Positions 1 to 64,000 of a stretch of DNA of 64,000 bases are shown here, one piece after another (the first letter of the stretch is position 1; every line of letters begins with the position of its first letter). The stretch is from an uncultured Lentimicrobiaceae bacterium (GTDB lineage: Bacteria; Bacteroidota; Bacteroidia; Bacteroidales; UBA4417). The notes below the pieces were generated by a model. It had not been told where the DNA came from. It worked only from the letters and a program-made list of their open reading frames with translations, and did no database searches. A program made the position numbers and the translations under genes. Location: the NCBI GenBank assembly GCA_964420555.1, contig CAYQTT010000004.1, forward strand, positions 26,679 to 90,678, in the 5' to 3' direction.

Positions 1-71
1 GCCAGCTTTAAAACAAAGAGTAGAACGTAACCATTTACACATTACTGAAGTTGACAAAAACAATAACCCCC

Positions 72-324
72 TGGCGCGAATTTGTAAATTAGCGAACATT
101 GGGAAGCGGTCTCAATAGCCTGTCCCGCTTTTTCGCGGGAAGCGAAGCGAATAACAAAGTGATCTCATCAGTCTTAGGCTGATAATCTGTGTCAGTTCAA
201 ATTACTATCACTAAACGCAAATGATTATGCTTGAGTTTTAAGGTTATTGGATATATTTGTCATTGAAAAATATGGATTTCAGTGTAAGAAATTACCTACA
301 CGGATTGAAAAGTCGCGCCAATGG
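72..324. repeat. REP-like inverted doublet (REPIN/MITE-like) with nested insert and internal promoter
   Basis: Left arm TGGCGCGAATTTGTAA (72-87) continues as TCTGTGTCA after an insert; inverted right arm CACGGATTGAAAAGTCGCGCCAA (~299-321); core 198-265 is similar to 1757-1825; TATATTTG at 252-259. Confidence 0.65.
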
Positions 325-366
325 TTAAGCTCAAAATCTGAAATAAAAAGAGCATATTTAGAACAT

Positions 367-876
367 ATGAAATATAAATTCCTTATAGTTTTTTTGTTAA
401 TTATACTTAGTCATGAGACATTTTCGCAAACTGACTCTAGCCGTATTGCACGCAATGGTATATTTATAGAAGTGGCAGGAGTTGGTGGATATGGCTCAAT
501 TAATTATGAAAGAGTAATGTATTATAAGAAATATTTGAAGTTTGCAATGAGGTGTGGATTAGGTACTTATCATATTGTAGATTTTACAAATTTAATTAAT
601 CCGGACATAATAATTCCTTTTACTATGAATGGATTTTATGGGCAAAATCATAAAATTGAATTTGGTGTTGGAGAAGCATTTTCAAATATTGTTCATGCTG
701 ATTTAAATGATATTAAAACAAAAAGAGTATCAAATTTTAATACTTTTTTTTCCATTGGATACCGTTATCAAAAAAATACAGGCGGAATAGTATTTCGTTG
801 CGCTTATACTCCAATAATTGAGTTTAATAGATATCTAAGGCATTGGGCTGGTGTTTCTTTTGGCTACTCTTTTTAA
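367..876 (+). CDS. Hypothetical exported protein, probable small outer-membrane beta-barrel
   Basis: ATG at 367 gives signal peptide MKYKFLIVFLLIILSHETFSQ; amphipathic strands; C-terminal GVSFGYSF beta-signal. Confidence 0.7.
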   Translation: MKYKFLIVFLLIILSHETFSQTDSSRIARNGIFIEVAGVGGYGSINYERVMYYKKYLKFAMRCGLGTYHIVDFTNLINPDIIIPFTMNGFYGQNHKIEFGVGEAFSNIVHADLNDIKTKRVSNFNTFFSIGYRYQKNTGGIVFRCAYTPIIEFNRYLRHWAGVSFGYSF

Positions 877-887
877 AGAATCGTATA

Positions 888-1712
888 ATGAAAAGAACAA
901 TATTGTTATGTTTTATTTTTTCGGTCATTATTGCTTGTCATAAAGACGATTTTAATATTATAAATCTGAATGGGAATAGAATTACTGCTTTAGGGCATGC
1001 AGGTATGGGAATTGGGAATACTTATCCGATGAATAGTTATGAGTCAATTTTCAAATGTCTAAATCTAGGAATGGATGGCACTGAGTTTGATGTTCAAATG
1101 ACAAAAGACAGCGTTTTAGTGGCTTATCACAGCCAGGACCTTTCGGATGAGACAAATTTAAAAGGACTTATCAATTCATTACATTGGTATGAAATAAATA
1201 GTGCTCATTACACTCAAACACCCTATTTAGACTATACTATTATTTCATTAGATCAGTTGTTTTCTAACATTGAAAATATTCAAAAATATAAGTTTACGTT
1301 CGACTGTAAATTATACACTACCAACAGTAATAGTATTCAATTTTATAGATCTTATATAAATGCAGTCATTAAAATAATTCAAAATCATCAAATAGAGAAC
1401 AATGTTTACATAGAATCTCAGAGTATAGAATTTCTTGATTTGTTTAAAAAGATAAAACCAGATAGTAAACTATTTATTTATCCATCGTCATTTGAATCTG
1501 GTTTAGAAGTTGCTTTATCTAAAGGTTTATTTGGTATATCAATTTCCACCCGAAGCATCACTAAGGAACAAATAAAAATTGCACATGATAATAATTTATT
1601 GGTTGCGATATGGAACATACACACTGAATCTGACAATATTGAAGCAATCAACAAAAATCCTGATTTTATTCAGACTGACAAAGTGAATAATTTGATTAAA
1701 CTTTTAAAATAA
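888..1712 (+). CDS. Glycerophosphodiester phosphodiesterase family lipoprotein
   Basis: Lipobox IIAC; GHAG...PMNS, GTEFDVQMTKDSVLVAYH and C-terminal IQTD motifs of the GDPD family. Confidence 0.85.
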   Translation: MKRTILLCFIFSVIIACHKDDFNIINLNGNRITALGHAGMGIGNTYPMNSYESIFKCLNLGMDGTEFDVQMTKDSVLVAYHSQDLSDETNLKGLINSLHWYEINSAHYTQTPYLDYTIISLDQLFSNIENIQKYKFTFDCKLYTTNSNSIQFYRSYINAVIKIIQNHQIENNVYIESQSIEFLDLFKKIKPDSKLFIYPSSFESGLEVALSKGLFGISISTRSITKEQIKIAHDNNLLVAIWNIHTESDNIEAINKNPDFIQTDKVNNLIKLLK

Positions 1713-1728
1713 TACCCCCCCCCCTACG

Positions 1729-1884
1729 TTGGCGCAACTTTGAAATCCGTGCTGAACAAATTACTATTACTAAACGCAAATGATTATGACGGAGTGAAAG
1801 GCTTATTGGATATATTTGTTGTTGAATAGAAGGAATTTCAATGAAAGATAGTACCGGCGCGGATTGCAAATCCGCCATCGGGGG
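1729..1884. repeat. Second REP-like inverted doublet with the same core
   Basis: TTGGCGCAACTTTGAAATCCGTGC (left) and GGCGCGGATTGCAAATCCGCC (right); core AATTACTATTACTAAACGCAAATGATTATG...TTATTGGATATATTTGT shared with 198-265. Confidence 0.7.
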
Positions 1885-1910
1885 ACAAAGTCGGCGCAAC
1901 CGATTCAAAA

Positions 1911-1954
1911 AACTGCCAGATGTTGTGCAAAACACATACTAGGGCGAAAGGGAA
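1911..1954 (+). repeat. 44-bp direct repeat, copy 1 (copy 2 at 8214-8257)
   Basis: AACTGCCAGATGTTGTG...AGGGCGAAAGGGAA, 39/44 identical by manual alignment. Confidence 0.8.
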
Positions 1955-2115
1955 CCGTTAGAATTGCTGTGTGTAATAACGGTTGATTTAAGGATGTGCG
2001 CGATATTGGGGAATATCGAAAAGTGGTTAAGAATTTCTTATTAAATGAGTGCACAAAACCTGGTTACTTTCTTCTTCGGTGTGCGAACAGAGACTTTATG
2101 CTAAAATATACAAAA

Positions 2116-2146
2116 CAAAGCTATCCAGACTGACCGGATAGCTTTG
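2116..2146 (-). terminator. Intrinsic terminator for the minus-strand paralogue pair
   Basis: CAAAGCTATCC / GGATAGCTTTG perfect 11-bp stem, T-rich tail on the minus strand. Confidence 0.7.
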
Positions 2147-2248
2147 AATAAAGCAGACATTAATTAAGTTAATGCAGAGCTGTTTGATGACTGATTTTCA
2201 TTTCATCCTTTTTGAATGACAAACATCAAATCCCAAAACCGTCATAGG

Positions 2249-4471
2249 CTATTCGCGGTTGTAAAAACCCTGGTAAACATATTGCATTGAAGATTTAATT
2301 TTCAGATCAAAAGGATTATTGGTAAGTTGATCCTTATCAAAAAAAACATACTGTACACCCGCCTTATAGGTTGAACCCAGATTCAGCGGAACTCTATCCC
2401 CAAAATGGGTCGGAAAATTAAAATTCTGTTGCTGAATAGCCAAACTATCTTTCATTATATCACCAACAAGGAAATAATCGTCACCAGTTGAATTCCAATG
2501 GGTGGGGGCCAAACTTATAAATATCCATGCACTGTTACCTTTTAAAGTTTTAACATTTACTGAACCATTATAGCAGCCCCAAGCTTCGAGATCATTAGTA
2601 TTATAATTATTAGGAGGTACGGTTGACCCCGTTTTAACTTCAAGATAACGGGAATCACCAATCGCATACATTTTTTGAGTATTAGTGATAGGGCCTGACG
2701 CTTTCATCATCCCTGTATAATCGTCGGTCTGAGTGAAATTAATTTGATTGTCTGCAACAAATTTTTGCGACGATGAGTTATACTTTTCAGACCAACCGCA
2801 AAAAGGTACAGCGGGGAAAGAATGACCAAAAGTAGGTTCGTAATGATTAAGATCAAATGGAGATGGAAGTTGACTCATCCTGGAAGTGTTAGAAAGAAGC
2901 ATAAAACCCCATTGCCAGTTTTCATAACAATAAGCAAACTGAAAACTACAATCGGCAGTCCGGGTGGTTGAAGTCTGGCTTGGATCAGCCGGATTATAAT
3001 ACAATGGTGTAATTGCCCATGTAATATCGACAGAATGCGGCCAGGGAGAAGTAGAACTGCTTGACATGACTTGTATAGTTTGAGGCGTACCAGACCATAT
3101 TGTATCCGAAGCTGCAGTGCCAAAATTGTGAAAGTCCCAATTATTGTCAGGATAGCATGTATTGGCAGCATCCCAACAAGTATAGGGTATGATGCTTGCA
3201 TATTTGGTGCCCTTTGATTGGACTAATGATGGCCCGATTTTAATGTTCAACGGATCAGGTTTATCAGGATTGGATGCATTAGTATTGTATATATGCGGTA
3301 CCATAATGGAGCCGCAAATTATCGGGCGCGGACTGCCTGAGGCTTCATACAACATATTAGCCAGAAACCTGGAGCGCGCAAGCACATGGAAAAACATATT
3401 ATCAGGTGCAATACCATAATATACATAGTCCATATCATGTATAAACCTGTTTGTATCCCTGTATTCTGAAAGATTAGCTACCATATAATCAACCGTTGAA
3501 AGATAAACATCAACTTCTGCAGGTATAATTCTTCCCATTTCGCTGTTCCAGAAAGTTGCAGCATAACTGTGCTGTCCGTTATGATCAATCATATTACAGG
3601 CATTAACCATTACCGTAGCTGCCTGAAACTGGTAGTTAACAACTTTAAGAAAGTAGCTTTCGAGCATTAAATAGGTCCTCATGGCTGTGACTGAATCATT
3701 TACTTTTCCTTTACATTCATCAAGTAATGTTTTGGCATAATCTTTTAATGCATTCTCACCGCTACCCACAGTAGGACACAATAACTGGTTCATGTTATTA
3801 ATAACATTCGTCATTGAGGCTGGCGACATATCGTTATAAATATTACTGGCAAAGCCATGTGCATGCAGCTTTAAGTCCTGCATATCCGCTTTATTCTGTG
3901 GATTTGTTGAGTCGGCCTGGTACCTGGCCGCCACATTCGGATAAAACATTAACTGATTATATGATCCACCTCCCATAGCTGTTTGCACATATGCAATCTG
4001 CTTATTTAAGGCAATGCTCGAAATATAGGCTGATAATTTGGTAAAATCTATATTCATTTTATCAGCCATATCTTTGATTGTATTGTTTAATCCCTCAATC
4101 TGACCCTGTATATCCTCCAATTGGGTTTTAATTTCTTCAAAATTAGCCTCAGTATTATGAAAATCAAATGATTCCCATACAACTTCACTAATAAGGTCAG
4201 CGCTTTCCCACACAAACTTGCCAACTCCACCTAAAAGACCTTTTCCAAGCTTGTTTATCTTTTGGCCTGGAAATGGCATGTGGCGCGAAGTTTCATATTC
4301 CGACATGATACAGATTTTTTTATCCGGTATTGCCGGGGGTACAACATCAGTGGGTGGTAAAACCGGATCCGGGTCCGAATCATCTTTTCTACAGGAGAAA
4401 GCAACTATCATTAATAAAACTAACAACACAATTGCCGGAGTAAATTTTTTAAAATTTTTGTTCTCTTTCAT
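2249..4471 (-). CDS. Surface lipoprotein, coiled-coil/helical N-terminal half reminiscent of Vip3-like toxins (paralogue 2)
   Basis: Lipobox AFSC followed by RKDDSD export-like signal; heptad EIKTQLEDIQGQIEGLNNTI; strong similarity to 4694-6958. Confidence 0.6.
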   Translation of the reverse strand: MKENKNFKKFTPAIVLLVLLMIVAFSCRKDDSDPDPVLPPTDVVPPAIPDKKICIMSEYETSRHMPFPGQKINKLGKGLLGGVGKFVWESADLISEVVWESFDFHNTEANFEEIKTQLEDIQGQIEGLNNTIKDMADKMNIDFTKLSAYISSIALNKQIAYVQTAMGGGSYNQLMFYPNVAARYQADSTNPQNKADMQDLKLHAHGFASNIYNDMSPASMTNVINNMNQLLCPTVGSGENALKDYAKTLLDECKGKVNDSVTAMRTYLMLESYFLKVVNYQFQAATVMVNACNMIDHNGQHSYAATFWNSEMGRIIPAEVDVYLSTVDYMVANLSEYRDTNRFIHDMDYVYYGIAPDNMFFHVLARSRFLANMLYEASGSPRPIICGSIMVPHIYNTNASNPDKPDPLNIKIGPSLVQSKGTKYASIIPYTCWDAANTCYPDNNWDFHNFGTAASDTIWSGTPQTIQVMSSSSTSPWPHSVDITWAITPLYYNPADPSQTSTTRTADCSFQFAYCYENWQWGFMLLSNTSRMSQLPSPFDLNHYEPTFGHSFPAVPFCGWSEKYNSSSQKFVADNQINFTQTDDYTGMMKASGPITNTQKMYAIGDSRYLEVKTGSTVPPNNYNTNDLEAWGCYNGSVNVKTLKGNSAWIFISLAPTHWNSTGDDYFLVGDIMKDSLAIQQQNFNFPTHFGDRVPLNLGSTYKAGVQYVFFDKDQLTNNPFDLKIKSSMQYVYQGFYNRE

Positions 4472-4693
4472 TTCGCGGTGATATTTGTTTTAAAGAATTT
4501 TTTTGGCTTAAATTGTAAAATAAAAGGAATTAAGATGTGAGAAAACCACTTATTGGATAAAATCATTTTTTTGAAAAGGCATATGTATTCCTATAAACGA
4601 GAAAACAAATGCATATGGTAACTTTAAGTATTTAAGATGAGTCTGAATCATAAACAGAAAAATAAATCCAACATTTCAGGAATTCTTCATGTA

Positions 4694-6958
4694 CTAATCA
4701 CGTTCGTAATAACCCCGGTAGATATATTGCATTGAAGATTTAATTTTCAAGTCAAAAGGATTATTTGCAAGGTGCTCATTATATAAATATACAAACTCTA
4801 CACCGGCATGGTATTTTTTACCCAGGCCCAACGGAACTTTATTCCCAAAACCGCTATGAATATCAGTGCTTAACTTTGAGTGATAAAACTTAGATTCCAT
4901 TATATCACCATGCAGGTTATAAAAATATTTATAATCATCACCAGATGCACCTTGCACCGAATCCCATCTTGTGGCGGCTAACGTCACACACAGAGTATTA
5001 TTTATTCCCTCTGTGACGGTAAAAGTTTCCGAACTGGAAAAGCAACCCCAGGCTTCCAGATCATTCGTATAGCTATTAACAGGTGGTACGGATGACCCCG
5101 TATTAACCGATAGATAACGGGAATTGCCGAGCGCATAAACACCACGAGAATCATAAGTATTGATGGTGCCTGATGCCAGCATCGCGCCTGTATAATCGTC
5201 CTTCTGAGAGAATGTAATTTGTTTTGGTTCTTCTTGTATAAAATTATACGCTTCCTGATTTTGATTCCACGTAGTTCGCCCACAAAAAGGCACTCCGCTG
5301 CTGATATGGCCATAAATATTGGATTGGTAGTGATAAAGATAAAAAGGAGAGGGAAGTTTACTCAATTTTGAAGTGTTAGAAAGAAGCATATACCCCCACT
5401 GCCATTTTCCAAAAAAATAAGCAAACTGAAAACTACAATCGGCAGTTCGGGTAGTTGAAGTCTGGCTTGGATCTGAAGGATTATAATACAATGGTGTAGT
5501 CGCCCAGCTTATATCAACTGAATGCGGCCAGGGCGAAGTGGAACTATTTGACACGATCTGTATGGGTTGAGGCGCACAAGTCCATGTGGTATCAGCCTCC
5601 GAAGAGCCAAAGTTGTAAAAGTTCCATTTGTTATCAGGATGGCAGGTATTATGAATATCCCAATAAGTATAGGGGATCATACTTACTTTTATGTTACGCT
5701 CTGATGTGATTGCCGATGACCCGATTTTTACAGTTACCTTTTCAGGAGTTTCTGGATTTGAGGCATCAGTATAATAAATATTTGGGACCATGACGGAGCC
5801 ACAAATTATCGGGCGGGGTCTGCCTGAGGCTTCATACAACATATTAGCCAGAAACCTTGAGCGTGCAAGAGCATGGAAAAATATATTATCGGGTGCAATT
5901 CCATAACTTACATATGCCATATCATTTACAAACCTTTCTTCAGTCCTGTATTCTGTAAGATTAGCTACCATATAATCAACGGTTGAAATAAAAACATCAA
6001 CTTCAGCAGGTATAATTCTTTCCATTTCGCTTTTCCAGAAAGTTGAAGCATAACCGTGTTGCCCATTGTGATCGAGCATATTACAGGCGTTAACCATAAC
6101 AGTAGCTGCCTGGAACTGGTAATTAACAACTTTAAGAAAGTAGCTTTCGAGCATCACATAAGCTTTCATTGCAGTGGCTGAATCATTTACTTTTCCTTTA
6201 CATTCATCAAGTATAGTCTTAGCGTAATCTGTTAAGGCATTATCACCGCTACCCACAGTAGGACACAATAACTGGTTCATGTTATTGATTACATTGGTCA
6301 TAGATGCCGGAGTCATATCATTATATATATTACTGGCAAAACCATGTGCATGCAGTCTTAAGCTCTGCATATCCAATTGATTCTGAACATTTGTTGAGTC
6401 AGCCTGGTACCTGGCCGCCACATTCGGATAAAACATTAACTGATTATACGATCCGCCACCCATTGCTGTTTGCACAAAAGCAATTTGCTCATTCAACGCG
6501 GTGCTTGATATATAGGACGATAGTTTACCAAAATCGACATTCATTTCATTGGCCAGATCTGCGATTGAACTGTTCAATAAATCAACCTGATCCTGTATTT
6601 CATCCATTTGGGTTTTAATATCTTCAAAATTAGCCTCGGTATGGTGAAAATCATATGCTTCCCAAACAACTTTACCGGCAAAACTTAAAACGCTCCAAAT
6701 ACTTTCACCTATACTACCTAATAGACCGGTTCCCAACTTGTTTATTTTATGGCCAGGGAATGGCAATTGGCGTGAAGTTTCGTATTCCGACATGATACAA
6801 ATTTTTTTATCGGGAATCACCGGGGGTATCTCATCAGCGGGCGGCACAACCGGATCAGGGTCCGTAGTATCTTTTCTGCACGAAATAACTACTATCATTA
6901 CAAAAAATAATAGCATGAAGGCCTGAATGAACCTTTTCAGATTTTTTGGTTTTCTCAT
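4694..6958 (-). CDS. Surface lipoprotein, coiled-coil/helical N-terminal half reminiscent of Vip3-like toxins (paralogue 1)
   Basis: Lipobox VISC-RKD; N-terminal ~530 aa highly similar to 2249-4471, C-terminus divergent. Confidence 0.6.
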   Translation of the reverse strand: MRKPKNLKRFIQAFMLLFFVMIVVISCRKDTTDPDPVVPPADEIPPVIPDKKICIMSEYETSRQLPFPGHKINKLGTGLLGSIGESIWSVLSFAGKVVWEAYDFHHTEANFEDIKTQMDEIQDQVDLLNSSIADLANEMNVDFGKLSSYISSTALNEQIAFVQTAMGGGSYNQLMFYPNVAARYQADSTNVQNQLDMQSLRLHAHGFASNIYNDMTPASMTNVINNMNQLLCPTVGSGDNALTDYAKTILDECKGKVNDSATAMKAYVMLESYFLKVVNYQFQAATVMVNACNMLDHNGQHGYASTFWKSEMERIIPAEVDVFISTVDYMVANLTEYRTEERFVNDMAYVSYGIAPDNIFFHALARSRFLANMLYEASGRPRPIICGSVMVPNIYYTDASNPETPEKVTVKIGSSAITSERNIKVSMIPYTYWDIHNTCHPDNKWNFYNFGSSEADTTWTCAPQPIQIVSNSSTSPWPHSVDISWATTPLYYNPSDPSQTSTTRTADCSFQFAYFFGKWQWGYMLLSNTSKLSKLPSPFYLYHYQSNIYGHISSGVPFCGRTTWNQNQEAYNFIQEEPKQITFSQKDDYTGAMLASGTINTYDSRGVYALGNSRYLSVNTGSSVPPVNSYTNDLEAWGCFSSSETFTVTEGINNTLCVTLAATRWDSVQGASGDDYKYFYNLHGDIMESKFYHSKLSTDIHSGFGNKVPLGLGKKYHAGVEFVYLYNEHLANNPFDLKIKSSMQYIYRGYYERD

Positions 6959-7151
6959 TTTGGATTTTGGTTTTATAGACTTTATTATAAACTTTACTAT
7001 ATAAAAATGATTTTTGACGAAAGAAAACTTCCTATATTATATATAACCTTGGTATGAAATTGTAATAGCTTTTAAGCAAAAAAAGTAAAAGTAACATAGC
7101 GAAGCGATTTTAGTAACACCTTTGAAATCAATTGTGACGTTAATAATTCCA

Positions 7152-7167
7152 TCCCGATTAATCGGGA
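7152..7167. repeat. Short palindromic repeat TCCCGATTAATCGGGA
   Basis: Perfect palindrome of the TCCCGAT-nn-ATCGGGA type common in Bacteroidota intergenic DNA. Confidence 0.5.
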
Positions 7168-7249
7168 CAAGTAGTGACCCGTAAAAAATACCTGCGAAGC
7201 AAGCATTAATACCGCTGAAAATAAGCAATGAATTAATAAATAATAACAA

Positions 7250-8134
7250 ATGAAAAAACATCTGCTTTCAATCTCGCTGACACTTATGGTAGTATCTTCA
7301 TTTGGACAATCTATCTGGGATTTATCGTTCGATGACACAACGTTTCGTGACAGAATTGTTATAGATTCAATTATAAATCCCAACAATATTTGGAAAGTTG
7401 GACATCCAACTAAGACAGTTTTTTCTACTACTAATTCATCTCCAAATGTTATAGTTACCGATACTTTAAATCCATATCCGCCAAATGATACTTCTTCTTT
7501 TACTATGATTCATATTGCTAGTGGAGGATGGCAATTAAGTTATCCTAAAATAGATATTGGTGGTTGGTATTTTGTTAACTCCGATACATTAACTGATTAT
7601 GGTTACATTGAGTTTTCTTCTGATCATGGTAATACATGGTTATCAATTGAGAATCATAGTAATGTATGCACATGGGGAGCAACGTCGGAAATACCTGTCT
7701 TTTCAGGAAACTCTAATGGGTGGAAACATTTTTACTATTGTATCGAACCTCCAACAACTGTGAATTTAGGCGATACAATATTGTACCGATTTACATTTAT
7801 TAGCGATAATGTTCAAACAAATAAAGATGGTCTTATGTTTGACGACCTTCATTTTGAAGATTGGGCAGAAGGAATCGAAGAATTTCGCAACGACAACTTA
7901 ATTTCAATTTACCCTAATCCAGCTTCCGACTTTTTATCTGTTCAAAGATCCTTCACAAATAACCTTCAATCAATTCAAGTGATTAATTGCCTTGGACAAG
8001 TGATATACATAGACAACAACTTTTCCAAAAGTTTTATAGACGTAAGGTATTTTAAAAACGGAATATATTATTTGAAATACGATAATACGAAAGAGTTTTC
8101 GATAAAGAAATTTGTAATCAATCACAACCAATAA
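7250..8134 (+). CDS. T9SS type A sorting domain protein
   Basis: Signal peptide; C-terminal IYPNPASD...GIYYLK...KKFVI. Confidence 0.85.
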   Translation: MKKHLLSISLTLMVVSSFGQSIWDLSFDDTTFRDRIVIDSIINPNNIWKVGHPTKTVFSTTNSSPNVIVTDTLNPYPPNDTSSFTMIHIASGGWQLSYPKIDIGGWYFVNSDTLTDYGYIEFSSDHGNTWLSIENHSNVCTWGATSEIPVFSGNSNGWKHFYYCIEPPTTVNLGDTILYRFTFISDNVQTNKDGLMFDDLHFEDWAEGIEEFRNDNLISIYPNPASDFLSVQRSFTNNLQSIQVINCLGQVIYIDNNFSKSFIDVRYFKNGIYYLKYDNTKEFSIKKFVINHNQ

Positions 8135-8213
8135 AATGATCAGAAACAAGAAAACGGCTTTTAATAAATAGGAATATGAGTAGTCTGCAAGACCCGGCAA
8201 TTATTCCTCAAAG

Positions 8214-8257
8214 AACTGCCAGATGTTGTGGAAAACGCACAACAGGGCGAAAGGGAA
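8214..8257 (+). repeat. 44-bp direct repeat, copy 2
   Basis: Matches 1911-1954; internal TGTTGTG/CACAACA hairpin. Confidence 0.8.
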
Positions 8258-8527
8258 ATCAGTGATATAGGTAGGGCGCGACTCCAAGTCACACTCTGAC
8301 TAAGACTGCGAGGCAGTGCGTCTGAATATGACTGAACAGCAATTGTATATCGTTTAAACATTTGAAATCTTTACATATATTTGTGCTGGCACACAGTTGA
8401 GCAACAATCTATTCCCATGCTTGTCATTACTTGTCCCGGGTAACGGGAGCGCCAGCCGTTATTAATGCTATTCACCGTCAAAGTAATATTTAAGCAGAAG
8501 ATAAAAACAAACAAAACGATAAAACAG

Positions 8528-9313
8528 ATGAAAACGAGACTTGCAGTTTTACAGATACTTGCATTAGTAATTTTTGTGTGTTTAACAATATCAAAAGTAG
8601 TCGGGCAAAATAACGACACCCTGAATTTAGCTAAAGTGAGTCAGCATTTCAATTTTTATTCAACCCATGCTGACATTAAAGTTTTAGATTCATTGGCAAT
8701 TACTTTAGAGAATAACTACTCCCGAATTACGAACCATTTGGGGATACAAATTGACAAAAGAATCAATGTGAAAGTCTTTCCAGATCTTAAGACCTTTCAT
8801 GCCGCAATTAATTATCCTGATGCACCCGACTGGGTTGTTGGGTCATGTAACGGAGATGAATTAATGATGGTTTCACCATTGAATCCGGGGAGTATTCATA
8901 ATTATGAATCCCTTATGCAGGTGATTGTTCATGAATTTGTACATATAGCGGTTTCGTATGCGCGCGGCGATAAAGGATGGACCACATTACCACGGTGGCT
9001 TAGCGAAGGATATGCACAATACGAAGCCGGTCAGGTAAATGACCGTATTCGAAAAAATGTAGAATCAAGTGTGATAGCCAACACACCGCCAACATGGTCG
9101 CAACTTGATGCCTTATCGGTTATGGAATTTGGCAACATGAATGGTTATGGGCTTTCTGTTACGATTGTTGAATTCCTGGTAGTTACGTATGGTATTGACA
9201 AACTGGTTTTACTAATAAAAGAGCCTGAAAATTTTGAAATCATATACGGTTTGTCAAAAACCACTTTGGAAAAACAATGGATTCAGTATTTAAAGCATGA
9301 AAAGATAGAATAA
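8528..9313 (+). CDS. Peptidase MA (gluzincin-like) family exported metallopeptidase
   Basis: Signal peptide from ATG 8528; HEFVH and PRWLSEGYAQY zinc motifs. Confidence 0.8.
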   Translation: MKTRLAVLQILALVIFVCLTISKVVGQNNDTLNLAKVSQHFNFYSTHADIKVLDSLAITLENNYSRITNHLGIQIDKRINVKVFPDLKTFHAAINYPDAPDWVVGSCNGDELMMVSPLNPGSIHNYESLMQVIVHEFVHIAVSYARGDKGWTTLPRWLSEGYAQYEAGQVNDRIRKNVESSVIANTPPTWSQLDALSVMEFGNMNGYGLSVTIVEFLVVTYGIDKLVLLIKEPENFEIIYGLSKTTLEKQWIQYLKHEKIE

Positions 9314-9330
9314 CGCCCGATGGTCCCTGT

Positions 9331-9433
9331 TGGCGAGGATTTGTAACTTAGCGAAGTCTTGCCTGCTTTACACCTGCGTGAAGCAGGCAGGCAAGCAGGG
9401 ATCTCATTCCGCTTAGCGGCATAATCAGTTCCG
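9331..9433. repeat. REP-like element interrupted by nested palindromic insert
   Basis: TGGCGAGGATTTGTAA-[CTTAGCGAA...GATCTCATTCCGCTTAGCGGCA]-TAATCAGTTCCG, same architecture as 72-194. Confidence 0.6.
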
Positions 9434-9503
9434 GTACTTGTAATATTAATTAGGAAGGAGATTAAAATTAACACATCCTTAATTCAAAATTGAAATTAAA
9501 GAA

Positions 9504-9511
9504 TACTTTTG
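9504..9511 (+). promoter_or_regulatory. Bacteroidota -7 promoter box
   Basis: TACTTTTG matches TAnnTTTG, 17 nt before the sigma-factor ATG. Confidence 0.5.
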
Positions 9512-9528
9512 TGTAAAAGTAAAGTGAT

Positions 9529-10116
9529 ATGTCAGATTTAGTTTCCTCGTACGAACGAATACTTCTCGGGAAGCTTAAAAACGATGACCAGTCAGCTTTT
9601 ACCGTTATTTTTACAAAATACTATTCCGACCTGGTTCGCTTCTCATTCGGATTTACCAGGAATTCAGATGTTTCGGAAGAAATTGTTCAGGAGGTATTCC
9701 TGAAATTGTGGGAGAGCCGTTCTTCGCTGGATATACACACTTCGCTCAAATCCTTCCTTTTGAAAAATGTTCAGAATCGCAGCATCGACAGCCTGCGCCA
9801 TACTGGCATCACAAATAAATATACCTCTGTGGTTCTTGAGCATGCAATCCTGTCGCAAAACGATACCGAGAATTATATTTTATATTCCGAACTGCAAGCT
9901 AATCTCAATCATGCGATGCATAAAATTCCGATGCAGTATGCGGAGGTATTCCGAATGAGCCGTTTGGAAACACTTAATTATCAGGAAATTGCTGATAAAC
10001 TCGGAGTGTCCGTGCGCACAGTTGAAGTACGTATAAGTAAAGCTTTAGGGATGTTGAGAGAAGAGCTTAAGGATTTTCTCCTCATTGGTCTGATAATCTA
10101 TCAACTGTTTCATTGA
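9529..10116 (+). CDS. ECF RNA polymerase sigma-70 factor (Bacteroides expansion family)
   Basis: SEEIVQEVFLKLWE region 2; YQEIADKLGVSVRTVE HTH; adjacent to FecR. Confidence 0.95.
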   Translation: MSDLVSSYERILLGKLKNDDQSAFTVIFTKYYSDLVRFSFGFTRNSDVSEEIVQEVFLKLWESRSSLDIHTSLKSFLLKNVQNRSIDSLRHTGITNKYTSVVLEHAILSQNDTENYILYSELQANLNHAMHKIPMQYAEVFRMSRLETLNYQEIADKLGVSVRTVEVRISKALGMLREELKDFLLIGLIIYQLFH

Positions 10117-10219
10117 GAACTTCGCGGAGGAATAAACTGGTTTAGAAAGCTTCATCATCTGCTTTTTTTGAAAAAAAAGTTGTTTTGTTGATGTGGATTA
10201 TAAATTTTAAAACGTCGTT

Positions 10220-11278
10220 ATGATGATTAATGAAAATATGGAAAATACAGATTCGGGTTGGGTTGATAATTTAATTGTAAGTTATCTGGGCGGTAAGGCT
10301 TCAAAGGATGAAATCCTGAAGCTGGAATCGTGGGTTCGCGAATCGGATGAAAATCAGAAATATTTCGTTCAATGTAAAAATATATGGGAATCTACTGCCG
10401 GATTTCCGATAGCTACCGATAAAGCATTAGCCAAAGTTTTAAGCCAGATAAACGGCAGGCAAAAAGGCTTGACTTTATGGCAGATTGCTCAACGCATTGC
10501 CGCAATACTATTTATACCCGTGCTTATCTCCCTGCTGTGGCTTTATTCGGGGAACGAATTTAAACGCTCAAACTCAAACGTAACTTATAATAAGGTAGTA
10601 GCTGCATTTGGAACCTTTTCCGAACTGCAACTTCCTGATGGCTCAAAAGTGTGGTTAAATGCTGGCAGCACTCTGCAATATCCTGATAAATTCAGCAACA
10701 ATAACCGTATTGTTCACCTCGTTGGAGAAGCATATTTCGAAGTTCATTCCGAAGAAAGCATTCCCTTTTTAGTCAGCACACCCTATTTTACGGTAAAAGC
10801 AACAGGTACCAAATTTAATGTGCGTGCCGAAAAAGATTTTCTCACTCCTTCAGTAACTTTAATTGAAGGAAAAGTTGCCGTACAAAAGAACAGTTCCGAT
10901 AATAACGGCGGGCTGATTGCACGGTTGCAACCTCACCAGCATATGACCTACGATACGTTAAGCGGTAATTTCAATATACTAACCGAAGATCCCTACAAAC
11001 ATTTTGCGTGGATTGATGGCAAACTTGTTTTCCGCAACGACAACATCAGCGAAGTTGCCCGAAGGATCAGCCTTCAATACAACGTGGATATCGAAATTAA
11101 AGGAGATGCTATTAAAAAATACCGTTACAGGGCAACATTCGAAAATGAACCTTTGAGCGAATTACTGCGACTCCTGAAAATTTCGTCCCCGATTGACTAT
11201 ACCGAAGTCAAGCCAACAGCAATGCCTGATGGTACATTCTCCAGAAGAAAAATCATAATATATTCCATCGCTAATTGA
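10220..11278 (+). CDS. fecR: FecR-family anti-sigma factor
   Basis: TM helix then LPDGSKVWLNAGSTL, GEAYFEV, GTKFNV, AWIDGKLVF motifs. Confidence 0.93.
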   Translation: MMINENMENTDSGWVDNLIVSYLGGKASKDEILKLESWVRESDENQKYFVQCKNIWESTAGFPIATDKALAKVLSQINGRQKGLTLWQIAQRIAAILFIPVLISLLWLYSGNEFKRSNSNVTYNKVVAAFGTFSELQLPDGSKVWLNAGSTLQYPDKFSNNNRIVHLVGEAYFEVHSEESIPFLVSTPYFTVKATGTKFNVRAEKDFLTPSVTLIEGKVAVQKNSSDNNGGLIARLQPHQHMTYDTLSGNFNILTEDPYKHFAWIDGKLVFRNDNISEVARRISLQYNVDIEIKGDAIKKYRYRATFENEPLSELLRLLKISSPIDYTEVKPTAMPDGTFSRRKIIIYSIAN

Positions 11279-11504
11279 TTTAAAAAAGTCTGACGCCTAT
11301 GTCCTGATGTAAATAAAATAATAAACCGGATTTCATTCTGTTGTTGAATCCCTGGTTTATTGTGTCAGAGACAAGGCTTTTATTCAAGTTGCTTTTCTTA
11401 AATCAATTTTAATAGTCATTGACAAAATTGAAGTTATCTGAAAATGATAATTTCAGTTAAGAGGATTTTTGTTTTCTTTTTTTTACCCTAAAACTAACCA
11501 GAAT

Positions 11505-14500
11505 ATGAGATTATTTTTACTAACAGGCCTGTTCTTCCTTCTCATTCTAATGCCCGCCCGGGTTGATGCACAGTCAACAAAAATAACATTAAACATGGTT
11601 AATGTTCCGTTGAATGATGTGCTGAATGAAATTGAGAAAAAGAGTGATTACACATTTCTTGTCAACGAGGAAGTTGTTGATGTTACAAGGAGAGTAGATG
11701 CAGTTTTTGTCAACACATCCATTAAAGATATTCTTGACCAGCTTTTCAAGGGCGAGAAAGTCAAATATGTGACAAGTGACCGCCAGATCATTATTACCCC
11801 AACCAAGACTAAAGGCGGGGATTTTCAGCCAAAAAAAGTAACCGGAAGAGTAACTGATGAAAAAACCGGTGAAACTCTGATAGGTGTAACTGTGCAGATT
11901 AAGGGTACATCCATGGGTACAACCACATCGGTTGACGGGACCTATTCAATTGATATACCCACATCTGATGCCATACTGCTATTTTCGTATGTGGGCTATG
12001 AACCCAAAGAAATATCAGCCAAGGATGTTCAGGTAATAAATGTTGCAATGCATCAGGTTGCAACCGAACTCGAAAGTGTTGTTGTAACCGCCCTGGGTAT
12101 CAAGCGGGAAGAAAAAGCCCTGGGATATGCTGTTCAGAAAGTTGACGGCAAAGGCTTACAAACAGTAAGGTCAGTTGATGTAGGAACCTCACTTACAGGT
12201 AAAGTAGCTGGTTTGTCAGTATTGAACAGTACTGAGTTTGGTGCAGCACCTGAACTTTATATTCGTGGTGAAAAACCACTCCTGGTAATTGATGGAGTTC
12301 CCTATGGCAACATGACTCTGCGGGATGTTCCTCCCGATGACATTGAAAGCCTCAGTATTCTAAAAGGAGCCACAGCATCTGCCCTCTATGGGTATCGTGG
12401 GGCGAGCGGAGCTATTATGATTACTACTAAAAAAGGAAGTGCCAATAAAGGAATTTCGGTATCAGTTAACAGTAGCACCATGTTTGCAGCCGGTTACCTT
12501 GCCATTCCCGAATCTCAGTCAACATACGGACGGGTTGTAAACACAGCCACCAACACTGCTGTTACTAATGGCGATGGTGCCTGGGGTCCTCCTTTGGAAG
12601 GTCAGGAAGTTATACAGTGGGATCCGATTAGCAGGGCCATGAAACCTATGCCCTGGCTGCCGGTCGGTAAAGATAATTTTCAGAATTTCCTTGAACCCGG
12701 ATATGTCCTTAATAATAACATAAATATTATACAGCAAGGTGAGTTAGGAAGTTTTCGTGCTTCGGCCAGTTGGGTTAAAAACAAAGGACAATATCCAAAT
12801 TCCATGTTCGACAAATTCGCTTATAACATTGGCGGGGATATAAAACTGCGCAAATTTACATTATCATCAAGCATTTCGTACAACAAGCAAACATCTCCGA
12901 ATTTTGGTTTTAGCGGTTACACAGGATACGACCCAATGTATTCCATGTTAATATGGTCGTCGCCCGATTGGAATGTACTCGATTATAAGAATTATTGGGT
13001 AGTGCCTGATGAAGTTCAGAACACCAGCTATACCGATACCAACAACAATCCCTATTTTGACCGGAACGAAAGGATTCACAGCTTAAACAAGGATATTTTT
13101 AACGGTACACTTTCTTTGAGTTATAACCTGACATCATGGCTAAAAGCAACCCTGCGTTCAGGTTTCGATACGTATAGCAACCGGCAGGTGATACGGATTT
13201 CGAAAGGCTCGCTGGTAAGCGCCGGATCTTCCACCGTAATTGAAAACGGTGACCAGGTTTGGGGCGAAAGCAAGTTAGGATCCTACAACCTTGGCCTTGG
13301 AAGAGGATATAGTTTCAACAACGATTTTTTACTTTCAGCCGACCATACGTTCGAAAAATTCACCATTGATGGATTTGTAGGCGGAACAATTTTTTCGCGT
13401 CAGGATGAAGGAACCGATTCCAGAACTCAGGGTGGTCTTTCTATCCCGGGATTTTACTCGCTGAAAGCTTCGGTTTTACCCGCTTATGTGGTGTCAAATA
13501 TTTACAGGCAACAAGTTAACAGTTTATACGGGCGGTTGGCTTTTTCGTGGAACCGTATGGCTTATGTTGAAGGAACTCTGCGTAACGACTGGAGTTCGAC
13601 TCTGTCCGAAGCTACACGCAGCTACCTGTATCCTTCAGTATCAGGAAGTTTTGTTGTTTCCGAATTATTGCCCGAAATGCGGTGGCTTTCATTGTGGAAA
13701 TTGCGTGGCTCGTGGACTTCATCAAAAACCCCGGCCGGAGTTTATGATATTAACCAGGTTTTCAATATTACCAACAATGCCTGGACGAATTTAACTTCTG
13801 CATCATTACCAGCTACAATTTATAGCAGCGATGTATTCCCGGAGTCTGCTTCCACCTGGGAAATCGGTACCGCAGTTAATGTATATAATAACAGGGCTTC
13901 AGTCGATATTTCCTATTATAATAAACGAATGTACGATTTCCTTCAGGAAGCAGATATCACTCCTGCTACAGGATATTATAGCAGTTATTTAAATACAGAC
14001 ACGGAAATTACACGTAAGGGTATTGAAGTTACTTTAAATGGAACACCAGTGAAGACCAGCGACTGGCAATGGGATATTTCGGTAAACTGGTCGAAATATG
14101 CACGTTACTACACCCAGTTAGATACTGTTTACGAAGAAGACAAACCCTGGATAAAGGTTGGTGAAAGAGCCGATCCTTATACCTTGTATGACTTTCAACG
14201 TGATCCGGATGATAATATTATTCACAAAAACGGTGTACCTCTTTATTCAAATTATTCTTCAAAGTTTGGAAATTATGATCCTGACTGGATATGGGGTATA
14301 AACACTACCCTCAAGTATAAAAGTTTCAGTTTTTATATGTCAGTTGATGGACGTGTAGGTGGCCTGGCTCAAACAACCACCGAGATGTACATGTGGCGAT
14401 CAGGTTCACACCCCAACTCCGTTACTCCTGAACGATACCTTGATGCTACCGTTCCCGGATCGAAAAACTATACCGGAGAAGGCGTAAAAGTAGTTTCAGG

Positions 14501-14870
14501 TTCAGCAACTTACGACACTTATGGCAATATTACCAGTGACGATCGGGTATATGCTCCTAACGATGTGGCTGTAACGTACGAATCGTATGTAAATACTATT
14601 CACTCAGGCACTGCCTGGGGTGGTTCGCCATCACCGCTCGAAGTGTACAGCACCACATTTTTTAAAGTAAGGGAAATGTCGCTTACCTATGATTTGCCAA
14701 AAAATATTTGCGCAAAATTTAAATCACAGGGTGTTTCGGTGTCAGCAGTTGGTCAGAATATGTTTTTGTGGTCGAAGCAATTTAAGTATTCCGACCCCGA
14801 TGGTGGCTACGAAAATTTTAGCGACCCATCCATCCGCTACGTTGGTTTTAACTTAAAACTGAATTTTTAA
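11505..14870 (+). CDS. susC: SusC/RagA TonB-dependent transporter with N-terminal STN signalling domain
   Basis: STN-like N-terminus, carboxypeptidase-like domain, VVVTALGIKRE, LKGATASALYG plug, C-terminal F. Confidence 0.95.
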   Translation: MRLFLLTGLFFLLILMPARVDAQSTKITLNMVNVPLNDVLNEIEKKSDYTFLVNEEVVDVTRRVDAVFVNTSIKDILDQLFKGEKVKYVTSDRQIIITPTKTKGGDFQPKKVTGRVTDEKTGETLIGVTVQIKGTSMGTTTSVDGTYSIDIPTSDAILLFSYVGYEPKEISAKDVQVINVAMHQVATELESVVVTALGIKREEKALGYAVQKVDGKGLQTVRSVDVGTSLTGKVAGLSVLNSTEFGAAPELYIRGEKPLLVIDGVPYGNMTLRDVPPDDIESLSILKGATASALYGYRGASGAIMITTKKGSANKGISVSVNSSTMFAAGYLAIPESQSTYGRVVNTATNTAVTNGDGAWGPPLEGQEVIQWDPISRAMKPMPWLPVGKDNFQNFLEPGYVLNNNINIIQQGELGSFRASASWVKNKGQYPNSMFDKFAYNIGGDIKLRKFTLSSSISYNKQTSPNFGFSGYTGYDPMYSMLIWSSPDWNVLDYKNYWVVPDEVQNTSYTDTNNNPYFDRNERIHSLNKDIFNGTLSLSYNLTSWLKATLRSGFDTYSNRQVIRISKGSLVSAGSSTVIENGDQVWGESKLGSYNLGLGRGYSFNNDFLLSADHTFEKFTIDGFVGGTIFSRQDEGTDSRTQGGLSIPGFYSLKASVLPAYVVSNIYRQQVNSLYGRLAFSWNRMAYVEGTLRNDWSSTLSEATRSYLYPSVSGSFVVSELLPEMRWLSLWKLRGSWTSSKTPAGVYDINQVFNITNNAWTNLTSASLPATIYSSDVFPESASTWEIGTAVNVYNNRASVDISYYNKRMYDFLQEADITPATGYYSSYLNTDTEITRKGIEVTLNGTPVKTSDWQWDISVNWSKYARYYTQLDTVYEEDKPWIKVGERADPYTLYDFQRDPDDNIIHKNGVPLYSNYSSKFGNYDPDWIWGINTTLKYKSFSFYMSVDGRVGGLAQTTTEMYMWRSGSHPNSVTPERYLDATVPGSKNYTGEGVKVVSGSATYDTYGNITSDDRVYAPNDVAVTYESYVNTIHSGTAWGGSPSPLEVYSTTFFKVREMSLTYDLPKNICAKFKSQGVSVSAVGQNMFLWSKQFKYSDPDGGYENFSDPSIRYVGFNLKLNF

Positions 14871-14960
14871 ACATTCAGCTTTTTATAACTTTTGCCGGTT
14901 AGGAATAGAAATTAAACAGTGTCAAGAGTTTTTAACAAGAACATCTCAAAAATATAACAC

Positions 14961-16484
14961 ATGAAAAACAAACATACATATATTAGATTACTTAGTGCGC
15001 TCATCTTATTTTTTCTTGCTGGCTGCAGCAAATTTGATGACATCAACACTAACCCCGATACTACTACAAAAGTTCCCGCATCAATGGAATGTACAAATGT
15101 TGTATTGGACGTTCTCAGGCCAGGCGGCGACGCAATGAGTTTCATTTCAACAAACGCATTGCCCAAATATGTTGGCTTCACCGTTTTGGGAAAAAACAGC
15201 TCGCAGTATAACAATACCGGAAGTGGCAGCTTCGGTTCAATGACTATATTGCCCAATATCAATGCCATGATAGAGGCTGCCAAAGGCGGTGTGATGGAAG
15301 ACTCATACAAAGGTGTCGGTAGTTTCGCCAAAGCATATGCGTTCTATAAAATGACCATGTGGATGGGCGATATCCCATACAGCGAGGCCGGTAAAGGTGC
15401 TGAAGGACTTCTTGAGCCAGGCTACGATACCCAGGAACAGGTTTTTATCCAGATTCTGGATGAGCTTAAAGCTGCTGATCAATATTTTGCTGTCGGGGCT
15501 AAATTTTCGGGTGATCCTTCGCCTTATAACGGTGATCCCGAAAAATGGAGAAAAGCTGTAAATGCTTTCGCGTTAAAAGTGCTCATGAGTTTAAGTGCCA
15601 AGGAGAGTGTAGCATCCCTGGATGTTAAAAACCGCTTTGCCGAAATTGTGGCAGCCGGTAATTTGATGGATAATACAACAGGTTACCTGGGACTGGCATA
15701 TTCAACCCAAAACAAGCATCCTCTTAGTGCCAGCACTATGTTCGCGCCTAAAACGATTGTAAGTAAATTGCTTATGGACAATCTGAAAATACTGAATGAC
15801 AGGCGATTGTTTTATTATTGCGAACCCGCCGCCGCGCTTATTGCCGCCGGGAAAGTTGAATCAGACACGGCTGCATACAATGGCGTTGATGTTGCGATGG
15901 ATTATGATGCCATGAACCTGGATTATAAAGCCAATAAATTCTCGGTTATCAACCTGCGCTATTTAAAGGAAGATGCCTGCGAACCACGCATGGTGATGAC
16001 TTACGCCGAACAGCAGTTAATTCTTGCAGAGGCAAGCATAAGAGGCTGGATTACTGCCGGATCAGCCCAGACCTATTACGAAGAAGGTGTAAAATCAGCC
16101 CTTTCAGTTATAATGGCAACTAAAGCAAGTTATGCTCACACCGTACCCATTGATCAGGCATATATTGATGGTTATTTTACCGGTGAGGCTGCTTTTAAAG
16201 CTACTGCTGATGAGCAATTGAAACAAATCTGGATGCAGAGTTATATACTCCGTTATATGCAGGATGCTGACTTTAGTTATTTTGAGTACAGGAGAAATAA
16301 ATACCCTGTATTCCCTATTAACCCGGCTTCGAGTTTGAACGAAAACAACACAAGCGCAATTCCTATGCGTAGTTTGTACCCGGGGTCCGAAACTAATTAT
16401 AACCGCAAAAACCTCACCGAGGCTCTTGATCGTCAATATGAGGGCTACGACGAAATAAACAAAATAATGTGGTTGCTGAAATAG
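14961..16484 (+). CDS. susD: SusD/RagB lipoprotein
   Basis: Lipobox LAGC; DINTNP, GDIPYSEA, KWRKAVNA, C-terminal MWLLK; follows SusC. Confidence 0.93.
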   Translation: MKNKHTYIRLLSALILFFLAGCSKFDDINTNPDTTTKVPASMECTNVVLDVLRPGGDAMSFISTNALPKYVGFTVLGKNSSQYNNTGSGSFGSMTILPNINAMIEAAKGGVMEDSYKGVGSFAKAYAFYKMTMWMGDIPYSEAGKGAEGLLEPGYDTQEQVFIQILDELKAADQYFAVGAKFSGDPSPYNGDPEKWRKAVNAFALKVLMSLSAKESVASLDVKNRFAEIVAAGNLMDNTTGYLGLAYSTQNKHPLSASTMFAPKTIVSKLLMDNLKILNDRRLFYYCEPAAALIAAGKVESDTAAYNGVDVAMDYDAMNLDYKANKFSVINLRYLKEDACEPRMVMTYAEQQLILAEASIRGWITAGSAQTYYEEGVKSALSVIMATKASYAHTVPIDQAYIDGYFTGEAAFKATADEQLKQIWMQSYILRYMQDADFSYFEYRRNKYPVFPINPASSLNENNTSAIPMRSLYPGSETNYNRKNLTEALDRQYEGYDEINKIMWLLK

Positions 16485-16681
16485 AATGCATTACGATCAA
16501 ATTTTAAATTTATCGGAAGTGTTTTATACTCAAATGATTAATAGCTAAGAAGAAATAACAATTATCTAAAGCAGTTTATGGTGAAGTAAAATGGTAAATT
16601 ATTAACTGCTGTACAACCTTGAATCAACCTGAGCTAAATAAAAAATCCAATTAATTATTAACCTTCAAACCAAATTACATT

Positions 16682-19453
16682 ATGAAAAAAACTTTACTAA
16701 GTTTAGTCATAATCCTGGCTTTTGCCAGTTTTGTAAGTGCCCAAGTGCCTGCGAGAACAGGCTGGTGGAAATTTGACGATGTCGCCGACATGTTAAAGGC
16801 TGATATCGGTACTCCTTTAACGTTAACAGGAACACAGGCTTCAGTTCCCGGACCTGCTGACGGAAACCTTGCAACGCAGGTTTCGTTGGGGAGTTATTTA
16901 AGCATAACTCATGGCATTGCTCCTAACGGAGGTGGCGATTCAGTTAACGAATATTCGGTGCAAATCGATTTTTCAGTTCCTGAAATCGGGAAATGGCATG
17001 CTTTTATCCAAACTAACCCGGCTAACAGCGGCGATGCCGACTTGTTTACCAAAGCCAGCGACAATACTATTGGGACCGCAGCCACAGGATATTCCACTAA
17101 CGCAGTTACTGCTGATACATGGTACCGGATGATTATTTCAGTTAAAAACGGAGATTTCTTCAACGTTTATCTCAACGGCGAACTCTGGTTAACCGGAACA
17201 CCTCAGGATATAGATGGCCGCTGGGCGCTTGTAAATGAATTGTTGATATTTGCCGATGACGATGGCGATGATGCAACAATAAACTGCTCTGAATTAGGGA
17301 TTTGGAATGTGGCTCTCACTGCCGGCCAGGCTTCCGAATTAGGAAATGCTTCAACTGTTCCTCTTGCTGCACGAAAAGGCTGGTGGAAATTTGATGATGC
17401 TGCTGATATGTTAAAAGCTGAGATTGGTTCTCCTTTAACACTTACCGGCACACAGGCTTCAGTTCCCGGTCCCGAAGAAGGGAACCTGGCAACACAGGTT
17501 CCGCTTGGAAGTTACCTGGCTATGACCCATGGTATTGCTCCGAACGGAGGTGGCGATTCAGTAAATGAGTATTCGGTACAAATAGACTTTTCGGTTCCTG
17601 AAATCGGGAAATGGCATGCTTTTTTCCAAACCAATCCGACAAACAGCGGCGATGCTGACTTGTTTACCAAAGCCAGCGACAACACAATAGGAACATCTGC
17701 TACAGGATATTCCATCAATTTTGTTGCTAAAGATGCCTGGTACAGGATGGTTATTTCGGTTAAAAACGGTGAATTCTTCAATGTTTATCTAAACGGAGAA
17801 CTCTGGTTGGCCGGCACTCCCCAGGATGTAGATGGCAGATGGGCTCTTGTAAATGAACTGCTGATATTTGCTGATGACGATGGTGATGATGCAGCTATTA
17901 ACTGTGCCGAATTAGCCATATGGGATGTTGCATTGTCGGCAGCTGAAGTTATTCAGTTGGGCGGTTTTGCAAGCAATGTTTTAGTTACCGGAATTAATGT
18001 AACCGGCACAGGTGGTGTAAGTGTTATTGATACCCAAAGCGGAACTTTACAAATGATTGCTGAAGTTTTACCTGAGAATGCAACCAACAAAGATGTTACG
18101 TGGTCGGTTACCGAAGGTACTGGCGGAGCAACAATAAGTGTTGATGGTTTATTAACGGCAGTTAAAAACGGTACTGTTACTGTAAATGCAACTTCCACTG
18201 ATGGAAGTAATATAGTTGGCAGCACTGTAATAACTATTTCGAACCAGGCAGTGATCCTTGTTACATCAATTACCGTTACTTCCGAAAGCGGTGCAAGCAC
18301 TATAACAAACAAGGGTGGAACCCTGCAGATGATAGCAACTGTACTTCCCGAAAATGCAACCGAAAAGGCTGTAACCTGGTCGGTTACCAACGGTACCGGA
18401 CAAGCTTCAATATCAGCAGAAGGTCTGCTCGCAGCCTTAGCTGACGGAACTGTAACCGCAAAAGCAACTTCTACTGACGGATCAAATATTTCCGGAACCA
18501 TGTTGATTACTATTTCGAACCAGACTACAGTTCGCGAAAGAAAAGGCTGGTGGAAATTTGATGATGCCAATGATATGGTAAAAGCCGAAATTGGCTTACC
18601 TCTTGTTCTTACTGGTACACAGACATCCGTTAACGGTCCCGTTGCCGGAAATTTAGCTACACTTGTTCCCCTGGGAAGTTATTTGGACATGACTCACGGT
18701 ATTCCTGCCAATGGAGGAGGAGCACTCGTAAATGAATGGACACTTCAGATCGATTTTTCTGTTCCTATGATAGATACCTGGTATGCATTTTTTCAGACAC
18801 TTGATGGTGACGCCGACTTGTTTGTTGCAAAAACCGAGGCTCCGGATATAGGCCGCGTGCCAAATAGTATTGGTTGCGGTTCAACCAGATACACCGAAGC
18901 TACAATAACAGCAGATACATGGTACCGAATGCTTGTTTCAGTTAAAAATGAAGAATTCTTCAGAATTTATATTGATGGCACTTTATGGCTCGATGCTGCT
19001 CCTCAGGCTTTGGATGACAGGTATGGATTAAGTTCGGTACTCCAGATTTTCCAGGATGATGACGGCGATGATGGCGATATCAGGTGTTCCGAATTAGGGA
19101 TCTGGGATGTAGCCTTAAGTGAAGCCGAAGCAGATGCCTTAGGCGACGCTACCACTACACCCAATGGAATTATTGATTTACAAGCCGGTAGAAATTCCGA
19201 TCTGGGTCCAAATTACCCTAACCCATTCATGATTAATACAACTTTCCCTTACCAGGTTAAGGAAAAAGGAGATGTAACATTCCGCATTTTTAATCAGTCA
19301 GGTGTTGAAGTTGCTAAAATTATTGAAGGTGTTAAATTACCAGGTTCATACAAACTTGAGTTAAATGCTGCCGGTTTGCCAAATGGAATATATAATGTTC
19401 AAATGGCAACCGAAAGTGGTGTCAGTATTCAGAAAATGATAATAATCCGATAA
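16682..19453 (+). CDS. T9SS protein with three LamG/concanavalin-like repeats and two Ig-like (Big_2) domains
   Basis: Three RxGWWKFDD...DDDGDD units, two VLPENAT.K.VTWSV units, NYPNPF CTD. Confidence 0.85.
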   Translation: MKKTLLSLVIILAFASFVSAQVPARTGWWKFDDVADMLKADIGTPLTLTGTQASVPGPADGNLATQVSLGSYLSITHGIAPNGGGDSVNEYSVQIDFSVPEIGKWHAFIQTNPANSGDADLFTKASDNTIGTAATGYSTNAVTADTWYRMIISVKNGDFFNVYLNGELWLTGTPQDIDGRWALVNELLIFADDDGDDATINCSELGIWNVALTAGQASELGNASTVPLAARKGWWKFDDAADMLKAEIGSPLTLTGTQASVPGPEEGNLATQVPLGSYLAMTHGIAPNGGGDSVNEYSVQIDFSVPEIGKWHAFFQTNPTNSGDADLFTKASDNTIGTSATGYSINFVAKDAWYRMVISVKNGEFFNVYLNGELWLAGTPQDVDGRWALVNELLIFADDDGDDAAINCAELAIWDVALSAAEVIQLGGFASNVLVTGINVTGTGGVSVIDTQSGTLQMIAEVLPENATNKDVTWSVTEGTGGATISVDGLLTAVKNGTVTVNATSTDGSNIVGSTVITISNQAVILVTSITVTSESGASTITNKGGTLQMIATVLPENATEKAVTWSVTNGTGQASISAEGLLAALADGTVTAKATSTDGSNISGTMLITISNQTTVRERKGWWKFDDANDMVKAEIGLPLVLTGTQTSVNGPVAGNLATLVPLGSYLDMTHGIPANGGGALVNEWTLQIDFSVPMIDTWYAFFQTLDGDADLFVAKTEAPDIGRVPNSIGCGSTRYTEATITADTWYRMLVSVKNEEFFRIYIDGTLWLDAAPQALDDRYGLSSVLQIFQDDDGDDGDIRCSELGIWDVALSEAEADALGDATTTPNGIIDLQAGRNSDLGPNYPNPFMINTTFPYQVKEKGDVTFRIFNQSGVEVAKIIEGVKLPGSYKLELNAAGLPNGIYNVQMATESGVSIQKMIIIR

Positions 19454-19480
19454 TGCCAGGTTGAGGTTTGAGTCGGTTTT

Positions 19481-19512
19481 GGGTGTCTCATATTTTGAGG
19501 CACCCTTTTTTA
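19481..19512 (+). terminator. Intrinsic terminator
   Basis: GGGTGTCTCA/TGAGGCACCC stem followed by a T tract. Confidence 0.75.
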
Positions 19513-19548
19513 ACCCAAATTACGCAACAGGAGGCGTTTTCTTTTACC

Positions 19549-22053
19549 ATGAACTTGCGAACTATTTTTTTATTTCTGACAGCATTCTTGTTAATCTTTA
19601 ACCAGGCGCAGGCTTCTATTCCTCCAAGGATAGGTTGGTGGAAATTTGATAATGCATCTGATCTGCAACAAGCTGAAACCGGTTTTGGGATTGATCTTAC
19701 TCTTATAGGCTCGCATACTTCCGCCCCTGGACCTGAAGCCGGAAACGGAGCTGTTCTTATAGGAGCTGGCAGTTATTATAAAATGCAACATCAGATTTCC
19801 GCTAACGGCGGAGGTAGCAAAGTGAATGAATATACGCTTCAGTTTGATTTCAAAATACCGGCTAACGGAGTGTGGCACACATTTTTTCAAACGGATATAA
19901 ACAACTCCAATGACGGTGATTTTTTTATAAACACTTCCGGAAATATAGGCGTTGCTGCCGTTGGTTATGGCACGTATCAGATTATTCCCGGCGAGTGGTA
20001 CCGTTTAATCGTGTCAGTTAAAAATGGAAGTCACTTTACATATTACCTCGATGGCGAACTGGTGATTAACGGAAATGTTCAGGCCATTGATGACCGGTTT
20101 TCGCTGGAGAACCTTTTGTTGATTTTTGCTGATGATGATGGCGAAGATTCCGATATTATCTGCTCCGAACTTGCTGTCTGGGATCAGCCGCTAACTGCTG
20201 AACAAGCTGCTGAATTGGGCGGGTTTGGTCATAATGCCGGCCCTTTTATGATGACCAGGATACCTTACCTGCAGGCACAGGGCACTAATACAATGACAGT
20301 TTGCTGGCACGATATTTCGACATCTGGCACCAAAGTTCAGTATGGTTTAGACTCAACTTTGGGCCTGGTAATGACCGGTACAAACGAAGTAATAAGTGAT
20401 CCCTACCGCTGGCACACCGTTAAATTGAACGGGCTGCAGCCCAATACCCGCTATTTTTACAAGGTACAAAGCGGAGGTGCCGAATCCGCGATTTATGCGT
20501 TTAAAACCTTACCCGATCCAGCTTATACTGGGAAACTACGTTTCGTGCTACTCAGCGATACACATGCAACAGATACCACCATGGCTGGTAAAGTGCTGCG
20601 GGCAGCAAAAGATAAAATTACGGAATTGTACGGCCCTGCTATCGAAAATCATGTGAACGGGATATTCCATTCAGGCGACGTGGTTGTTAGCGGAGATATT
20701 CCCGGGCAATATACCAAGCAGTATTTCAAGCCTTTATCCGCACTATCGCCCTATATCCCAACCATGGTTGTAGCTGGTAATCATGAAGGCGAAAGCCCCT
20801 ATTTTTATCAATATCTCAAACTTGACGATCAGTCGGCCTTCCCTCAGCTTACTTCATTAAAGGAAAAAGTGTGGTTTCTTAAAACCGGGAATTCGCTATT
20901 TATAGGCATGAATACCAATATCATCGATCCCTATGGAGCTGCGCAGGCAAATTGGCTTAATGCCAAGCTGAATGAAGCCGAAAACGATTCCACTATCGAC
21001 TTTGTGTTTATTTTTTTTCACCATCCGCCATTCTCCGAATTGTGGGTTGTTGGCGGCACTGATTATGTTGTAAATGTTCTTTTTCCCATTATAAAGAAAT
21101 ACACCAAAGTGCAACAGATGCATTACGGGCATACACATGGATTTGAAAGAGGAACTATAACTTCTGAACAAACAGGTGCCGGTTTCAGGATTATCTGTGG
21201 CGGCGGTGGTGGCGGCCCAAACGATCCGTGGCGTGAAGGCGAGAACAGGGATTTTAATGATATTCATAAAACCCTGAATCATTATTTCTTTCAGATTCTG
21301 GAGATTGACATCCAAAATCACACATTCCGGAATTCGATGTACAGCCTTGGAAACAATAATGATCCCCGTATTTCGGAGCTTATGGATACATGGTATAAAT
21401 CGAAAAATCAGGCTGGCCCGGAAACGCCTGAATTGGAAAACTTTGAAATTGCTGAAAATCACATTCAGTTCAATACTTCTGAATTTTCGGGCTCCGACTC
21501 TTTGATGTCAGTTCATTTTCAGGTTATTGATAGTTTACAGTCGTCAAATATTGTACTTGATTCGATCACGCATTGGACAAATATTTATAATATTGATCAG
21601 TATTACAAGCCGGTTGATGTTAACAAGGGAATTAATTTATTGCAAAGTAAAATATCGCTTTCGCAGCTTTCGGCTGGTAAGGAATACTATTTCAGGGTGC
21701 GTTATCGCGATCATAATCTGAAATGGAGCGAATGGTCCGCTTTAACAAGTTTCTCCACATTGGGAACTGATGAATTCCAGGGCATGCAGCGAGGTTATTA
21801 TCTGGAGCAAAACATTCCGAATCCATTCCGGAATCAAACAAAATTCACTTACAAAGTGCCTGAAAAGTGTGAGGTGATTTTCCGGATTTATGATAAAAAT
21901 CAGCGGATTATAAGTGAAATTAACGAAGGAGTTAAAGATAAAGGAACATACACTTTTGATTTTAACGCCGAAAACCTGGCCAGCGATGTGTATATTTACG
22001 AAATGAATGCAAACAACCTCTCGGTGTCGAAAAAAATGATTCATGTTAAGTAA
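19549..22053 (+). CDS. Purple-acid-phosphatase-like metallophosphoesterase with LamG-like, FN3 and T9SS domains
   Basis: SDTH, GDVV, GNHE, HHP, GHTH motifs; N-terminal GWWKFD domain; QNIPNPF CTD. Confidence 0.88.
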   Translation: MNLRTIFLFLTAFLLIFNQAQASIPPRIGWWKFDNASDLQQAETGFGIDLTLIGSHTSAPGPEAGNGAVLIGAGSYYKMQHQISANGGGSKVNEYTLQFDFKIPANGVWHTFFQTDINNSNDGDFFINTSGNIGVAAVGYGTYQIIPGEWYRLIVSVKNGSHFTYYLDGELVINGNVQAIDDRFSLENLLLIFADDDGEDSDIICSELAVWDQPLTAEQAAELGGFGHNAGPFMMTRIPYLQAQGTNTMTVCWHDISTSGTKVQYGLDSTLGLVMTGTNEVISDPYRWHTVKLNGLQPNTRYFYKVQSGGAESAIYAFKTLPDPAYTGKLRFVLLSDTHATDTTMAGKVLRAAKDKITELYGPAIENHVNGIFHSGDVVVSGDIPGQYTKQYFKPLSALSPYIPTMVVAGNHEGESPYFYQYLKLDDQSAFPQLTSLKEKVWFLKTGNSLFIGMNTNIIDPYGAAQANWLNAKLNEAENDSTIDFVFIFFHHPPFSELWVVGGTDYVVNVLFPIIKKYTKVQQMHYGHTHGFERGTITSEQTGAGFRIICGGGGGGPNDPWREGENRDFNDIHKTLNHYFFQILEIDIQNHTFRNSMYSLGNNNDPRISELMDTWYKSKNQAGPETPELENFEIAENHIQFNTSEFSGSDSLMSVHFQVIDSLQSSNIVLDSITHWTNIYNIDQYYKPVDVNKGINLLQSKISLSQLSAGKEYYFRVRYRDHNLKWSEWSALTSFSTLGTDEFQGMQRGYYLEQNIPNPFRNQTKFTYKVPEKCEVIFRIYDKNQRIISEINEGVKDKGTYTFDFNAENLASDVYIYEMNANNLSVSKKMIHVK

Positions 22054-22075
22054 AACTTTAAACCAAATAATAATC

Positions 22076-22813
22076 ATGAAAAACAAGACGGTTATCCTTT
22101 TCGTTATTTCAATTCTTTTTTTGATAACACCGGCTTTAAATGCACAGGAAGCTATGAGCGAATATGAAAAAATGATGAACGAAAGGAATAAGGTCGATTG
22201 GCCTTACCTGAACTGCTATAGGGAGGATAACAAGAAACTTGGCTTGCCGGCTGCCGGCGAAAAAAGAGTCGTGTTTATGGGTAATTCAATTACCGAAGGA
22301 TGGAAATACCTGCGTCCTGAATATTTCGCCGGCAAACCATATATCTGCCGTGGAATCAGCGGACAAACTACCCCGCAGATGCTTATCAGGTTCAGACCTG
22401 ATGTTATTGCCCTGAAACCTGAAGTTGTTTTGATTTTGGCAGGTATTAATGACATTGCAGGAAATACTGGTCCGTCAACGCTTGAAATGATTGAGGATAA
22501 CCTTACATCAATGGCCGAACTTGCAAAAGTAAATGGCATAAAAGTGATTTTATGTTCGGTGTTGCCGGCTTATGATTTTCCGTGGAATCCCGGTGTTTTT
22601 CCTTCTGAAAAGATTCTGCTTTTAAATAAATGGATAAAGCAATATGCTTCAGAGAATGATTTTTATTATATCGATTATTACGCATCAATGGTTGATGAGC
22701 GGAAAGGACTCAAAGCTGAATTTTCGGAAGATGGCGTGCATCCTAACGTAAAAGGGTATAAGGTGATGGAGCAACTGGCTGAGAATGTAATAGCTAAGGC
22801 TTTAAAGAAATAA
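22076..22813 (+). CDS. SGNH/GDSL hydrolase (carbohydrate esterase-like)
   Basis: GNSIT, RGISGQTT, GINDI, DGVHP blocks; signal peptide. Confidence 0.92.
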   Translation: MKNKTVILFVISILFLITPALNAQEAMSEYEKMMNERNKVDWPYLNCYREDNKKLGLPAAGEKRVVFMGNSITEGWKYLRPEYFAGKPYICRGISGQTTPQMLIRFRPDVIALKPEVVLILAGINDIAGNTGPSTLEMIEDNLTSMAELAKVNGIKVILCSVLPAYDFPWNPGVFPSEKILLLNKWIKQYASENDFYYIDYYASMVDERKGLKAEFSEDGVHPNVKGYKVMEQLAENVIAKALKK

Positions 22814-22929
22814 AAATTATTGTTGAGAAGTTTAACCGTGTCGTCCTGGAAATGTCAGGTTCATCAGGTGATAGACACGAAATCTTTTCTAAATCCGGAA
22901 TACTATTGTTTCACTAACAAATTATTCAA

Positions 22930-23694
22930 ATGAAAACTTCAAAAATCACAATCGCATTATTACTCCTATTGGTTTCATCTTTTTCCTTTGCACAATCAAA
23001 AGATGGTTATGCGTTGGTATGGGAAGATAATTTTAACGGCACTGTGCTGGATACTACCTGCTGGAGCCACGAGACTGCCGCGCCTGGTTGGGTTAACAAC
23101 GAATTACAGCGTTACACAAACGATAATATTGAGTTCGCTGATGGCAAACTCCTGATTATTGCCAAAAAGGAAAACAATGAAATTACGTCAGCCCGATTGA
23201 TCACCAAAGGCAAAAAGACTTTTACCTATGGAATTTTTGAGATCAAAGCTAAAATACCTCAAGGTACAGGCACCTGGCCGGCTCTTTGGATGCTGGGACA
23301 AAATATCGACGAAGTCAGCTGGCCGGCTTGTGGCGAACTCGATATTATGGAGCATGTGGGCAAGAATCCCCGATTCATACATTCAACAGTTCATAACAAA
23401 TCAGGGTACGGTTCAACGCCTTACACTGGCATACTCGAAATACAGGATCCTTTTAATGAATTCCATATCTATGGCATGGAGTGGACTAATGAGTTTGTTG
23501 ACTTTTTTATTGATGGCAAGCTGGTGTATCGCTATCAGCCCAAAGTGAAAAATGATGATAACTGGCCTTTCGATAAACCCTGTTTTCTGATTTTTAATGT
23601 TGCTATTGGCGGTACCTGGGGCGGGCCTGATGTTGACGAAAAGATTTTTCCGGCAACTATGACTGTGGATTGGGTTAAGGTTTATCAGAAATAA
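22930..23694 (+). CDS. Glycoside hydrolase family 16 (laminarinase/beta-1,3-glucanase-like)
   Basis: WPALWML, GELDIMEH catalytic ExDxxE, NNELQRY, VDWVKVYQ. Confidence 0.92.
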   Translation: MKTSKITIALLLLLVSSFSFAQSKDGYALVWEDNFNGTVLDTTCWSHETAAPGWVNNELQRYTNDNIEFADGKLLIIAKKENNEITSARLITKGKKTFTYGIFEIKAKIPQGTGTWPALWMLGQNIDEVSWPACGELDIMEHVGKNPRFIHSTVHNKSGYGSTPYTGILEIQDPFNEFHIYGMEWTNEFVDFFIDGKLVYRYQPKVKNDDNWPFDKPCFLIFNVAIGGTWGGPDVDEKIFPATMTVDWVKVYQK

Positions 23695-23743
23695 TAAGCA
23701 GGAAAAAGGAACCAGGGAATCGGACTCAAAAAGTCACAGAACT

Positions 23744-24847
23744 ATGATTGAAGACGAAAAAAAAATGAGCCGGATTGTTTCTATCGATGCGTTGAGGGGC
23801 TTTGATATGTTGTTTATCATATTTCTCGACCATTTTTTTCAAGCGCTGAATGTGGGCGTTGGCTCGCCTTTTACAAAAGTACTGGCAAAGCAATTTGATC
23901 ATCCTGAGTGGTTTGGTTCATCGGTTTACGATATCGTTATGCCTTTGTTCCTGTTTATTGTCGGGGCAGCAATACCATTTGCATTATCGAAACGAAAGCT
24001 GCAGGACTCGCGATTGTCGGCCTTGTATGCAAAGTTGATTAAGCGTTTTGTTATACTGTTTATACTCGGATGGATTGTTCAGGGGCATTTGCTGGAATTT
24101 AACCTGGAAACATTCAGCGTTTTTAGCAATACTTTGCAAGCCATTGCCGTTGGATATCTCTTTTCGAGTATTGCTTATATTCACTTTAAACTCAAAACGC
24201 GCTTGTTCATTTTCGGTGCGAGCTTACTTATTTATACTTTACTGCTCACCATCCCGAATGTTCCTGGGGTTGGCAGCGGCGTTTTATTGCCCGACAGCAG
24301 CTTTGCCTGGTATGTGGATCAGCTGGTATTTGGCGATTTTCAGGACGGAACTCAATATACCTGGCTGCTGAGTGGATTTGGTTTTATTGCTACTACATTG
24401 TCGGGCGTTTTTGCCGGCGAACTGATAAAATCCGATCTGCCCCGAAAGAAAGTGGCTTTATACCTGTTTGTAATAGGAGTAACCGGGTTGCTGGCCGGAA
24501 TGGTTTTAGGAATATGGCATCCGATTATTAAAAAACTTTGGACAAGCTCTTTTGTACTTGCTTCATCAGGCGTTTGTTTCCTTTTATTATCTTTATTCTA
24601 CTGGATAATAGATGTTAAGGGGAAAGTTAAATGGGCGTTTCCGTTAAAAGTTATCGGCATGAATGCTATAGTTGCTTATATGCTTTCGCATGTTTTCAAT
24701 TTTCACCTGATTGCCGAAATGGTGTTGTATGGATTAAAGCAATTTGTCGGCGACTATAATTACCTGGTGCTTACCATCGGCGGTTTTGGCATTCTGTACC
24801 TGATACTTTGGTATATGTTCAAAAACAAAACGTTTATAAAAGTGTAG
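23744..24847 (+). CDS. HGSNAT/DUF5009-like membrane acyltransferase
   Basis: RIVSIDALRGFDM, DIVMPLFLFIVG, PIIKKLWTSSF, GMNAI; multiple TM helices. Confidence 0.85.
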   Translation: MIEDEKKMSRIVSIDALRGFDMLFIIFLDHFFQALNVGVGSPFTKVLAKQFDHPEWFGSSVYDIVMPLFLFIVGAAIPFALSKRKLQDSRLSALYAKLIKRFVILFILGWIVQGHLLEFNLETFSVFSNTLQAIAVGYLFSSIAYIHFKLKTRLFIFGASLLIYTLLLTIPNVPGVGSGVLLPDSSFAWYVDQLVFGDFQDGTQYTWLLSGFGFIATTLSGVFAGELIKSDLPRKKVALYLFVIGVTGLLAGMVLGIWHPIIKKLWTSSFVLASSGVCFLLLSLFYWIIDVKGKVKWAFPLKVIGMNAIVAYMLSHVFNFHLIAEMVLYGLKQFVGDYNYLVLTIGGFGILYLILWYMFKNKTFIKV

Positions 24848-24895
24848 TACTTATGTGTTATACTTTGAACCGGATAAATTTCCACACATCATTTG

Positions 24896-24950
24896 CCCCG
24901 ACCTTCAGGTCGGGGAATATTGATAACCAATACAATGTGGGCTTTAGCCC
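24896..24950. repeat. REP-like palindromes
   Basis: CCCCGACCT-TC-AGGTCGGGG (24896-24915) and GGGCTTTAGCCC (24939-24950). Confidence 0.6.
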
Positions 24951-25024
24951 CGTGATGAGAGATGCGGAAATTTATCCGTTTGCAGTATAAAGAGAGTTCA
25001 ATTGTTTACCAATATAAATTCATC

Positions 25025-25099
25025 ATGAAATAGCCATGATTAGATTAAATCACCAACCGGAGATAATATTATGATCAATCTGGCGTATTCCATCTGACC
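25025..25099 (+). ncRNA. Candidate structured leader element, copy 1 (copy 2 at 61175-61249)
   Basis: Repeat of ATGAAATAGCCATG...AAATCACCAACC...TGGCGTATTCCAT.TGACC with base-paired ends. Confidence 0.5.
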
Positions 25100-25121
25100 C
25101 GTAAAAAATAAATAAATACAG

Positions 25122-25973
25122 ATGAAAAAAATCATTCTCATCCTTTTCGGGATACTAATCATTGGCACCATGCAAGCCCAGGAAGAAATTAAATTATACA
25201 GAAACACACCGGCCGAAAATAGCGGAATCACTGAAAAGGAAGCCATTTACGATAATAGCTGGGTTACCAATGTAACTGATGCCCGAATGTATGCTTATAT
25301 TGTTCCGAAGGAAAAAGCTACAGGAACGGCGGTGTTAATTTGTCCCGGAGGCGGCTATGGCGGTCTGGCAGTGGCTCACGAAGGTGCCCAATTTGCAGAA
25401 TGGCTGAATACACTTGGCGTTTCGGCTTTCGTGCTTTATTACCGTATGCCAAACCATCATTCGGAAATTCCGCTAACTGATGCGCAGACCGCCATTCAGA
25501 TAATCCGCGAAGGAGCCGGGAAATGGAATATTGATAAACATAAAATCGGGATAGCTGGTTTTTCGGCCGGAGGGCACCTGGCTTCTACTGCCGGAACACA
25601 TTTCGACGAAATAAATCGTCCGGATTTTATGATCCTGGTTTATCCTGTTATTTCGATGACAGGTGATGGAACCTGCCAAAACCTGTTAGGAGAAACTCCC
25701 TCTAAGGAACAGTTAAAACGTTTTTCGACCCAACTTCAGGTAACTGATAAAACACCGCCGACATTTATAATAGCTGCATTAGATGATGATGTTGTTTCAG
25801 TAGAACATAGTTTTATGTTTTACAAAGCCCTGCAGGACAATAAAATCCCTTCCGAAATTAATACTTACGAAAAAGGCGGTCATGGATTTGGAATGCGCAA
25901 ACAAGGATTGCTTATTGACAACTGGACTGAGAAACTGAAAGGCTGGTTGAAGGCCAGCGGTATGATTGAATGA
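25122..25973 (+). CDS. Alpha/beta hydrolase (BD-FAE-like carbohydrate esterase)
   Basis: CPGGGY oxyanion motif, GFSAGG nucleophile, DDVV, GGHGFG. Confidence 0.9.
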   Translation: MKKIILILFGILIIGTMQAQEEIKLYRNTPAENSGITEKEAIYDNSWVTNVTDARMYAYIVPKEKATGTAVLICPGGGYGGLAVAHEGAQFAEWLNTLGVSAFVLYYRMPNHHSEIPLTDAQTAIQIIREGAGKWNIDKHKIGIAGFSAGGHLASTAGTHFDEINRPDFMILVYPVISMTGDGTCQNLLGETPSKEQLKRFSTQLQVTDKTPPTFIIAALDDDVVSVEHSFMFYKALQDNKIPSEINTYEKGGHGFGMRKQGLLIDNWTEKLKGWLKASGMIE

Positions 25974-26217
25974 TAATTATTCAGTATTAAAATTTTGATA
26001 TTGGCTTCATATGACTTTATATTTCGGTTTTTGTAAATAGGTTCCAAAATATTACAAGTCATACATTATGTTTGCTTTACTGATTACGCATTTTTTTTAA
26101 TGCGGAATTTGGTGATGCTTTTAATTAATTCATTTTGGAGATTATAAAACTGATAATCAGTATTTTGCTGCTTTAAGTGAAGTCTGGTTTATTTTATATT
26201 GCAATCATTATTGTATT

Positions 26218-26241
26218 ATGAACGTACGTTCATTACCTTTG
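26218..26241 (+). promoter_or_regulatory. Perfect 16-bp operator palindrome abutting a -7 promoter box
   Basis: ATGAACGTACGTTCAT (26218-26233) immediately followed by TACCTTTG (26234-26241). Confidence 0.7.
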
Positions 26242-26257
26242 TAGAAAATTTCAGGTT

Positions 26258-26506
26258 ATGTAAACTCAAATCTTTCTAAAAGTCTTTTTGGTACTGCCAT
26301 TAATAGTCTTCGTTGATTGGGTATTAATGGTTGTATTAGGTTGTGCTTCCTGCCTTTTTAACTTTGGTAACAGTTTTTACTGCGGGCCATATTGTTTAAT
26401 CGGGAAAGGTATTCTACTTTTATCAGCAGTATTCTTTATAATTTACCTGCTCTTTCCTGAAATAAAAAAAGCAATAAGCCATAAAAATCATGCCCCGACC
26501 AGTTAG
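26258..26506 (+). pseudogene. Small Cys-rich two-TM protein with stop at codon 2 (or TTG start at 26288)
   Basis: ATG TAA ACT CAA ATC TTT CTA AAA GTC TTT TTG is in frame with the 26288 ORF (GCASC...YCGPYC). Confidence 0.5.
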
Positions 26507-26903
26507 AAACCGTAAAATCCTTAATCCGCCTAAAATGGCTGGTTTCAAGCCATTTGGAATGCCATTGTGTGATCTGGAGGTAGTAAAATTTCATTATGAC
26601 GAATACGAAAGTATTAACCTCATTAACTATCAGAATCTTCCGCAGGACATTGCTGCTGAGAAGATGGGTATTTCACGCCCAACTTTCACACGAGTGTATA
26701 ACAGGGCATTGAAAAAAATTGCAAAAGCTTTTGTAGAATGCAAGGCAATTGAGATCGAAGGTGGTAATGTCGAATTTGGGAAACAATGGTTTAAATGTAG
26801 CAAGTGTTTCAAATTGATTGAAGGAATCGAAAATCATATAAAATGCAAAGGATGTGACTCTTTTGGCAACAAAGAACTTGTAAATCTGAATGTTATAAAA
26901 TGA
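26490..26903 (+). CDS. DUF134 family putative DNA-binding protein with C-terminal Cys cluster
   Basis: MPRP start, FKPFG, AAEKMGISRPTFTR HTH, IEIEGG, CSKC/CKGC. Confidence 0.9.
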   Translation: MPRPVRNRKILNPPKMAGFKPFGMPLCDLEVVKFHYDEYESINLINYQNLPQDIAAEKMGISRPTFTRVYNRALKKIAKAFVECKAIEIEGGNVEFGKQWFKCSKCFKLIEGIENHIKCKGCDSFGNKELVNLNVIK

Positions 26904-27454
26904 ACTGTACAAAATGTAGTGATAAAGTATGCCGCAAGAGCCAAACCTCCTGCGAAAAGGAAATTTTTGAGAAATCGGAAATAATTGCTGATTATCAGAG
27001 TCCCCAAAACAGCGAAATTGTAAGGGCTGCCGCCGAACTGGTCGATGATGGAAGAGCCGGAACACTCTCGCGAATTGAAGAGATTATTGAATATGCTAAA
27101 CTGATGAATTATCAGAAAATCGGGCTGGCTTATTGCTATGGCATGGAAAAATATGCAAAAGCAATCGAAACTCTTTTAACTGACGAATGGTTTGATGTGT
27201 CAGCAGTATCCTGCAGCGTTGGCGGTTTAAAGCAAAGTGAACTAAACGATTCGAGTTGTATTAATAAAGTTTCGTGTAATCCCCTGGGACAGGCAGAGCA
27301 GCTTAATTCGGAGGAAATTGATTTAACATTAGTGGTCGGCATTTGCCTGGGCCACGACATTTTATTAAACCGTAATTTAAAAATGGATTTCACCACACTT
27401 GTTGTTAAAGACAGGAAGTATAACCACGCCCCTCTGTTGGGAATAGAGAAATAG
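26900..27454 (+). CDS. DUF1847 family metal-binding protein
   Basis: RIEEIIEYAK, KIGLAYC, CNPLGQA, GICLGHD, TTLVVKDR. Confidence 0.88.
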   Translation: MNCTKCSDKVCRKSQTSCEKEIFEKSEIIADYQSPQNSEIVRAAAELVDDGRAGTLSRIEEIIEYAKLMNYQKIGLAYCYGMEKYAKAIETLLTDEWFDVSAVSCSVGGLKQSELNDSSCINKVSCNPLGQAEQLNSEEIDLTLVVGICLGHDILLNRNLKMDFTTLVVKDRKYNHAPLLGIEK

Positions 27455-27509
27455 ATAAATGGAAATTTCAAAGAAATAATTCAAATCATTGATTTAAACA
27501 CAAGAAAAA

Positions 27510-27905
27510 ATGAATAAAATGAAAATAGCAGTTCCCGTAACCAGTACCAACCAGGTTGACGGCCATTTTGGCCATTGTGAGTTTTACAGCATTTACAACA
27601 TATCCGCTGAAGGTAAAATTTCTGAAATAAACACCATTCCTTCTGTTCAGGGTTGCGGATGTAAATCCAATATTGCCGGTGTGCTGGCAGCTGATGGAGT
27701 AACAATTATGCTTGCCGGCGGAATCGGCGGCGGCTCCATTAACGTGTTGAATAATGCCGGTATTGATGTGATACGCGGCTGCGAGGGCGATGCTCAGGAA
27801 GTGGTAAAAAGCTATATCGCAGGTTCAATCAGCGACAGCGGCGAAAGTTGCCATCAGCATGCAGAGCACCATGGCGAAGGTGGCGGGCTTCAATGCAGTC
27901 ACTAG
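27510..27905 (+). CDS. NifB/NifX family cofactor-binding protein with His/Cys tail
   Basis: KIAVP, HFGHC, GCGCKS, AGGIGGG; C-terminal CHQHAEHH...CSH. Confidence 0.88.
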   Translation: MNKMKIAVPVTSTNQVDGHFGHCEFYSIYNISAEGKISEINTIPSVQGCGCKSNIAGVLAADGVTIMLAGGIGGGSINVLNNAGIDVIRGCEGDAQEVVKSYIAGSISDSGESCHQHAEHHGEGGGLQCSH

Positions 27906-27992
27906 GAATTATTAAATTGTGTTGAATTATATTTCTATAAGCATTTTTGGTAATTTTATTACTCCAAATTTAAGCACCATTAAATCTTCATA

Positions 27993-28199
27993 ATGCAGAT
28001 TATCAAAAACATATACCAGTTTTACTACCAGGGATTTAAAGGTATGACTGTGGGCAAAAAGTTATGGGCGATCATACTTATTAAGCTTGCAATCATGTTC
28101 CTGATACTGAAATTGTTCTTTTTCCCAAACTACCTGAAAACTAACTTTGATACAGACCAGGAGCGGAGCGACCATGTGATTGAACAACTGACGAAATAA
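27993..28199 (+). CDS. DUF4492 family small membrane protein
   Basis: FYYQGFKGMTVGKKLWAIILIKL..LKLFFFPN; typical position upstream of Bacteroidota cydA. Confidence 0.85.
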   Translation: MQIIKNIYQFYYQGFKGMTVGKKLWAIILIKLAIMFLILKLFFFPNYLKTNFDTDQERSDHVIEQLTK

Positions 28200-28298
28200 G
28201 GGTTTCATGTTTCATGTTTCAGGTTTCTGGTTGATCTCTTTCTCCATTCTCCCCCTCTCTAACTTAATAAGCAATATTTTCTCTCAAAAAAACAACAT

Positions 28299-29873
28299 AT
28301 GGAAAACATCGACTTCTCGCTCGTAAACTGGTCGCGGGCACAATTCGCACTCACTGCCATGTATCACTGGTTGTTTGTGCCGCTTACCCTCGGGCTTTCG
28401 TTTATTGTTGCATTTATGGAAACGCTGTATGTGCGCACAGGCAATCCCGAATGGAAGCGGATCACAAAATTCTGGATGACTATTTTCGGTATAAACTTCG
28501 CCATTGGGGTAGCAACCGGTATCATTCTGGAATTCGAATTCGGAACTAATTGGTCAAACTATTCATGGTTTGTAGGCGATATTTTTGGTGCCCCGCTGGC
28601 AATCGAAGGTATTATGGCTTTCTTCCTCGAAAGTACTTTTATTGCAGTTATGTTCTTTGGCTGGAATAAGGTGAGCAAGAAGTTTCACCTGCTTTCGACC
28701 TGGCTGGTAGCTTTCGGCTCCAACTTGTCAGCTCTCTGGATTTTAGTTGCCAATGCCTGGATGCAGAATCCGGTTGGCATGAAATTTAATCCGGATACTG
28801 CCCGTAACGAAATGGTAAATTTCTGGGAAGTGCTGTTTTCGCCTGTTGCAATCAATAAATTCCTTCATACTATTTCGTCAGGTTATGTGCTGGCATCGGT
28901 TTTTGTGGTTGGCGTAAGTGCCTGGTACTTAATTAAAAATCGCGATCATTTGTTTGCTAAACGGAGTATCATTGTAGCCTCTGTTTTTGGACTGGTTACC
29001 TCGCTGTTCGTTGTTTTAACCGGTGATGGATCAGCGCGTAATATGGCAAAATTTCAGCCTATGAAATTTGCGGCTATGGAAAACCTCTATGTCGGCCAGC
29101 AAAATGCGCCACTGGTTGCGATCGGTATTCTGAAAGAAAATGTAAAAGAAGCAGCCCACAAAAAGCAGGATTTCCGCTTTATGATTGAGATCCCGAACAT
29201 GCTTTCCTACATGGCTTTTCTTGATCCGAATGCATATGTGCCCGGTATCCAGGATTTAGTTCATGGAAATCCGGAGCATCAGATTTTATCTTATAAAGAG
29301 AAAAGCGAAAAGGGAAAGATTGCCATTACGTCGCTGGCTGAATATAAAAATGCAAAAAAGGCCGGAAACGACAGCCTTGCAAATGCAGCCCGGGTTCGGT
29401 TTGAAGAAAACTATAAATATTTTGGATATGGATATTATGAAGGCCGCGAATTACACGAACTGGTTCCCAGTGTACCGACTACCTTTTATTCATTCCGCGT
29501 AATGGTTGGGCTTGGTTTTCATTTTATGCTGCTTTTCTTCGTGGTGCTGGTTCTAACTGTAAAAGATAAAATTACTACAAATAAATGGGTTCTTTATACC
29601 GCGCTTTGGTCGATTCCGCTTGCTTATATAGCATCCGAATTAGGCTGGGTTGTTGCCGAAGTAGGCCGCCAGCCCTGGGTAATACAGGATATTCTGCCAA
29701 CCATTGCTGCTGTATCTCAACTTCAGCCTGCTTCGGTGCAAATTACATTCTGGATGTTCTTCGTCATTTTCACCGCTTTACTGATTGCCGAAATTAAAAT
29801 TATGACGAAACAGATCAAAAAAGGTCCCGAAAAAGAGACACCCTCAACCGAATCCACGTCAGCAAATAACTAA
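28299..29873 (+). CDS. cydA: Cytochrome bd ubiquinol/menaquinol oxidase subunit I
   Basis: SRAQFALTAMYHWLFVP, FEFGTNWS, QPMKFAAME, EVGRQPW. Confidence 0.97.
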   Translation: MENIDFSLVNWSRAQFALTAMYHWLFVPLTLGLSFIVAFMETLYVRTGNPEWKRITKFWMTIFGINFAIGVATGIILEFEFGTNWSNYSWFVGDIFGAPLAIEGIMAFFLESTFIAVMFFGWNKVSKKFHLLSTWLVAFGSNLSALWILVANAWMQNPVGMKFNPDTARNEMVNFWEVLFSPVAINKFLHTISSGYVLASVFVVGVSAWYLIKNRDHLFAKRSIIVASVFGLVTSLFVVLTGDGSARNMAKFQPMKFAAMENLYVGQQNAPLVAIGILKENVKEAAHKKQDFRFMIEIPNMLSYMAFLDPNAYVPGIQDLVHGNPEHQILSYKEKSEKGKIAITSLAEYKNAKKAGNDSLANAARVRFEENYKYFGYGYYEGRELHELVPSVPTTFYSFRVMVGLGFHFMLLFFVVLVLTVKDKITTNKWVLYTALWSIPLAYIASELGWVVAEVGRQPWVIQDILPTIAAVSQLQPASVQITFWMFFVIFTALLIAEIKIMTKQIKKGPEKETPSTESTSANN

Positions 29874-29892
29874 CCCTTAAAAACCAAGAATC

Positions 29893-31065
29893 ATGTTCGA
29901 AGCATTTTCATATATCACGTTGCAGCAGTATTGGTGGATAATCGTTTCGCTGCTGGGCGCAATTCTCGTTTTCCTGATGTTCGTACAGGGTGGGCAAACA
30001 CTTATTTACACCATTGGAAAAACCAATGATGAACGCACCATATTGATCAACCTGCTTGGGCGCAAATGGGAGTTCACATTTACCACGCTGGTAACTTTTG
30101 GCGGCGCATTTTTCGCTTCCTTCCCATTGTTTTACTCTACCAGTTTTGGCGGGGCTTACTGGGTTTGGATTGTGATACTTTTTGCCTTTATTATCCAGGC
30201 TGTATCGTACGAATACCGGAGCAAAGCAGGTAATTTCCTGGGTAAAAGAACCTACGAAACCTTTTTACTTCTCAATGGTATTCTGGCTCCGTTGCTGATT
30301 GGAACCGCTGTAGCTACTTTCTTCACCGGTTCACAATTCTCAGTTAACTTTATGAATATTACCCGCTTAACCGGCGATAAAATGCCTGTAATCTCGGAAT
30401 GGATGGGGCCGGCACATGGACTCGAAGCAGCTTTAAGTCTTCATAACCTCACATTGGGACTAGCCGTTTTATTCCTTTCGCGCGTACTGGCTTTGCTGTA
30501 TTTCATGAACCGCATCAAGCATGCCGAAATGATGGAACGCATTAAGAAACAACTTCTTATCAATGCCATTCCTTTTGTGTTTTTCTTTCTCACTTTCGTG
30601 ATATGGACGTTGTTATCCAGTGGTTTTGCGGTAAATCCCGAAACCAAAGAAGTATTTATGGAACCTTATAAATACCTTCATAACCTGCTGCAAATGCCTG
30701 TTGTGGCAATAATGTTTGTACTGGGAGTGGCATTGGTCCTGATTGGAATAATTCGTCCGCTTACCTGTTTCGAAAAATGCAGCACTAAAGGAATCTGGGG
30801 TGCCGGAATCGGAACGGTTTTAACGGTTTTGGCGTTGTTCCTTTTGGCAGGTTTTAACAATACGGCGTATTATCCGTCCACGTATGATCTGCAAAGTTCG
30901 TTAACCATTCAGAACAGTTCTTCTAGTCTATATACATTAACGGCTATGAGCTATGTTTCGTTAATGGTTCCATTCGTTATAGCTTACATCTGGATTGCAT
31001 GGAGATCCATTGATAACAAGAAAATTGATATGGAAGAGTTGAATAACGAAACGCACGTTTACTAA
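29893..31065 (+). CDS. cydB: Cytochrome bd oxidase subunit II
   Basis: GRKWEFTFTTLVTFGGAFFASFP; follows cydA; multi-TM. Confidence 0.95.
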   Translation: MFEAFSYITLQQYWWIIVSLLGAILVFLMFVQGGQTLIYTIGKTNDERTILINLLGRKWEFTFTTLVTFGGAFFASFPLFYSTSFGGAYWVWIVILFAFIIQAVSYEYRSKAGNFLGKRTYETFLLLNGILAPLLIGTAVATFFTGSQFSVNFMNITRLTGDKMPVISEWMGPAHGLEAALSLHNLTLGLAVLFLSRVLALLYFMNRIKHAEMMERIKKQLLINAIPFVFFFLTFVIWTLLSSGFAVNPETKEVFMEPYKYLHNLLQMPVVAIMFVLGVALVLIGIIRPLTCFEKCSTKGIWGAGIGTVLTVLALFLLAGFNNTAYYPSTYDLQSSLTIQNSSSSLYTLTAMSYVSLMVPFVIAYIWIAWRSIDNKKIDMEELNNETHVY

Positions 31066-31177
31066 AAACACCAGCCGGATCGGGAGTATCAATAAACTCT
31101 TTTTGATGCTCCCGACATCCGACATCCAACATCACCCCAATTCCCCAATCATCAAAAACCCTAAAACCACTCATCCC

Positions 31178-31291
31178 ATGTTCACACAAATATTATGGCT
31201 TCTTTCCTGGCCAATACTTATCGCAGTTTCTTTTTATGCCATCAGGTGGATGCTAAAGAAATTTGAACGAAATACACGCATTGTTAAATAG
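31178..31291 (+). CDS. 37-aa single-TM protein, candidate CydX/CydS-like subunit
   Basis: MFTQILWLLSWPILIAVSFYAIRWMLKKFE immediately downstream of cydB. Confidence 0.55.
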   Translation: MFTQILWLLSWPILIAVSFYAIRWMLKKFERNTRIVK

Positions 31292-31406
31292 TTGTGCGAT
31301 AGTTCTAACACTTCAACTAATTGCTTTTAGTAAATCCGAAAGATAGATCGTAGATTTATCCGTAATAATGACTGCATCTTTGTAAATTTGTACTACAAAG
31401 AATCAA

Positions 31407-31799
31407 ATGAAAAACGGAATCATATCAGGAATTCTTTTACTTGTGTTATCGGCATATTTAATTATTCCGGTACTTCCCGTTATTGATTATCTAATCAACA
31501 AAGATTACATCGCTAAAAACCTTTGTATCAATAAGGATAGACCCAAAAGTTGCTGCAAGGGCAAATGCCATATGGTGAAGCAGTTGCAGAAAACAAACCC
31601 AAACCCAGGAAACGATACTAAAGACACAAACAAAAGAGTTCAGCTCAAAGAACTTAACGACTTTATAGTAAACAACCCCTGCCTTTTAAGGCTAGAGATC
31701 ACAAGCGTAAACTATCAGAAGTATTCTATATCAACCTATATTGAATTGGCAGGATCTGCCGTTTTTGTTCCTCCGAAACCCGGTCTCAGCCTGGTTTAG
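31407..31799 (+). CDS. Cys-rich exported protein/leader ORF upstream of TBDT
   Basis: N-terminal hydrophobic helix, CINKDRPKSCCKGKCH, C-terminal FVPP; TAAATTTG promoter box at 31383-31390. Confidence 0.75.
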   Translation: MKNGIISGILLLVLSAYLIIPVLPVIDYLINKDYIAKNLCINKDRPKSCCKGKCHMVKQLQKTNPNPGNDTKDTNKRVQLKELNDFIVNNPCLLRLEITSVNYQKYSISTYIELAGSAVFVPPKPGLSLV

Positions 31800-32083
31800 C
31801 AACACAGATTATCATTACCTGACTTATCCTTCAATAAACTTGTTGGCAAATGTTGGTAATTGATCATAGTTCGTTTCCGAAAAGTATAGTGCAATTTGGG
31901 TTTATGACCTTTCAGCGTCCGAAGGACCTGCAAGCGTCATATCAACCTGCATTGATCATATACCTGAGGATGCTTTTATCTGAAATTATATTTTCGGAAA
32001 CGGAAAGGGCAGAAGTTTTTTAGCCTTAAATCAATATTTGGGGTACTATTATTAGCCTCTCATTAGTTAAAAAAATTACAAAA

Positions 32084-34198
32084 ATGAAAATAAAAATATT
32101 ACTTCTCACAGCCTCCGTGCTGATGCTCATGAGCGGATTAAAAGCTCAGGATCTGGCTGATACAATTAGCCTGGGAGCAGTCGAAATCAGGGATTCATTG
32201 ATAATACGTGCGCCTTTTGTTACATCGCAAGTTACAAAAGCGGTATTGCAGGCTGCGCCTACTCGTGATGTAGGAGAATACCTGCGCAGCATTCCTAACG
32301 TCAGTGGTATTCGCAAGGGTGGCGGTGCCATCGACCCTGTTGTGCGTGGTTTCAAATTCAGCCAGTTAAACGTAGTGATGGATGGAGGAATAAAGATTGA
32401 AAACGGTTGTCCCAACCGCATGGACCCGGTTTCGGCACATGTTGAAGTAGAGGAGCTTGCGAAAATAAATGTAGTGAAAGGCCCTTTCCTGCTCAATTAT
32501 GGCCCCGCTATGGGCGGTGTAATTGATCTGCAGACCGAAAATCCTCACCCTTATGCGAAATTTGAAATTCACGGGAATGCCATGTTTGGTTATGAAACAA
32601 ACTGGGATGGTGCAAAGGAACATTTTTCGTTGTATGGCGGAAACAGCAGAATTTACTTCCTGGCCAACGGAGGTTACCGTAAATACGGTGATTACTCAAG
32701 CGGAGGTTCCGAAGGTGAGGCAAAAGAGTATAACACCTCTTTCCGGAAATACAATTACGGCGCAAAAGTAGGATATGCCATTACCTCAAAGCAGGAAATT
32801 CTGCTTTCGTACAGCGAAGTCCATGGCAGGGATGTTATGTTTCCTGCCCTCACTATGGACGAAAAAAGCGATGACACCCGTTTGATGGCCATGGATTATG
32901 CAGTTAAAAACTTATCGGGAATAATCAGATCGCTGGATGTAAAAGTTTACCGGACTGACGTTGCACATCTTATGGACAACAGCAACCGCGAAACATGGAA
33001 AACAAAACAAATGGTTGCCGATGTGGATGCTTTAAATACAGGTGGAAAAGCAATTTTGGGTATGAAAATAAAGAATCACAACCTTACAGCCGGATTGGAT
33101 TATGAAAATATATACAAAGATGGTGTCCGAAACATGACCATGACGATGATGGGAACTACTTCCACCAAACGATTCAATCTCTGGAATAAGGCTCTCATTC
33201 AGAATGCGGGATTGTTTGCCGGTTACAATACAGTTATTAAATCATTCGCACTGGATGCGGCTCTCCGTGTCGATTTTAACAATGCCGATTCGGAGGATAC
33301 CCTGGTGCTGATTAAAAACGGGGTGGAATATTTTAACGAAACCGCGTCGCAGTTTGTAAATGTTAGCGCCAACCTGGGGGTAACGCATTATTTTGCTGAA
33401 AATTTTTCGGTTTCCTTAGCTCTTGCCCGCGGTACCCGCAGCCCCAATATGCTTGAGCGTTATGTGAAACTGCTTACTGTTGGCTACGATAGTTACGATT
33501 ACCTGGGAAACCCCCAACTCAAACCCGAAGCCAATAATGAAGTGGACCTTACATTCAAATATACGGATCCGAAACTTGGAAGCATGTATGTGAATGGATT
33601 TTACTCCTATGTCCAGGATTATATTTCGGCAGTTTTGCTCCCATCATCCGTTATAATGCCGGCAACTCTTGGTGCGCCGGGCGTAAAGCAGTATGTTAAT
33701 GTGGACAGAGCGACTTTTACCGGTTTCGAAATCGGATATACTTCACCGCAAACGTATAAACTTGGGTTAAGTGTTATAGCTGCTATGACATATGGGCAAA
33801 TTCCTGAAGTAACAAAATATATAATTACTTCGGGGCAGGTAACAGGGGACACACTTTTGAAAAACGATGCACTGCCCGAAATACCGCCATTTGAAACAAC
33901 AATCAGTGTAAACTATCGTTTATTAAAAGGGAAGCTGGTACCCAAAATCTCGTACAGACTTGTTGCTGCACAAAATCACGTTTCCGAAGCATTTTATGAG
34001 CCGGAAACACCGGGATTTTCTCTTTTGAATTTCTCAATTGCTTACAGTATAACTAAGAATATTAACATAAATGCAGGTGCAAACAATATCTTTGACGTGT
34101 CGTATTACGAACATCTGAACCGGAAAATCGTGGGGTCAACGGAAAAACTTTACGAACCCGGCCGCACGTTTTTTGTAACGATTAACCTTTCAATCTGA
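32084..34198 (+). CDS. TonB-dependent receptor, OprC/NosA copper-receptor-like
   Basis: Plug motif GCPNRMDP (CxxxM); Met-rich MTMTMM segment; EPGRTF C-terminus. Confidence 0.85.
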   Translation: MKIKILLLTASVLMLMSGLKAQDLADTISLGAVEIRDSLIIRAPFVTSQVTKAVLQAAPTRDVGEYLRSIPNVSGIRKGGGAIDPVVRGFKFSQLNVVMDGGIKIENGCPNRMDPVSAHVEVEELAKINVVKGPFLLNYGPAMGGVIDLQTENPHPYAKFEIHGNAMFGYETNWDGAKEHFSLYGGNSRIYFLANGGYRKYGDYSSGGSEGEAKEYNTSFRKYNYGAKVGYAITSKQEILLSYSEVHGRDVMFPALTMDEKSDDTRLMAMDYAVKNLSGIIRSLDVKVYRTDVAHLMDNSNRETWKTKQMVADVDALNTGGKAILGMKIKNHNLTAGLDYENIYKDGVRNMTMTMMGTTSTKRFNLWNKALIQNAGLFAGYNTVIKSFALDAALRVDFNNADSEDTLVLIKNGVEYFNETASQFVNVSANLGVTHYFAENFSVSLALARGTRSPNMLERYVKLLTVGYDSYDYLGNPQLKPEANNEVDLTFKYTDPKLGSMYVNGFYSYVQDYISAVLLPSSVIMPATLGAPGVKQYVNVDRATFTGFEIGYTSPQTYKLGLSVIAAMTYGQIPEVTKYIITSGQVTGDTLLKNDALPEIPPFETTISVNYRLLKGKLVPKISYRLVAAQNHVSEAFYEPETPGFSLLNFSIAYSITKNININAGANNIFDVSYYEHLNRKIVGSTEKLYEPGRTFFVTINLSI

Positions 34199-35013
34199 TG
34201 CAAACCAAATATGCCTTGTTCCTTTCACTACTTCTTGGCGCTTTGTTGCTGATGAATATATCGTGTAACAATGATGATCCGGATGTTAAGGAAACGGCAG
34301 GGCATATTTCTTTTACTTTCACTCATTTGGTAGATGGACAGGTCTTGCAAAAAGACAATATGAAGTATTTAAATGCCGCCGGAAACCCGTATGAAATAAT
34401 CCAGGTAATGTATTTTATTTCGGATGTTACGCTTCATAAATCCGATGGAACCAAAAAACTGATCCGGGATTGGACCGATATTTATTATGTGGATATCGAT
34501 TTACCTGAAACACTTATCTGGGATGTGTATGATGATATTGCCACAGGAGCATACGATTCTGTTACTTTTATTTTCGGGATCACCAAAGAGAAAAATCAAT
34601 CGTTCCGCTTTGTAAATCCACCCGAAGTAAATATGATGTGGCCCGATATTTTAGGCGGCGGCTATCATTATATGATGATCAACGGGAGTTGGAAGGACAA
34701 TGAAAATGTAATAAAGAGCTACGCTTTTCATCTGGGAATCGGGCAGTTATACAACAGCAATGTGATAGAAGTGGATTCCATTTATGCTTTTGTACAGAAT
34801 TATTTTAACGTAAAGTTGCCCAATTCATCTTTTACTATTGAAGATAGTAAAACATGTAATATTGAAATCATTATGAATGTTGATAGCTGGTTTAAGACGC
34901 CGCATATCTATGATCATAATTATTGGGGCGGAGCAATAATGCAGAAGCAACCGGCTATGCAGATGGCAAAGGAAAACGGATTTGATGTGTTTGAGGTTGG
35001 CGTGATTCAATAA
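34198..35013 (+). CDS. MbnP-family copper-binding lipoprotein
   Basis: Lipobox ISC; YFISDVTL, MMWP...GGGYHYM, FHLG; TGATG overlap with the TBDT. Confidence 0.7.
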   Translation: MQTKYALFLSLLLGALLLMNISCNNDDPDVKETAGHISFTFTHLVDGQVLQKDNMKYLNAAGNPYEIIQVMYFISDVTLHKSDGTKKLIRDWTDIYYVDIDLPETLIWDVYDDIATGAYDSVTFIFGITKEKNQSFRFVNPPEVNMMWPDILGGGYHYMMINGSWKDNENVIKSYAFHLGIGQLYNSNVIEVDSIYAFVQNYFNVKLPNSSFTIEDSKTCNIEIIMNVDSWFKTPHIYDHNYWGGAIMQKQPAMQMAKENGFDVFEVGVIQ

Positions 35014-35134
35014 CCAGCTGCTTTTTTACAACTGGGAATTTTCACCATCTTTATTAAAAAAATGAGGATATCGAACTATTTTTAATTTCCCCGCTTACTA
35101 TTAACTACTTACCCATTAACCAATAACTAAAAAA

Positions 35135-35749
35135 ATGAGTGAATTCGACGACAGAGCCCGCGACTGGGATAAAAATCAACGGTATATTGACAGATCCGAA
35201 GCCGTTGCAAAAGCAATGCTGCAAGCGATTCCTTTTAATAAGAAAATGAAAGCCCTTGAGTATGGCTCAGGCACAGCCTTGCTCAGTTTTGCCCTTAGAG
35301 ATCAATTTGAAGAAATTACCTTGATGGACAACTCGCAGGGAATGACCACGGTAACAGCAGAGAAAATTGCTGATCAGAATATTCAAAATATGAAACCGCT
35401 GTTTTTTGACCTGGAACATCAGGACTACGATGGAAAATTTGATATTATCTATAACCAGATGGTAATGCACCATGTAAATGATATTGATGCTTTGCTTACG
35501 AAATTTCATGGTTTGCTTAACCCAGGCGGATATCTTGCCATTGCTGACTTATATGCCGAAGATGGTTCGTTTCATGGGGAAGGATTTAATGGTCATAAGG
35601 GATTTGATGTGGAAAATCTGCAAAATCGTGTTTCCTCTAAAGGATTTATTGGTCTTAAGTACATGCAGTGTTTTGTGATTTCAAAGATATCAGAAGATGG
35701 CAGTACTAAAGACTATCCTTTGTTTTTATTAGTAGCCCGAACAGTTTAA
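35135..35749 (+). CDS. Class I SAM-dependent methyltransferase
   Basis: LEYGSGTA motif I, MVMHHV, LNPGGYL, EDGSFH. Confidence 0.9.
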   Translation: MSEFDDRARDWDKNQRYIDRSEAVAKAMLQAIPFNKKMKALEYGSGTALLSFALRDQFEEITLMDNSQGMTTVTAEKIADQNIQNMKPLFFDLEHQDYDGKFDIIYNQMVMHHVNDIDALLTKFHGLLNPGGYLAIADLYAEDGSFHGEGFNGHKGFDVENLQNRVSSKGFIGLKYMQCFVISKISEDGSTKDYPLFLLVARTV

Positions 35750-36353
35750 ATTAAGGTTATAGCTCTTTTTTTTAAATAAATAATTGTAAGGCTGATTTTA
35801 GGAATCATTTTATTTGTGATTTTTATTTGAGAAAAATGAATAATCATGTTTTAAAACGGAGTAAATAAAATTTTATGATGTTCATTATGCGAAAAATGTC
35901 CCGATAGAGTAAATTTAATTTATTTTTGGGAATATTCTTAATTATCGCCCGTTTTGGGACACTCTCGTATTTTTGGGAATAGATTTTCGATGTAAAGTAT
36001 TTCAAGATATTGATATAGAGTACGATATGATTTTGGTATATTTATTGATTATTTACAATATTATAATCTGAGTAATGGTGAAATTAGTCGATTGGCTTAA
36101 CTTTTGAGTAATTAGATCAGATCATTTCAAGATAGAACCAGTTTAATAGAATTCGAAATCTGGTTCTGACATTTAATGGCTATGTTGAGCATTTAAACGA
36201 AATGATGACTTTTCACTTTACATATTAATCTGACATTTACGGTTAAGTGTTTTCAGAAAATACAAATATGGTCTGATATCTATCAGGAATAGGTATTGTG
36301 ATTGTTTTGTTTAATGGATTTTAAAAAGAGATGATAAAATACTGATAATCAGC

Positions 36354-36719
36354 ATGCGCATGAAGATAAATTTTGTAATTGTAGTTTGTTTGTTACTAAC
36401 TGCCGTCTTTTCTAAGGCCCATACCTTAAATGATCGCGGTATGCAAAGCCTGAATTCCCCGGTTGTAACTGTGTTGGACTCTGCTTATTCTTTTAAAACT
36501 GTTCTGGCAGTTAACAATACATGGGGTTATGATATTTTTAAAGGAGGGAAGCGGATAATTCATCAGCAAAATATACCTGGTGTATCAGGGAATGAAGGGT
36601 TTAAGTCGGCGTCAGATGCTGAAAAAGTGGCAAGACTTGTAATAACAAAACTAAAAAATGGGGAAATGCCTCCAAGTGTTTCAAAAGAAGAATTGATAAA
36701 TCTAAAGGTCTTGAAATAA
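36354..36719 (+). CDS. DUF4907 family protein
   Basis: WGYDI, IHQQNIPGV.GNEGF, AEKVARLV, PPSVS. Confidence 0.8.
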   Translation: MRMKINFVIVVCLLLTAVFSKAHTLNDRGMQSLNSPVVTVLDSAYSFKTVLAVNNTWGYDIFKGGKRIIHQQNIPGVSGNEGFKSASDAEKVARLVITKLKNGEMPPSVSKEELINLKVLK

Positions 36720-36734
36720 ACAAACAAAATAAGT

Positions 36735-39700
36735 ATGAAAAATTACAATTTACTTGGTCTCCTTCTGGGGATTATTTTAATTAGTCTTGCTCAGATATCA
36801 TTTGCTCAACTGCCTGATACCTGGACTCAAAAAAGTGATTTCGGTGGTATTGCAAGATACGGTGCTGTCAGCTTTAATATTGGAGATAAAGGTTATGTCG
36901 GAACTGGTTTTGGATCAGGACGACACAAAGACTTCTGGGAATATGATCCTGCAACAGATACGTGGTCACAAAAAGCTGATTTTGGGGGAACCGGAAGATA
37001 TTTAGCCGTTGGATTCTGTATAGGTGATAAGGGATATATAGGTACAGGTGATGATAATACTGCTGCCAATGACTTATGGGAGTATAATTCATTAACAAAT
37101 TCCTGGACTCAAAAGGCTAGCATGCCTGGTCCGGGCAGGCTGGGAGCTGTTGGATTTAGCATTGGTTCAAAAGGATATATTGGAACCGGGAAATTATTGG
37201 ATATTGCACAAACACGCTTGTCCGACTTTTGGGAATATGATCCTTCAAGCGATACCTGGACTCAAAAATCAAATATTGGTAGCATTGGAAGATCATATGC
37301 TACAGGTTTTAGCCTTGGTACAAAAGGATATCTTGGAACAGGCTATACAGTAGTAGGTGTTAATGCTGTTTTGTTAACAGACTTTCATGAATATAATCCC
37401 GTAACAGATGTTTGGACCGCGAAAGCAAATTTTGGCGGAGTTGCACGCTTTGGTGCTATCGGATGCAGCAACGGATCCTCCGGATTTATTGGCCTGGGCG
37501 ATTTAGGCGGAGTATATTCTAAAGATTTCTGGGAATACAATCCAATATTGGATTCGTGGATTCAAAGAATGAATTTCGGCGGCTCTGAGAGATTGGCAGC
37601 TACCGGATTTAGTGTTGGCGAAAAAATATTTGCCGGTACCGGAACTTTCGACAGCGGTATAACTAAAGCTAAGGATTTCTGGGAATACACTCCTTTCTGT
37701 GTTCCACCTTCTGTTGATACAGAACCTCTTAATCAAACTATAGTTTATGGAGTTTCAGCTTCATTTTCAGTGGCAGCATCAAATGCTGTAAGTTACAAAT
37801 GGCAGGAGAATTCTGGTTCTGGATTTTCTGATATTACTGATGGCGGTATTTATTCTAACTCAACCACTTCAACCCTGAATATTTCTCTCCCTACAGTTGC
37901 AATGAGCGGATACAAATACCGCTGTATTGTAACCGGCGACTGTGTTCCCGAAGCCATTACAAATGGTAATGCAACTTTATCAGTTTCATCTAAACCAATT
38001 GTAATTACTGGTGACGCAGGTCAAAACAAAGAATACGGGGCTCCCGAGCCGGCTGTTTTTTCTTACTCAAATAGTCCGGCTCTGGTTGGTACTGATATGA
38101 TTACCGGAGAAATGGGCCGTATTGCAGGCGAAAATGCAGGAAACTATGCATTTACCATTGGTACACTAACTGCCGGACCAAATTATTCATTAACCGTGGC
38201 TACGACACCTGATTTTGTTGTTACACCTAAAAGTTTGATCATTACAGCAGAAGATAAAAGCAAATGCTTTGATGGAAATATATTCAGTGGTGGCTACACA
38301 GCTCTGTACAATGGTTTTGTTTTTGGTGAAACTGCAAGCGTATTGGGTGGTTCTATTGTTTTTGGCGGAACTGCAATCACAGCCACTTCTGCAGGAAGTT
38401 ATACCATTATTCCTTCAGGTCTCACATCTGTAAATTATTTTATTACTTATGTTAATGGAACTCTGCTTATTGATCCTTCTACATCACCGACAATAACTGG
38501 TGTAAATTCACTTTGTGCCGGTTCATCAGGTATTCAATATACAACAGAGGGTGGTTTTAACAATTATGTGTGGACAATTTCTTATGGCGGTGTAATTACT
38601 GCCGGTCTAAATACAAACCAGGTAACTGTAAATTGGGGTACAGCAGGTTCAAGAACAATTTCTGTAAATTATCAGGATGGCGATGGTTGTCCTTCGGCAA
38701 CTCCTGCTACCTTTAGTGTGAGTGTATTGTCGGTTCCTGTCCCAATTATTTCAGGAGACAGCGCACTATGCTCCGGTAGCTCAAATATTATCTATACCAC
38801 GCAGGCTAATTATGATAACTATGCATGGAACGTTTCGGCTGGTGGAAGTATCACGTCCGGTGCAGGTACCAACTCAATTACAGTTAATTGGACTGGCTCA
38901 GGAAACCAGACTGTTAGTGTTGATTTTACCAACGAACTGGGATGCCAGTCGCTATCACCAACAGTTTATAATGTAGAAGTAGCTCCCTTACCCGAAGCAA
39001 TCGGACTTGTTAGCGGATCGGGCTCGGTTTGTGCCGGAAGTACGGGTGTAGAATATTCAGTTCAGCCTGTTTTGCATGCTACTGCTTATGAATGGAGTTT
39101 GCCAGCCGGAGCAACAATCGTGTCAGGAGCAGGAACCGCTGCAATACTGGTTGATTTTGATCTTACCGCTTCGACAGGAATCATTAAAGTTAACGGTGTA
39201 AATGATTGCGGAACAGGTCTTTCATCACCTAGCTTTAATGTACAGGTAAATGCTATCCCTGTTACTCCGGTTATAACGCAGCTTGGAGATACTTTGGTAA
39301 GCAGTTCTTCTGTTGGAAACCAATGGTATTTAGATGGAATTGAAATTCCGGGAGCAACTGATCAGACGCATGTTGCAGTTTATATTGGCAATTACACAGT
39401 AGTTGTTACTCAAAATGAATGCAGTTCGGATGTATCAAATTCAATACTGGTAAGACCTGTTTCAGTTGAAGAAGTATCAGAAAGATCAACATTTGAAGTC
39501 TATCCTAATCCAAGTACCGGAGTTGTCAATATTCAGGTTAACGATGTCAGGGATAATACATATGATGTTGAAGTTTTTAGCAACCTTGGTAAATTGGTTT
39601 GGAAACAAAATGATGTTATTATGAATGGCGCAAACATTACCAGAATTGATTTGAATGGTTCGCCTGCAGGAGTTTATACTGTTTCGCTCCGAAATAAGGG

Positions 39701-39737
39701 AAATAGTATTTTAAAGAAAGTTATTATTGTAAAATAA
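36735..39737 (+). CDS. Kelch-repeat beta-propeller with Ig/MBG/PKD-like stalk and T9SS CTD
   Basis: About six WTQK..FGG..R...GF.IG.KGY.GTG...DFWEY repeats; MBG-like ITAEDKSK; VYPNPS CTD. Confidence 0.88.
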   Translation: MKNYNLLGLLLGIILISLAQISFAQLPDTWTQKSDFGGIARYGAVSFNIGDKGYVGTGFGSGRHKDFWEYDPATDTWSQKADFGGTGRYLAVGFCIGDKGYIGTGDDNTAANDLWEYNSLTNSWTQKASMPGPGRLGAVGFSIGSKGYIGTGKLLDIAQTRLSDFWEYDPSSDTWTQKSNIGSIGRSYATGFSLGTKGYLGTGYTVVGVNAVLLTDFHEYNPVTDVWTAKANFGGVARFGAIGCSNGSSGFIGLGDLGGVYSKDFWEYNPILDSWIQRMNFGGSERLAATGFSVGEKIFAGTGTFDSGITKAKDFWEYTPFCVPPSVDTEPLNQTIVYGVSASFSVAASNAVSYKWQENSGSGFSDITDGGIYSNSTTSTLNISLPTVAMSGYKYRCIVTGDCVPEAITNGNATLSVSSKPIVITGDAGQNKEYGAPEPAVFSYSNSPALVGTDMITGEMGRIAGENAGNYAFTIGTLTAGPNYSLTVATTPDFVVTPKSLIITAEDKSKCFDGNIFSGGYTALYNGFVFGETASVLGGSIVFGGTAITATSAGSYTIIPSGLTSVNYFITYVNGTLLIDPSTSPTITGVNSLCAGSSGIQYTTEGGFNNYVWTISYGGVITAGLNTNQVTVNWGTAGSRTISVNYQDGDGCPSATPATFSVSVLSVPVPIISGDSALCSGSSNIIYTTQANYDNYAWNVSAGGSITSGAGTNSITVNWTGSGNQTVSVDFTNELGCQSLSPTVYNVEVAPLPEAIGLVSGSGSVCAGSTGVEYSVQPVLHATAYEWSLPAGATIVSGAGTAAILVDFDLTASTGIIKVNGVNDCGTGLSSPSFNVQVNAIPVTPVITQLGDTLVSSSSVGNQWYLDGIEIPGATDQTHVAVYIGNYTVVVTQNECSSDVSNSILVRPVSVEEVSERSTFEVYPNPSTGVVNIQVNDVRDNTYDVEVFSNLGKLVWKQNDVIMNGANITRIDLNGSPAGVYTVSLRNKGNSILKKVIIVK

Positions 39738-39758
39738 GGTTATCCATCTATAATAGAA

Positions 39759-39790
39759 GCGGGCCGGAGTAATCCGGCTCGTTTCGTTTT
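39759..39790 (+). terminator. Intrinsic terminator
   Basis: GCGGGCCGGA-GTAA-TCCGGCTCGT followed by TTCGTTTT. Confidence 0.7.
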
Positions 39791-39866
39791 CAGGAAGTTG
39801 AATTCAGAGGAAGAGATCGATTCGTTTGAAATTTGTAATTTTGCCTTTCTTTCTTTTCCCCACGCT

Positions 39867-41108
39867 ATGCTTGATTCCCTCCGCAATATCCGTATCGAAG
39901 ATTACAACTATGATTTGCCAGCAGATCAGATTGCACAGTTCCCGCTTAAAGTGCGGGATACTTCAAAATTGTTACTGCTTAAGAATAGTCAGATTTCGGA
40001 GGATACTTTCTCAAATATAGCATCTCACCTTCCTGCCGAAAGCCTGCTCATTACCAATGAAACCCGCGTGGTACATGCCAGGCTTTTGTTCCGGAAATCC
40101 AGCGGATCGCAAATCGAAATTTTCTGCCTCGAACCGGTAGAGTCGTCAAGTGATATTCAACTGGCATTTCAGCAAACTCAAAATTGCACATGGAAATGCC
40201 TGGTAGGTAACGCCCGACGCTGGAAATCAGGTTCATTGGAGCTTGATGATGAGATTAAAGGAGAGAAAGTATCACTTACTGCAAACATGATTGAAAGGGA
40301 GGACGCTACTTTTCTGATACAGTTTCATTGGACTCCTTCGTTCCTCACATTTTCGCAGATTTTGGAACATTTTGGAAAAATCCCTTTGCCTCCTTACATC
40401 TCCCGCGAAGCATCTGAAAACGATAATACCCGCTACCAGACTGTTTTTGCACGAAACGACGGATCTGTTGCCGCTCCGACAGCCGGACTGCATTTCACAC
40501 CTGAAGTATTGGCGGAACTGAAAAAAAAGAACATCAAAACCGATTCAGTGACCTTGCATGTAGGTGCCGGAACATTTAAACCGGTTAGTTCCGAAACTAT
40601 TGGTGAACATTCCATGCATTACGAGCAAGTTATCGTTCCTCTTAAATTACTGAAGGAACTAATCAGGTATACCGATAAACATATTACATTAGTTGGCACA
40701 ACCACTGTCCGCACGCTCGAAAGTGTTTACTGGCAAGGTGTAAAATGGCTTCGTCATCAGGTCGGAAATCCGGTTTTACATATCGAACAATGGGACCCTT
40801 ATCTCAATCTTTCCGAAACCCCAATTCCAACGATGGAAGCCCTGCAATGTGTTATTGATACACTCGAAAAAGCCGGATTGACGGAACTCACTGGTGAAAC
40901 CTCACTGATGATTGCTCCCGGCTACACCTATCACATTCCGGATGCCATTATTACTAATTTTCATCAACCCAAAAGCACGCTTCTTCTGTTGGTTGCCGCA
41001 TTTATCGGGGAGCAGTGGAAAGATGCTTACAAATATGCGCTTGCAAATAATTTCCGGTTTCTGAGTTATGGCGATAGCTGCCTGTTCTTCAAACATAATC
41101 TGATTTAA
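39867..41108 (+). CDS. queA: S-adenosylmethionine:tRNA ribosyltransferase-isomerase
   Basis: YDLPADQIAQFP, PLPPYI, SVAAPTAGLHF, TLHVGAGTF, TNFHQPKSTL, FLSYGD. Confidence 0.97.
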   Translation: MLDSLRNIRIEDYNYDLPADQIAQFPLKVRDTSKLLLLKNSQISEDTFSNIASHLPAESLLITNETRVVHARLLFRKSSGSQIEIFCLEPVESSSDIQLAFQQTQNCTWKCLVGNARRWKSGSLELDDEIKGEKVSLTANMIEREDATFLIQFHWTPSFLTFSQILEHFGKIPLPPYISREASENDNTRYQTVFARNDGSVAAPTAGLHFTPEVLAELKKKNIKTDSVTLHVGAGTFKPVSSETIGEHSMHYEQVIVPLKLLKELIRYTDKHITLVGTTTVRTLESVYWQGVKWLRHQVGNPVLHIEQWDPYLNLSETPIPTMEALQCVIDTLEKAGLTELTGETSLMIAPGYTYHIPDAIITNFHQPKSTLLLLVAAFIGEQWKDAYKYALANNFRFLSYGDSCLFFKHNLI

Positions 41109-41109
41109 A

Positions 41110-41700
41110 ATGGGAATTACTGGAATCATCCTCGCCGGAGGAAAAAGTTCCCGCATGGGCACTGATAAAGGTTTGCAGGAACTTTGTGGAAAACCATTGA
41201 TCAGTTATGCTATTCAAGTGCTTTCAGGATTATGCGAAACTATTATTATCAGCTCATCATCTGATGCTTATAAGTCGTTTGGGTACAAAGTAGTAGCTGA
41301 TGAGTTTCCGGGTATTGGCCCGATGGGAGGTATTTATTCAGCTTTAAAACAGAGTAAAACCGAGAAGAATCTGGTGCTTTCGTGCGATCTTCCATTTGTA
41401 ACAACTGAATTACTTTCGTTTATCCTTCAGAATTCTGATGGATTCGAGGTTTCTGTTCCCTGCGAAGGAAACCGGCATTATGAGCCACTTTGCGCATTTT
41501 ACCGGCTCTCAGTTTTAGACAAGATGACTGAATTCATTCACAACGGAAATTTTAAATTACCTGATTTGTTCGAAGCCGTTTGTGTTAATAAATTGAATAT
41601 CAATAAAGAACATTCTGTTTTTCATGAAAACCTCTTTTTGAATATCAATTCGAAACATGAGCTGGCAACAGCTGAAATACTGATGAATTGCAGGAAATAA
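41110..41700 (+). CDS. mobA: Molybdenum cofactor guanylyltransferase
   Basis: ILAGGKSSRMGTDK, GPMGGI, SCDLPF, EPL, NIN. Confidence 0.93.
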   Translation: MGITGIILAGGKSSRMGTDKGLQELCGKPLISYAIQVLSGLCETIIISSSSDAYKSFGYKVVADEFPGIGPMGGIYSALKQSKTEKNLVLSCDLPFVTTELLSFILQNSDGFEVSVPCEGNRHYEPLCAFYRLSVLDKMTEFIHNGNFKLPDLFEAVCVNKLNINKEHSVFHENLFLNINSKHELATAEILMNCRK

Positions 41701-41742
41701 ATTTCAGTTTTAACAAAATACTTTAGTAATATTGCCGCATAA

Positions 41743-41853
41743 TTCTCCGAGTCTTCATTTCTAACAATCCGAAAAGATTAATGAAATGCTGACCGATGGG
41801 TTGCCCCGGAAACAGGTCAGCCTCCCGAATGCAAACTGAATTGGAAAGGAGAA
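41743..41853 (+). ncRNA. Moco RNA motif (molybdenum-cofactor riboswitch)
   Basis: CTCCGAG...CTAA...CCGATGGG...GAAAC...GCCTCCCG...TTGGAAAGGAG; closing stem TTCTCC/GGAGAA covers GGAG just before ATG 41856; next to mobA. Confidence 0.85.
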
Positions 41854-41855
41854 CC

Positions 41856-42590
41856 ATGGTACAATACGAATTACTTTTTGTGATAGGCCTTATGCTTATC
41901 GCATTTTTCTACTCATCGGTCGGACATGGCGGAGCCAGTGGTTACCTGGCATTGATGGCGCTTTTCGGGCTTGCTCCTGATTCAATCCGCTATTATGCTT
42001 TAATTCTGAACCTGGCGGTTTCGGCTATCGCTTTCATTTCGTATTTCAGAGCAGGGTTTTTCAGGTGGCGGCAGATTGTTCCTTTTCTGGTCACCTCTAT
42101 TCCCTCAGCCTATATCGGCGCTACATTCAGCATAAATCCAACAGCTTACAAAATCATTTTAGGAGTAATGCTTTTGGTAGCCGTTGCCCGAATGCTACTG
42201 ATCCGTAATTCCGAAAATGATGTAACTCATGATCCTCCCTTGTTATTGGCACTCGGAATTGGGTTGGTACTTGGTCTGGTTTCGGGAATAATCGGGATCG
42301 GTGGAGGTATTTTACTATCACCTATTCTGATTTTGGCTAAATATGCAAGAATCAAAGAGGCATCAGCAGCTTCGGCCCTGTTCATTTTTCTTAATTCAGC
42401 AAGTGGTCTTGCAGGATTGATGACTTCGCAGTTTATTTTTCAAACCAATATAGTTTTTTGGATTCTGGGTGTCATGATAGCCGGGCTTGTTGGTTCGGCT
42501 ATGGGAAGCCGCACGTTTTCGGAACTTAACCTTAAACGTGTTTTGTCACTGGTACTGCTCGCTGCCAGTATAAAGCTGTTTTTCTTTTAA
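41856..42590 (+). CDS. TauE/SafE (TSUP) family permease
   Basis: YSSVGHGGASGY and SGIIGIGGGILLSP repeats; about 8 TM helices. Confidence 0.9.
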   Translation: MVQYELLFVIGLMLIAFFYSSVGHGGASGYLALMALFGLAPDSIRYYALILNLAVSAIAFISYFRAGFFRWRQIVPFLVTSIPSAYIGATFSINPTAYKIILGVMLLVAVARMLLIRNSENDVTHDPPLLLALGIGLVLGLVSGIIGIGGGILLSPILILAKYARIKEASAASALFIFLNSASGLAGLMTSQFIFQTNIVFWILGVMIAGLVGSAMGSRTFSELNLKRVLSLVLLAASIKLFFF

Positions 42591-42651
42591 ATGATATAGT
42601 GAATAGGGTTTGGGGGTAAGGGACTTGCAAATGAGGAATTGGGTTCAGTTT

Positions 42652-45369
42652 TTAGAAAACCGGCATTACGCAACGTTTGTTACTCTCACGAATCACTTTA
42701 TCAAAATCCAGCAGGCTTCGTTTCATTACATTTGATGTTGCATCATGACAGGTAAGGCATGCGCCGGCAGTGAGAATTCGTTTTTGCTCAGCAAGGTTAA
42801 AAGGTCGCATGCCAATCCGCGTTGAGGCCTGATCTTTACGCTCCTGCAGAAAACCAGTCCATGAATCTTCGGGCAAGCCATCGTATTTGTTGTTTTGATA
42901 TAGAGGGTCAAAAGTCCATTTTCCGCTTTCAGAATAAAATAAATTCCCTCGTCCATATCCTATGGCCAGCGGATCATTGTGACAGGATTTGCAGCTTCGC
43001 CCTTCGCGCTGTGTGGTATGTGCCGATGAAGGTGCATACAAACGGTGAAATACAGTTTTATCCCCTTTACTAAATGAACCCTTGTCGATAGTCATGATCA
43101 TTCCGGGTGTAAACGTACTAACCACGCCATTTTTCTTTGTTTTATCGGCTGCATTTATGCCAAGTACCGGCAATTCCGCCATGCCTTCTGTTGAATGTTC
43201 AATCCATGTTCCTTTTCGTGTTGAGTTTTTCAGCATATCAAAACCCATAGTCTGACTTTCGTAACTGTTATGACATCCAATGCATTGGGGCGCCCAGGCT
43301 GTGTGGCAGGCTTCGCAACTCAACCGTGCATGAGCTTTACCTTCGGTACAAACTTTGGCAGGTGGTTTCATAATTGCTGTGCCGGTTCCTGATTTTCTGA
43401 TCATACTCATGTAAGTTCCTGATTCATCCACAATCGTGTTAACAAGCGGAAAATCTCCCTTTTGAGTAAGAATTACCTGGATTCCTTCAGTTTGAAATTT
43501 CCGCAGCCACGAAATAAGTTGAGTCTCCTGATCGGTTTCGGTAAGACGTTTCTGCTTATATGCTTTTTGTGTATGACAGTCGCTGCATTGAACCTTCACT
43601 GCATCTTCCTTATGGGAGTAATGTTTCCCATCACCCATCAGTTCATACGATCCATGACAATCCACGCAAAGCATTCCTTTCTCGTGGTGGACATCTGCCG
43701 GCATTTTTACAAAAACGCGTTTATCGGGCAGAACCAGGTAATTGTCCTTGCCTTTGACATTTTCAGGCTTTTGTTCAGTTTCATGCCATCCTTCGTAATT
43801 CATTGATATCCGGCCCGACCGGCTATGACAACTCTTGCACTTATCGTTGGTTATATTCAGATCGAGGGCTGGATGAAACATCGGAAGTGATGTATCCGAT
43901 TTCTGCCTTCGTTTCATTTGATTCAATGTCGACAGCGCCTTTTCATCATAAGTAAGATGGCATGCCAGGCATCCACCGCCACGCTCAAGCCAGGCAGACG
44001 GACCGGTTTTTGTCTTTTCATTACCCAGATGACAACCGGCGCATAAATTACGCAAATGCTGTCCGGAAGCGGTATAACCTATGTCCTTTATGTGTGATTG
44101 TAAATTTAAATCTTCTGTTTCGCCAAAAACCCATTTGTCAACACTGATAATTCCACTTAGAGTTGACATCAGCGAGGTGTTCACCCGATCTGTAATTCCC
44201 AGGTGGCAACCCACTTTACCGCAAGCTTCTGTCGCATTGGACAAATTACCCGGAACACCAAACATTTTGCGATGGGCTTTTGCTTTGTCGAGTGTAAAAG
44301 GATCGCCACCGTGGCACGAAAAACATCCGATATATTCAGGTTTGTGCGCAACCGAAAAACCACTCATCCCGTTATGGCAGGTAACACAACCTTCGGCATG
44401 CCCTTGAATAATGATAAGCTGAGCTGTGTCGGGAGCTGTAAAATTGATTTTCTCCGAATGAACCAGCGATTGTACTTTGTAATTATTATCCCAGGGCCAC
44501 TGCCATTGCCACATAGCACCGCGAAAGAAAAATCCTGTTATAGTCAGCAAAGCATACAGGATGATCATACCAACAAAAAAATGCTTGATTAATTTGCTGT
44601 AGATTGGTTTCACCCATGGAATCAGGTAAATCAATACCAGAAGTGCCAATAGCCCTATGGTTATCAGAAGCGGGTTTGAAACCCAGTGAAGCGTTTCCTG
44701 CAGTCCGACAAAATACCAAGGGCCTTTCATTATTGTTTCGTTGAGCCCGTTGAGTGGCGCCCTGAAGAGGAAACTGAAGATTATGATAATAATAGTTGTA
44801 GCGAGTAAAGTTTGCAAGTTCACTTTTAAACTCCGCGCATGCTCCATGATGATTACGAAAAGAATCACTGTAGCTGTAGCTGCATGTTGAATATACAGAA
44901 CCTGGAAATTACCCTCTTTGCCTATTAATGTTTGTTGCAACATTTGTCCGATCCACGGGAGACTGCTTACCAGCGATGAAAGTATCCGGTGCGCCTGTAA
45001 ACTATCGCCATCGGCTTTCAATATAAATCCGGAAAGCATCACATAAACAGCAAAAACTAACGAAAGAGTAAGCCGGAACCATACGCTTTTCTTTTTGATA
45101 TTGCTTTCAGTGCCTTTCCAAAGATGATCGAAAACATGTATAAATGTGAGTATAAGAAAGAGTTGCGCACTCCAGTAATGCATATTCCGTAAAATGGAAG
45201 CAGCAGGATTGGCTGTCACAAGTTTGGTAAGCGAAAGATAAGGAGATGCCACATCATAGGGTACTGCCAGCAAAGCTCCCGAAACAGCGCAAAGGATTAT
45301 AGATGCCGTAGCAACCCATCCGTATGTGTCGAAAGCAATGTACCTGCGTATGTTATCGGGAATTTTCAA
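42652..45369 (-). CDS. Cytochrome b/b6 domain fused to a multiheme cytochrome c (11 CxxCH + 1 CX4CH)
   Basis: RNMHYWSA...IH and QH...EH heme-b ligand pairs, GPWY (PEWY-equivalent); CVTCH, CFSCH, CGKVGCH, CAGCH, CLACH, CKSCH, CVDCH, CSDCH, CEACH, CIGCH, CKSCH, CLTCH. Confidence 0.88.
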   Translation of the reverse strand: MKIPDNIRRYIAFDTYGWVATASIILCAVSGALLAVPYDVASPYLSLTKLVTANPAASILRNMHYWSAQLFLILTFIHVFDHLWKGTESNIKKKSVWFRLTLSLVFAVYVMLSGFILKADGDSLQAHRILSSLVSSLPWIGQMLQQTLIGKEGNFQVLYIQHAATATVILFVIIMEHARSLKVNLQTLLATTIIIIIFSFLFRAPLNGLNETIMKGPWYFVGLQETLHWVSNPLLITIGLLALLVLIYLIPWVKPIYSKLIKHFFVGMIILYALLTITGFFFRGAMWQWQWPWDNNYKVQSLVHSEKINFTAPDTAQLIIIQGHAEGCVTCHNGMSGFSVAHKPEYIGCFSCHGGDPFTLDKAKAHRKMFGVPGNLSNATEACGKVGCHLGITDRVNTSLMSTLSGIISVDKWVFGETEDLNLQSHIKDIGYTASGQHLRNLCAGCHLGNEKTKTGPSAWLERGGGCLACHLTYDEKALSTLNQMKRRQKSDTSLPMFHPALDLNITNDKCKSCHSRSGRISMNYEGWHETEQKPENVKGKDNYLVLPDKRVFVKMPADVHHEKGMLCVDCHGSYELMGDGKHYSHKEDAVKVQCSDCHTQKAYKQKRLTETDQETQLISWLRKFQTEGIQVILTQKGDFPLVNTIVDESGTYMSMIRKSGTGTAIMKPPAKVCTEGKAHARLSCEACHTAWAPQCIGCHNSYESQTMGFDMLKNSTRKGTWIEHSTEGMAELPVLGINAADKTKKNGVVSTFTPGMIMTIDKGSFSKGDKTVFHRLYAPSSAHTTQREGRSCKSCHNDPLAIGYGRGNLFYSESGKWTFDPLYQNNKYDGLPEDSWTGFLQERKDQASTRIGMRPFNLAEQKRILTAGACLTCHDATSNVMKRSLLDFDKVIRESNKRCVMPVF

Positions 45370-45372
45370 TTT

Positions 45373-45801
45373 TTAGATTTTAATTGTGATTTCTCCCGTT
45401 TTTGCATCAGTGGTGAAAGGAATAGCAGATAAGGGTAAACCTGCCGGCCCTTGTAACACTTTACCTGTTTCGGAGTCGTACCTTGAGCCATGACAAGGGC
45501 AAACAAGCTGATCTCCGATTACCTGGTTAATCCGGCAACCTGCATGCGTGCAACTGTTTGAGAATACTTTCAATGTTTTGTCTGACTTGATTACAATGAA
45601 ATTATCGAACCAATGTATACCCGTTCCAAGTTTTGCGACATTAATTCTCTTGATTTCAGGGATATTCTCCAATTGTTTCTGTTTGCCTGTCATTAACCGC
45701 CAGAGCACGACAAAAGCTGCCACCATTGATAAAGTTGCAATCCGGAGAAATGTTTTCCTGTTTATCTTTTTGTTTTCAATCATGGATTTAACAATCATCA
45801 A
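45373..45801 (-). CDS. Rieske [2Fe-2S] protein (start codon uncertain)
   Basis: CTHAGC and CPCHGS boxes; Tat-like NRKTFL anchor. Confidence 0.92.
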   Translation of the reverse strand: MMIVKSMIENKKINRKTFLRIATLSMVAAFVVLWRLMTGKQKQLENIPEIKRINVAKLGTGIHWFDNFIVIKSDKTLKVFSNSCTHAGCRINQVIGDQLVCPCHGSRYDSETGKVLQGPAGLPLSAIPFTTDAKTGEITIKI

Positions 45802-46095
45802 AACTATAAAGATTTTTCTTCAATGTTACACAAGATAGTTCTTTATAAAACGGTTGTAATCATATTATTTTATGATCCATGACAGTTAATTATTTGAGTT
45901 TTTATTATAATGCTTAATATGCAGATAATCAGGCAAATGAATTTTTTGAATCAAATTTATAAGCATTCTAAAGAAGCTATTATGTTGTTGATAATGAAAT
46001 TATTACGAAAGAAGACTGAAGTAGTGTGATTTCTCATGATTTTTTAACTATCATATAATCAAAGCAATACGGTTATAGTTACATACTTATCATTT

Positions 46096-46126
46096 TTTGT
46101 ATGTATTAGAGTTTACTATACTTTTG
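46096..46126 (+). promoter_or_regulatory. Consensus Bacteroidota promoter for the psr operon
   Basis: TTTG (46096-46099), 19-nt spacer, TACTTTTG (46119-46126). Confidence 0.7.
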
Positions 46127-46194
46127 TTATTCAATAAACAATTGGATGCCTTTTGGATATTGTAAATGATTGATTTTTAAAAGAATAAAATCAC

Positions 46195-48432
46195 ATGAAA
46201 ACAAGGAGAGATTTTATTAAAATTTCAGCATTAGGCCTGGGAGCCACAGCTGTTACGGCTGGTACTGCCAAAGCTTTACTGGGTTCATCTTTGTTTGGTA
46301 ACGATAGTGAAAACGAAACCGCAGCACTTCGCAGAGTACCTACATACTGTGAGGTATGTTTCTGGAAATGCGCCGGCTGGGCTCATGTTACCGAAGATGG
46401 AAATATAAAAAAGATAACCGGCAACGACGACGACCCACAATGCAACGGCAGGCTTTGTCCGCGTGGCACGGGTGGAGTCGGCATGTTTACGGACCCTGAC
46501 AGGTTAAAACAACCACTTATCCGCGTTGGAGAAGTTGGCAACCAAACTTACAAGGAAGCCAGTTGGGATGAAGCATTTGATTACATCGCCAAAAAAATGA
46601 ATGATCTGAAGGCCAAATACGGGCCCGAAAGCATGGCGCTTTTCTTCCATGGTTCGTCAGGGAATCATTTTTCGCACCTGATGAAAGCCTATGGATCCAC
46701 TAACCTGGCTGCTCCTTCGTTCGCACAGTGCCGCGGCCCGCGCGATGTAGGCTTCGAAGCTACTTTTGGCGAATCAGTCAGTAGTCCTGAAGTTACTGAC
46801 ATACGTGATACCAAATGCCTTGTGCTTATCGGTTCGCATATCGGCGAAAATATGCACAACGGTCAGGTACAGGAAATGAGCGAGGCAATAGATAAAGGTG
46901 CTGTTATTATTACAGTTGATCCGAGGCTTTCAACAGCGGCATCCAAATCAAAATTCTGGCTGCCGATAAAACCATCTACCGATATAGCACTTCTGTTAGC
47001 TTGGATTCATGTATTGATTAATGATGATCTGTATAACAAGGAATATGTTGCAGCTTATGCTGAAGGATTTGATGAACTGAAAGCTCATGTTAAACAGTTT
47101 ACACCAGAATGGGCATATGGAATTACTACGCTGAAACCTGATCTTATCCGCAGTACTGCCCGCGAAATGGCGAATGCTGCTCCTTCAGTTATCATTCATC
47201 CCGGGCGTCATGCCGCGTGGTATGGTGACGATGTGCAACGAACAAGGGCAATAGCAATACTTAATGCTCTTTTGGGTTCATGGGGAAACAGGGGAGGAAT
47301 CTTCTTTAAAGAAGGTATCAAGATTCCTGAATTCCCACATCCTGAATATCCAAAACCTGCCTGGTCGTGGAAAGATCTGCTTGATGGAAAATATCCACTG
47401 GCTAACGAGGCTGTTACCAACTCAGTAATCGAGGCTTCGTATCCTAAGGACGGCAAAGACGCAAGAATAAAAGGCTGGTTTATTTCGGGTACAAATCTTG
47501 TTGCTTCGGTTCCATTAAAAGAAGAACTTCAAAAGGCTGTTCAAGCACTCGAATTGATAGTTGTTGTGGATACTATGCCAATGGAAATCACCGATCTTGC
47601 CGATGTTGTTCTACCCGAATGCACTTATCTTGAGAGGTACGACGATATTCGTGCTACTTCGCACCGCGAACCTACACTCAGCCTCCGCATGCCGGCAGTT
47701 GAACCCTTGAATCAAACCAAACCAGCCTGGTGGATTGCCAAACAACTTGGTGAGCGACTCGGTCTGGGTGCATATTTCAATTATAAAGACTATTCCGAAG
47801 TACTCGACTGGCAGCTAAAACAAGTAGGTTCTTCGCTCGAAGAGATGCAACGGATAGGTGTTAAAAAGACGTCACGGAAAACCTCTCCATATATTGAGCC
47901 GGGGACTGTGCATCAATTCAAAACAGCTTCGGGGAAAATACAGTTGTATGCGCATGAGTTGGCTGAAGCTGGATTTGATCCAATGCTTGTATTTACAAAA
48001 CATCCTGAACCTCAGGAAGGTTTTTATCGTTTGATTTATGGCCGTGCACCTATGCATACATTCAGCCGTACAGCCAATAATCCAAACCTGGTAGCACTTA
48101 TGCCCGAAAATTCGGTTTGGATAAATCCGCAGGTTGCCCGTATTTGGGGAATAAAAAAAGACCAGTACGTATGGCTTAAAAACCAGGATGGAGCTATTTC
48201 GAACTTCTCAGTAAAAGTGAGGCTGACCGAACGTATCCGCTGGGACTCAGTGTACATTGTTCATGGTTTTGGACATCATCATAAACCTCTGAAATTCGCT
48301 TATGGAAGAGGCGTGAACGATACTGAACTGATTACCAACGTTATGTTGGATCCTGTTATGGGCGGAACCGGTATGAGAGGAAATTTTATTACATTTTTAA
48401 CTGAAGACCCAAGAAAGGAGGCTGAAGCATGA
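46195..48432 (+). CDS. psrA: Polysulfide/thiosulfate reductase molybdopterin catalytic subunit (PsrA/PhsA family)
   Basis: Tat signal TRRDFIK; CEVCFWKC...CPRG 4Fe-4S; SFAQCRGPR Cys Mo ligand region; ADVVLPECTYLER. Confidence 0.88.
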   Translation: MKTRRDFIKISALGLGATAVTAGTAKALLGSSLFGNDSENETAALRRVPTYCEVCFWKCAGWAHVTEDGNIKKITGNDDDPQCNGRLCPRGTGGVGMFTDPDRLKQPLIRVGEVGNQTYKEASWDEAFDYIAKKMNDLKAKYGPESMALFFHGSSGNHFSHLMKAYGSTNLAAPSFAQCRGPRDVGFEATFGESVSSPEVTDIRDTKCLVLIGSHIGENMHNGQVQEMSEAIDKGAVIITVDPRLSTAASKSKFWLPIKPSTDIALLLAWIHVLINDDLYNKEYVAAYAEGFDELKAHVKQFTPEWAYGITTLKPDLIRSTAREMANAAPSVIIHPGRHAAWYGDDVQRTRAIAILNALLGSWGNRGGIFFKEGIKIPEFPHPEYPKPAWSWKDLLDGKYPLANEAVTNSVIEASYPKDGKDARIKGWFISGTNLVASVPLKEELQKAVQALELIVVVDTMPMEITDLADVVLPECTYLERYDDIRATSHREPTLSLRMPAVEPLNQTKPAWWIAKQLGERLGLGAYFNYKDYSEVLDWQLKQVGSSLEEMQRIGVKKTSRKTSPYIEPGTVHQFKTASGKIQLYAHELAEAGFDPMLVFTKHPEPQEGFYRLIYGRAPMHTFSRTANNPNLVALMPENSVWINPQVARIWGIKKDQYVWLKNQDGAISNFSVKVRLTERIRWDSVYIVHGFGHHHKPLKFAYGRGVNDTELITNVMLDPVMGGTGMRGNFITFLTEDPRKEAEA

Positions 48433-48962
48433 GGTACGCCATGGCTATCGACACCAAAAAATGTGTAGGGTGCAGCGACTGTGTTGTTGCATGCCAGACT
48501 GAAAATAATGTTCCCATTGGTTTTTGCCGCGATTGGGTAAGCGAAACCGTTGATGGTACATACCCCAATGTTAGTATTGAATTACGCTCAGAACGCTGTA
48601 ACCATTGTGATGATTCTCCTTGTGTACGCTGTTGCCCGACCGGTGCCAGCCATTTCGAGGACGGTGGCATAGTGCTGGTAACTCCTCATAAATGCATCGG
48701 TTGCGGTGCCTGCATCCAGGCTTGCCCATACGAAGCAAGGTATTCGCATCCTGATGGTCATGTGGATAAATGCACTTTTTGTATTCACCGTGTGCGCAGA
48801 GGCGAAGATCCGGCCTGTGTGAGTGTTTGCCCAACCAGCTGTATGTATTTCGGCGATCTCGACGATCCTAATTCAGAGATCATAAATGTTCTGAAAAACC
48901 GGAAATTTAAATCACTGGCACCGGAAGCCGGCACGAAACCTCAGATTTTCTATTTAGTTTAA
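48429..48962 (+). CDS. psrB: 4Fe-4S subunit (PsrB/NrfC family)
   Basis: CVGCSDCVVAC, CNHCDDSPC..CCP, CIGCGACIQACP, KCTFC. Confidence 0.92.
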   Translation: MRYAMAIDTKKCVGCSDCVVACQTENNVPIGFCRDWVSETVDGTYPNVSIELRSERCNHCDDSPCVRCCPTGASHFEDGGIVLVTPHKCIGCGACIQACPYEARYSHPDGHVDKCTFCIHRVRRGEDPACVSVCPTSCMYFGDLDDPNSEIINVLKNRKFKSLAPEAGTKPQIFYLV

Positions 48963-48985
48963 CACAACCGCAAAAACAGAAAACT

Positions 48986-49927
48986 ATGAAAGAAGAATTG
49001 TTTGTAAGCGGACGCAACATTCCCAATATTGACCCTTACCTGAATATCTGGCATTGGCAGATACCAATCTACCTTTTCCTTGGCGGACTCGCAGCCGGTA
49101 TATTGTTCCTTGCCGGGGTGTACACTATTCTTGGTAAAGAAAAAGAAATGCAGGCAACTGTAAAATGGGCTCCGTTTATAGTGCCTTTTGCACTGATTAT
49201 CGGTTTATTCATGCTTTTTCTCGATCTAAAGCATAAACTGTATTTCTGGCAATTGTATACCACCATTCGTCTGGAATCACCGATGGGTTGGGGTGCATGG
49301 GTGCTGATGATTATGACGCCGATATCAATCATCTGGTCGGCTAGTTATATCAAAGAAGTTTTCCCGAAATGGGATTGGAAATTTGGTTTCCTGAATACAT
49401 TCGAAGCCTGGGTGATAAGAAACAGGAAAAATATAGCCTGGCCAATGGTAATCTATGCTGTAATCCTGGGAATTTATACCGGAATTTTACTTTCAGCATT
49501 TAATGCCCGCCCCTTATGGAATACGACTATCCTTGGTCCTTTGTTCCTGGTCTCGGGTATGTCCACCGGCGCAGCCTGTATAATTCTGATGAGTAAAAAT
49601 CATGAGGAACGAAGGCTTATCGGACGCCTCGACATACTTTTTATTGTAGTCGAGTTATTCTTCATCACCCATATGATTATGGGATTTCTTGCAGGTTCCG
49701 AAGTGCAGATTCAAGCCGCTAATCTGTTCCTCGGAGGACAGTTTACAGTTCCGTTTTTCGTATTTGTCATTGTATTGGGATTAATATTCCCGGCATTTCT
49801 GGAAGTACTCGAACTTATGGGGTACAAAATCCCGATACTGATACCAGCTGTACTTGTACTTTTTGGCGGGCTTATCTTTCGCTTTATTATGGTAGAAGCT
49901 GGTCAGATAACACGTTATTTGTATTAG
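48986..49927 (+). CDS. psrC: NrfD/PsrC membrane anchor
   Basis: WHWQIPIYLFLGGLAAG, SPMGWG, YTGILLS, RPLWN. Confidence 0.92.
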   Translation: MKEELFVSGRNIPNIDPYLNIWHWQIPIYLFLGGLAAGILFLAGVYTILGKEKEMQATVKWAPFIVPFALIIGLFMLFLDLKHKLYFWQLYTTIRLESPMGWGAWVLMIMTPISIIWSASYIKEVFPKWDWKFGFLNTFEAWVIRNRKNIAWPMVIYAVILGIYTGILLSAFNARPLWNTTILGPLFLVSGMSTGAACIILMSKNHEERRLIGRLDILFIVVELFFITHMIMGFLAGSEVQIQAANLFLGGQFTVPFFVFVIVLGLIFPAFLEVLELMGYKIPILIPAVLVLFGGLIFRFIMVEAGQITRYLY

Positions 49928-50037
49928 GGGTTGGGTAGGCGTAACGAGAGGGAAAAAAGGAGAAGTGGTGTCTTCCGACTTCCGACTTCCAGCAATTTGA
50001 TACTTTCAATTACTTTTAAAAGAAAAATTAGTCAATT

Positions 50038-50565
50038 ATGGCAACTAATAACAGAGACGGCTCATTTTACATCAATCCATACCTGGGAGGTGTATTGTTG
50101 GGGCTGGTGCTTTTCAGCACCTATTATATAACCGGCCGCGGACTCGGTGCAAGCGGTGCAGTAAAAAGTACGGTAGTTACAGCAGTTCATACCGTAGCAC
50201 CTGTACATGCCGAAGATAACGGGTATTACAGCAAATTTCTGAGTGATGATGAAAGCCCGATGAATAACTGGCTGGTTTTCGAAGTACTTGGCGTACTTGT
50301 GGGTGGATTTTTATCGGGTGCACTTTACGGACGATTGAAATTTAAAGTGGAGCATTCGCCCAAGATCTCAAGCAACAAAAGGCTTGTGGCTGCCCTGATA
50401 GGAGGAATGCTATTCGGAATAGGCTCCCAGTTTGCCCGTGGATGCACCAGTGGTGCCGCCCTAAGCGGAATGGCTGTGCTTTCTGCTTCGGGTATTATTA
50501 CCATGATGGCGATATTCGGTTCGGCCTACCTGTTTTCCTGGATCTTCAAGAAACTATGGATCTAA
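50038..50565 (+). CDS. YeeE/YedE sulfur transporter half
   Basis: GLGASG, GGFLSG, ARGCTSG motif. Confidence 0.9.
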   Translation: MATNNRDGSFYINPYLGGVLLGLVLFSTYYITGRGLGASGAVKSTVVTAVHTVAPVHAEDNGYYSKFLSDDESPMNNWLVFEVLGVLVGGFLSGALYGRLKFKVEHSPKISSNKRLVAALIGGMLFGIGSQFARGCTSGAALSGMAVLSASGIITMMAIFGSAYLFSWIFKKLWI

Positions 50566-50649
50566 CAATATGACTACCTTTTAGGTATTCAATCACATCA
50601 ATCGTATCAATCACCTCAATCTTTTAAAACGTAATTAAATAATCATCAT

Positions 50650-51243
50650 ATGATAGGACCTCTAATTCCAATGGGTGTTATCCCCGAATCCTGGAACAAC
50701 CTTCTGGCATTATTGCTAGGCATAGGTTTCGGCTTTGCTCTCGAAGCCTCGGGCTTTTCATCGTCGCGCAAAATCATGGGTACCTTTTTCGGGTACGATT
50801 TTGTAGTATTACGCGTTTTCTTTACAGCCGCAATTACCGCTATGATTGGTATTATATATTTCGATTTTATGGGCTGGATGGATTCGTCCCTGCTTTATAT
50901 CAATCCGTATTATGTAATGTCAGCTGTTGTAGGCGGTATAATAATGGGTTTCGGATTTGCCCTTGGGGGATATTGTCCCGGAACCAGTTTTTGTGGTGTT
51001 GCCATCGGTAAAATTGATGCCCTTGTTTTTGTAGGCGGTTTATTAATCGGCATATTCATATTTTCGGAACTGTATCCGCTTTTCGAAGGTTTATACAACA
51101 GCGGTAACCTCGGCGGAGCCAAAATATATGATTTACTTGGTATGCGCGAAACCGTTTTTGCATTCCTGCTTATAGTTGCTGCAGTTGGTATGTTTTACGG
51201 GGCAGCTTTTGTCGAAAAGAAAGTTAAAAAAGTTGAATACTAA
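50650..51243 (+). CDS. YeeE/YedE sulfur transporter half
   Basis: GIGFGFALEASGF, GGYCPGT motif. Confidence 0.9.
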   Translation: MIGPLIPMGVIPESWNNLLALLLGIGFGFALEASGFSSSRKIMGTFFGYDFVVLRVFFTAAITAMIGIIYFDFMGWMDSSLLYINPYYVMSAVVGGIIMGFGFALGGYCPGTSFCGVAIGKIDALVFVGGLLIGIFIFSELYPLFEGLYNSGNLGGAKIYDLLGMRETVFAFLLIVAAVGMFYGAAFVEKKVKKVEY

Positions 51244-51254
51244 CCAAAGTTTGT

Positions 51255-51881
51255 ATGAACAAAAATTATCTGTTATTGGCCGGAATTGTAATCGCACTCG
51301 GTATCGGAATGCTTTTCATGCCGGAAAAAGAGCCGGGAAACCAGGTAAAGCCTGAATTGTTGCTTGCTGCTATCGATGATCCGTCGAGGTTTTTGTCAAC
51401 CGATGATATTACCGACCGTTTGGTGAAAAAGGATCCGGCACTTATGCTTATCGATGTAAGACCAGAAAAGCAGTTTAATGAATTTGCTATTCCGGGAGCC
51501 ATTAATATTCCGGTTGATTCCTTGTTTTCGGTTACAGCAAAGGATTTACTGAGCCAGAATGCCAGGGATAAGGTGCTTTATTCAAATTCCGATGTTACAT
51601 CCGACCAGGCATGGATTGTGTGTAAACGTACAGGCATTCAGCGGATTTATATTATGCAGGGCGGCATTAACAAGTGGTTCAATACTATTGTTAAAGCTCA
51701 AAAACCTGCTGAATCAGCCCCGGCTGAGGACTTTGATCTGTACAGTTTCCGGATGGCTGCGAGCCAGCACTTTTTTGGCAGTGCCGGAGCTGATAATAGT
51801 ACCGGTAAAGAAAATGAGCCTAAAAAGGTTATTAAAGTTGCTAAAAAGCCTGTGGAAGCTTCGTCAGGAGGAGGTTGTTAA
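51255..51881 (+). CDS. Membrane-anchored rhodanese-fold protein lacking the loop Cys, C-terminal EASSGGGC
   Basis: LIDVR..F...AIPGAINIP, MQGG..W; active-site position reads VLYSNS. Confidence 0.85.
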   Translation: MNKNYLLLAGIVIALGIGMLFMPEKEPGNQVKPELLLAAIDDPSRFLSTDDITDRLVKKDPALMLIDVRPEKQFNEFAIPGAINIPVDSLFSVTAKDLLSQNARDKVLYSNSDVTSDQAWIVCKRTGIQRIYIMQGGINKWFNTIVKAQKPAESAPAEDFDLYSFRMAASQHFFGSAGADNSTGKENEPKKVIKVAKKPVEASSGGGC

Positions 51882-51903
51882 TCTGTTTTGAAATCTTATT
51901 TAT

Positions 51904-52545
51904 ATGAAAGAATTAACTAAAACCAACCGGCTCACAATTGTAGTTGTAGCCTTTGTACTGGTAATTATTACCGGATTAATAACATTCAGAAGACCGGATA
52001 TTAAATATGTACTCACTCCTTCCGAAAGTCTTTTACTCTTAAATGATACCAGTGCTTTTGTTACGCCACTACAAGTAAATTCAATGCTTCGCGATAGTTC
52101 AGGAAAAAATGTTTTTGTGGATGTGCGCAATTCCATCGCGTTTGATCGTGGTCATCTGAAAAGCGCAGTTAATATTCCCGTTAGGGATTTGTTTTCAGAA
52201 AAAAGCAAATCATTTTTCAAAGAAATCGAAAAAGCAGGTCAAACTGTAATTGTATATGGAGAAACTCAGCAGCAAGCCAACGGGCCCTGGCTGATGCTTC
52301 GCCAGACAGGTTTTAAAAATGCGAAACTTTTTACAGGGATTTATGCCCAACTTGATCCTGCACAGGCTGATTCGTTAATCAGGCTTTTACCTCAGCTTAG
52401 TGAAACGCCTCTGATTGATACTGCTGCGCTCAAAGCTTTGACGTCACCTAAAATGGCTGATAAAAATATTGACCAACCAGCAAAAGCAACTAAAAAGACC
52501 GTTGTTCCAGCTAAAAAGGAAGCTTCATCAGGCGGTGGTTGCTGA
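51904..52545 (+). CDS. Membrane-anchored rhodanese-fold protein lacking the loop Cys, C-terminal EASSGGGC
   Basis: FVDVR..FDRGHLKSAVNIP; active-site position reads IVYGET. Confidence 0.85.
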   Translation: MKELTKTNRLTIVVVAFVLVIITGLITFRRPDIKYVLTPSESLLLLNDTSAFVTPLQVNSMLRDSSGKNVFVDVRNSIAFDRGHLKSAVNIPVRDLFSEKSKSFFKEIEKAGQTVIVYGETQQQANGPWLMLRQTGFKNAKLFTGIYAQLDPAQADSLIRLLPQLSETPLIDTAALKALTSPKMADKNIDQPAKATKKTVVPAKKEASSGGGC

Positions 52546-52569
52546 TATTCAAAAGCCGATATTCTTTTT

Positions 52570-55500
52570 CTATCGTAAAAGAAAGACCGTCCCTCGCTGG
52601 CTGATTGTAGCCGAGCTTTCTATTTTATCTTCCTTATACTGAATAAAATAAGTGTATAGACCCTCGGGACAGTCATCCGAATTAAGAGTACCGTCCCAAC
52701 CTGTTCCGGGCTCGGAACTGGTAAAAACAAGCTGGCCCCAGCGGTTATACACATTTAATAGATATGGTTTCAACGAATTTCGCTGCGTAACTGGCTGAAA
52801 AATATCATTTTTACCATCCCCATCTGGTGTAAAGGCATTTGGTAACCATAAGCCCGGCATATAGTAATAGTGCATGCTGGCAGTATCGTTGCATCCATCT
52901 GAACTTTTAGCGACGAGTACTATGGTGTAATCGCCTTCGACGGAATATTTGATCTCCGGTTCAAATTGTGTGGAAGTGCTGCCTTCGCCGAGATTCCAGC
53001 TGTAATTTATTGCACCGGATGTTTGATTTGTAAAATGGAGTTTCCCCATGATATTATCGGCGTTTTCGATATAGTCAAATGCTGTAGCGGGTTTGGGCTT
53101 AACGGGAATCAGTTTTGTTATGGTGTCGGTGCAGCCATTTGCATCTGTAACCAAAAGGTCAACGGCATAATTGCTGGCATCATCAAATGTAATCAGCGCA
53201 GGTGTTCCTTCATACTGTTTTTTCGTCCCGTTAATTGTTGATTGGCTGAACCAGTTGTATTGATTTATAAGTGTATCAGTCATGACACTTTGGTCAGTGA
53301 ACCGGATTCCAGCACCCTGGCACGGGATTTCATATGTATACTCTGCTTTCGGATTATTGTGAATTGTAATGTGTTGAACAACCGTATCGCTGCATCCGTA
53401 TTTGTTGGTAACTATCAGTTGAACAGGAAACTGACCTATTGTGTGATATACAACTGTTGGTTGGGGTAAATCCAGATTTGATGTGGTTGCCAATGCATTT
53501 CCAAAATCCCAGTTATAGGAAGTAATGTTAATGCCAGTTGAATTATCAGCTAACTGAACAGCATGCGACAGGCAATTTCGCGAAGCTGAAAATGATGCCT
53601 CAGGGAAAGCAATTACCTGTATTTGTCTTTGAGATTCCGATTTACAGCCTTTGTCTGTGGTGATTTCTAATTTCGCGCTGTAGATTCCTGCAGCTGAATA
53701 TATGTGTGAAATGTTGGTGAGGTTTCCGCTGTTGCTTTGCCCATCGTCCCAGGTCCAGGTGCGCCCGGTTATAGTTCCTGCCAACAGTTTGGATGTATCG
53801 CTCAGGTTTATCGGTAACCCGGGACAAGTGGTTCCTTCGTAAGTTACCATAAATCCGGCATCAGCAGGTTTATGAATTAGTACCGGCAATACCGAAAGCC
53901 TTGTGCCGCAATCAACGTTTGTAGCCATTACTTCAATGGTATCTGTTCCGGAAGTATTCCAGCGCACAGTAACCGGATTAGCCAGCGGCGAGCCAACGAT
54001 GGTGCCGTTCTTAATATTCCATTGGGTGTTAGTATAGGTCCCCGGAATTAAAAATTCCTGGTCCTGATTCACACAAACTGATGCGGAGCCTGTAATTGGG
54101 GGTGGTTGATCATCGTAAACAAAACTGGTAAAGAAAGCTTTTTCGCCATCTCCACACTGTGGATTTCTTCCATGTACGGAAACGATATAATTCCCCATGG
54201 GCATGTTTGTTGTAAACTGATAAACCAGGGTTGTATCAGGAGCATCTTTTTCGAATTCAACCGAAAAACCAGGACCCGCAATTTCCCAGAAATATTTTTC
54301 GGAGAAAGGAATTGATTTGGTTTTAAAGGTGGCCAGAATACCCGAACAGATATTTGTCGGACCCGAAATAACAGGTGATGACGGACTCAGTTTTAGTGTT
54401 ATGGGGATTATTAATGATTCGCCGGAAGTAAAATACCACCACGAATTTATAGTTTTTACATCTCCCAGATTCTGGCTTACCGGCCATTCGTGGCAACCCG
54501 AAACCGGTTCGATCCCGCTGTATTCGCAACCGGCTATAGTGTTGCTGGTAGGTTGATATTGCTCAGGCAGGCTTGTATCGTCCCAGAAAAGCTTTAGTAC
54601 TGTTGAGGGTGAAGCGGGCATCGGCCTGATAATATCAACTTTAAATCCTTTGGGATTATCTTCTACATCATACAGGGGAATATTCGAAAGGCCGTTCAAA
54701 AAGGTGATTCTGGCTTCTACCTGGGTTCCGTTAACCAGGGGCATTCCAAATGCATTTTTTCCATTCCATCCCGGGAGAAGCGTATTGGCTCCTGTTACTA
54801 CATTATAACCAAGTTGGACGTCTTCAGGTGCAAATGAGTTTGGATTTAAAGGAGGAACATCAAGCAGTATCTCAATATTTCCTCCTTTGCTTACATCGGC
54901 CCAAAAAGTGATAACGGTATCACACTCATGTGGAAGCACTTTGAAATCAAGCATTTCGCCAATGTTTCCTGATAAGAAAACCTGTGGATCAGGGTCATTA
55001 AGGAAAATTTTGTGTTGAGGTTTAACCGAAGTATTCCCATGAATCGACTTGCGCCTTTCGCTCCAACTGCCTGTAACTGAGCAACCCCATTCGTTACTGT
55101 AAACAGCCCAAACTCCTCCGGCAAATCCATTGCAATCGAACCTGGTAACAATGCTGTCGTTGGTATAAATATAGAAGGAAGAATATGAAGCACTTTCTGA
55201 AGTATAAACGCTGCCTGAGCTAAACTGCCATGCTTTGCTCCATAAACGCCCGGGGACGGGAGTTACTCCTTTTGCTACTGTTATGTCAATGTATTTTATT
55301 GTACGTACATCTGATGAATAAGTATTGGGGATTTCGAATTCAAGGATATAATCGCCATTCATGGCAGGTAGGATTGTCATGGGCTGGTATCCATCAGGAT
55401 TTGATCCATTTATATTGGGTCCGGCCAAGGCCTGATCCCGGGTTTCGATAAATCCTGGTTCTCCGGTCAAGGGTGTTGGCTTAAGCGAATAACTTGCAAC

Positions 55501-55872
55501 TACATTACCTGCAGGATCTTTGATCTGGTATCTTACATCAGTAAAAGTTGTTGATGCATTATAGTAATCGATAATATTTCCCAACCCGAACTGTATCTTT
55601 TCGGTTGTAAAGTCGCTAATCCTTATATTTAGCCTGAAATCCTCGTCACAGTCTTTCAACGCAAAAGGAATCCTGCCATCCGAGTCGTTCATCAAAAGCA
55701 CAATCATACAGATTGAATTGGAAGGCATTCCTTCAGGTTCTAACTGCCGTGTTCCTTCAGCTTTTGCAAATTGCTGAAAACCTGATATAATAGTAAGAAA
55801 ACAAGCCAATGTCCGACACAGGACAAGGCCTTTATTAGTGATTCGCAGAATAAATATAGATAACCCAGTCAT
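52570..55872 (-). CDS. Large exported PKD-repeat protein with gliding-motility-associated (T9SS type B) C-terminal domain
   Basis: Repeated YxWDFG/GCSDT PKD units; LPNAFTPDGDGKNDIF...YNRWG...GWDG...GTVFLLR. Confidence 0.88.
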   Translation of the reverse strand: MTGLSIFILRITNKGLVLCRTLACFLTIISGFQQFAKAEGTRQLEPEGMPSNSICMIVLLMNDSDGRIPFALKDCDEDFRLNIRISDFTTEKIQFGLGNIIDYYNASTTFTDVRYQIKDPAGNVVASYSLKPTPLTGEPGFIETRDQALAGPNINGSNPDGYQPMTILPAMNGDYILEFEIPNTYSSDVRTIKYIDITVAKGVTPVPGRLWSKAWQFSSGSVYTSESASYSSFYIYTNDSIVTRFDCNGFAGGVWAVYSNEWGCSVTGSWSERRKSIHGNTSVKPQHKIFLNDPDPQVFLSGNIGEMLDFKVLPHECDTVITFWADVSKGGNIEILLDVPPLNPNSFAPEDVQLGYNVVTGANTLLPGWNGKNAFGMPLVNGTQVEARITFLNGLSNIPLYDVEDNPKGFKVDIIRPMPASPSTVLKLFWDDTSLPEQYQPTSNTIAGCEYSGIEPVSGCHEWPVSQNLGDVKTINSWWYFTSGESLIIPITLKLSPSSPVISGPTNICSGILATFKTKSIPFSEKYFWEIAGPGFSVEFEKDAPDTTLVYQFTTNMPMGNYIVSVHGRNPQCGDGEKAFFTSFVYDDQPPPITGSASVCVNQDQEFLIPGTYTNTQWNIKNGTIVGSPLANPVTVRWNTSGTDTIEVMATNVDCGTRLSVLPVLIHKPADAGFMVTYEGTTCPGLPINLSDTSKLLAGTITGRTWTWDDGQSNSGNLTNISHIYSAAGIYSAKLEITTDKGCKSESQRQIQVIAFPEASFSASRNCLSHAVQLADNSTGINITSYNWDFGNALATTSNLDLPQPTVVYHTIGQFPVQLIVTNKYGCSDTVVQHITIHNNPKAEYTYEIPCQGAGIRFTDQSVMTDTLINQYNWFSQSTINGTKKQYEGTPALITFDDASNYAVDLLVTDANGCTDTITKLIPVKPKPATAFDYIENADNIMGKLHFTNQTSGAINYSWNLGEGSTSTQFEPEIKYSVEGDYTIVLVAKSSDGCNDTASMHYYYMPGLWLPNAFTPDGDGKNDIFQPVTQRNSLKPYLLNVYNRWGQLVFTSSEPGTGWDGTLNSDDCPEGLYTYFIQYKEDKIESSATISQRGTVFLLR

Positions 55873-56078
55873 AATAAGCAGTATTCAATAGGAACGACAG
55901 ACAAATACACGTTTGGATTAAGATGCTAAATCTGATCCACGGAAAGCTACTGCTTCCTCTGAGACAAATCTATATAGAAATTCTGTGTGCAAGTGTTAAA
56001 AACAGATATTTAATTTACGACGGTGCTAGTCAGGCATTTTTTCGAAAAACCGACTGTAATACTTCTTCGATCTTGCAA

Positions 56079-56660
56079 TTATTCTTTTGTGTCAATCCCG
56101 AACGAATTAACTTCTCTCACTTCCCCCGCCTGCAATTCTCCCAGGTGTATATTTCCTATCCGCACCCTCACCAGGCGTAAGGTCGGGAAACCTGCTGCTG
56201 CCGTCATTTTGCGCACCTGCCTGTATTTGCCTTCGGTTAGTGTTACTGATATCCAGCTGGTTGGTCCATGTCGATCGTCGCGGATTTTGCGGGTGCGCGG
56301 GGCAAAACCAGGATCGTACTCCAGCCTGTAAACTTTACAGGGTTTTGTTTGGTATTTAACATCGCGGATGCCTATTTCAACACCTTGCTGAAGTTGATCA
56401 ACAGCTTCATCAGTTATCAATCCGTCAACCTGGGCGTAATATTCTTTTTCAATTTTGCGGCTGCGTATGTATTCACTAACCTGTCCGTCGGTAGTAAGTA
56501 ATAAAAGGCCTTCACTTTGCTCGTCGAGGCGGCCAATCGCCATGGTGCCTTCAGGGAAATCATATAAACTGCCCACAAGTTTTTTCTTTGGCAGCTCACA
56601 AACAAACTGGCATAAATAACCGAATGGCTTGTGATGGATAAAGTGGCGATGTTCAGGCAT
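56079..56660 (-). CDS. RsuA/RluE-family pseudouridine synthase
   Basis: HKPFGYL, GRLDEQSEGLLLLT, EGKYRQVRKM, PTLRLVRVRIG; ATG at 56660 preferred. Confidence 0.92.
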   Translation of the reverse strand: MPEHRHFIHHKPFGYLCQFVCELPKKKLVGSLYDFPEGTMAIGRLDEQSEGLLLLTTDGQVSEYIRSRKIEKEYYAQVDGLITDEAVDQLQQGVEIGIRDVKYQTKPCKVYRLEYDPGFAPRTRKIRDDRHGPTSWISVTLTEGKYRQVRKMTAAAGFPTLRLVRVRIGNIHLGELQAGEVREVNSFGIDTKE

Positions 56661-56807
56661 AGGTTGTTTCTGTGGGTATAATTGAGTTGGGGATTTCAAC
56701 AGTTTGATAATAATCGTAAAATAAAGAGTTTCTGAAAGAAGAAACAAAATTACTGCTTTCAAAGGTTCACAAAGTGCTCTGATCAGAAATCTCCCAAATC
56801 AATCCCA

Positions 56808-56978
56808 CCGCTTCCGCGTAAATCCCTTCGCGTGGCGCCATAAACATCCTTAATTTCCAATGATCAACAATTCCATTTATTTATTGTAAGACAAATGAAA
56901 TTTATTAAATTTGCTTATAAGTCGCAACTATAAATTCCATAATCCAGAGACCGCGAAAGGATTCACGCGGTAGGGGGG
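56808..56978. repeat. Inverted REP-like doublet enclosing a promoter
   Basis: CCGCTTCCGCGTAAATCCCTTCGCGTGG (56808-56835) and inverted ACCGCGAAAGGATTCACGCGGTAGGGGGG (56950-56978); TAAATTTG at 56906-56913. Confidence 0.7.
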
Positions 56979-57016
56979 ATCGTTTAATATGACAACATGG
57001 CTCTAATTACTTCACA

Positions 57017-57391
57017 ATGAAAAATTATAAAACAACAAATTTTGGGAGAGTCTATTTAATGATATCGATACCAGTAGGAATTATTCTTTCAATCCTATTT
57101 TTGGTTTATATGTCAAACGATCGTTCATACCTATTAAAAAATTATCCAACTATTGAGAAAGTTACTGAAATTAGTGGCAGGGTAACAAAAGTAAAATTGG
57201 AAAGGGGAATATTCTGTATTGATTTTGCTGACGGTAAACGAGCAAAAACCATGGATGATATTACAGATAATAAAAAACATGATATTGCTTCTTTCCTAAA
57301 AGAATATGATTCAATTATCAAAAAAGCTAATAGTGATACGATTATTGTGAAACGATATGGTATATCTTATTACTTCATGCTCAGGTATTAG
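57017..57391 (+). CDS. AT-rich hypothetical single-TM protein
   Basis: 124-aa ORF with N-terminal TM helix between REP copies. Confidence 0.65.
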   Translation: MKNYKTTNFGRVYLMISIPVGIILSILFLVYMSNDRSYLLKNYPTIEKVTEISGRVTKVKLERGIFCIDFADGKRAKTMDDITDNKKHDIASFLKEYDSIIKKANSDTIIVKRYGISYYFMLRY

Positions 57392-57402
57392 ATATTTATA
57401 TT

Positions 57403-57432
57403 CCCCGCTACCGCGCGAATCCTTTCGCGTGG
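57403..57432. repeat. Third copy of the REP-like palindrome
   Basis: CCCCGCTACCGCGCGAATCCTTTCGCGTGG, inverted relative to 56950-56978. Confidence 0.75.
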
Positions 57433-57798
57433 TTAATACAAATCTACAACAATAAAATATCCAGCAAACTATGTTCTTACTCCAAAACTCAATAGGCTTA
57501 TTGGCGTGCCTCCAGAATTGATGATGTTATACATTTGCGCTCTCCCGAATCAATCCCATCAATCCTTTCAATCCCTTCATTCCCTTCAATCCTTCCCCCC
57601 CCAATCCCATCCAAAAATTAGTTCAAATATTTTTAATCCATGCTTGATAATATTCCTATTTTTGTGAAAGCTACTTTAGTAATAATGTAGGAAAGTCGAT
57701 TTTTAAATAACTCATTATCTCATTAACTCTCGCAGCTGTTTTAAATCAGGCAATAGTATTCTTGTAATCGCTTAGCTTAACACATAAATAACTTTCAA

Positions 57799-60700
57799 AT
57801 GAAGAAGGTACTTGTTTTTTTGAGTTTAACCTTACTGGTTTCTCTTACCGCTTTGGCTCAAACGCGGACCGTAACCGGAACGGTAACTGCACAGGACGAT
57901 GGCTCAACTTTACCCGGAGTAACTATTTTAATTAAAGGGACTTCGCAGGGCACAACAACTGATATTAACGGTAAATATGCGCTGCAAGGCGTTTCCGGAT
58001 CGTCGGTTATTGTTTTTACTTTTATTGGCTTTACCCCGATTGAAATAGAAGCAGGCAATCAGCAGGTAATTAATGTGGAGTTGATACCGGAATTACAGAA
58101 CCTGGATGAGGTAGTTGTAACTGCTCTTGGCGTGAAACGTGAGAAGCGCGAAATAGGATACTCTTCCGAAAAAATGGATACCGAGGAAATCGCGCGGAGC
58201 AATACATCAAATGTTCTCGGAGCTATAGCAGGAAGGTCGGCAGGTGTGCTTGTTTCTCAGGGCGACGGTGTCGAAGGTGGTTCAACACGTATTGTGATCA
58301 GGGGAAATAACAATCTTGCCAAGAATAACCAGCCACTGATTGTGGTGGATGATGTTCCGCTGGATAATAATCCGGGACTCAGCAATGTAGGGCGCGGTGT
58401 GGATTGGGGTAACGGAATTTCCGACATCAATGCATTTGATATTGAGGATTATACTGTTTTGAAAGGGGGTGCGGCTTCGGCCCTTTACGGCGAGCGTGGC
58501 GCTAACGGTGTTATACTTATTACAACTAAGCGAGGGAAAAAACAAACTGGAATCGGCGTGAGTTATAATTACAATTATAAGCTTACGCAGCCTTATATGT
58601 ACCGCGATGTTCAAAACAAATACGGGCATGGCGGACCCATCACCTTGAGTGAGCCCGGGTTTCCGGTTGCTGAGGACGGTACACTCCTCTATCCTGGAAT
58701 TTATGGCACCGATAAACTGATCCTGAACCAGGAAGGTAAAACTTCGACAACTTCCGAAGAATTTGGTTACTATGGATCAGCCGTTTCCTGGGGCCCCGAA
58801 ATGAAAGGTCAGATGGTAAAATGGTGGGATGGCGAAATGCGCTATTATTCGCCCCAGCCCGATAACCTGAAAGATGCTTTTCACGATGGAAGTACTCAAA
58901 CCCATAATGTATCCGTGCAAGGCGGAACTGATAAAGGCACACTTCGAATGTCGCTAACCCGGCAGGATCATACGCCTGTAATTGATAATAGTAACTTTAG
59001 CCGCACCACTATTAATTTTGGAACGAATATCAAGGTTTCGGAAAAATTAAAAGCTGATGCCACTTTAACTTATGTGAAATACACTCGTAAAAACAGTCCG
59101 ATGATCGGCGAAGATGGTAACTCGTTCAGTAAAGGGTATTTGTATTCGTGGCCGCGAAGTTACAAAGGAATTGATAAGGAAAATTACGAGTTGACTGACG
59201 GATCGCAGAACCAGCTTGAAGGATATCCTTTTTATTATGTTGACAAATACCTTTGGTGGAATTATTACAACAATAATACATGGCAGGATCGTGATAAATA
59301 TTCCGGATCAGTTAAACTTATTTATAACATCACACCCTGGTTGAGTGCAACAGGGCGTGCTGGCCGCGAATACACTGTCGAGCAGTTCGAATCGAAAAAC
59401 AAACCTACTGATTTTATCGGACTTCTTGGCGGTGGGTATACTAACAGTATTGAGCGCACAGCTAATGATAACCTCGAATTCTTCCTTATGGCTGACAAGA
59501 TGGATATTCTAGGTTCGAAATTCGATGCAAGGCTAACCGCAGGAACCAGCAGATGGAATTATGATGCGTATGGTATTGCAGCACATTCAGGTACATGGTA
59601 TTATCCGAATATGTATACCTTCTTCAATTATACCGAACCTATATATGTTGCTGATGCTGAGGGTAACACCATCATGGTTAAACCGGGTAATACGCTAAGT
59701 TCAATACTCCCCTCGGAAACAGTGTTGAAACAGCGCACCAATTCAGTGTTCTCGTTTCTAAACCTTAGCTACGACGATTATCTTTTTGTTGAGTTTACCG
59801 GAAGAAACGATTGGTCCTCAACCTTACCCGAAAATAATAATTCGTATTTCTACCCCTCAGTTTCTTTAAGCTTTATTGCAACCGAAGCATTCAAACTTCA
59901 GAACACGATGCCCTGGCTGTATTTTCTGAAAGTAAGGGGCGGAATTGCACAAACGGCTAACAGCGCTTTGCCATACCAGAAAAATTTCTACTACAATACC
60001 AACTTCTTTGGCGGCCAGCAGTCCTCATCTTTGCCTGACGTAATTCCTCCGTTTGAGCTTAAACCGCAGTTTGTTAACGGGTACGAAGCAGGTGTAAATG
60101 TTGGTTTGTTCGATAACCGGGTTGATATTGACTTCACTTACTACTACAAGCATTCTTTCGATCAGATATTGAATCTTCCGGTTCCTGTAAGTTCCGGGGC
60201 TTCCAATATCACCATTAACGAAGGCGAACTCTCCAACAAAGGATTCGAATTTATTATCAATACGGTTCCTGTTCAGAATCAGAATATAATATGGAGAGCC
60301 GGGCTCAATTTTTCGCGGAACCGGAATTATATTGTCAGTCTGGGCGGATACTCTGATACCTATCACCTGGCTGATATCTGGGGACTTAACGGTCCGGCTA
60401 TGGATCTCTACGAAGGCGACGAGTACGGAACCATCACAGGATACGATTATGTGTATGACGACAATGGAAACCGTATTGTGAACGACGAAGGCACTAAATA
60501 CCTGATCACCGATACCCGCGTTCCGATCGGAAATGCTTCGCCCGATTTCCTTGCCGCGTTTAATACCGAACTTTTATTCAAGAATTTTCGGCTTGGTGCT
60601 TTAATCGATACCAAATGGGGCGGCGATATCTATTGCGGATCGTATGTAATAGGACTACAGACCGGCCAAAGCCCCGAAACACTGCTAGAACGTGATGGCG

Positions 60701-61119
60701 GAGGTTTGCCTTATACTGACCCTGACGGAAATGTACGCAACGTGGGTATTATCCTCGATGGCGTATATGCCGATGGAACTCCCAACGATAAAGTGGTGAA
60801 TTATTTGTACAAATACCTGCCTAATGCCGGCGGATGGGGGAAATTTGTTTCCACACCCGGAATCATTGAAAATACATGGGTGAAAATGCGCGAAATTTCC
60901 CTCAGCTACACTGTGCCTCAGTATGTTCTGAAAAAATCAAAAGTTTTTCAAACACTCACACTCTCCATTGTAGGCCGCGACCTTTTCTACATTTATACTA
61001 CGTTTCCCGACAACATTAATCCCGAAGGAATTATCGGATCCGATAACGCGCAAGGGTTCGAGTGGGCATCCTTCCCGGGAATGCGGTCCTTTACATTTGG
61101 GGCAAGCGTATCATTTTAA
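57799..61119 (+). CDS. susC: SusC/RagA TonB-dependent transporter
   Basis: EVVVTALGVKRE, LKGGAASALYGERGANGVILITTK, RNDWSSTL, C-terminal F. Confidence 0.95.
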   Translation: MKKVLVFLSLTLLVSLTALAQTRTVTGTVTAQDDGSTLPGVTILIKGTSQGTTTDINGKYALQGVSGSSVIVFTFIGFTPIEIEAGNQQVINVELIPELQNLDEVVVTALGVKREKREIGYSSEKMDTEEIARSNTSNVLGAIAGRSAGVLVSQGDGVEGGSTRIVIRGNNNLAKNNQPLIVVDDVPLDNNPGLSNVGRGVDWGNGISDINAFDIEDYTVLKGGAASALYGERGANGVILITTKRGKKQTGIGVSYNYNYKLTQPYMYRDVQNKYGHGGPITLSEPGFPVAEDGTLLYPGIYGTDKLILNQEGKTSTTSEEFGYYGSAVSWGPEMKGQMVKWWDGEMRYYSPQPDNLKDAFHDGSTQTHNVSVQGGTDKGTLRMSLTRQDHTPVIDNSNFSRTTINFGTNIKVSEKLKADATLTYVKYTRKNSPMIGEDGNSFSKGYLYSWPRSYKGIDKENYELTDGSQNQLEGYPFYYVDKYLWWNYYNNNTWQDRDKYSGSVKLIYNITPWLSATGRAGREYTVEQFESKNKPTDFIGLLGGGYTNSIERTANDNLEFFLMADKMDILGSKFDARLTAGTSRWNYDAYGIAAHSGTWYYPNMYTFFNYTEPIYVADAEGNTIMVKPGNTLSSILPSETVLKQRTNSVFSFLNLSYDDYLFVEFTGRNDWSSTLPENNNSYFYPSVSLSFIATEAFKLQNTMPWLYFLKVRGGIAQTANSALPYQKNFYYNTNFFGGQQSSSLPDVIPPFELKPQFVNGYEAGVNVGLFDNRVDIDFTYYYKHSFDQILNLPVPVSSGASNITINEGELSNKGFEFIINTVPVQNQNIIWRAGLNFSRNRNYIVSLGGYSDTYHLADIWGLNGPAMDLYEGDEYGTITGYDYVYDDNGNRIVNDEGTKYLITDTRVPIGNASPDFLAAFNTELLFKNFRLGALIDTKWGGDIYCGSYVIGLQTGQSPETLLERDGGGLPYTDPDGNVRNVGIILDGVYADGTPNDKVVNYLYKYLPNAGGWGKFVSTPGIIENTWVKMREISLSYTVPQYVLKKSKVFQTLTLSIVGRDLFYIYTTFPDNINPEGIIGSDNAQGFEWASFPGMRSFTFGASVSF

Positions 61120-61174
61120 AAGGCATAAATCATTGTTTAACTGATTATTAGTCAGGAATTAAAAAGATTGGAAA

Positions 61175-61249
61175 ATGAAATAGCCATGGTTGTATAAATC
61201 ACCAACCCAAGATTATATTAAACTCAACCTGGCGTATTCCATGTGACCT
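61175..61249 (+). ncRNA. Candidate structured leader element, copy 2
   Basis: Homologous to 25025-25099 with a compensatory change GATT/AATC to GGTT/AACC. Confidence 0.5.
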
Positions 61250-61271
61250 TAAAAAAAAAAATTAATAACAC

Positions 61272-62891
61272 ATGAAAATTAGAGGCATATTTTTTCTCGT
61301 TATACTTTCGGTAACCCTGTTGTCCTGCAAAAAAGATTTTGAGGAAATTGATACCAATCCGCAGGGTTTCACAACGGCCAGCGACGGGTCGCTTTTTAAC
61401 AGTGTTATCCAGTCGCTGCTGCCAAGTGGCAACGAACAGTTTTATGTGAACAACGAAATTTTGTACAAGCAAACCCAGCAAGCCGCATTAACACAAGGTG
61501 CATGGGGTAATTATACCATTGGAACCGAAGATATCTGGCAGAATTATTACCGCGCTTTACCTTCCATCAGGGAACTGCAGAAACGCTTCGATGCATACGC
61601 GCCATCGCCTTCGGTAACCAATATGAAAGCCATGCTTGCCATTACCCTGGCGTACAAAACATTTAAACTAACCGATCTTTTCGGAGATATTCCATATTCG
61701 GAAGCCGGTTACGGTTTTCAGGACCTGAGTTTGCTGCATCCCAAATACGACAAGCAGCGCGATATTTATATTTCGTTGCTTAACGATCTGAAATGGGCCG
61801 CCGAAAATATTAATGATACCACCGCCCGCGTTGAGCCATTTACCACTTTTTCATCCTTTGATAAGTTGTTCAACGGCAACCTGGCTAAGTGGCGCAAATT
61901 TGCAAACTCGCTGCAATTGCGCTATGCAATGCGAATGTCAGGAAAGGAGCCGGAAATAGCCGGTGAGATTATCAAAAACATTGTCGAAAATAACCTTCCT
62001 GTATTGCTGGGTTACGATTTTACAAGCGCAGCTCTCGAGAGCGCTTGTATGTGGCCTGCTGCCAACGGATTTACTAATAATAGTGTAAGCTGGTCGTTTC
62101 GCGAACATAATGGTTTGAGGATGGGCTCCAACATCTGGCATCAGTTTTCGTCGGACGACAGTCCCGAAGGGTATGGCATTTTCGATCCACGGGCTTTAGT
62201 TTACTTTGAAGGGGATGAAACTAATAAATGGAAACCATTTCCTCAGATCCCCGATGCCAATACCCCTTCGTCGCAGGGAATTCCTTATGGCAGCCACCGC
62301 GACGATAATGTCAATTACAGTATAAAAAGTAATGTGAATTATTCGCCATTCAATTACTTTCTTATTCAGGATGAGAATTTTATGCCTGTAATTCTAATGA
62401 CCGGAGCAGAAGTCCATTTCATTAAAGCCGAAGCTTATATGCTTGGAATAGGAGTAACCCGCGATAAAGATTTGGCTGACATTGAGTATATGAATGGCAT
62501 TAATTCCTCGGTGGAATGGTGGGTAAATTTAAGCGGACAACTTAAACTGCCTATTTCAGGGGTGAAGTTTGGTGAGAAAATTTCCATTGCACCCGAATTA
62601 AATGCAGCGTCAGTACTAAATCATTTTGGTTCGTGGAATACTACTACCGATGAAGAAATGCTTACCTTTATATACACCCAACGTTGGATTGATGCTTTCC
62701 GCCAGCCTTGGGAAGCCTATGCCGAAGCTCGCCGCACCGGCATGACTCCCCGCGAAGGTGACCCGATTGCCCATTTCCGTTTGCCTTACCCGCCATCGGA
62801 ATCGCAATATAATACCGAAAACTGGTCGTTAGCCAAATCGAGCCAGGGTGGAGAGGAACCAAATGTTAAGATTTGGTGGATTGCCTGGTAG
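61272..62891 (+). CDS. susD: SusD/RagB lipoprotein
   Basis: Lipobox LLSC-KKD; TDLFGDIPYSEA, KWRKFANSL, RLPYP, KIWW. Confidence 0.93.
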   Translation: MKIRGIFFLVILSVTLLSCKKDFEEIDTNPQGFTTASDGSLFNSVIQSLLPSGNEQFYVNNEILYKQTQQAALTQGAWGNYTIGTEDIWQNYYRALPSIRELQKRFDAYAPSPSVTNMKAMLAITLAYKTFKLTDLFGDIPYSEAGYGFQDLSLLHPKYDKQRDIYISLLNDLKWAAENINDTTARVEPFTTFSSFDKLFNGNLAKWRKFANSLQLRYAMRMSGKEPEIAGEIIKNIVENNLPVLLGYDFTSAALESACMWPAANGFTNNSVSWSFREHNGLRMGSNIWHQFSSDDSPEGYGIFDPRALVYFEGDETNKWKPFPQIPDANTPSSQGIPYGSHRDDNVNYSIKSNVNYSPFNYFLIQDENFMPVILMTGAEVHFIKAEAYMLGIGVTRDKDLADIEYMNGINSSVEWWVNLSGQLKLPISGVKFGEKISIAPELNAASVLNHFGSWNTTTDEEMLTFIYTQRWIDAFRQPWEAYAEARRTGMTPREGDPIAHFRLPYPPSESQYNTENWSLAKSSQGGEEPNVKIWWIAW

Positions 62892-62999
62892 GTTTTGAAG
62901 GTGTTGGGTTATTGGGGTTAGGATTTGGGGATTCAAAGCTTCAGATTAAATTAATGAAAATGCAATCAATAGTTTATTAACCATTTAATAATAAATCGA

Positions 63000-64000
63000 A
63001 TGAAAAAACTCTACTTTAAATCCAGGTTTATCCTGGTACTGATGATGCTTGCCGCAACATTGGGACTGAGAGCTCAGAGCAATCAGTACCTGCATTTCGA
63101 CAAGGTTGACGATCATGTGCTCCTCGAAAACGGCTCGCAATACGTAGCTAACTCACCCGGAATGACCATTGCCGGTTGGTTTTACGACGATCAGCTCGAA
63201 TACGGACAAGGCCTGATGGGCTTTCGCGGAACGCAGGGGTTTTATCTCATCCAGTTGGGAGAAGGTAAAATTGAATGCCGTTTTGTGAATTCGTCGAATG
63301 TGCTTTTTGAATATGTAGCGCCGGCAAATACTATTATTCCACAGGTTTGGCAACATTTCGCATGGGTTTATGATGGCGCTGCCGTTAAACTTTATGTAAA
63401 CGGAAACCTGAAAGGTCAGAAAGCTGCCAATGGCAACTTTACAGCCACCGATATTCCTTTTGCTATCGGGCGGAGTATCGCCGGTGGCGGTCTGAATTTT
63501 TACTGGGGCGGACGTATCGACGAGGTTTCTGCCTGGTCGAAAGCCCTTACACAGGCTGAAATTCAGGATATGGTTCAAAATGAACTAACAGGTACCGAAG
63601 CTGGTCTACAGATGTATTACAAATTCAACCAGGGCGTGCCGGGTGGCAATAACACTTCCATTACTACTCTTACCTCAAAAGTAGATTCGCCGGCTCGCGA
63701 TGCTGATTTACTCAATTTTGCCATGGTTGGCCCTACATCCAATTTTAACGGTACGCTCGACACCAGTTACCAGGCTATTTCGTTTCCGCAGATTCCAAAT
63801 AAACTGAATACCGCTGAGCCTTTCGATATCGAAGCAACTTCAACTTCAGGGCTTCCGGTCGAATTCACTATCCTTTCGGGACCTGCTGCCATAAGTGGAA
63901 ATACAATAACCCTCACCGGCGATACCGGCATAGTTGCAGTTGAAGCAACACAGCCTGGGAACGGTACTTACAACCCTGCTGATCCTGTGATTCAGCAATT
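63000..64000 (+). CDS. Exported LamG/concanavalin-like domain protein, truncated by window end (absent from ORF track)
   Basis: ATG at 63000: MKKLYFKSRFILVLMMLAATLGLRAQ...WQHFAWVYDG..VKLYVNG...GRIDEVSAWSKALT...YYKFNQG. Confidence 0.85.
   Translation, partial: MKKLYFKSRFILVLMMLAATLGLRAQSNQYLHFDKVDDHVLLENGSQYVANSPGMTIAGWFYDDQLEYGQGLMGFRGTQGFYLIQLGEGKIECRFVNSSNVLFEYVAPANTIIPQVWQHFAWVYDGAAVKLYVNGNLKGQKAANGNFTATDIPFAIGRSIAGGGLNFYWGGRIDEVSAWSKALTQAEIQDMVQNELTGTEAGLQMYYKFNQGVPGGNNTSITTLTSKVDSPARDADLLNFAMVGPTSNFNGTLDTSYQAISFPQIPNKLNTAEPFDIEATSTSGLPVEFTILSGPAAISGNTITLTGDTGIVAVEATQPGNGTYNPADPVIQQ

Follow-up and report, generated by a model that had tools for sequence, protein, structure and literature searches.

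Two gene arms belong together as one conserved unit in Bacteroidales. One encodes a Rieske protein together with a cytochrome b that carries a fused 12-haem domain; the other encodes a PsrABC-type molybdoenzyme with half-size YeeE proteins and Cys-tipped rhodanese-like proteins. They were analysed in a 64,000 bp stretch of DNA (the window) from a freshwater/subsurface Bacteroidales bacterium, and all of the genes named in a preliminary description were confirmed there between 41,110 bp and 52,545 bp. The minus strand encodes the Rieske protein and the cytochrome b with its 12 haem motifs. Past an AT-rich gap of 393 bp, in agreement with the earlier figure of ~390 bp, the plus strand encodes psrABC, the two YeeE halves and two membrane-anchored rhodanese-like proteins. 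This gene order is far beyond chance and was found again in 54 of 80 relatives' loci, where psrABC-yeeE-yeeE-rhd(-rhd) lay beside the Rieske and fusion genes in either divergent (50) or co-directional (4) orientation. The locus had also been called a self-contained island. Its GC content (0.40–0.44) is the same as that of its flanks, which shows no compositional island, and the accessory rhodanese, porin and Crp genes and those for Moco and haem-c maturation sit elsewhere in the genome, so neither term applies.

Linkage of the arms was analysed in 80 fetched fusion loci, with 262 further relatives left out, and in 401 Bacteroidales genomes that were each at least 90% complete. The gene content, co-occurrence and operon fusions were observed directly, as were motifs and homologies. 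The fusion was present in 32 genomes of 14 anonymised families and a PsrA orthologue in 121, and the distributions were nested, with PsrA in all 32 fusion genomes and no fusion without PsrA. Because the genomes are related, these counts overstate independence, and the p value of ~9e-19 from Fisher's test of the co-occurrence is likewise overstated. The fusion and psrA were at most 8 kb apart on one contig in 28 of the 32 genomes. Eleven loci had no psr in the flank; three were checked and all three encoded it 14–33 kb away on the same contig. At four loci all nine genes formed a single co-directional operon. The nine genes of L046 share a strand; 5 nt separate the second rhodanese gene from the Rieske gene, and the Rieske and cytochrome b genes overlap by 4 nt. 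The co-conservation proposed earlier is thus borne out, as is the claim that Psr needs no Rieske/cytochrome b partner; coupling of the arms is optional because 89 of the 121 Psr-bearing genomes are without the fusion. In each of the ten Psr-only loci that were fetched, psrABC was accompanied by the two halves of YeeE and by a rhodanese-like gene.

The lineage had been described as usually regarded as fermentative, yet fermentation does not fully describe this host, whose genes include those for NrfHA, an ActA/QrcA-like cytochrome, 20- and 43-haem cytochromes, DmsE-like cytochromes and a second cytochrome b. The two arms could be independent neighbours. The fusion would then be an all-purpose complex III serving the many multihaem cytochromes of this organism, in electron transfer to nitrite, to metals or out of the cell, and its synteny with psr would be regulatory or historical. 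The NrfHA, DmsE-like, 20- and 43-haem proteins would need a quinol oxidase, insertions of sugar-utilisation genes separate the arms in nine close relatives, and Psr occurs alone in most Psr-bearing genomes. We nevertheless consider this quite improbable, given that none of the fusion genomes is missing Psr, that the proximity of the genes extends over 14 families and becomes a single operon at four loci, and that the second cytochrome b and the ActA/QrcA-like complex are available for general duties. A parallel arm in Geobacter, paired with a different polysulfide reductase (PMC13510729), also argues for one unit.

The fusion protein (42,652–45,369 bp, minus strand; 905 amino acids) combines a cytochrome b of eight transmembrane helices with a GPWY-type Qo motif (Pfam Cytochrome_B) and a putatively periplasmic domain of 11 CXXCH motifs and one CX4CH motif, a count of 12 that was identical in 70/70 full-length relatives. 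Among the fusion relatives the haem-b ligands His64, His78, His162 and His177 are invariant and the Qo motif is KGPW[YF]F (GPWY in 33/80, GPWF in 45/80). Foldseek revealed a match to bc1 cytochrome b over ~330 columns (E 3.5e-8), representing a full cytochrome b fold. The Rieske [2Fe-2S] subunit (45,373–45,801 bp, minus strand; Pfam Rieske 1.6e-12) probably starts at Met7 (45,783 bp). It encodes the cluster motifs CTHAGC...CPCHGSRY, of which CTHAGC/CxCH was kept in 70/70 relatives. Judged by its sequence, the complex has every feature of a functional bc-type complex. The Rieske signature is S-Y in the window, and S-Y (24/70) or S-F (46/70) in relatives. S-Y is reported to indicate a high and S-F a Mid+ potential, with the GPWY clade treated likewise (PMC4122944); under this rule the S-Y of the window predicts a high potential. 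A model of the haem domain (pLDDT 74) gave no match with Foldseek. With VIA-align it matched 1sp3_A, the Shewanella octahaem cytochrome (octahaem tetrathionate reductase, OTR), over 207 residues (rmsd 4.3 Å) at Z 6.6, a weak match, as reliability for this kind of comparison begins at a Z of ~8. No other match exceeded Z 3, the runner-up being at Z 2.9.

This arm is homologous to ExtM/ExtP (Cbc5) of the Geobacter S0-respiration ext locus (PMC5877670, PMC13510729), at scores under the equivalog cut-offs. NCBIfam ExtM matched residues 322–891 of the fusion at model positions 16–592 of 599 (250.7 bits) and ExtP gave 53 bits; all matches to NCBIfam Ext, Phs and Tsu models in this analysis were below their own equivalog cut-offs. 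The Geobacter ext cluster is reported to combine rhodanese, porin, Rieske and cytochrome b genes with those for the 12-haem ExtM and for ExtKL (PMC5877670, PMC2825233). ExtKL is MccSep, a polysulfide reductase without which S0 respiration is described as impossible and which also reduces selenite (PMC13510729); the Geobacter arm is paired with MccSep, the arm described here with Psr. Literature searches for the whole unit found no paper describing it. The earlier term "undescribed system" therefore holds for the unit but not for the Rieske/cytochrome b/12-haem arm, which has the ExtM/ExtP precedent.

Across the gap, psrA (46,195–48,432 bp, plus strand) encodes the Mo-bisPGD catalytic subunit, which belongs to the PsrA/PhsA/SrrA lineage. 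Residues 4–735 matched Thermus PsrA (2vpw_A; E 4.3e-199), with Cys179 aligned to Cys173 of the 2vpw_A chain; the N-terminal CxxCxxxC...C motif is kept and the Tat motif is RRDFIK. The NCBIfam PhsA model scored 504.5 bits, under its cut-off of 694. PsrA, PhsA and SrrA are reported to be inseparable by phylogeny, srr being psr plus the extra genes srrE, srrD and srrF (PMC12949373). The four-cluster ferredoxin subunit PsrB (48,429–48,962 bp, plus strand; Pfam Fer4_11 1e-23) matched the NCBIfam ArrB/NrfC/TtrB/DsrO-like models under cut-off in every case. PsrC (48,986–49,927 bp, plus strand; Pfam NrfD 2.3e-43) is an NrfD-family membrane quinol-interacting subunit with 7–8 hydrophobic segments.

Downstream on the plus strand, the first half-size YeeE/YedE protein (50,038–50,565 bp; Pfam PF04143 4.7e-22) covers profile positions 178–308 and is of the C-terminal-half Sulf_transp type. 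Its only Cys is Cys136, in RGCTSG, and it matched NCBIfam TsuA under cut-off (47.6 bits). The second (50,650–51,243 bp; PF04143 3.6e-11, profile positions 10–150) is of the N-terminal-half/DUF6691 type and contains Cys109 and Cys115 within GGYCPGTSFCG. Two paralogous rhodanese-fold proteins follow, carrier 1 (51,255–51,881 bp, plus strand; Pfam Rhodanese 3.8e-15) and carrier 2 (51,904–52,545 bp, plus strand; 2.7e-12). Each has one N-terminal transmembrane helix, an active-site loop without Cys and a long linker ending in SSGGGC. The terminal GGC of carrier 1 was present in all orthologues among the matches listed. That of carrier 2 was invariant in an alignment (A4) of 33 sequences with Gly at the catalytic-Cys position; inspection of the alignment showed its topology to be ambiguous under the positive-inside rule. 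The second paralogue was present in 45/46 fusion loci in which the first was detected. Nine of the ten Psr-only loci encoded the terminal GGC tail, six on one carrier and three on two.

Genes for an ExtI-like porin (33.6 bits) and an ExtH-like tandem rhodanese (46.3 bits), both under the equivalog cut-offs, are located 45 kb upstream of the locus. They adjoin it in other families. The porin is enriched with PsrA (39/121 genomes with PsrA vs 16/280 without) and is frequently beside psr. YeeE/TsuA is a thiosulfate uptake system, a role also carried in the NCBIfam names. The locus could reduce external sulfur or polysulfide for assimilation, with the YeeE pair importing what is formed, or provide a fermentation-assisting electron sink. 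A Psr-like enzyme of I. album has been suggested to act in sulfur assimilation (PMC3362086), and Caldithrix abyssi, which encodes Psr with two adjacent sulfurtransferase genes, is reported to show fermentative growth stimulated by S0 and thiosulfate, with respiratory growth unsupported (PMC5317091). A 12-haem Q-cycle complex, an outer-membrane porin and several rhodaneses would however be costly for assimilation, and Fnr/Crp-type regulation and the Geobacter parallel favour energy metabolism, making acquisition very improbable.

Cofactor genes lie at the other end of the locus. The molybdenum cofactor guanylyltransferase gene mobA (41,110–41,700 bp, plus strand; Pfam NTP_transf_3 2.2e-36; 144 bits against NCBIfam MobA models, equivalog cut-off 164) has homologues flanking 29/80 fusion loci. 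It is followed by a Moco (molybdenum/tungsten cofactor) riboswitch aptamer (41,733–41,867 bp, plus strand), which matched the full Rfam RF01055 model (1–135) with 64 bits (gathering score 36; E 4.5e-13). The aptamer overlaps the 5′ end of the longest ORF (41,796–42,590 bp) of a TauE/SafE (TSUP) family permease (Pfam TauE 1.8e-30). As a start at 41,796 bp would fall within the aptamer, Met21 is the likelier one (41,856–42,590 bp, plus strand). In relatives, riboswitch-controlled TauE genes head Moco-biosynthesis operons, for example tauE-mobB-like-moeA-moaA-moaC-MOSC/moaB-mobA in L071; the permease is for this reason probably a molybdate/tungstate-related transporter and less likely a sulfite exporter. 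Molybdenum transport has been reported for a plant protein annotated as TauE (PMC12227400). Elsewhere, the genome encodes TatC and, for haem-c maturation, a CcsBA fusion. Moco supply was accounted for in part: MoaA, MoaC, MoeA, MoaB and MobA were found, but a search of this genome, which is 96% complete, revealed neither MoaD/MoaE (molybdopterin synthase) nor a TorD-type chaperone. As 103/121 Psr-bearing genomes also gave no MoaE, the gap does not single out this locus.

Alignment of the divergent regulatory region (45,802–46,194 bp) with six relatives revealed conserved blocks that may be operators. These were a GATCATA-N6-TATGATC-like block (45,859–45,886 bp), CTGATTATCAG-like palindromes that are imperfect within the window (45,922–45,932 bp and 46,051–46,063 bp), a further block at 45,953–45,976 bp and TAnnTTTG, read on the psrA strand (46,119–46,142 bp). 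A TAnnTTTG-like conserved box overlaps the TTG of the longest Rieske ORF. Crp/Fnr-family regulator genes are near the cluster in 38/80 loci.

We give about an even chance to the reading that these genes make up a single modular respiratory system, fed by menaquinol and facing the periplasm, for sulfur (chalcogen) compounds of intermediate oxidation state; the substrate, electron-flow direction and periplasmic topology are what we infer from the genes. Its core module, widespread in Bacteroidales, would be Psr with the channel and one carrier. Tat-exported PsrABC would cleave S-S bonds reductively, its substrates being of the polysulfide, persulfide or thiosulfate type, and the two YeeE halves would form a heterodimeric channel. 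Each carrier, anchored in the inner membrane, would have replaced its lost catalytic Cys with one ending a flexible, Gly-tipped tail (GGGC) of ~60 residues, which may bind sulfur covalently and offer it to enzymes, in the manner of SoxY's arm and Wolinella Sud. Substrate supply would fall to the ExtI-like porin, an anion-type protein of the outer membrane, and to ExtH-like rhodaneses, which are Cys-active periplasmic and lipoprotein forms. The optional module, always with Psr, would add the second carrier and a complete GPWY-clade Rieske/cytochrome b quinol oxidase. Given its homology to Geobacter ExtO/P/M (Cbc5) in the MccSep S0-respiration locus, this complex would oxidise menaquinol via a Q-cycle, and its fused haems may relay electrons to periplasmic sulfur or selenium species, possibly carrier-bound, with the product then feeding Psr.

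The potentials of polysulfide/sulfide and menaquinone are about −260 mV and −74 mV respectively. Polysulfide reduction cannot plausibly be fed by a Mid+/high-potential Rieske centre, and reduction of polysulfide by both arms is thermodynamically awkward, a puzzle shared with Geobacter. Because the Rieske signature predicts a mid-to-high potential and the only, weak, structural match of the haem domain is OTR, the haem branch probably reduces not polysulfide but a species of higher potential, such as tetrathionate, another polythionate or a selenite/tellurite-type compound.

The same features could be read in the oxidative direction, with sulfide, polysulfide or thiosulfate as donor. Either Psr would run in reverse, reducing menaquinone, with the bc-type complex sending electrons on to an acceptor, or the haems would take electrons from carrier-bound sulfur and a reversed Rieske/cytochrome b reduce menaquinone. 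Cys-arm carriers beside c-type haems follow SoxY/SoxXA-like logic, the Rieske signature is S-Y or S-F and a bd quinol oxidase is 11.6 kb away. GPWY has also been grouped with APWY, argued to be reverse-running, as a distinct Mid+/high-potential type (PMC4122944). This direction is unlikely, however. Neither a terminal oxidase nor any other acceptor is co-conserved, and CydA flanks 1/80 fusion and 0/10 Psr-only loci, which lends no support to the link to the bd oxidase suggested earlier. The anaerobic hosts come from anoxic water, sediment and digesters, the Crp/Fnr-family regulators noted above accompany the cluster, the nearest characterised relatives (Thermus/Wolinella Psr and the Geobacter MccSep locus) work reductively, and reverse running from a low-potential donor would waste proton-motive force.

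Respiration or detoxification of selenite/tellurite is decidedly unlikely. Here Psr would be an Srr-type selenite reductase, with carrier thiols trapping selenite as selenotrisulfide and the high-potential Rieske/haem branch giving electrons. The selenite/Se0 potential of ~+0.2 V suits a high-potential Rieske centre, and Wells 2019 reportedly counts rhodanese proteins among the extra srr genes. PsrA and SrrA are inseparable as described above, NCBI labels the Ext families "selenite/tellurite reduction operon", and Geobacter ExtI has been linked to the uptake and reduction of selenite (PMC5877670), which MccSep also reduces. Against this, the locus showed no genes specific to selenium, and the optional module and the Psr core occur in 8% and 30% of the sampled Bacteroidales, whose habitats are ordinary anoxic freshwater, groundwater and digesters in which sulfur intermediates are much commoner than selenium.

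In the preliminary interpretation, the unity of the arms and the self-sufficiency of Psr have held, while the bd-oxidase link and a Rieske arm free of precedent have not. The combination of Psr, a sulfur channel, Cys-tipped carriers and a haem-fused Rieske/cytochrome b complex looks like a second, undescribed route of sulfur-compound respiration.

ORF calls and family scans bore out, in every detail, the gene inventory that the preliminary description had given for the locus. Downstream of queA, mobA (41110-41700, plus strand) is followed by a Moco riboswitch (41733-41867), which matched RF01055 over the full model (positions 1-135 of 135) with 64 bits against an Rfam gathering score of 36, and by a TauE/TSUP permease whose ORF opens at 41796 with a likely start at 41856. 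The minus strand encodes a cytochrome b-multihaem fusion of 905 aa (42652-45369), preceded by a Rieske protein (45373-45801). An AT-rich gap of 393 bp separates the Rieske gene from psrA, which is followed on the plus strand by psrB, psrC, two half-size yeeE genes and two rhodanese-domain genes, here called carrier 1 (51255-51881) and carrier 2 (51904-52545); the last of these ends at 52545. The count of twelve haems was also right, because the fusion contains 11 CXXCH motifs and one CX4CH motif.

The window spans 26679-90678 of contig C4. The genome belongs to a member of the Bacteroidota and is 5.6 Mb in size and 96% complete; a family scan of the flanks of the locus revealed SusC/D pairs and T9SS sorting domains. 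The view of the locus as an island gained by transfer was rejected, because its GC content was unremarkable and the synteny with queA-mobA-tauE was conserved within the genus. The stretch from 42652 to 52545 was present, partly or wholly, in 20 sequencing runs from rock/groundwater, lake water, sediment and freshwater metagenomes, none of which is recorded as an RNA run. In two relatives the riboswitch-bearing TauE/TSUP permease was the first gene of a Moco-biosynthesis operon (L071:18681-19406 and L106:3661-4389, both fetched loci), which suggests that the permease of the window (41733-42590) serves the transport of molybdate/tungstate rather than the export of sulfite. Transport of Mo is known for a plant protein that bears the TauE annotation (PMC12227400).

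PsrA (745 aa) aligned over its full length with Thermus thermophilus PsrA (2vpw_A; E 4.3e-199, residues 4-735). It has a Tat motif (RRDFIK) and the conserved N-terminal CxxCxxxC...C motif of a [4Fe-4S] cluster, and its Cys179 aligned with Cys173 of 2vpw_A, which we take to be the Mo ligand; these features place it in the PsrA/PhsA/SrrA lineage. PsrB matched Fer4_11 (1e-23) and PsrC matched NrfD (2.3e-43), in the order A-B-C expected of this lineage, and in all of these subunits the enzyme resembles the PsrABC of T. thermophilus (2VPW) and Wolinella succinogenes. It differs from them in that this genome adds a split YeeE channel and a private Rieske/cytochrome b-multihaem complex. The best NCBIfam model for PsrA was PhsA (NF012032), with 504.5 bits, which is below the curated cut-off of 694 for an equivalog. 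The substrate of PsrA cannot be assigned from sequence. According to a 2026 paper, PsrA, PhsA and SrrA are inseparable by phylogeny and srr is told from psr by its extra genes alone; Srr of Bacillus selenitireducens is, like the enzyme described here, of the Psr/Phs lineage and accompanied by extra genes (srrE, srrD and srrF; PMC12949373). In the window, psrC is followed by the two yeeE halves and the two rhodanese-domain genes. No Rieske/cytochrome b partner has been reported for Srr. Wells, in 2019, reportedly counted rhodanese-domain proteins among the extra srr genes. Each of the two half-size YeeE proteins matched one half of PF04143, and the TsuA models gave 47.6 and 29 bits, where their cut-offs stand at 400 and 645, so that neither is a full-length TsuA.

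Both carriers consist of a single N-terminal membrane helix, a lysine-rich linker of approximately 60 residues and a rhodanese fold, and end in a …SSGGGC tail. Wolinella uses Sud, a rhodanese-type periplasmic sulfur carrier, and a rhodanese-type, putatively periplasmic carrier likewise lies beside Psr here. Unlike Sud, GlpE and PspE, neither of the carriers has a Cys in the active-site loop; they are membrane-anchored and bear a Cys at the end of the C-terminal tail instead. In an alignment of 33 sequences, carrier 2 showed a nearly invariant Gly at the position of the catalytic Cys, and the loop of carrier 1 reads YSNSDVTS, with C123 and the terminal C208 as the only Cys residues of the protein. 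In SoxYZ the sulfur-carrying Cys sits on a glycine-rich flexible C-terminal arm that is served by a c-type cytochrome enzyme. By analogy with this arm, the carriers may work like SoxY while standing outside the SoxY family: Pfam assigned them a rhodanese fold and no SoxY domain, the Cys is the final residue of GGGC rather than lying within the GGCGG of SoxY, the linker is much longer, and the protein is anchored in the membrane. A search of the ESM Atlas with carrier 1 returned only Bacteroidota clusters that were unnamed or labelled 'rhodanese domain'. Prediction of a complex between the haem domain and carrier 2 (residues 35-213), run without controls, reached a best score of 0.22 against a mark of 0.32. 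As a sulfur carrier, a rhodanese that lacks the catalytic Cys and ends in a GGGC tail would be of a new kind.

The Rieske protein (CTHAGC and CPCHGS boxes) and the cytochrome b part of the fusion (Qo motif KGPWYF, 8-helix fold) have the features of a Rieske/cytochrome b complex. The haem-b ligands His64, His78, His162 and His177 were invariant in 68 sequences, and Foldseek matched the cytochrome b part with whole bc1 cytochrome b (E 3.5e-8, ~330 columns). Among the best 80 of the 342 relatives found with a profile of the fusion in one-genome-per-species contigs, and fetched with 10-kb flanks, the Qo motif was GPWY in 33 and GPWF in 45. The signature of the Rieske protein was S-Y in 24 of 70 and S-F in 46 of 70, exactly those tied to Mid+ and high potential; for the Rieske centre of the locus the predicted value lies above +200 mV. 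Judged by motif, the cytochrome b belongs to the GPWY clade of Kao & Hunte, which is associated with Mid+ to high-potential Rieske proteins and includes an Ignavibacterium album cytochrome b fused to a 'c7' domain (PMC4122944). The Bacteroidales fusion shares with that protein the GPWY/GPWF motif, the Rieske type and the C-terminal multihaem fusion (PMC4122944). The passages on the clade name neither partner enzymes nor a function and are confined to the motif, the clade itself and a fusion with a 'triheme c7' (PMC4122944), whereas 12 haem motifs and a linkage to Psr are documented for the Bacteroidales fusion. In the segment 45783-45801, the TTG that opens the longest Rieske ORF and a conserved TAnnTTTG-like box overlap; the true start is probably Met7, which would leave an RKTFLR Tat-like motif near the N-terminus.

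Of the known systems, the extHIJKLMNOPQS cluster of Geobacter sulfurreducens comes closest. It encodes a rhodanese-like lipoprotein (ExtH), a phosphate-porin-like channel (ExtI), ExtKL and, as the bc-type part, the Rieske protein ExtO, the cytochrome b ExtP and the 12-haem cytochrome ExtM (PMC5877670, PMC2825233). The haem domain of the fusion matched NCBIfam ExtM over nearly the whole model (250.7 bits; equivalog cut-off 800) and the N-terminus matched ExtP (53.4 bits; cut-off 290); the Rieske protein gave no NCBIfam match to ExtO (cut-off 200 bits). On these scores the domains of the fusion are homologous to ExtM and ExtP and are not equivalogs of them. A study of August 2026 showed ExtKL to be MccSep, a five-haem selenoprotein; S0 respiration cannot do without this polysulfide reductase, which also reduces selenite (PMC13510729). 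The text of that paper does not discuss the bc-type genes, and the word 'Rieske' occurs 0 times in it (PMC13510729). Both clusters thus combine a Rieske protein, a cytochrome b and a 12-haem cytochrome with a rhodanese and a porin, and in each of them genetic linkage ties this set to a periplasmic polysulfide reductase. They differ in the terminal enzyme, which is MccSep in Geobacter and the molybdoenzyme PsrABC here; in the Bacteroidales polypeptide that unites cytochrome b and its C-terminal half with the 12-haem protein; in the YeeE halves and GGGC-tailed carriers added in the Bacteroidales locus; and in ExtN, ExtS and ExtJ, of which no equivalents were seen in that locus. All Ext scores fell below the equivalog cut-offs. 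A search of the genome for an MccSep-like protein found a 451-aa ORF with 5 CXXCH motifs on contig C14, which could be placed in none of the NCBIfam families and whose PDB sequence matches were no better than E 0.003.

A phmmer search of the PDB sequences with the fusion gave only cytochrome b and weak NrfA matches, and no relative of the haem domain. AlphaFold models had a pLDDT of 81.6 for the whole fusion and of 74 for the haem domain alone, with a beta-rich sub-domain visible. Outside the haem motifs, Cys674 and Cys900 are invariant, which makes them candidates for ligands or active-site residues. Foldseek of the whole fusion returned cytochrome b chains only, and that of the haem-domain model against the PDB returned no match at E ≤ 0.001. 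Alignment of the haem-domain model with 48,161 chains by VIA-align gave a sole match above Z 3, to the Shewanella octahaem cytochrome 1sp3 (1sp3_A; Z 6.6, rmsd 4.3 Å, 207 of 436 residues, 13% identity), which is weak and partial; the next match had Z 2.9. This protein is known as octahaem tetrathionate reductase, OTR (PMC12949373, PMC5317091). It has 8 haems against the 12 of the fusion, and the predicted likeness of the haem domain to S. oneidensis OTR is weak and only suggestive.

The preliminary description had set the two arms of the locus side by side as one system, and their conservation together agrees with this. The best 80 of the 342 loci, which were sorted by tblastn with the window's own proteins, came from MAGs of Bacteroidota (Lentimicrobiaceae, Prolixibacteraceae, Bacteroidales), apart from a single one that bears the label Omnitrophica. 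The psr arm lay beside Rieske and fusion in 54 of these 80, divergently in 50 and co-directionally in 4; 15 had less than 4 kb of upstream DNA, and in 11 psr was absent from the flank despite at least 4 kb upstream. Nine of those 11 were from close relatives of the window's genus, with sugar-transporter/PfkB genes upstream. The arms of these relatives have been separated by insertions and not lost, because psrA was found on the same contig, 13.8, 18.9 and 32.6 kb away, in all three loci that were checked. At another fetched locus, L046, the nine genes psrA-B-C-yeeE-yeeE-rhd-rhd-rieske-cytb/haem are on a single strand, with 5 nt between the second carrier gene (rhd2) and the Rieske gene and an overlap of 4 nt between Rieske and fusion. 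Outside the Bacteroidota, partial homologues come under source names such as Ignavibacteria, Calditrichaeota, Kapaibacterium and Oligoflexia.

Co-occurrence was scored in an even draw of 401 Bacteroidales genomes of at least 90% completeness, in which the PsrA orthologues had identities of 56-100%. Fusion and PsrA were both present in 32 genomes, PsrA without a detected fusion in 89 and neither in 280; a fusion without PsrA was found in 0. The 32 fusion-bearing genomes were spread across 14 anonymised families, and fusion and psrA were within 8 kb on one contig in 28 of them, the remaining four being fragmented assemblies. Fisher's test gave p ~9e-19, a value that is too optimistic given the relatedness of the genomes. 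The distribution is nested, in that Psr can always do without the bc-type complex, which for its part was never seen in the absence of Psr.

Ten loci with a PsrA orthologue and no fusion were fetched, and psrABC, both YeeE halves and a rhodanese-like gene were present in 10/10. A terminal GGC tail was found in nine of the ten, with one such carrier in six loci and two in three. Every carrier copy listed from fusion-bearing loci ended in GGGC or GGC, and the second carrier paralogue was found in 45 of the 46 fusion loci where the first was detected. The system is two-layered, because loci without the fusion keep a core of Psr, split YeeE and Cys-tailed carrier, and fusion loci nearly always have the second carrier paralogue beside the add-on of Rieske and cytochrome b/12-haem protein.

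Additional genes recur around the fusion. In the best 80 of the 342 loci, these were a Crp/Fnr-family regulator (38/80), a tandem rhodanese of ~283 aa (25/80), a Porin_O_P-type porin (17/80) and a rhodanese of ~341 aa (13/80); Moco-biosynthesis operons were also recurrent. The porin family was present in 39 of 121 PsrA-positive and 16 of 280 PsrA-negative genomes, and was often adjacent to psr. In the genome studied here, a four-gene cluster (contig C4:21353-25369; L096:5351-9373), 1.3-5.3 kb upstream of the start of the window and ~45 kb from the locus, encodes a regulator of the Crp/Fnr family, a lipoprotein in which two rhodanese domains keep an active Cys, a channel that resembles phosphate porins and weakly matches ExtI, and a secreted, Cys-active tandem rhodanese that weakly matches ExtH. 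The counterparts of these genes directly adjoin the fusion in Prolixibacteraceae-type loci. Two fetched loci (L058:16803-17999 and L061:16737-17933) have a 398-aa ORF ending in …KGGC approximately 4 kb downstream of the fusion, which may be a third kind of Cys-tailed protein.

An alignment of the divergent intergenic region with those of six relatives revealed several conserved blocks, including three palindromic elements and, on the psrA strand, a box of TAnnTTTG type. We infer that these blocks would act as shared operators. A scan of the window's intergenic region for FNR boxes (TTGAT-N4-ATCAA, ≤2 mismatches) gave one weak match only. An ATGAT-N4-ATCAT palindrome, which is FNR/CRP-like, was found between psrA and Rieske in ten fetched loci (L034, L052, L062, L066, L071, L074, L076, L077, L079 and L086) and not in the window's own psrA-Rieske region.

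For the host to make such a complex, haem-c maturation and Moco supply had been named in the preliminary description. The former is present, as a 1066-aa ORF with ResB and CcsA domains and two further CcsA-type genes, and a TatC gene lies 6 kb beyond the window. The latter was found in part: MoaA, MoaC, MoeA, MOSC-MoaB and MobA are encoded, and neither MoaE (PF02391) nor, by tblastn with Bacteroidales queries, MoaD/MoaE was found in the genome. No TorD-type chaperone was found either; a Thermus control genome was equally without a match. The MoaE gap is general rather than peculiar to the locus and does not amount to a refutation. Three more genomes with the fusion, two of which are single contigs, likewise gave no MoaE, and neither did most of the order-level sample: 24 of the 401 Bacteroidales genomes had it, including 18 of the 121 with PsrA and 0 of the 32 with the fusion, so that it was missing from 103/121 Psr-bearing genomes, closed ones included. 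In the genome studied here MoaB is fused to a MOSC domain (C3:237982-242920; L097). The same fusion was found in L071, L099 and L106, the genomes of the last two being without a MoaE match, and only the MoaB half was matched in 5/5 MoaE-positive genomes (compare L114 and L115). The MOSC domain may substitute in sulfur insertion.

The lineage had been viewed as fermentative, which does not hold for this organism. It is not just a fermenter: its genes include those for NrfHA, cytochrome bd, one ActA/QrcA-like cytochrome and DmsE-like ones, and adjacent ORFs on contig C5 (47225-52332; L109:11225-16332) encode proteins of 533 aa with 20 CXXCH motifs and 1175 aa with 43. This region also carries a CcsBA fusion and DmsE-like cytochromes with 4, 5, 8 and 11 haems, and its gene content points to a probable extracellular electron-transfer apparatus. 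Contig C17 (5774-9809; L110) has a stand-alone second cytochrome b, 28% identical to the N-terminus of the fusion, which adjoins a 769-aa, 8-haem protein with TPR repeats. Within the window, a triad of DUF134, DUF1847 and NifX/NifB-like (Nitro_FeMo-Co) genes (26490-31065) is located just upstream of cydAB, a TonB-dependent receptor is followed by an MbnP-family protein (32084-35013), and two adjacent large ORFs on the minus strand (2249-6958; 740 and 754 aa) had no match in Pfam at E ≤ 1e-5. Contig C5 (38405-39487) has the gene for a di-haem enzyme of the MbnH family, and the MbnP- and MbnH-family genes suggest a copper- or metal-acquisition pair.

A search of the literature, supplements excepted, found no description of the combined unit of Psr, YeeE, tail-Cys carrier and Rieske/cytochrome b-12-haem protein. 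The Geobacter cluster and the GPWY clade are known in print as separate pieces. Psr with nearby rhodaneses has been reported from lake MAGs (10.1101/2020.04.01.018762), and Psr beside two sulfurtransferase genes from Caldithrix (PMC5317091).

A working mechanism can be proposed for these components. An anionic sulfur species would enter across the outer membrane through the porin, be taken up as persulfide by the Cys-active rhodaneses and then be passed to the terminal Cys of the membrane-anchored carriers, whose long tails could reach the PsrA funnel and the haem domain alike. PsrABC would reduce S-S bonds with menaquinol via PsrC. In the add-on, menaquinol would be oxidised at the Qo site, and one electron would travel through Rieske and the twelve haems to a periplasmic acceptor. 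The opposite, oxidative direction of the system is kept as a rival of this reductive scheme.

The substrate of the haem branch can be narrowed by potentials, which are approximately -260 mV for polysulfide/HS-, -74 mV for menaquinone and +0.2 V for tetrathionate/thiosulfate and for selenite/Se0. A Mid+ or high-potential Rieske centre cannot sensibly feed polysulfide, which is too low in potential, and for this reason the favoured putative substrate is a chalcogen of higher potential, either tetrathionate or polythionates or one of selenite type. A selenium-specific system is kept as a rival of the sulfur reading. With the favoured higher-potential substrate, the haem branch would yield thiosulfate or carrier-bound sulfur, on which Psr would take the final step. 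This agrees with the nesting, in that the add-on would be useless without Psr and Psr would work alone; it also fits the OTR hint, and the tetrathionate respiration of Shewanella ANA-3, which a Psr homologue and Ttr share (PMC12949373).

Taken furthest, the mechanism becomes a two-potential sulfur respiration with a tethered substrate, a reading that we consider unlikely. The S (or Se) species would be held covalently on the terminal Cys of the long 'fishing-line' carriers and shuttled between two reductases on one quinol pool, the first being Psr with its low-potential Mo site and the second an OTR-like catalytic haem site in the 12-haem domain, fused to the Q-cycle Rieske/cytochrome b. If true, part of the reduction of sulfur compounds, for instance that of tetrathionate or polythionate to thiosulfate, or of selenite, would be directly proton-motive in anaerobes that have only menaquinone. 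The reading would then also say what the enigmatic Cbc5/ExtMNOPQS complex of Geobacter does, and with it the bc complexes of the GPWY clade as a whole.

What drives the cryptic sulfur cycle of anoxic lakes, aquifers, sediments and digesters is the respiration of sulfur intermediates, and the Bacteroidales of these habitats are usually counted as fermenters. In the sample of 401 Bacteroidales species genomes, the core of Psr, YeeE and Cys tail was present in ~30% and the extended form in 8%; sulfur-respiring capacity may therefore be widely under-counted. The extended form couples a bc-type, potentially proton-pumping complex to sulfur chemistry, and has its parallel in Geobacter, in a locus of which the polysulfide reductase was not identified until 2026 and the bc complex is without explanation. 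Solving one of the two systems should explain the other, together with the uncharacterised GPWY clade of Rieske/cytochrome b complexes.
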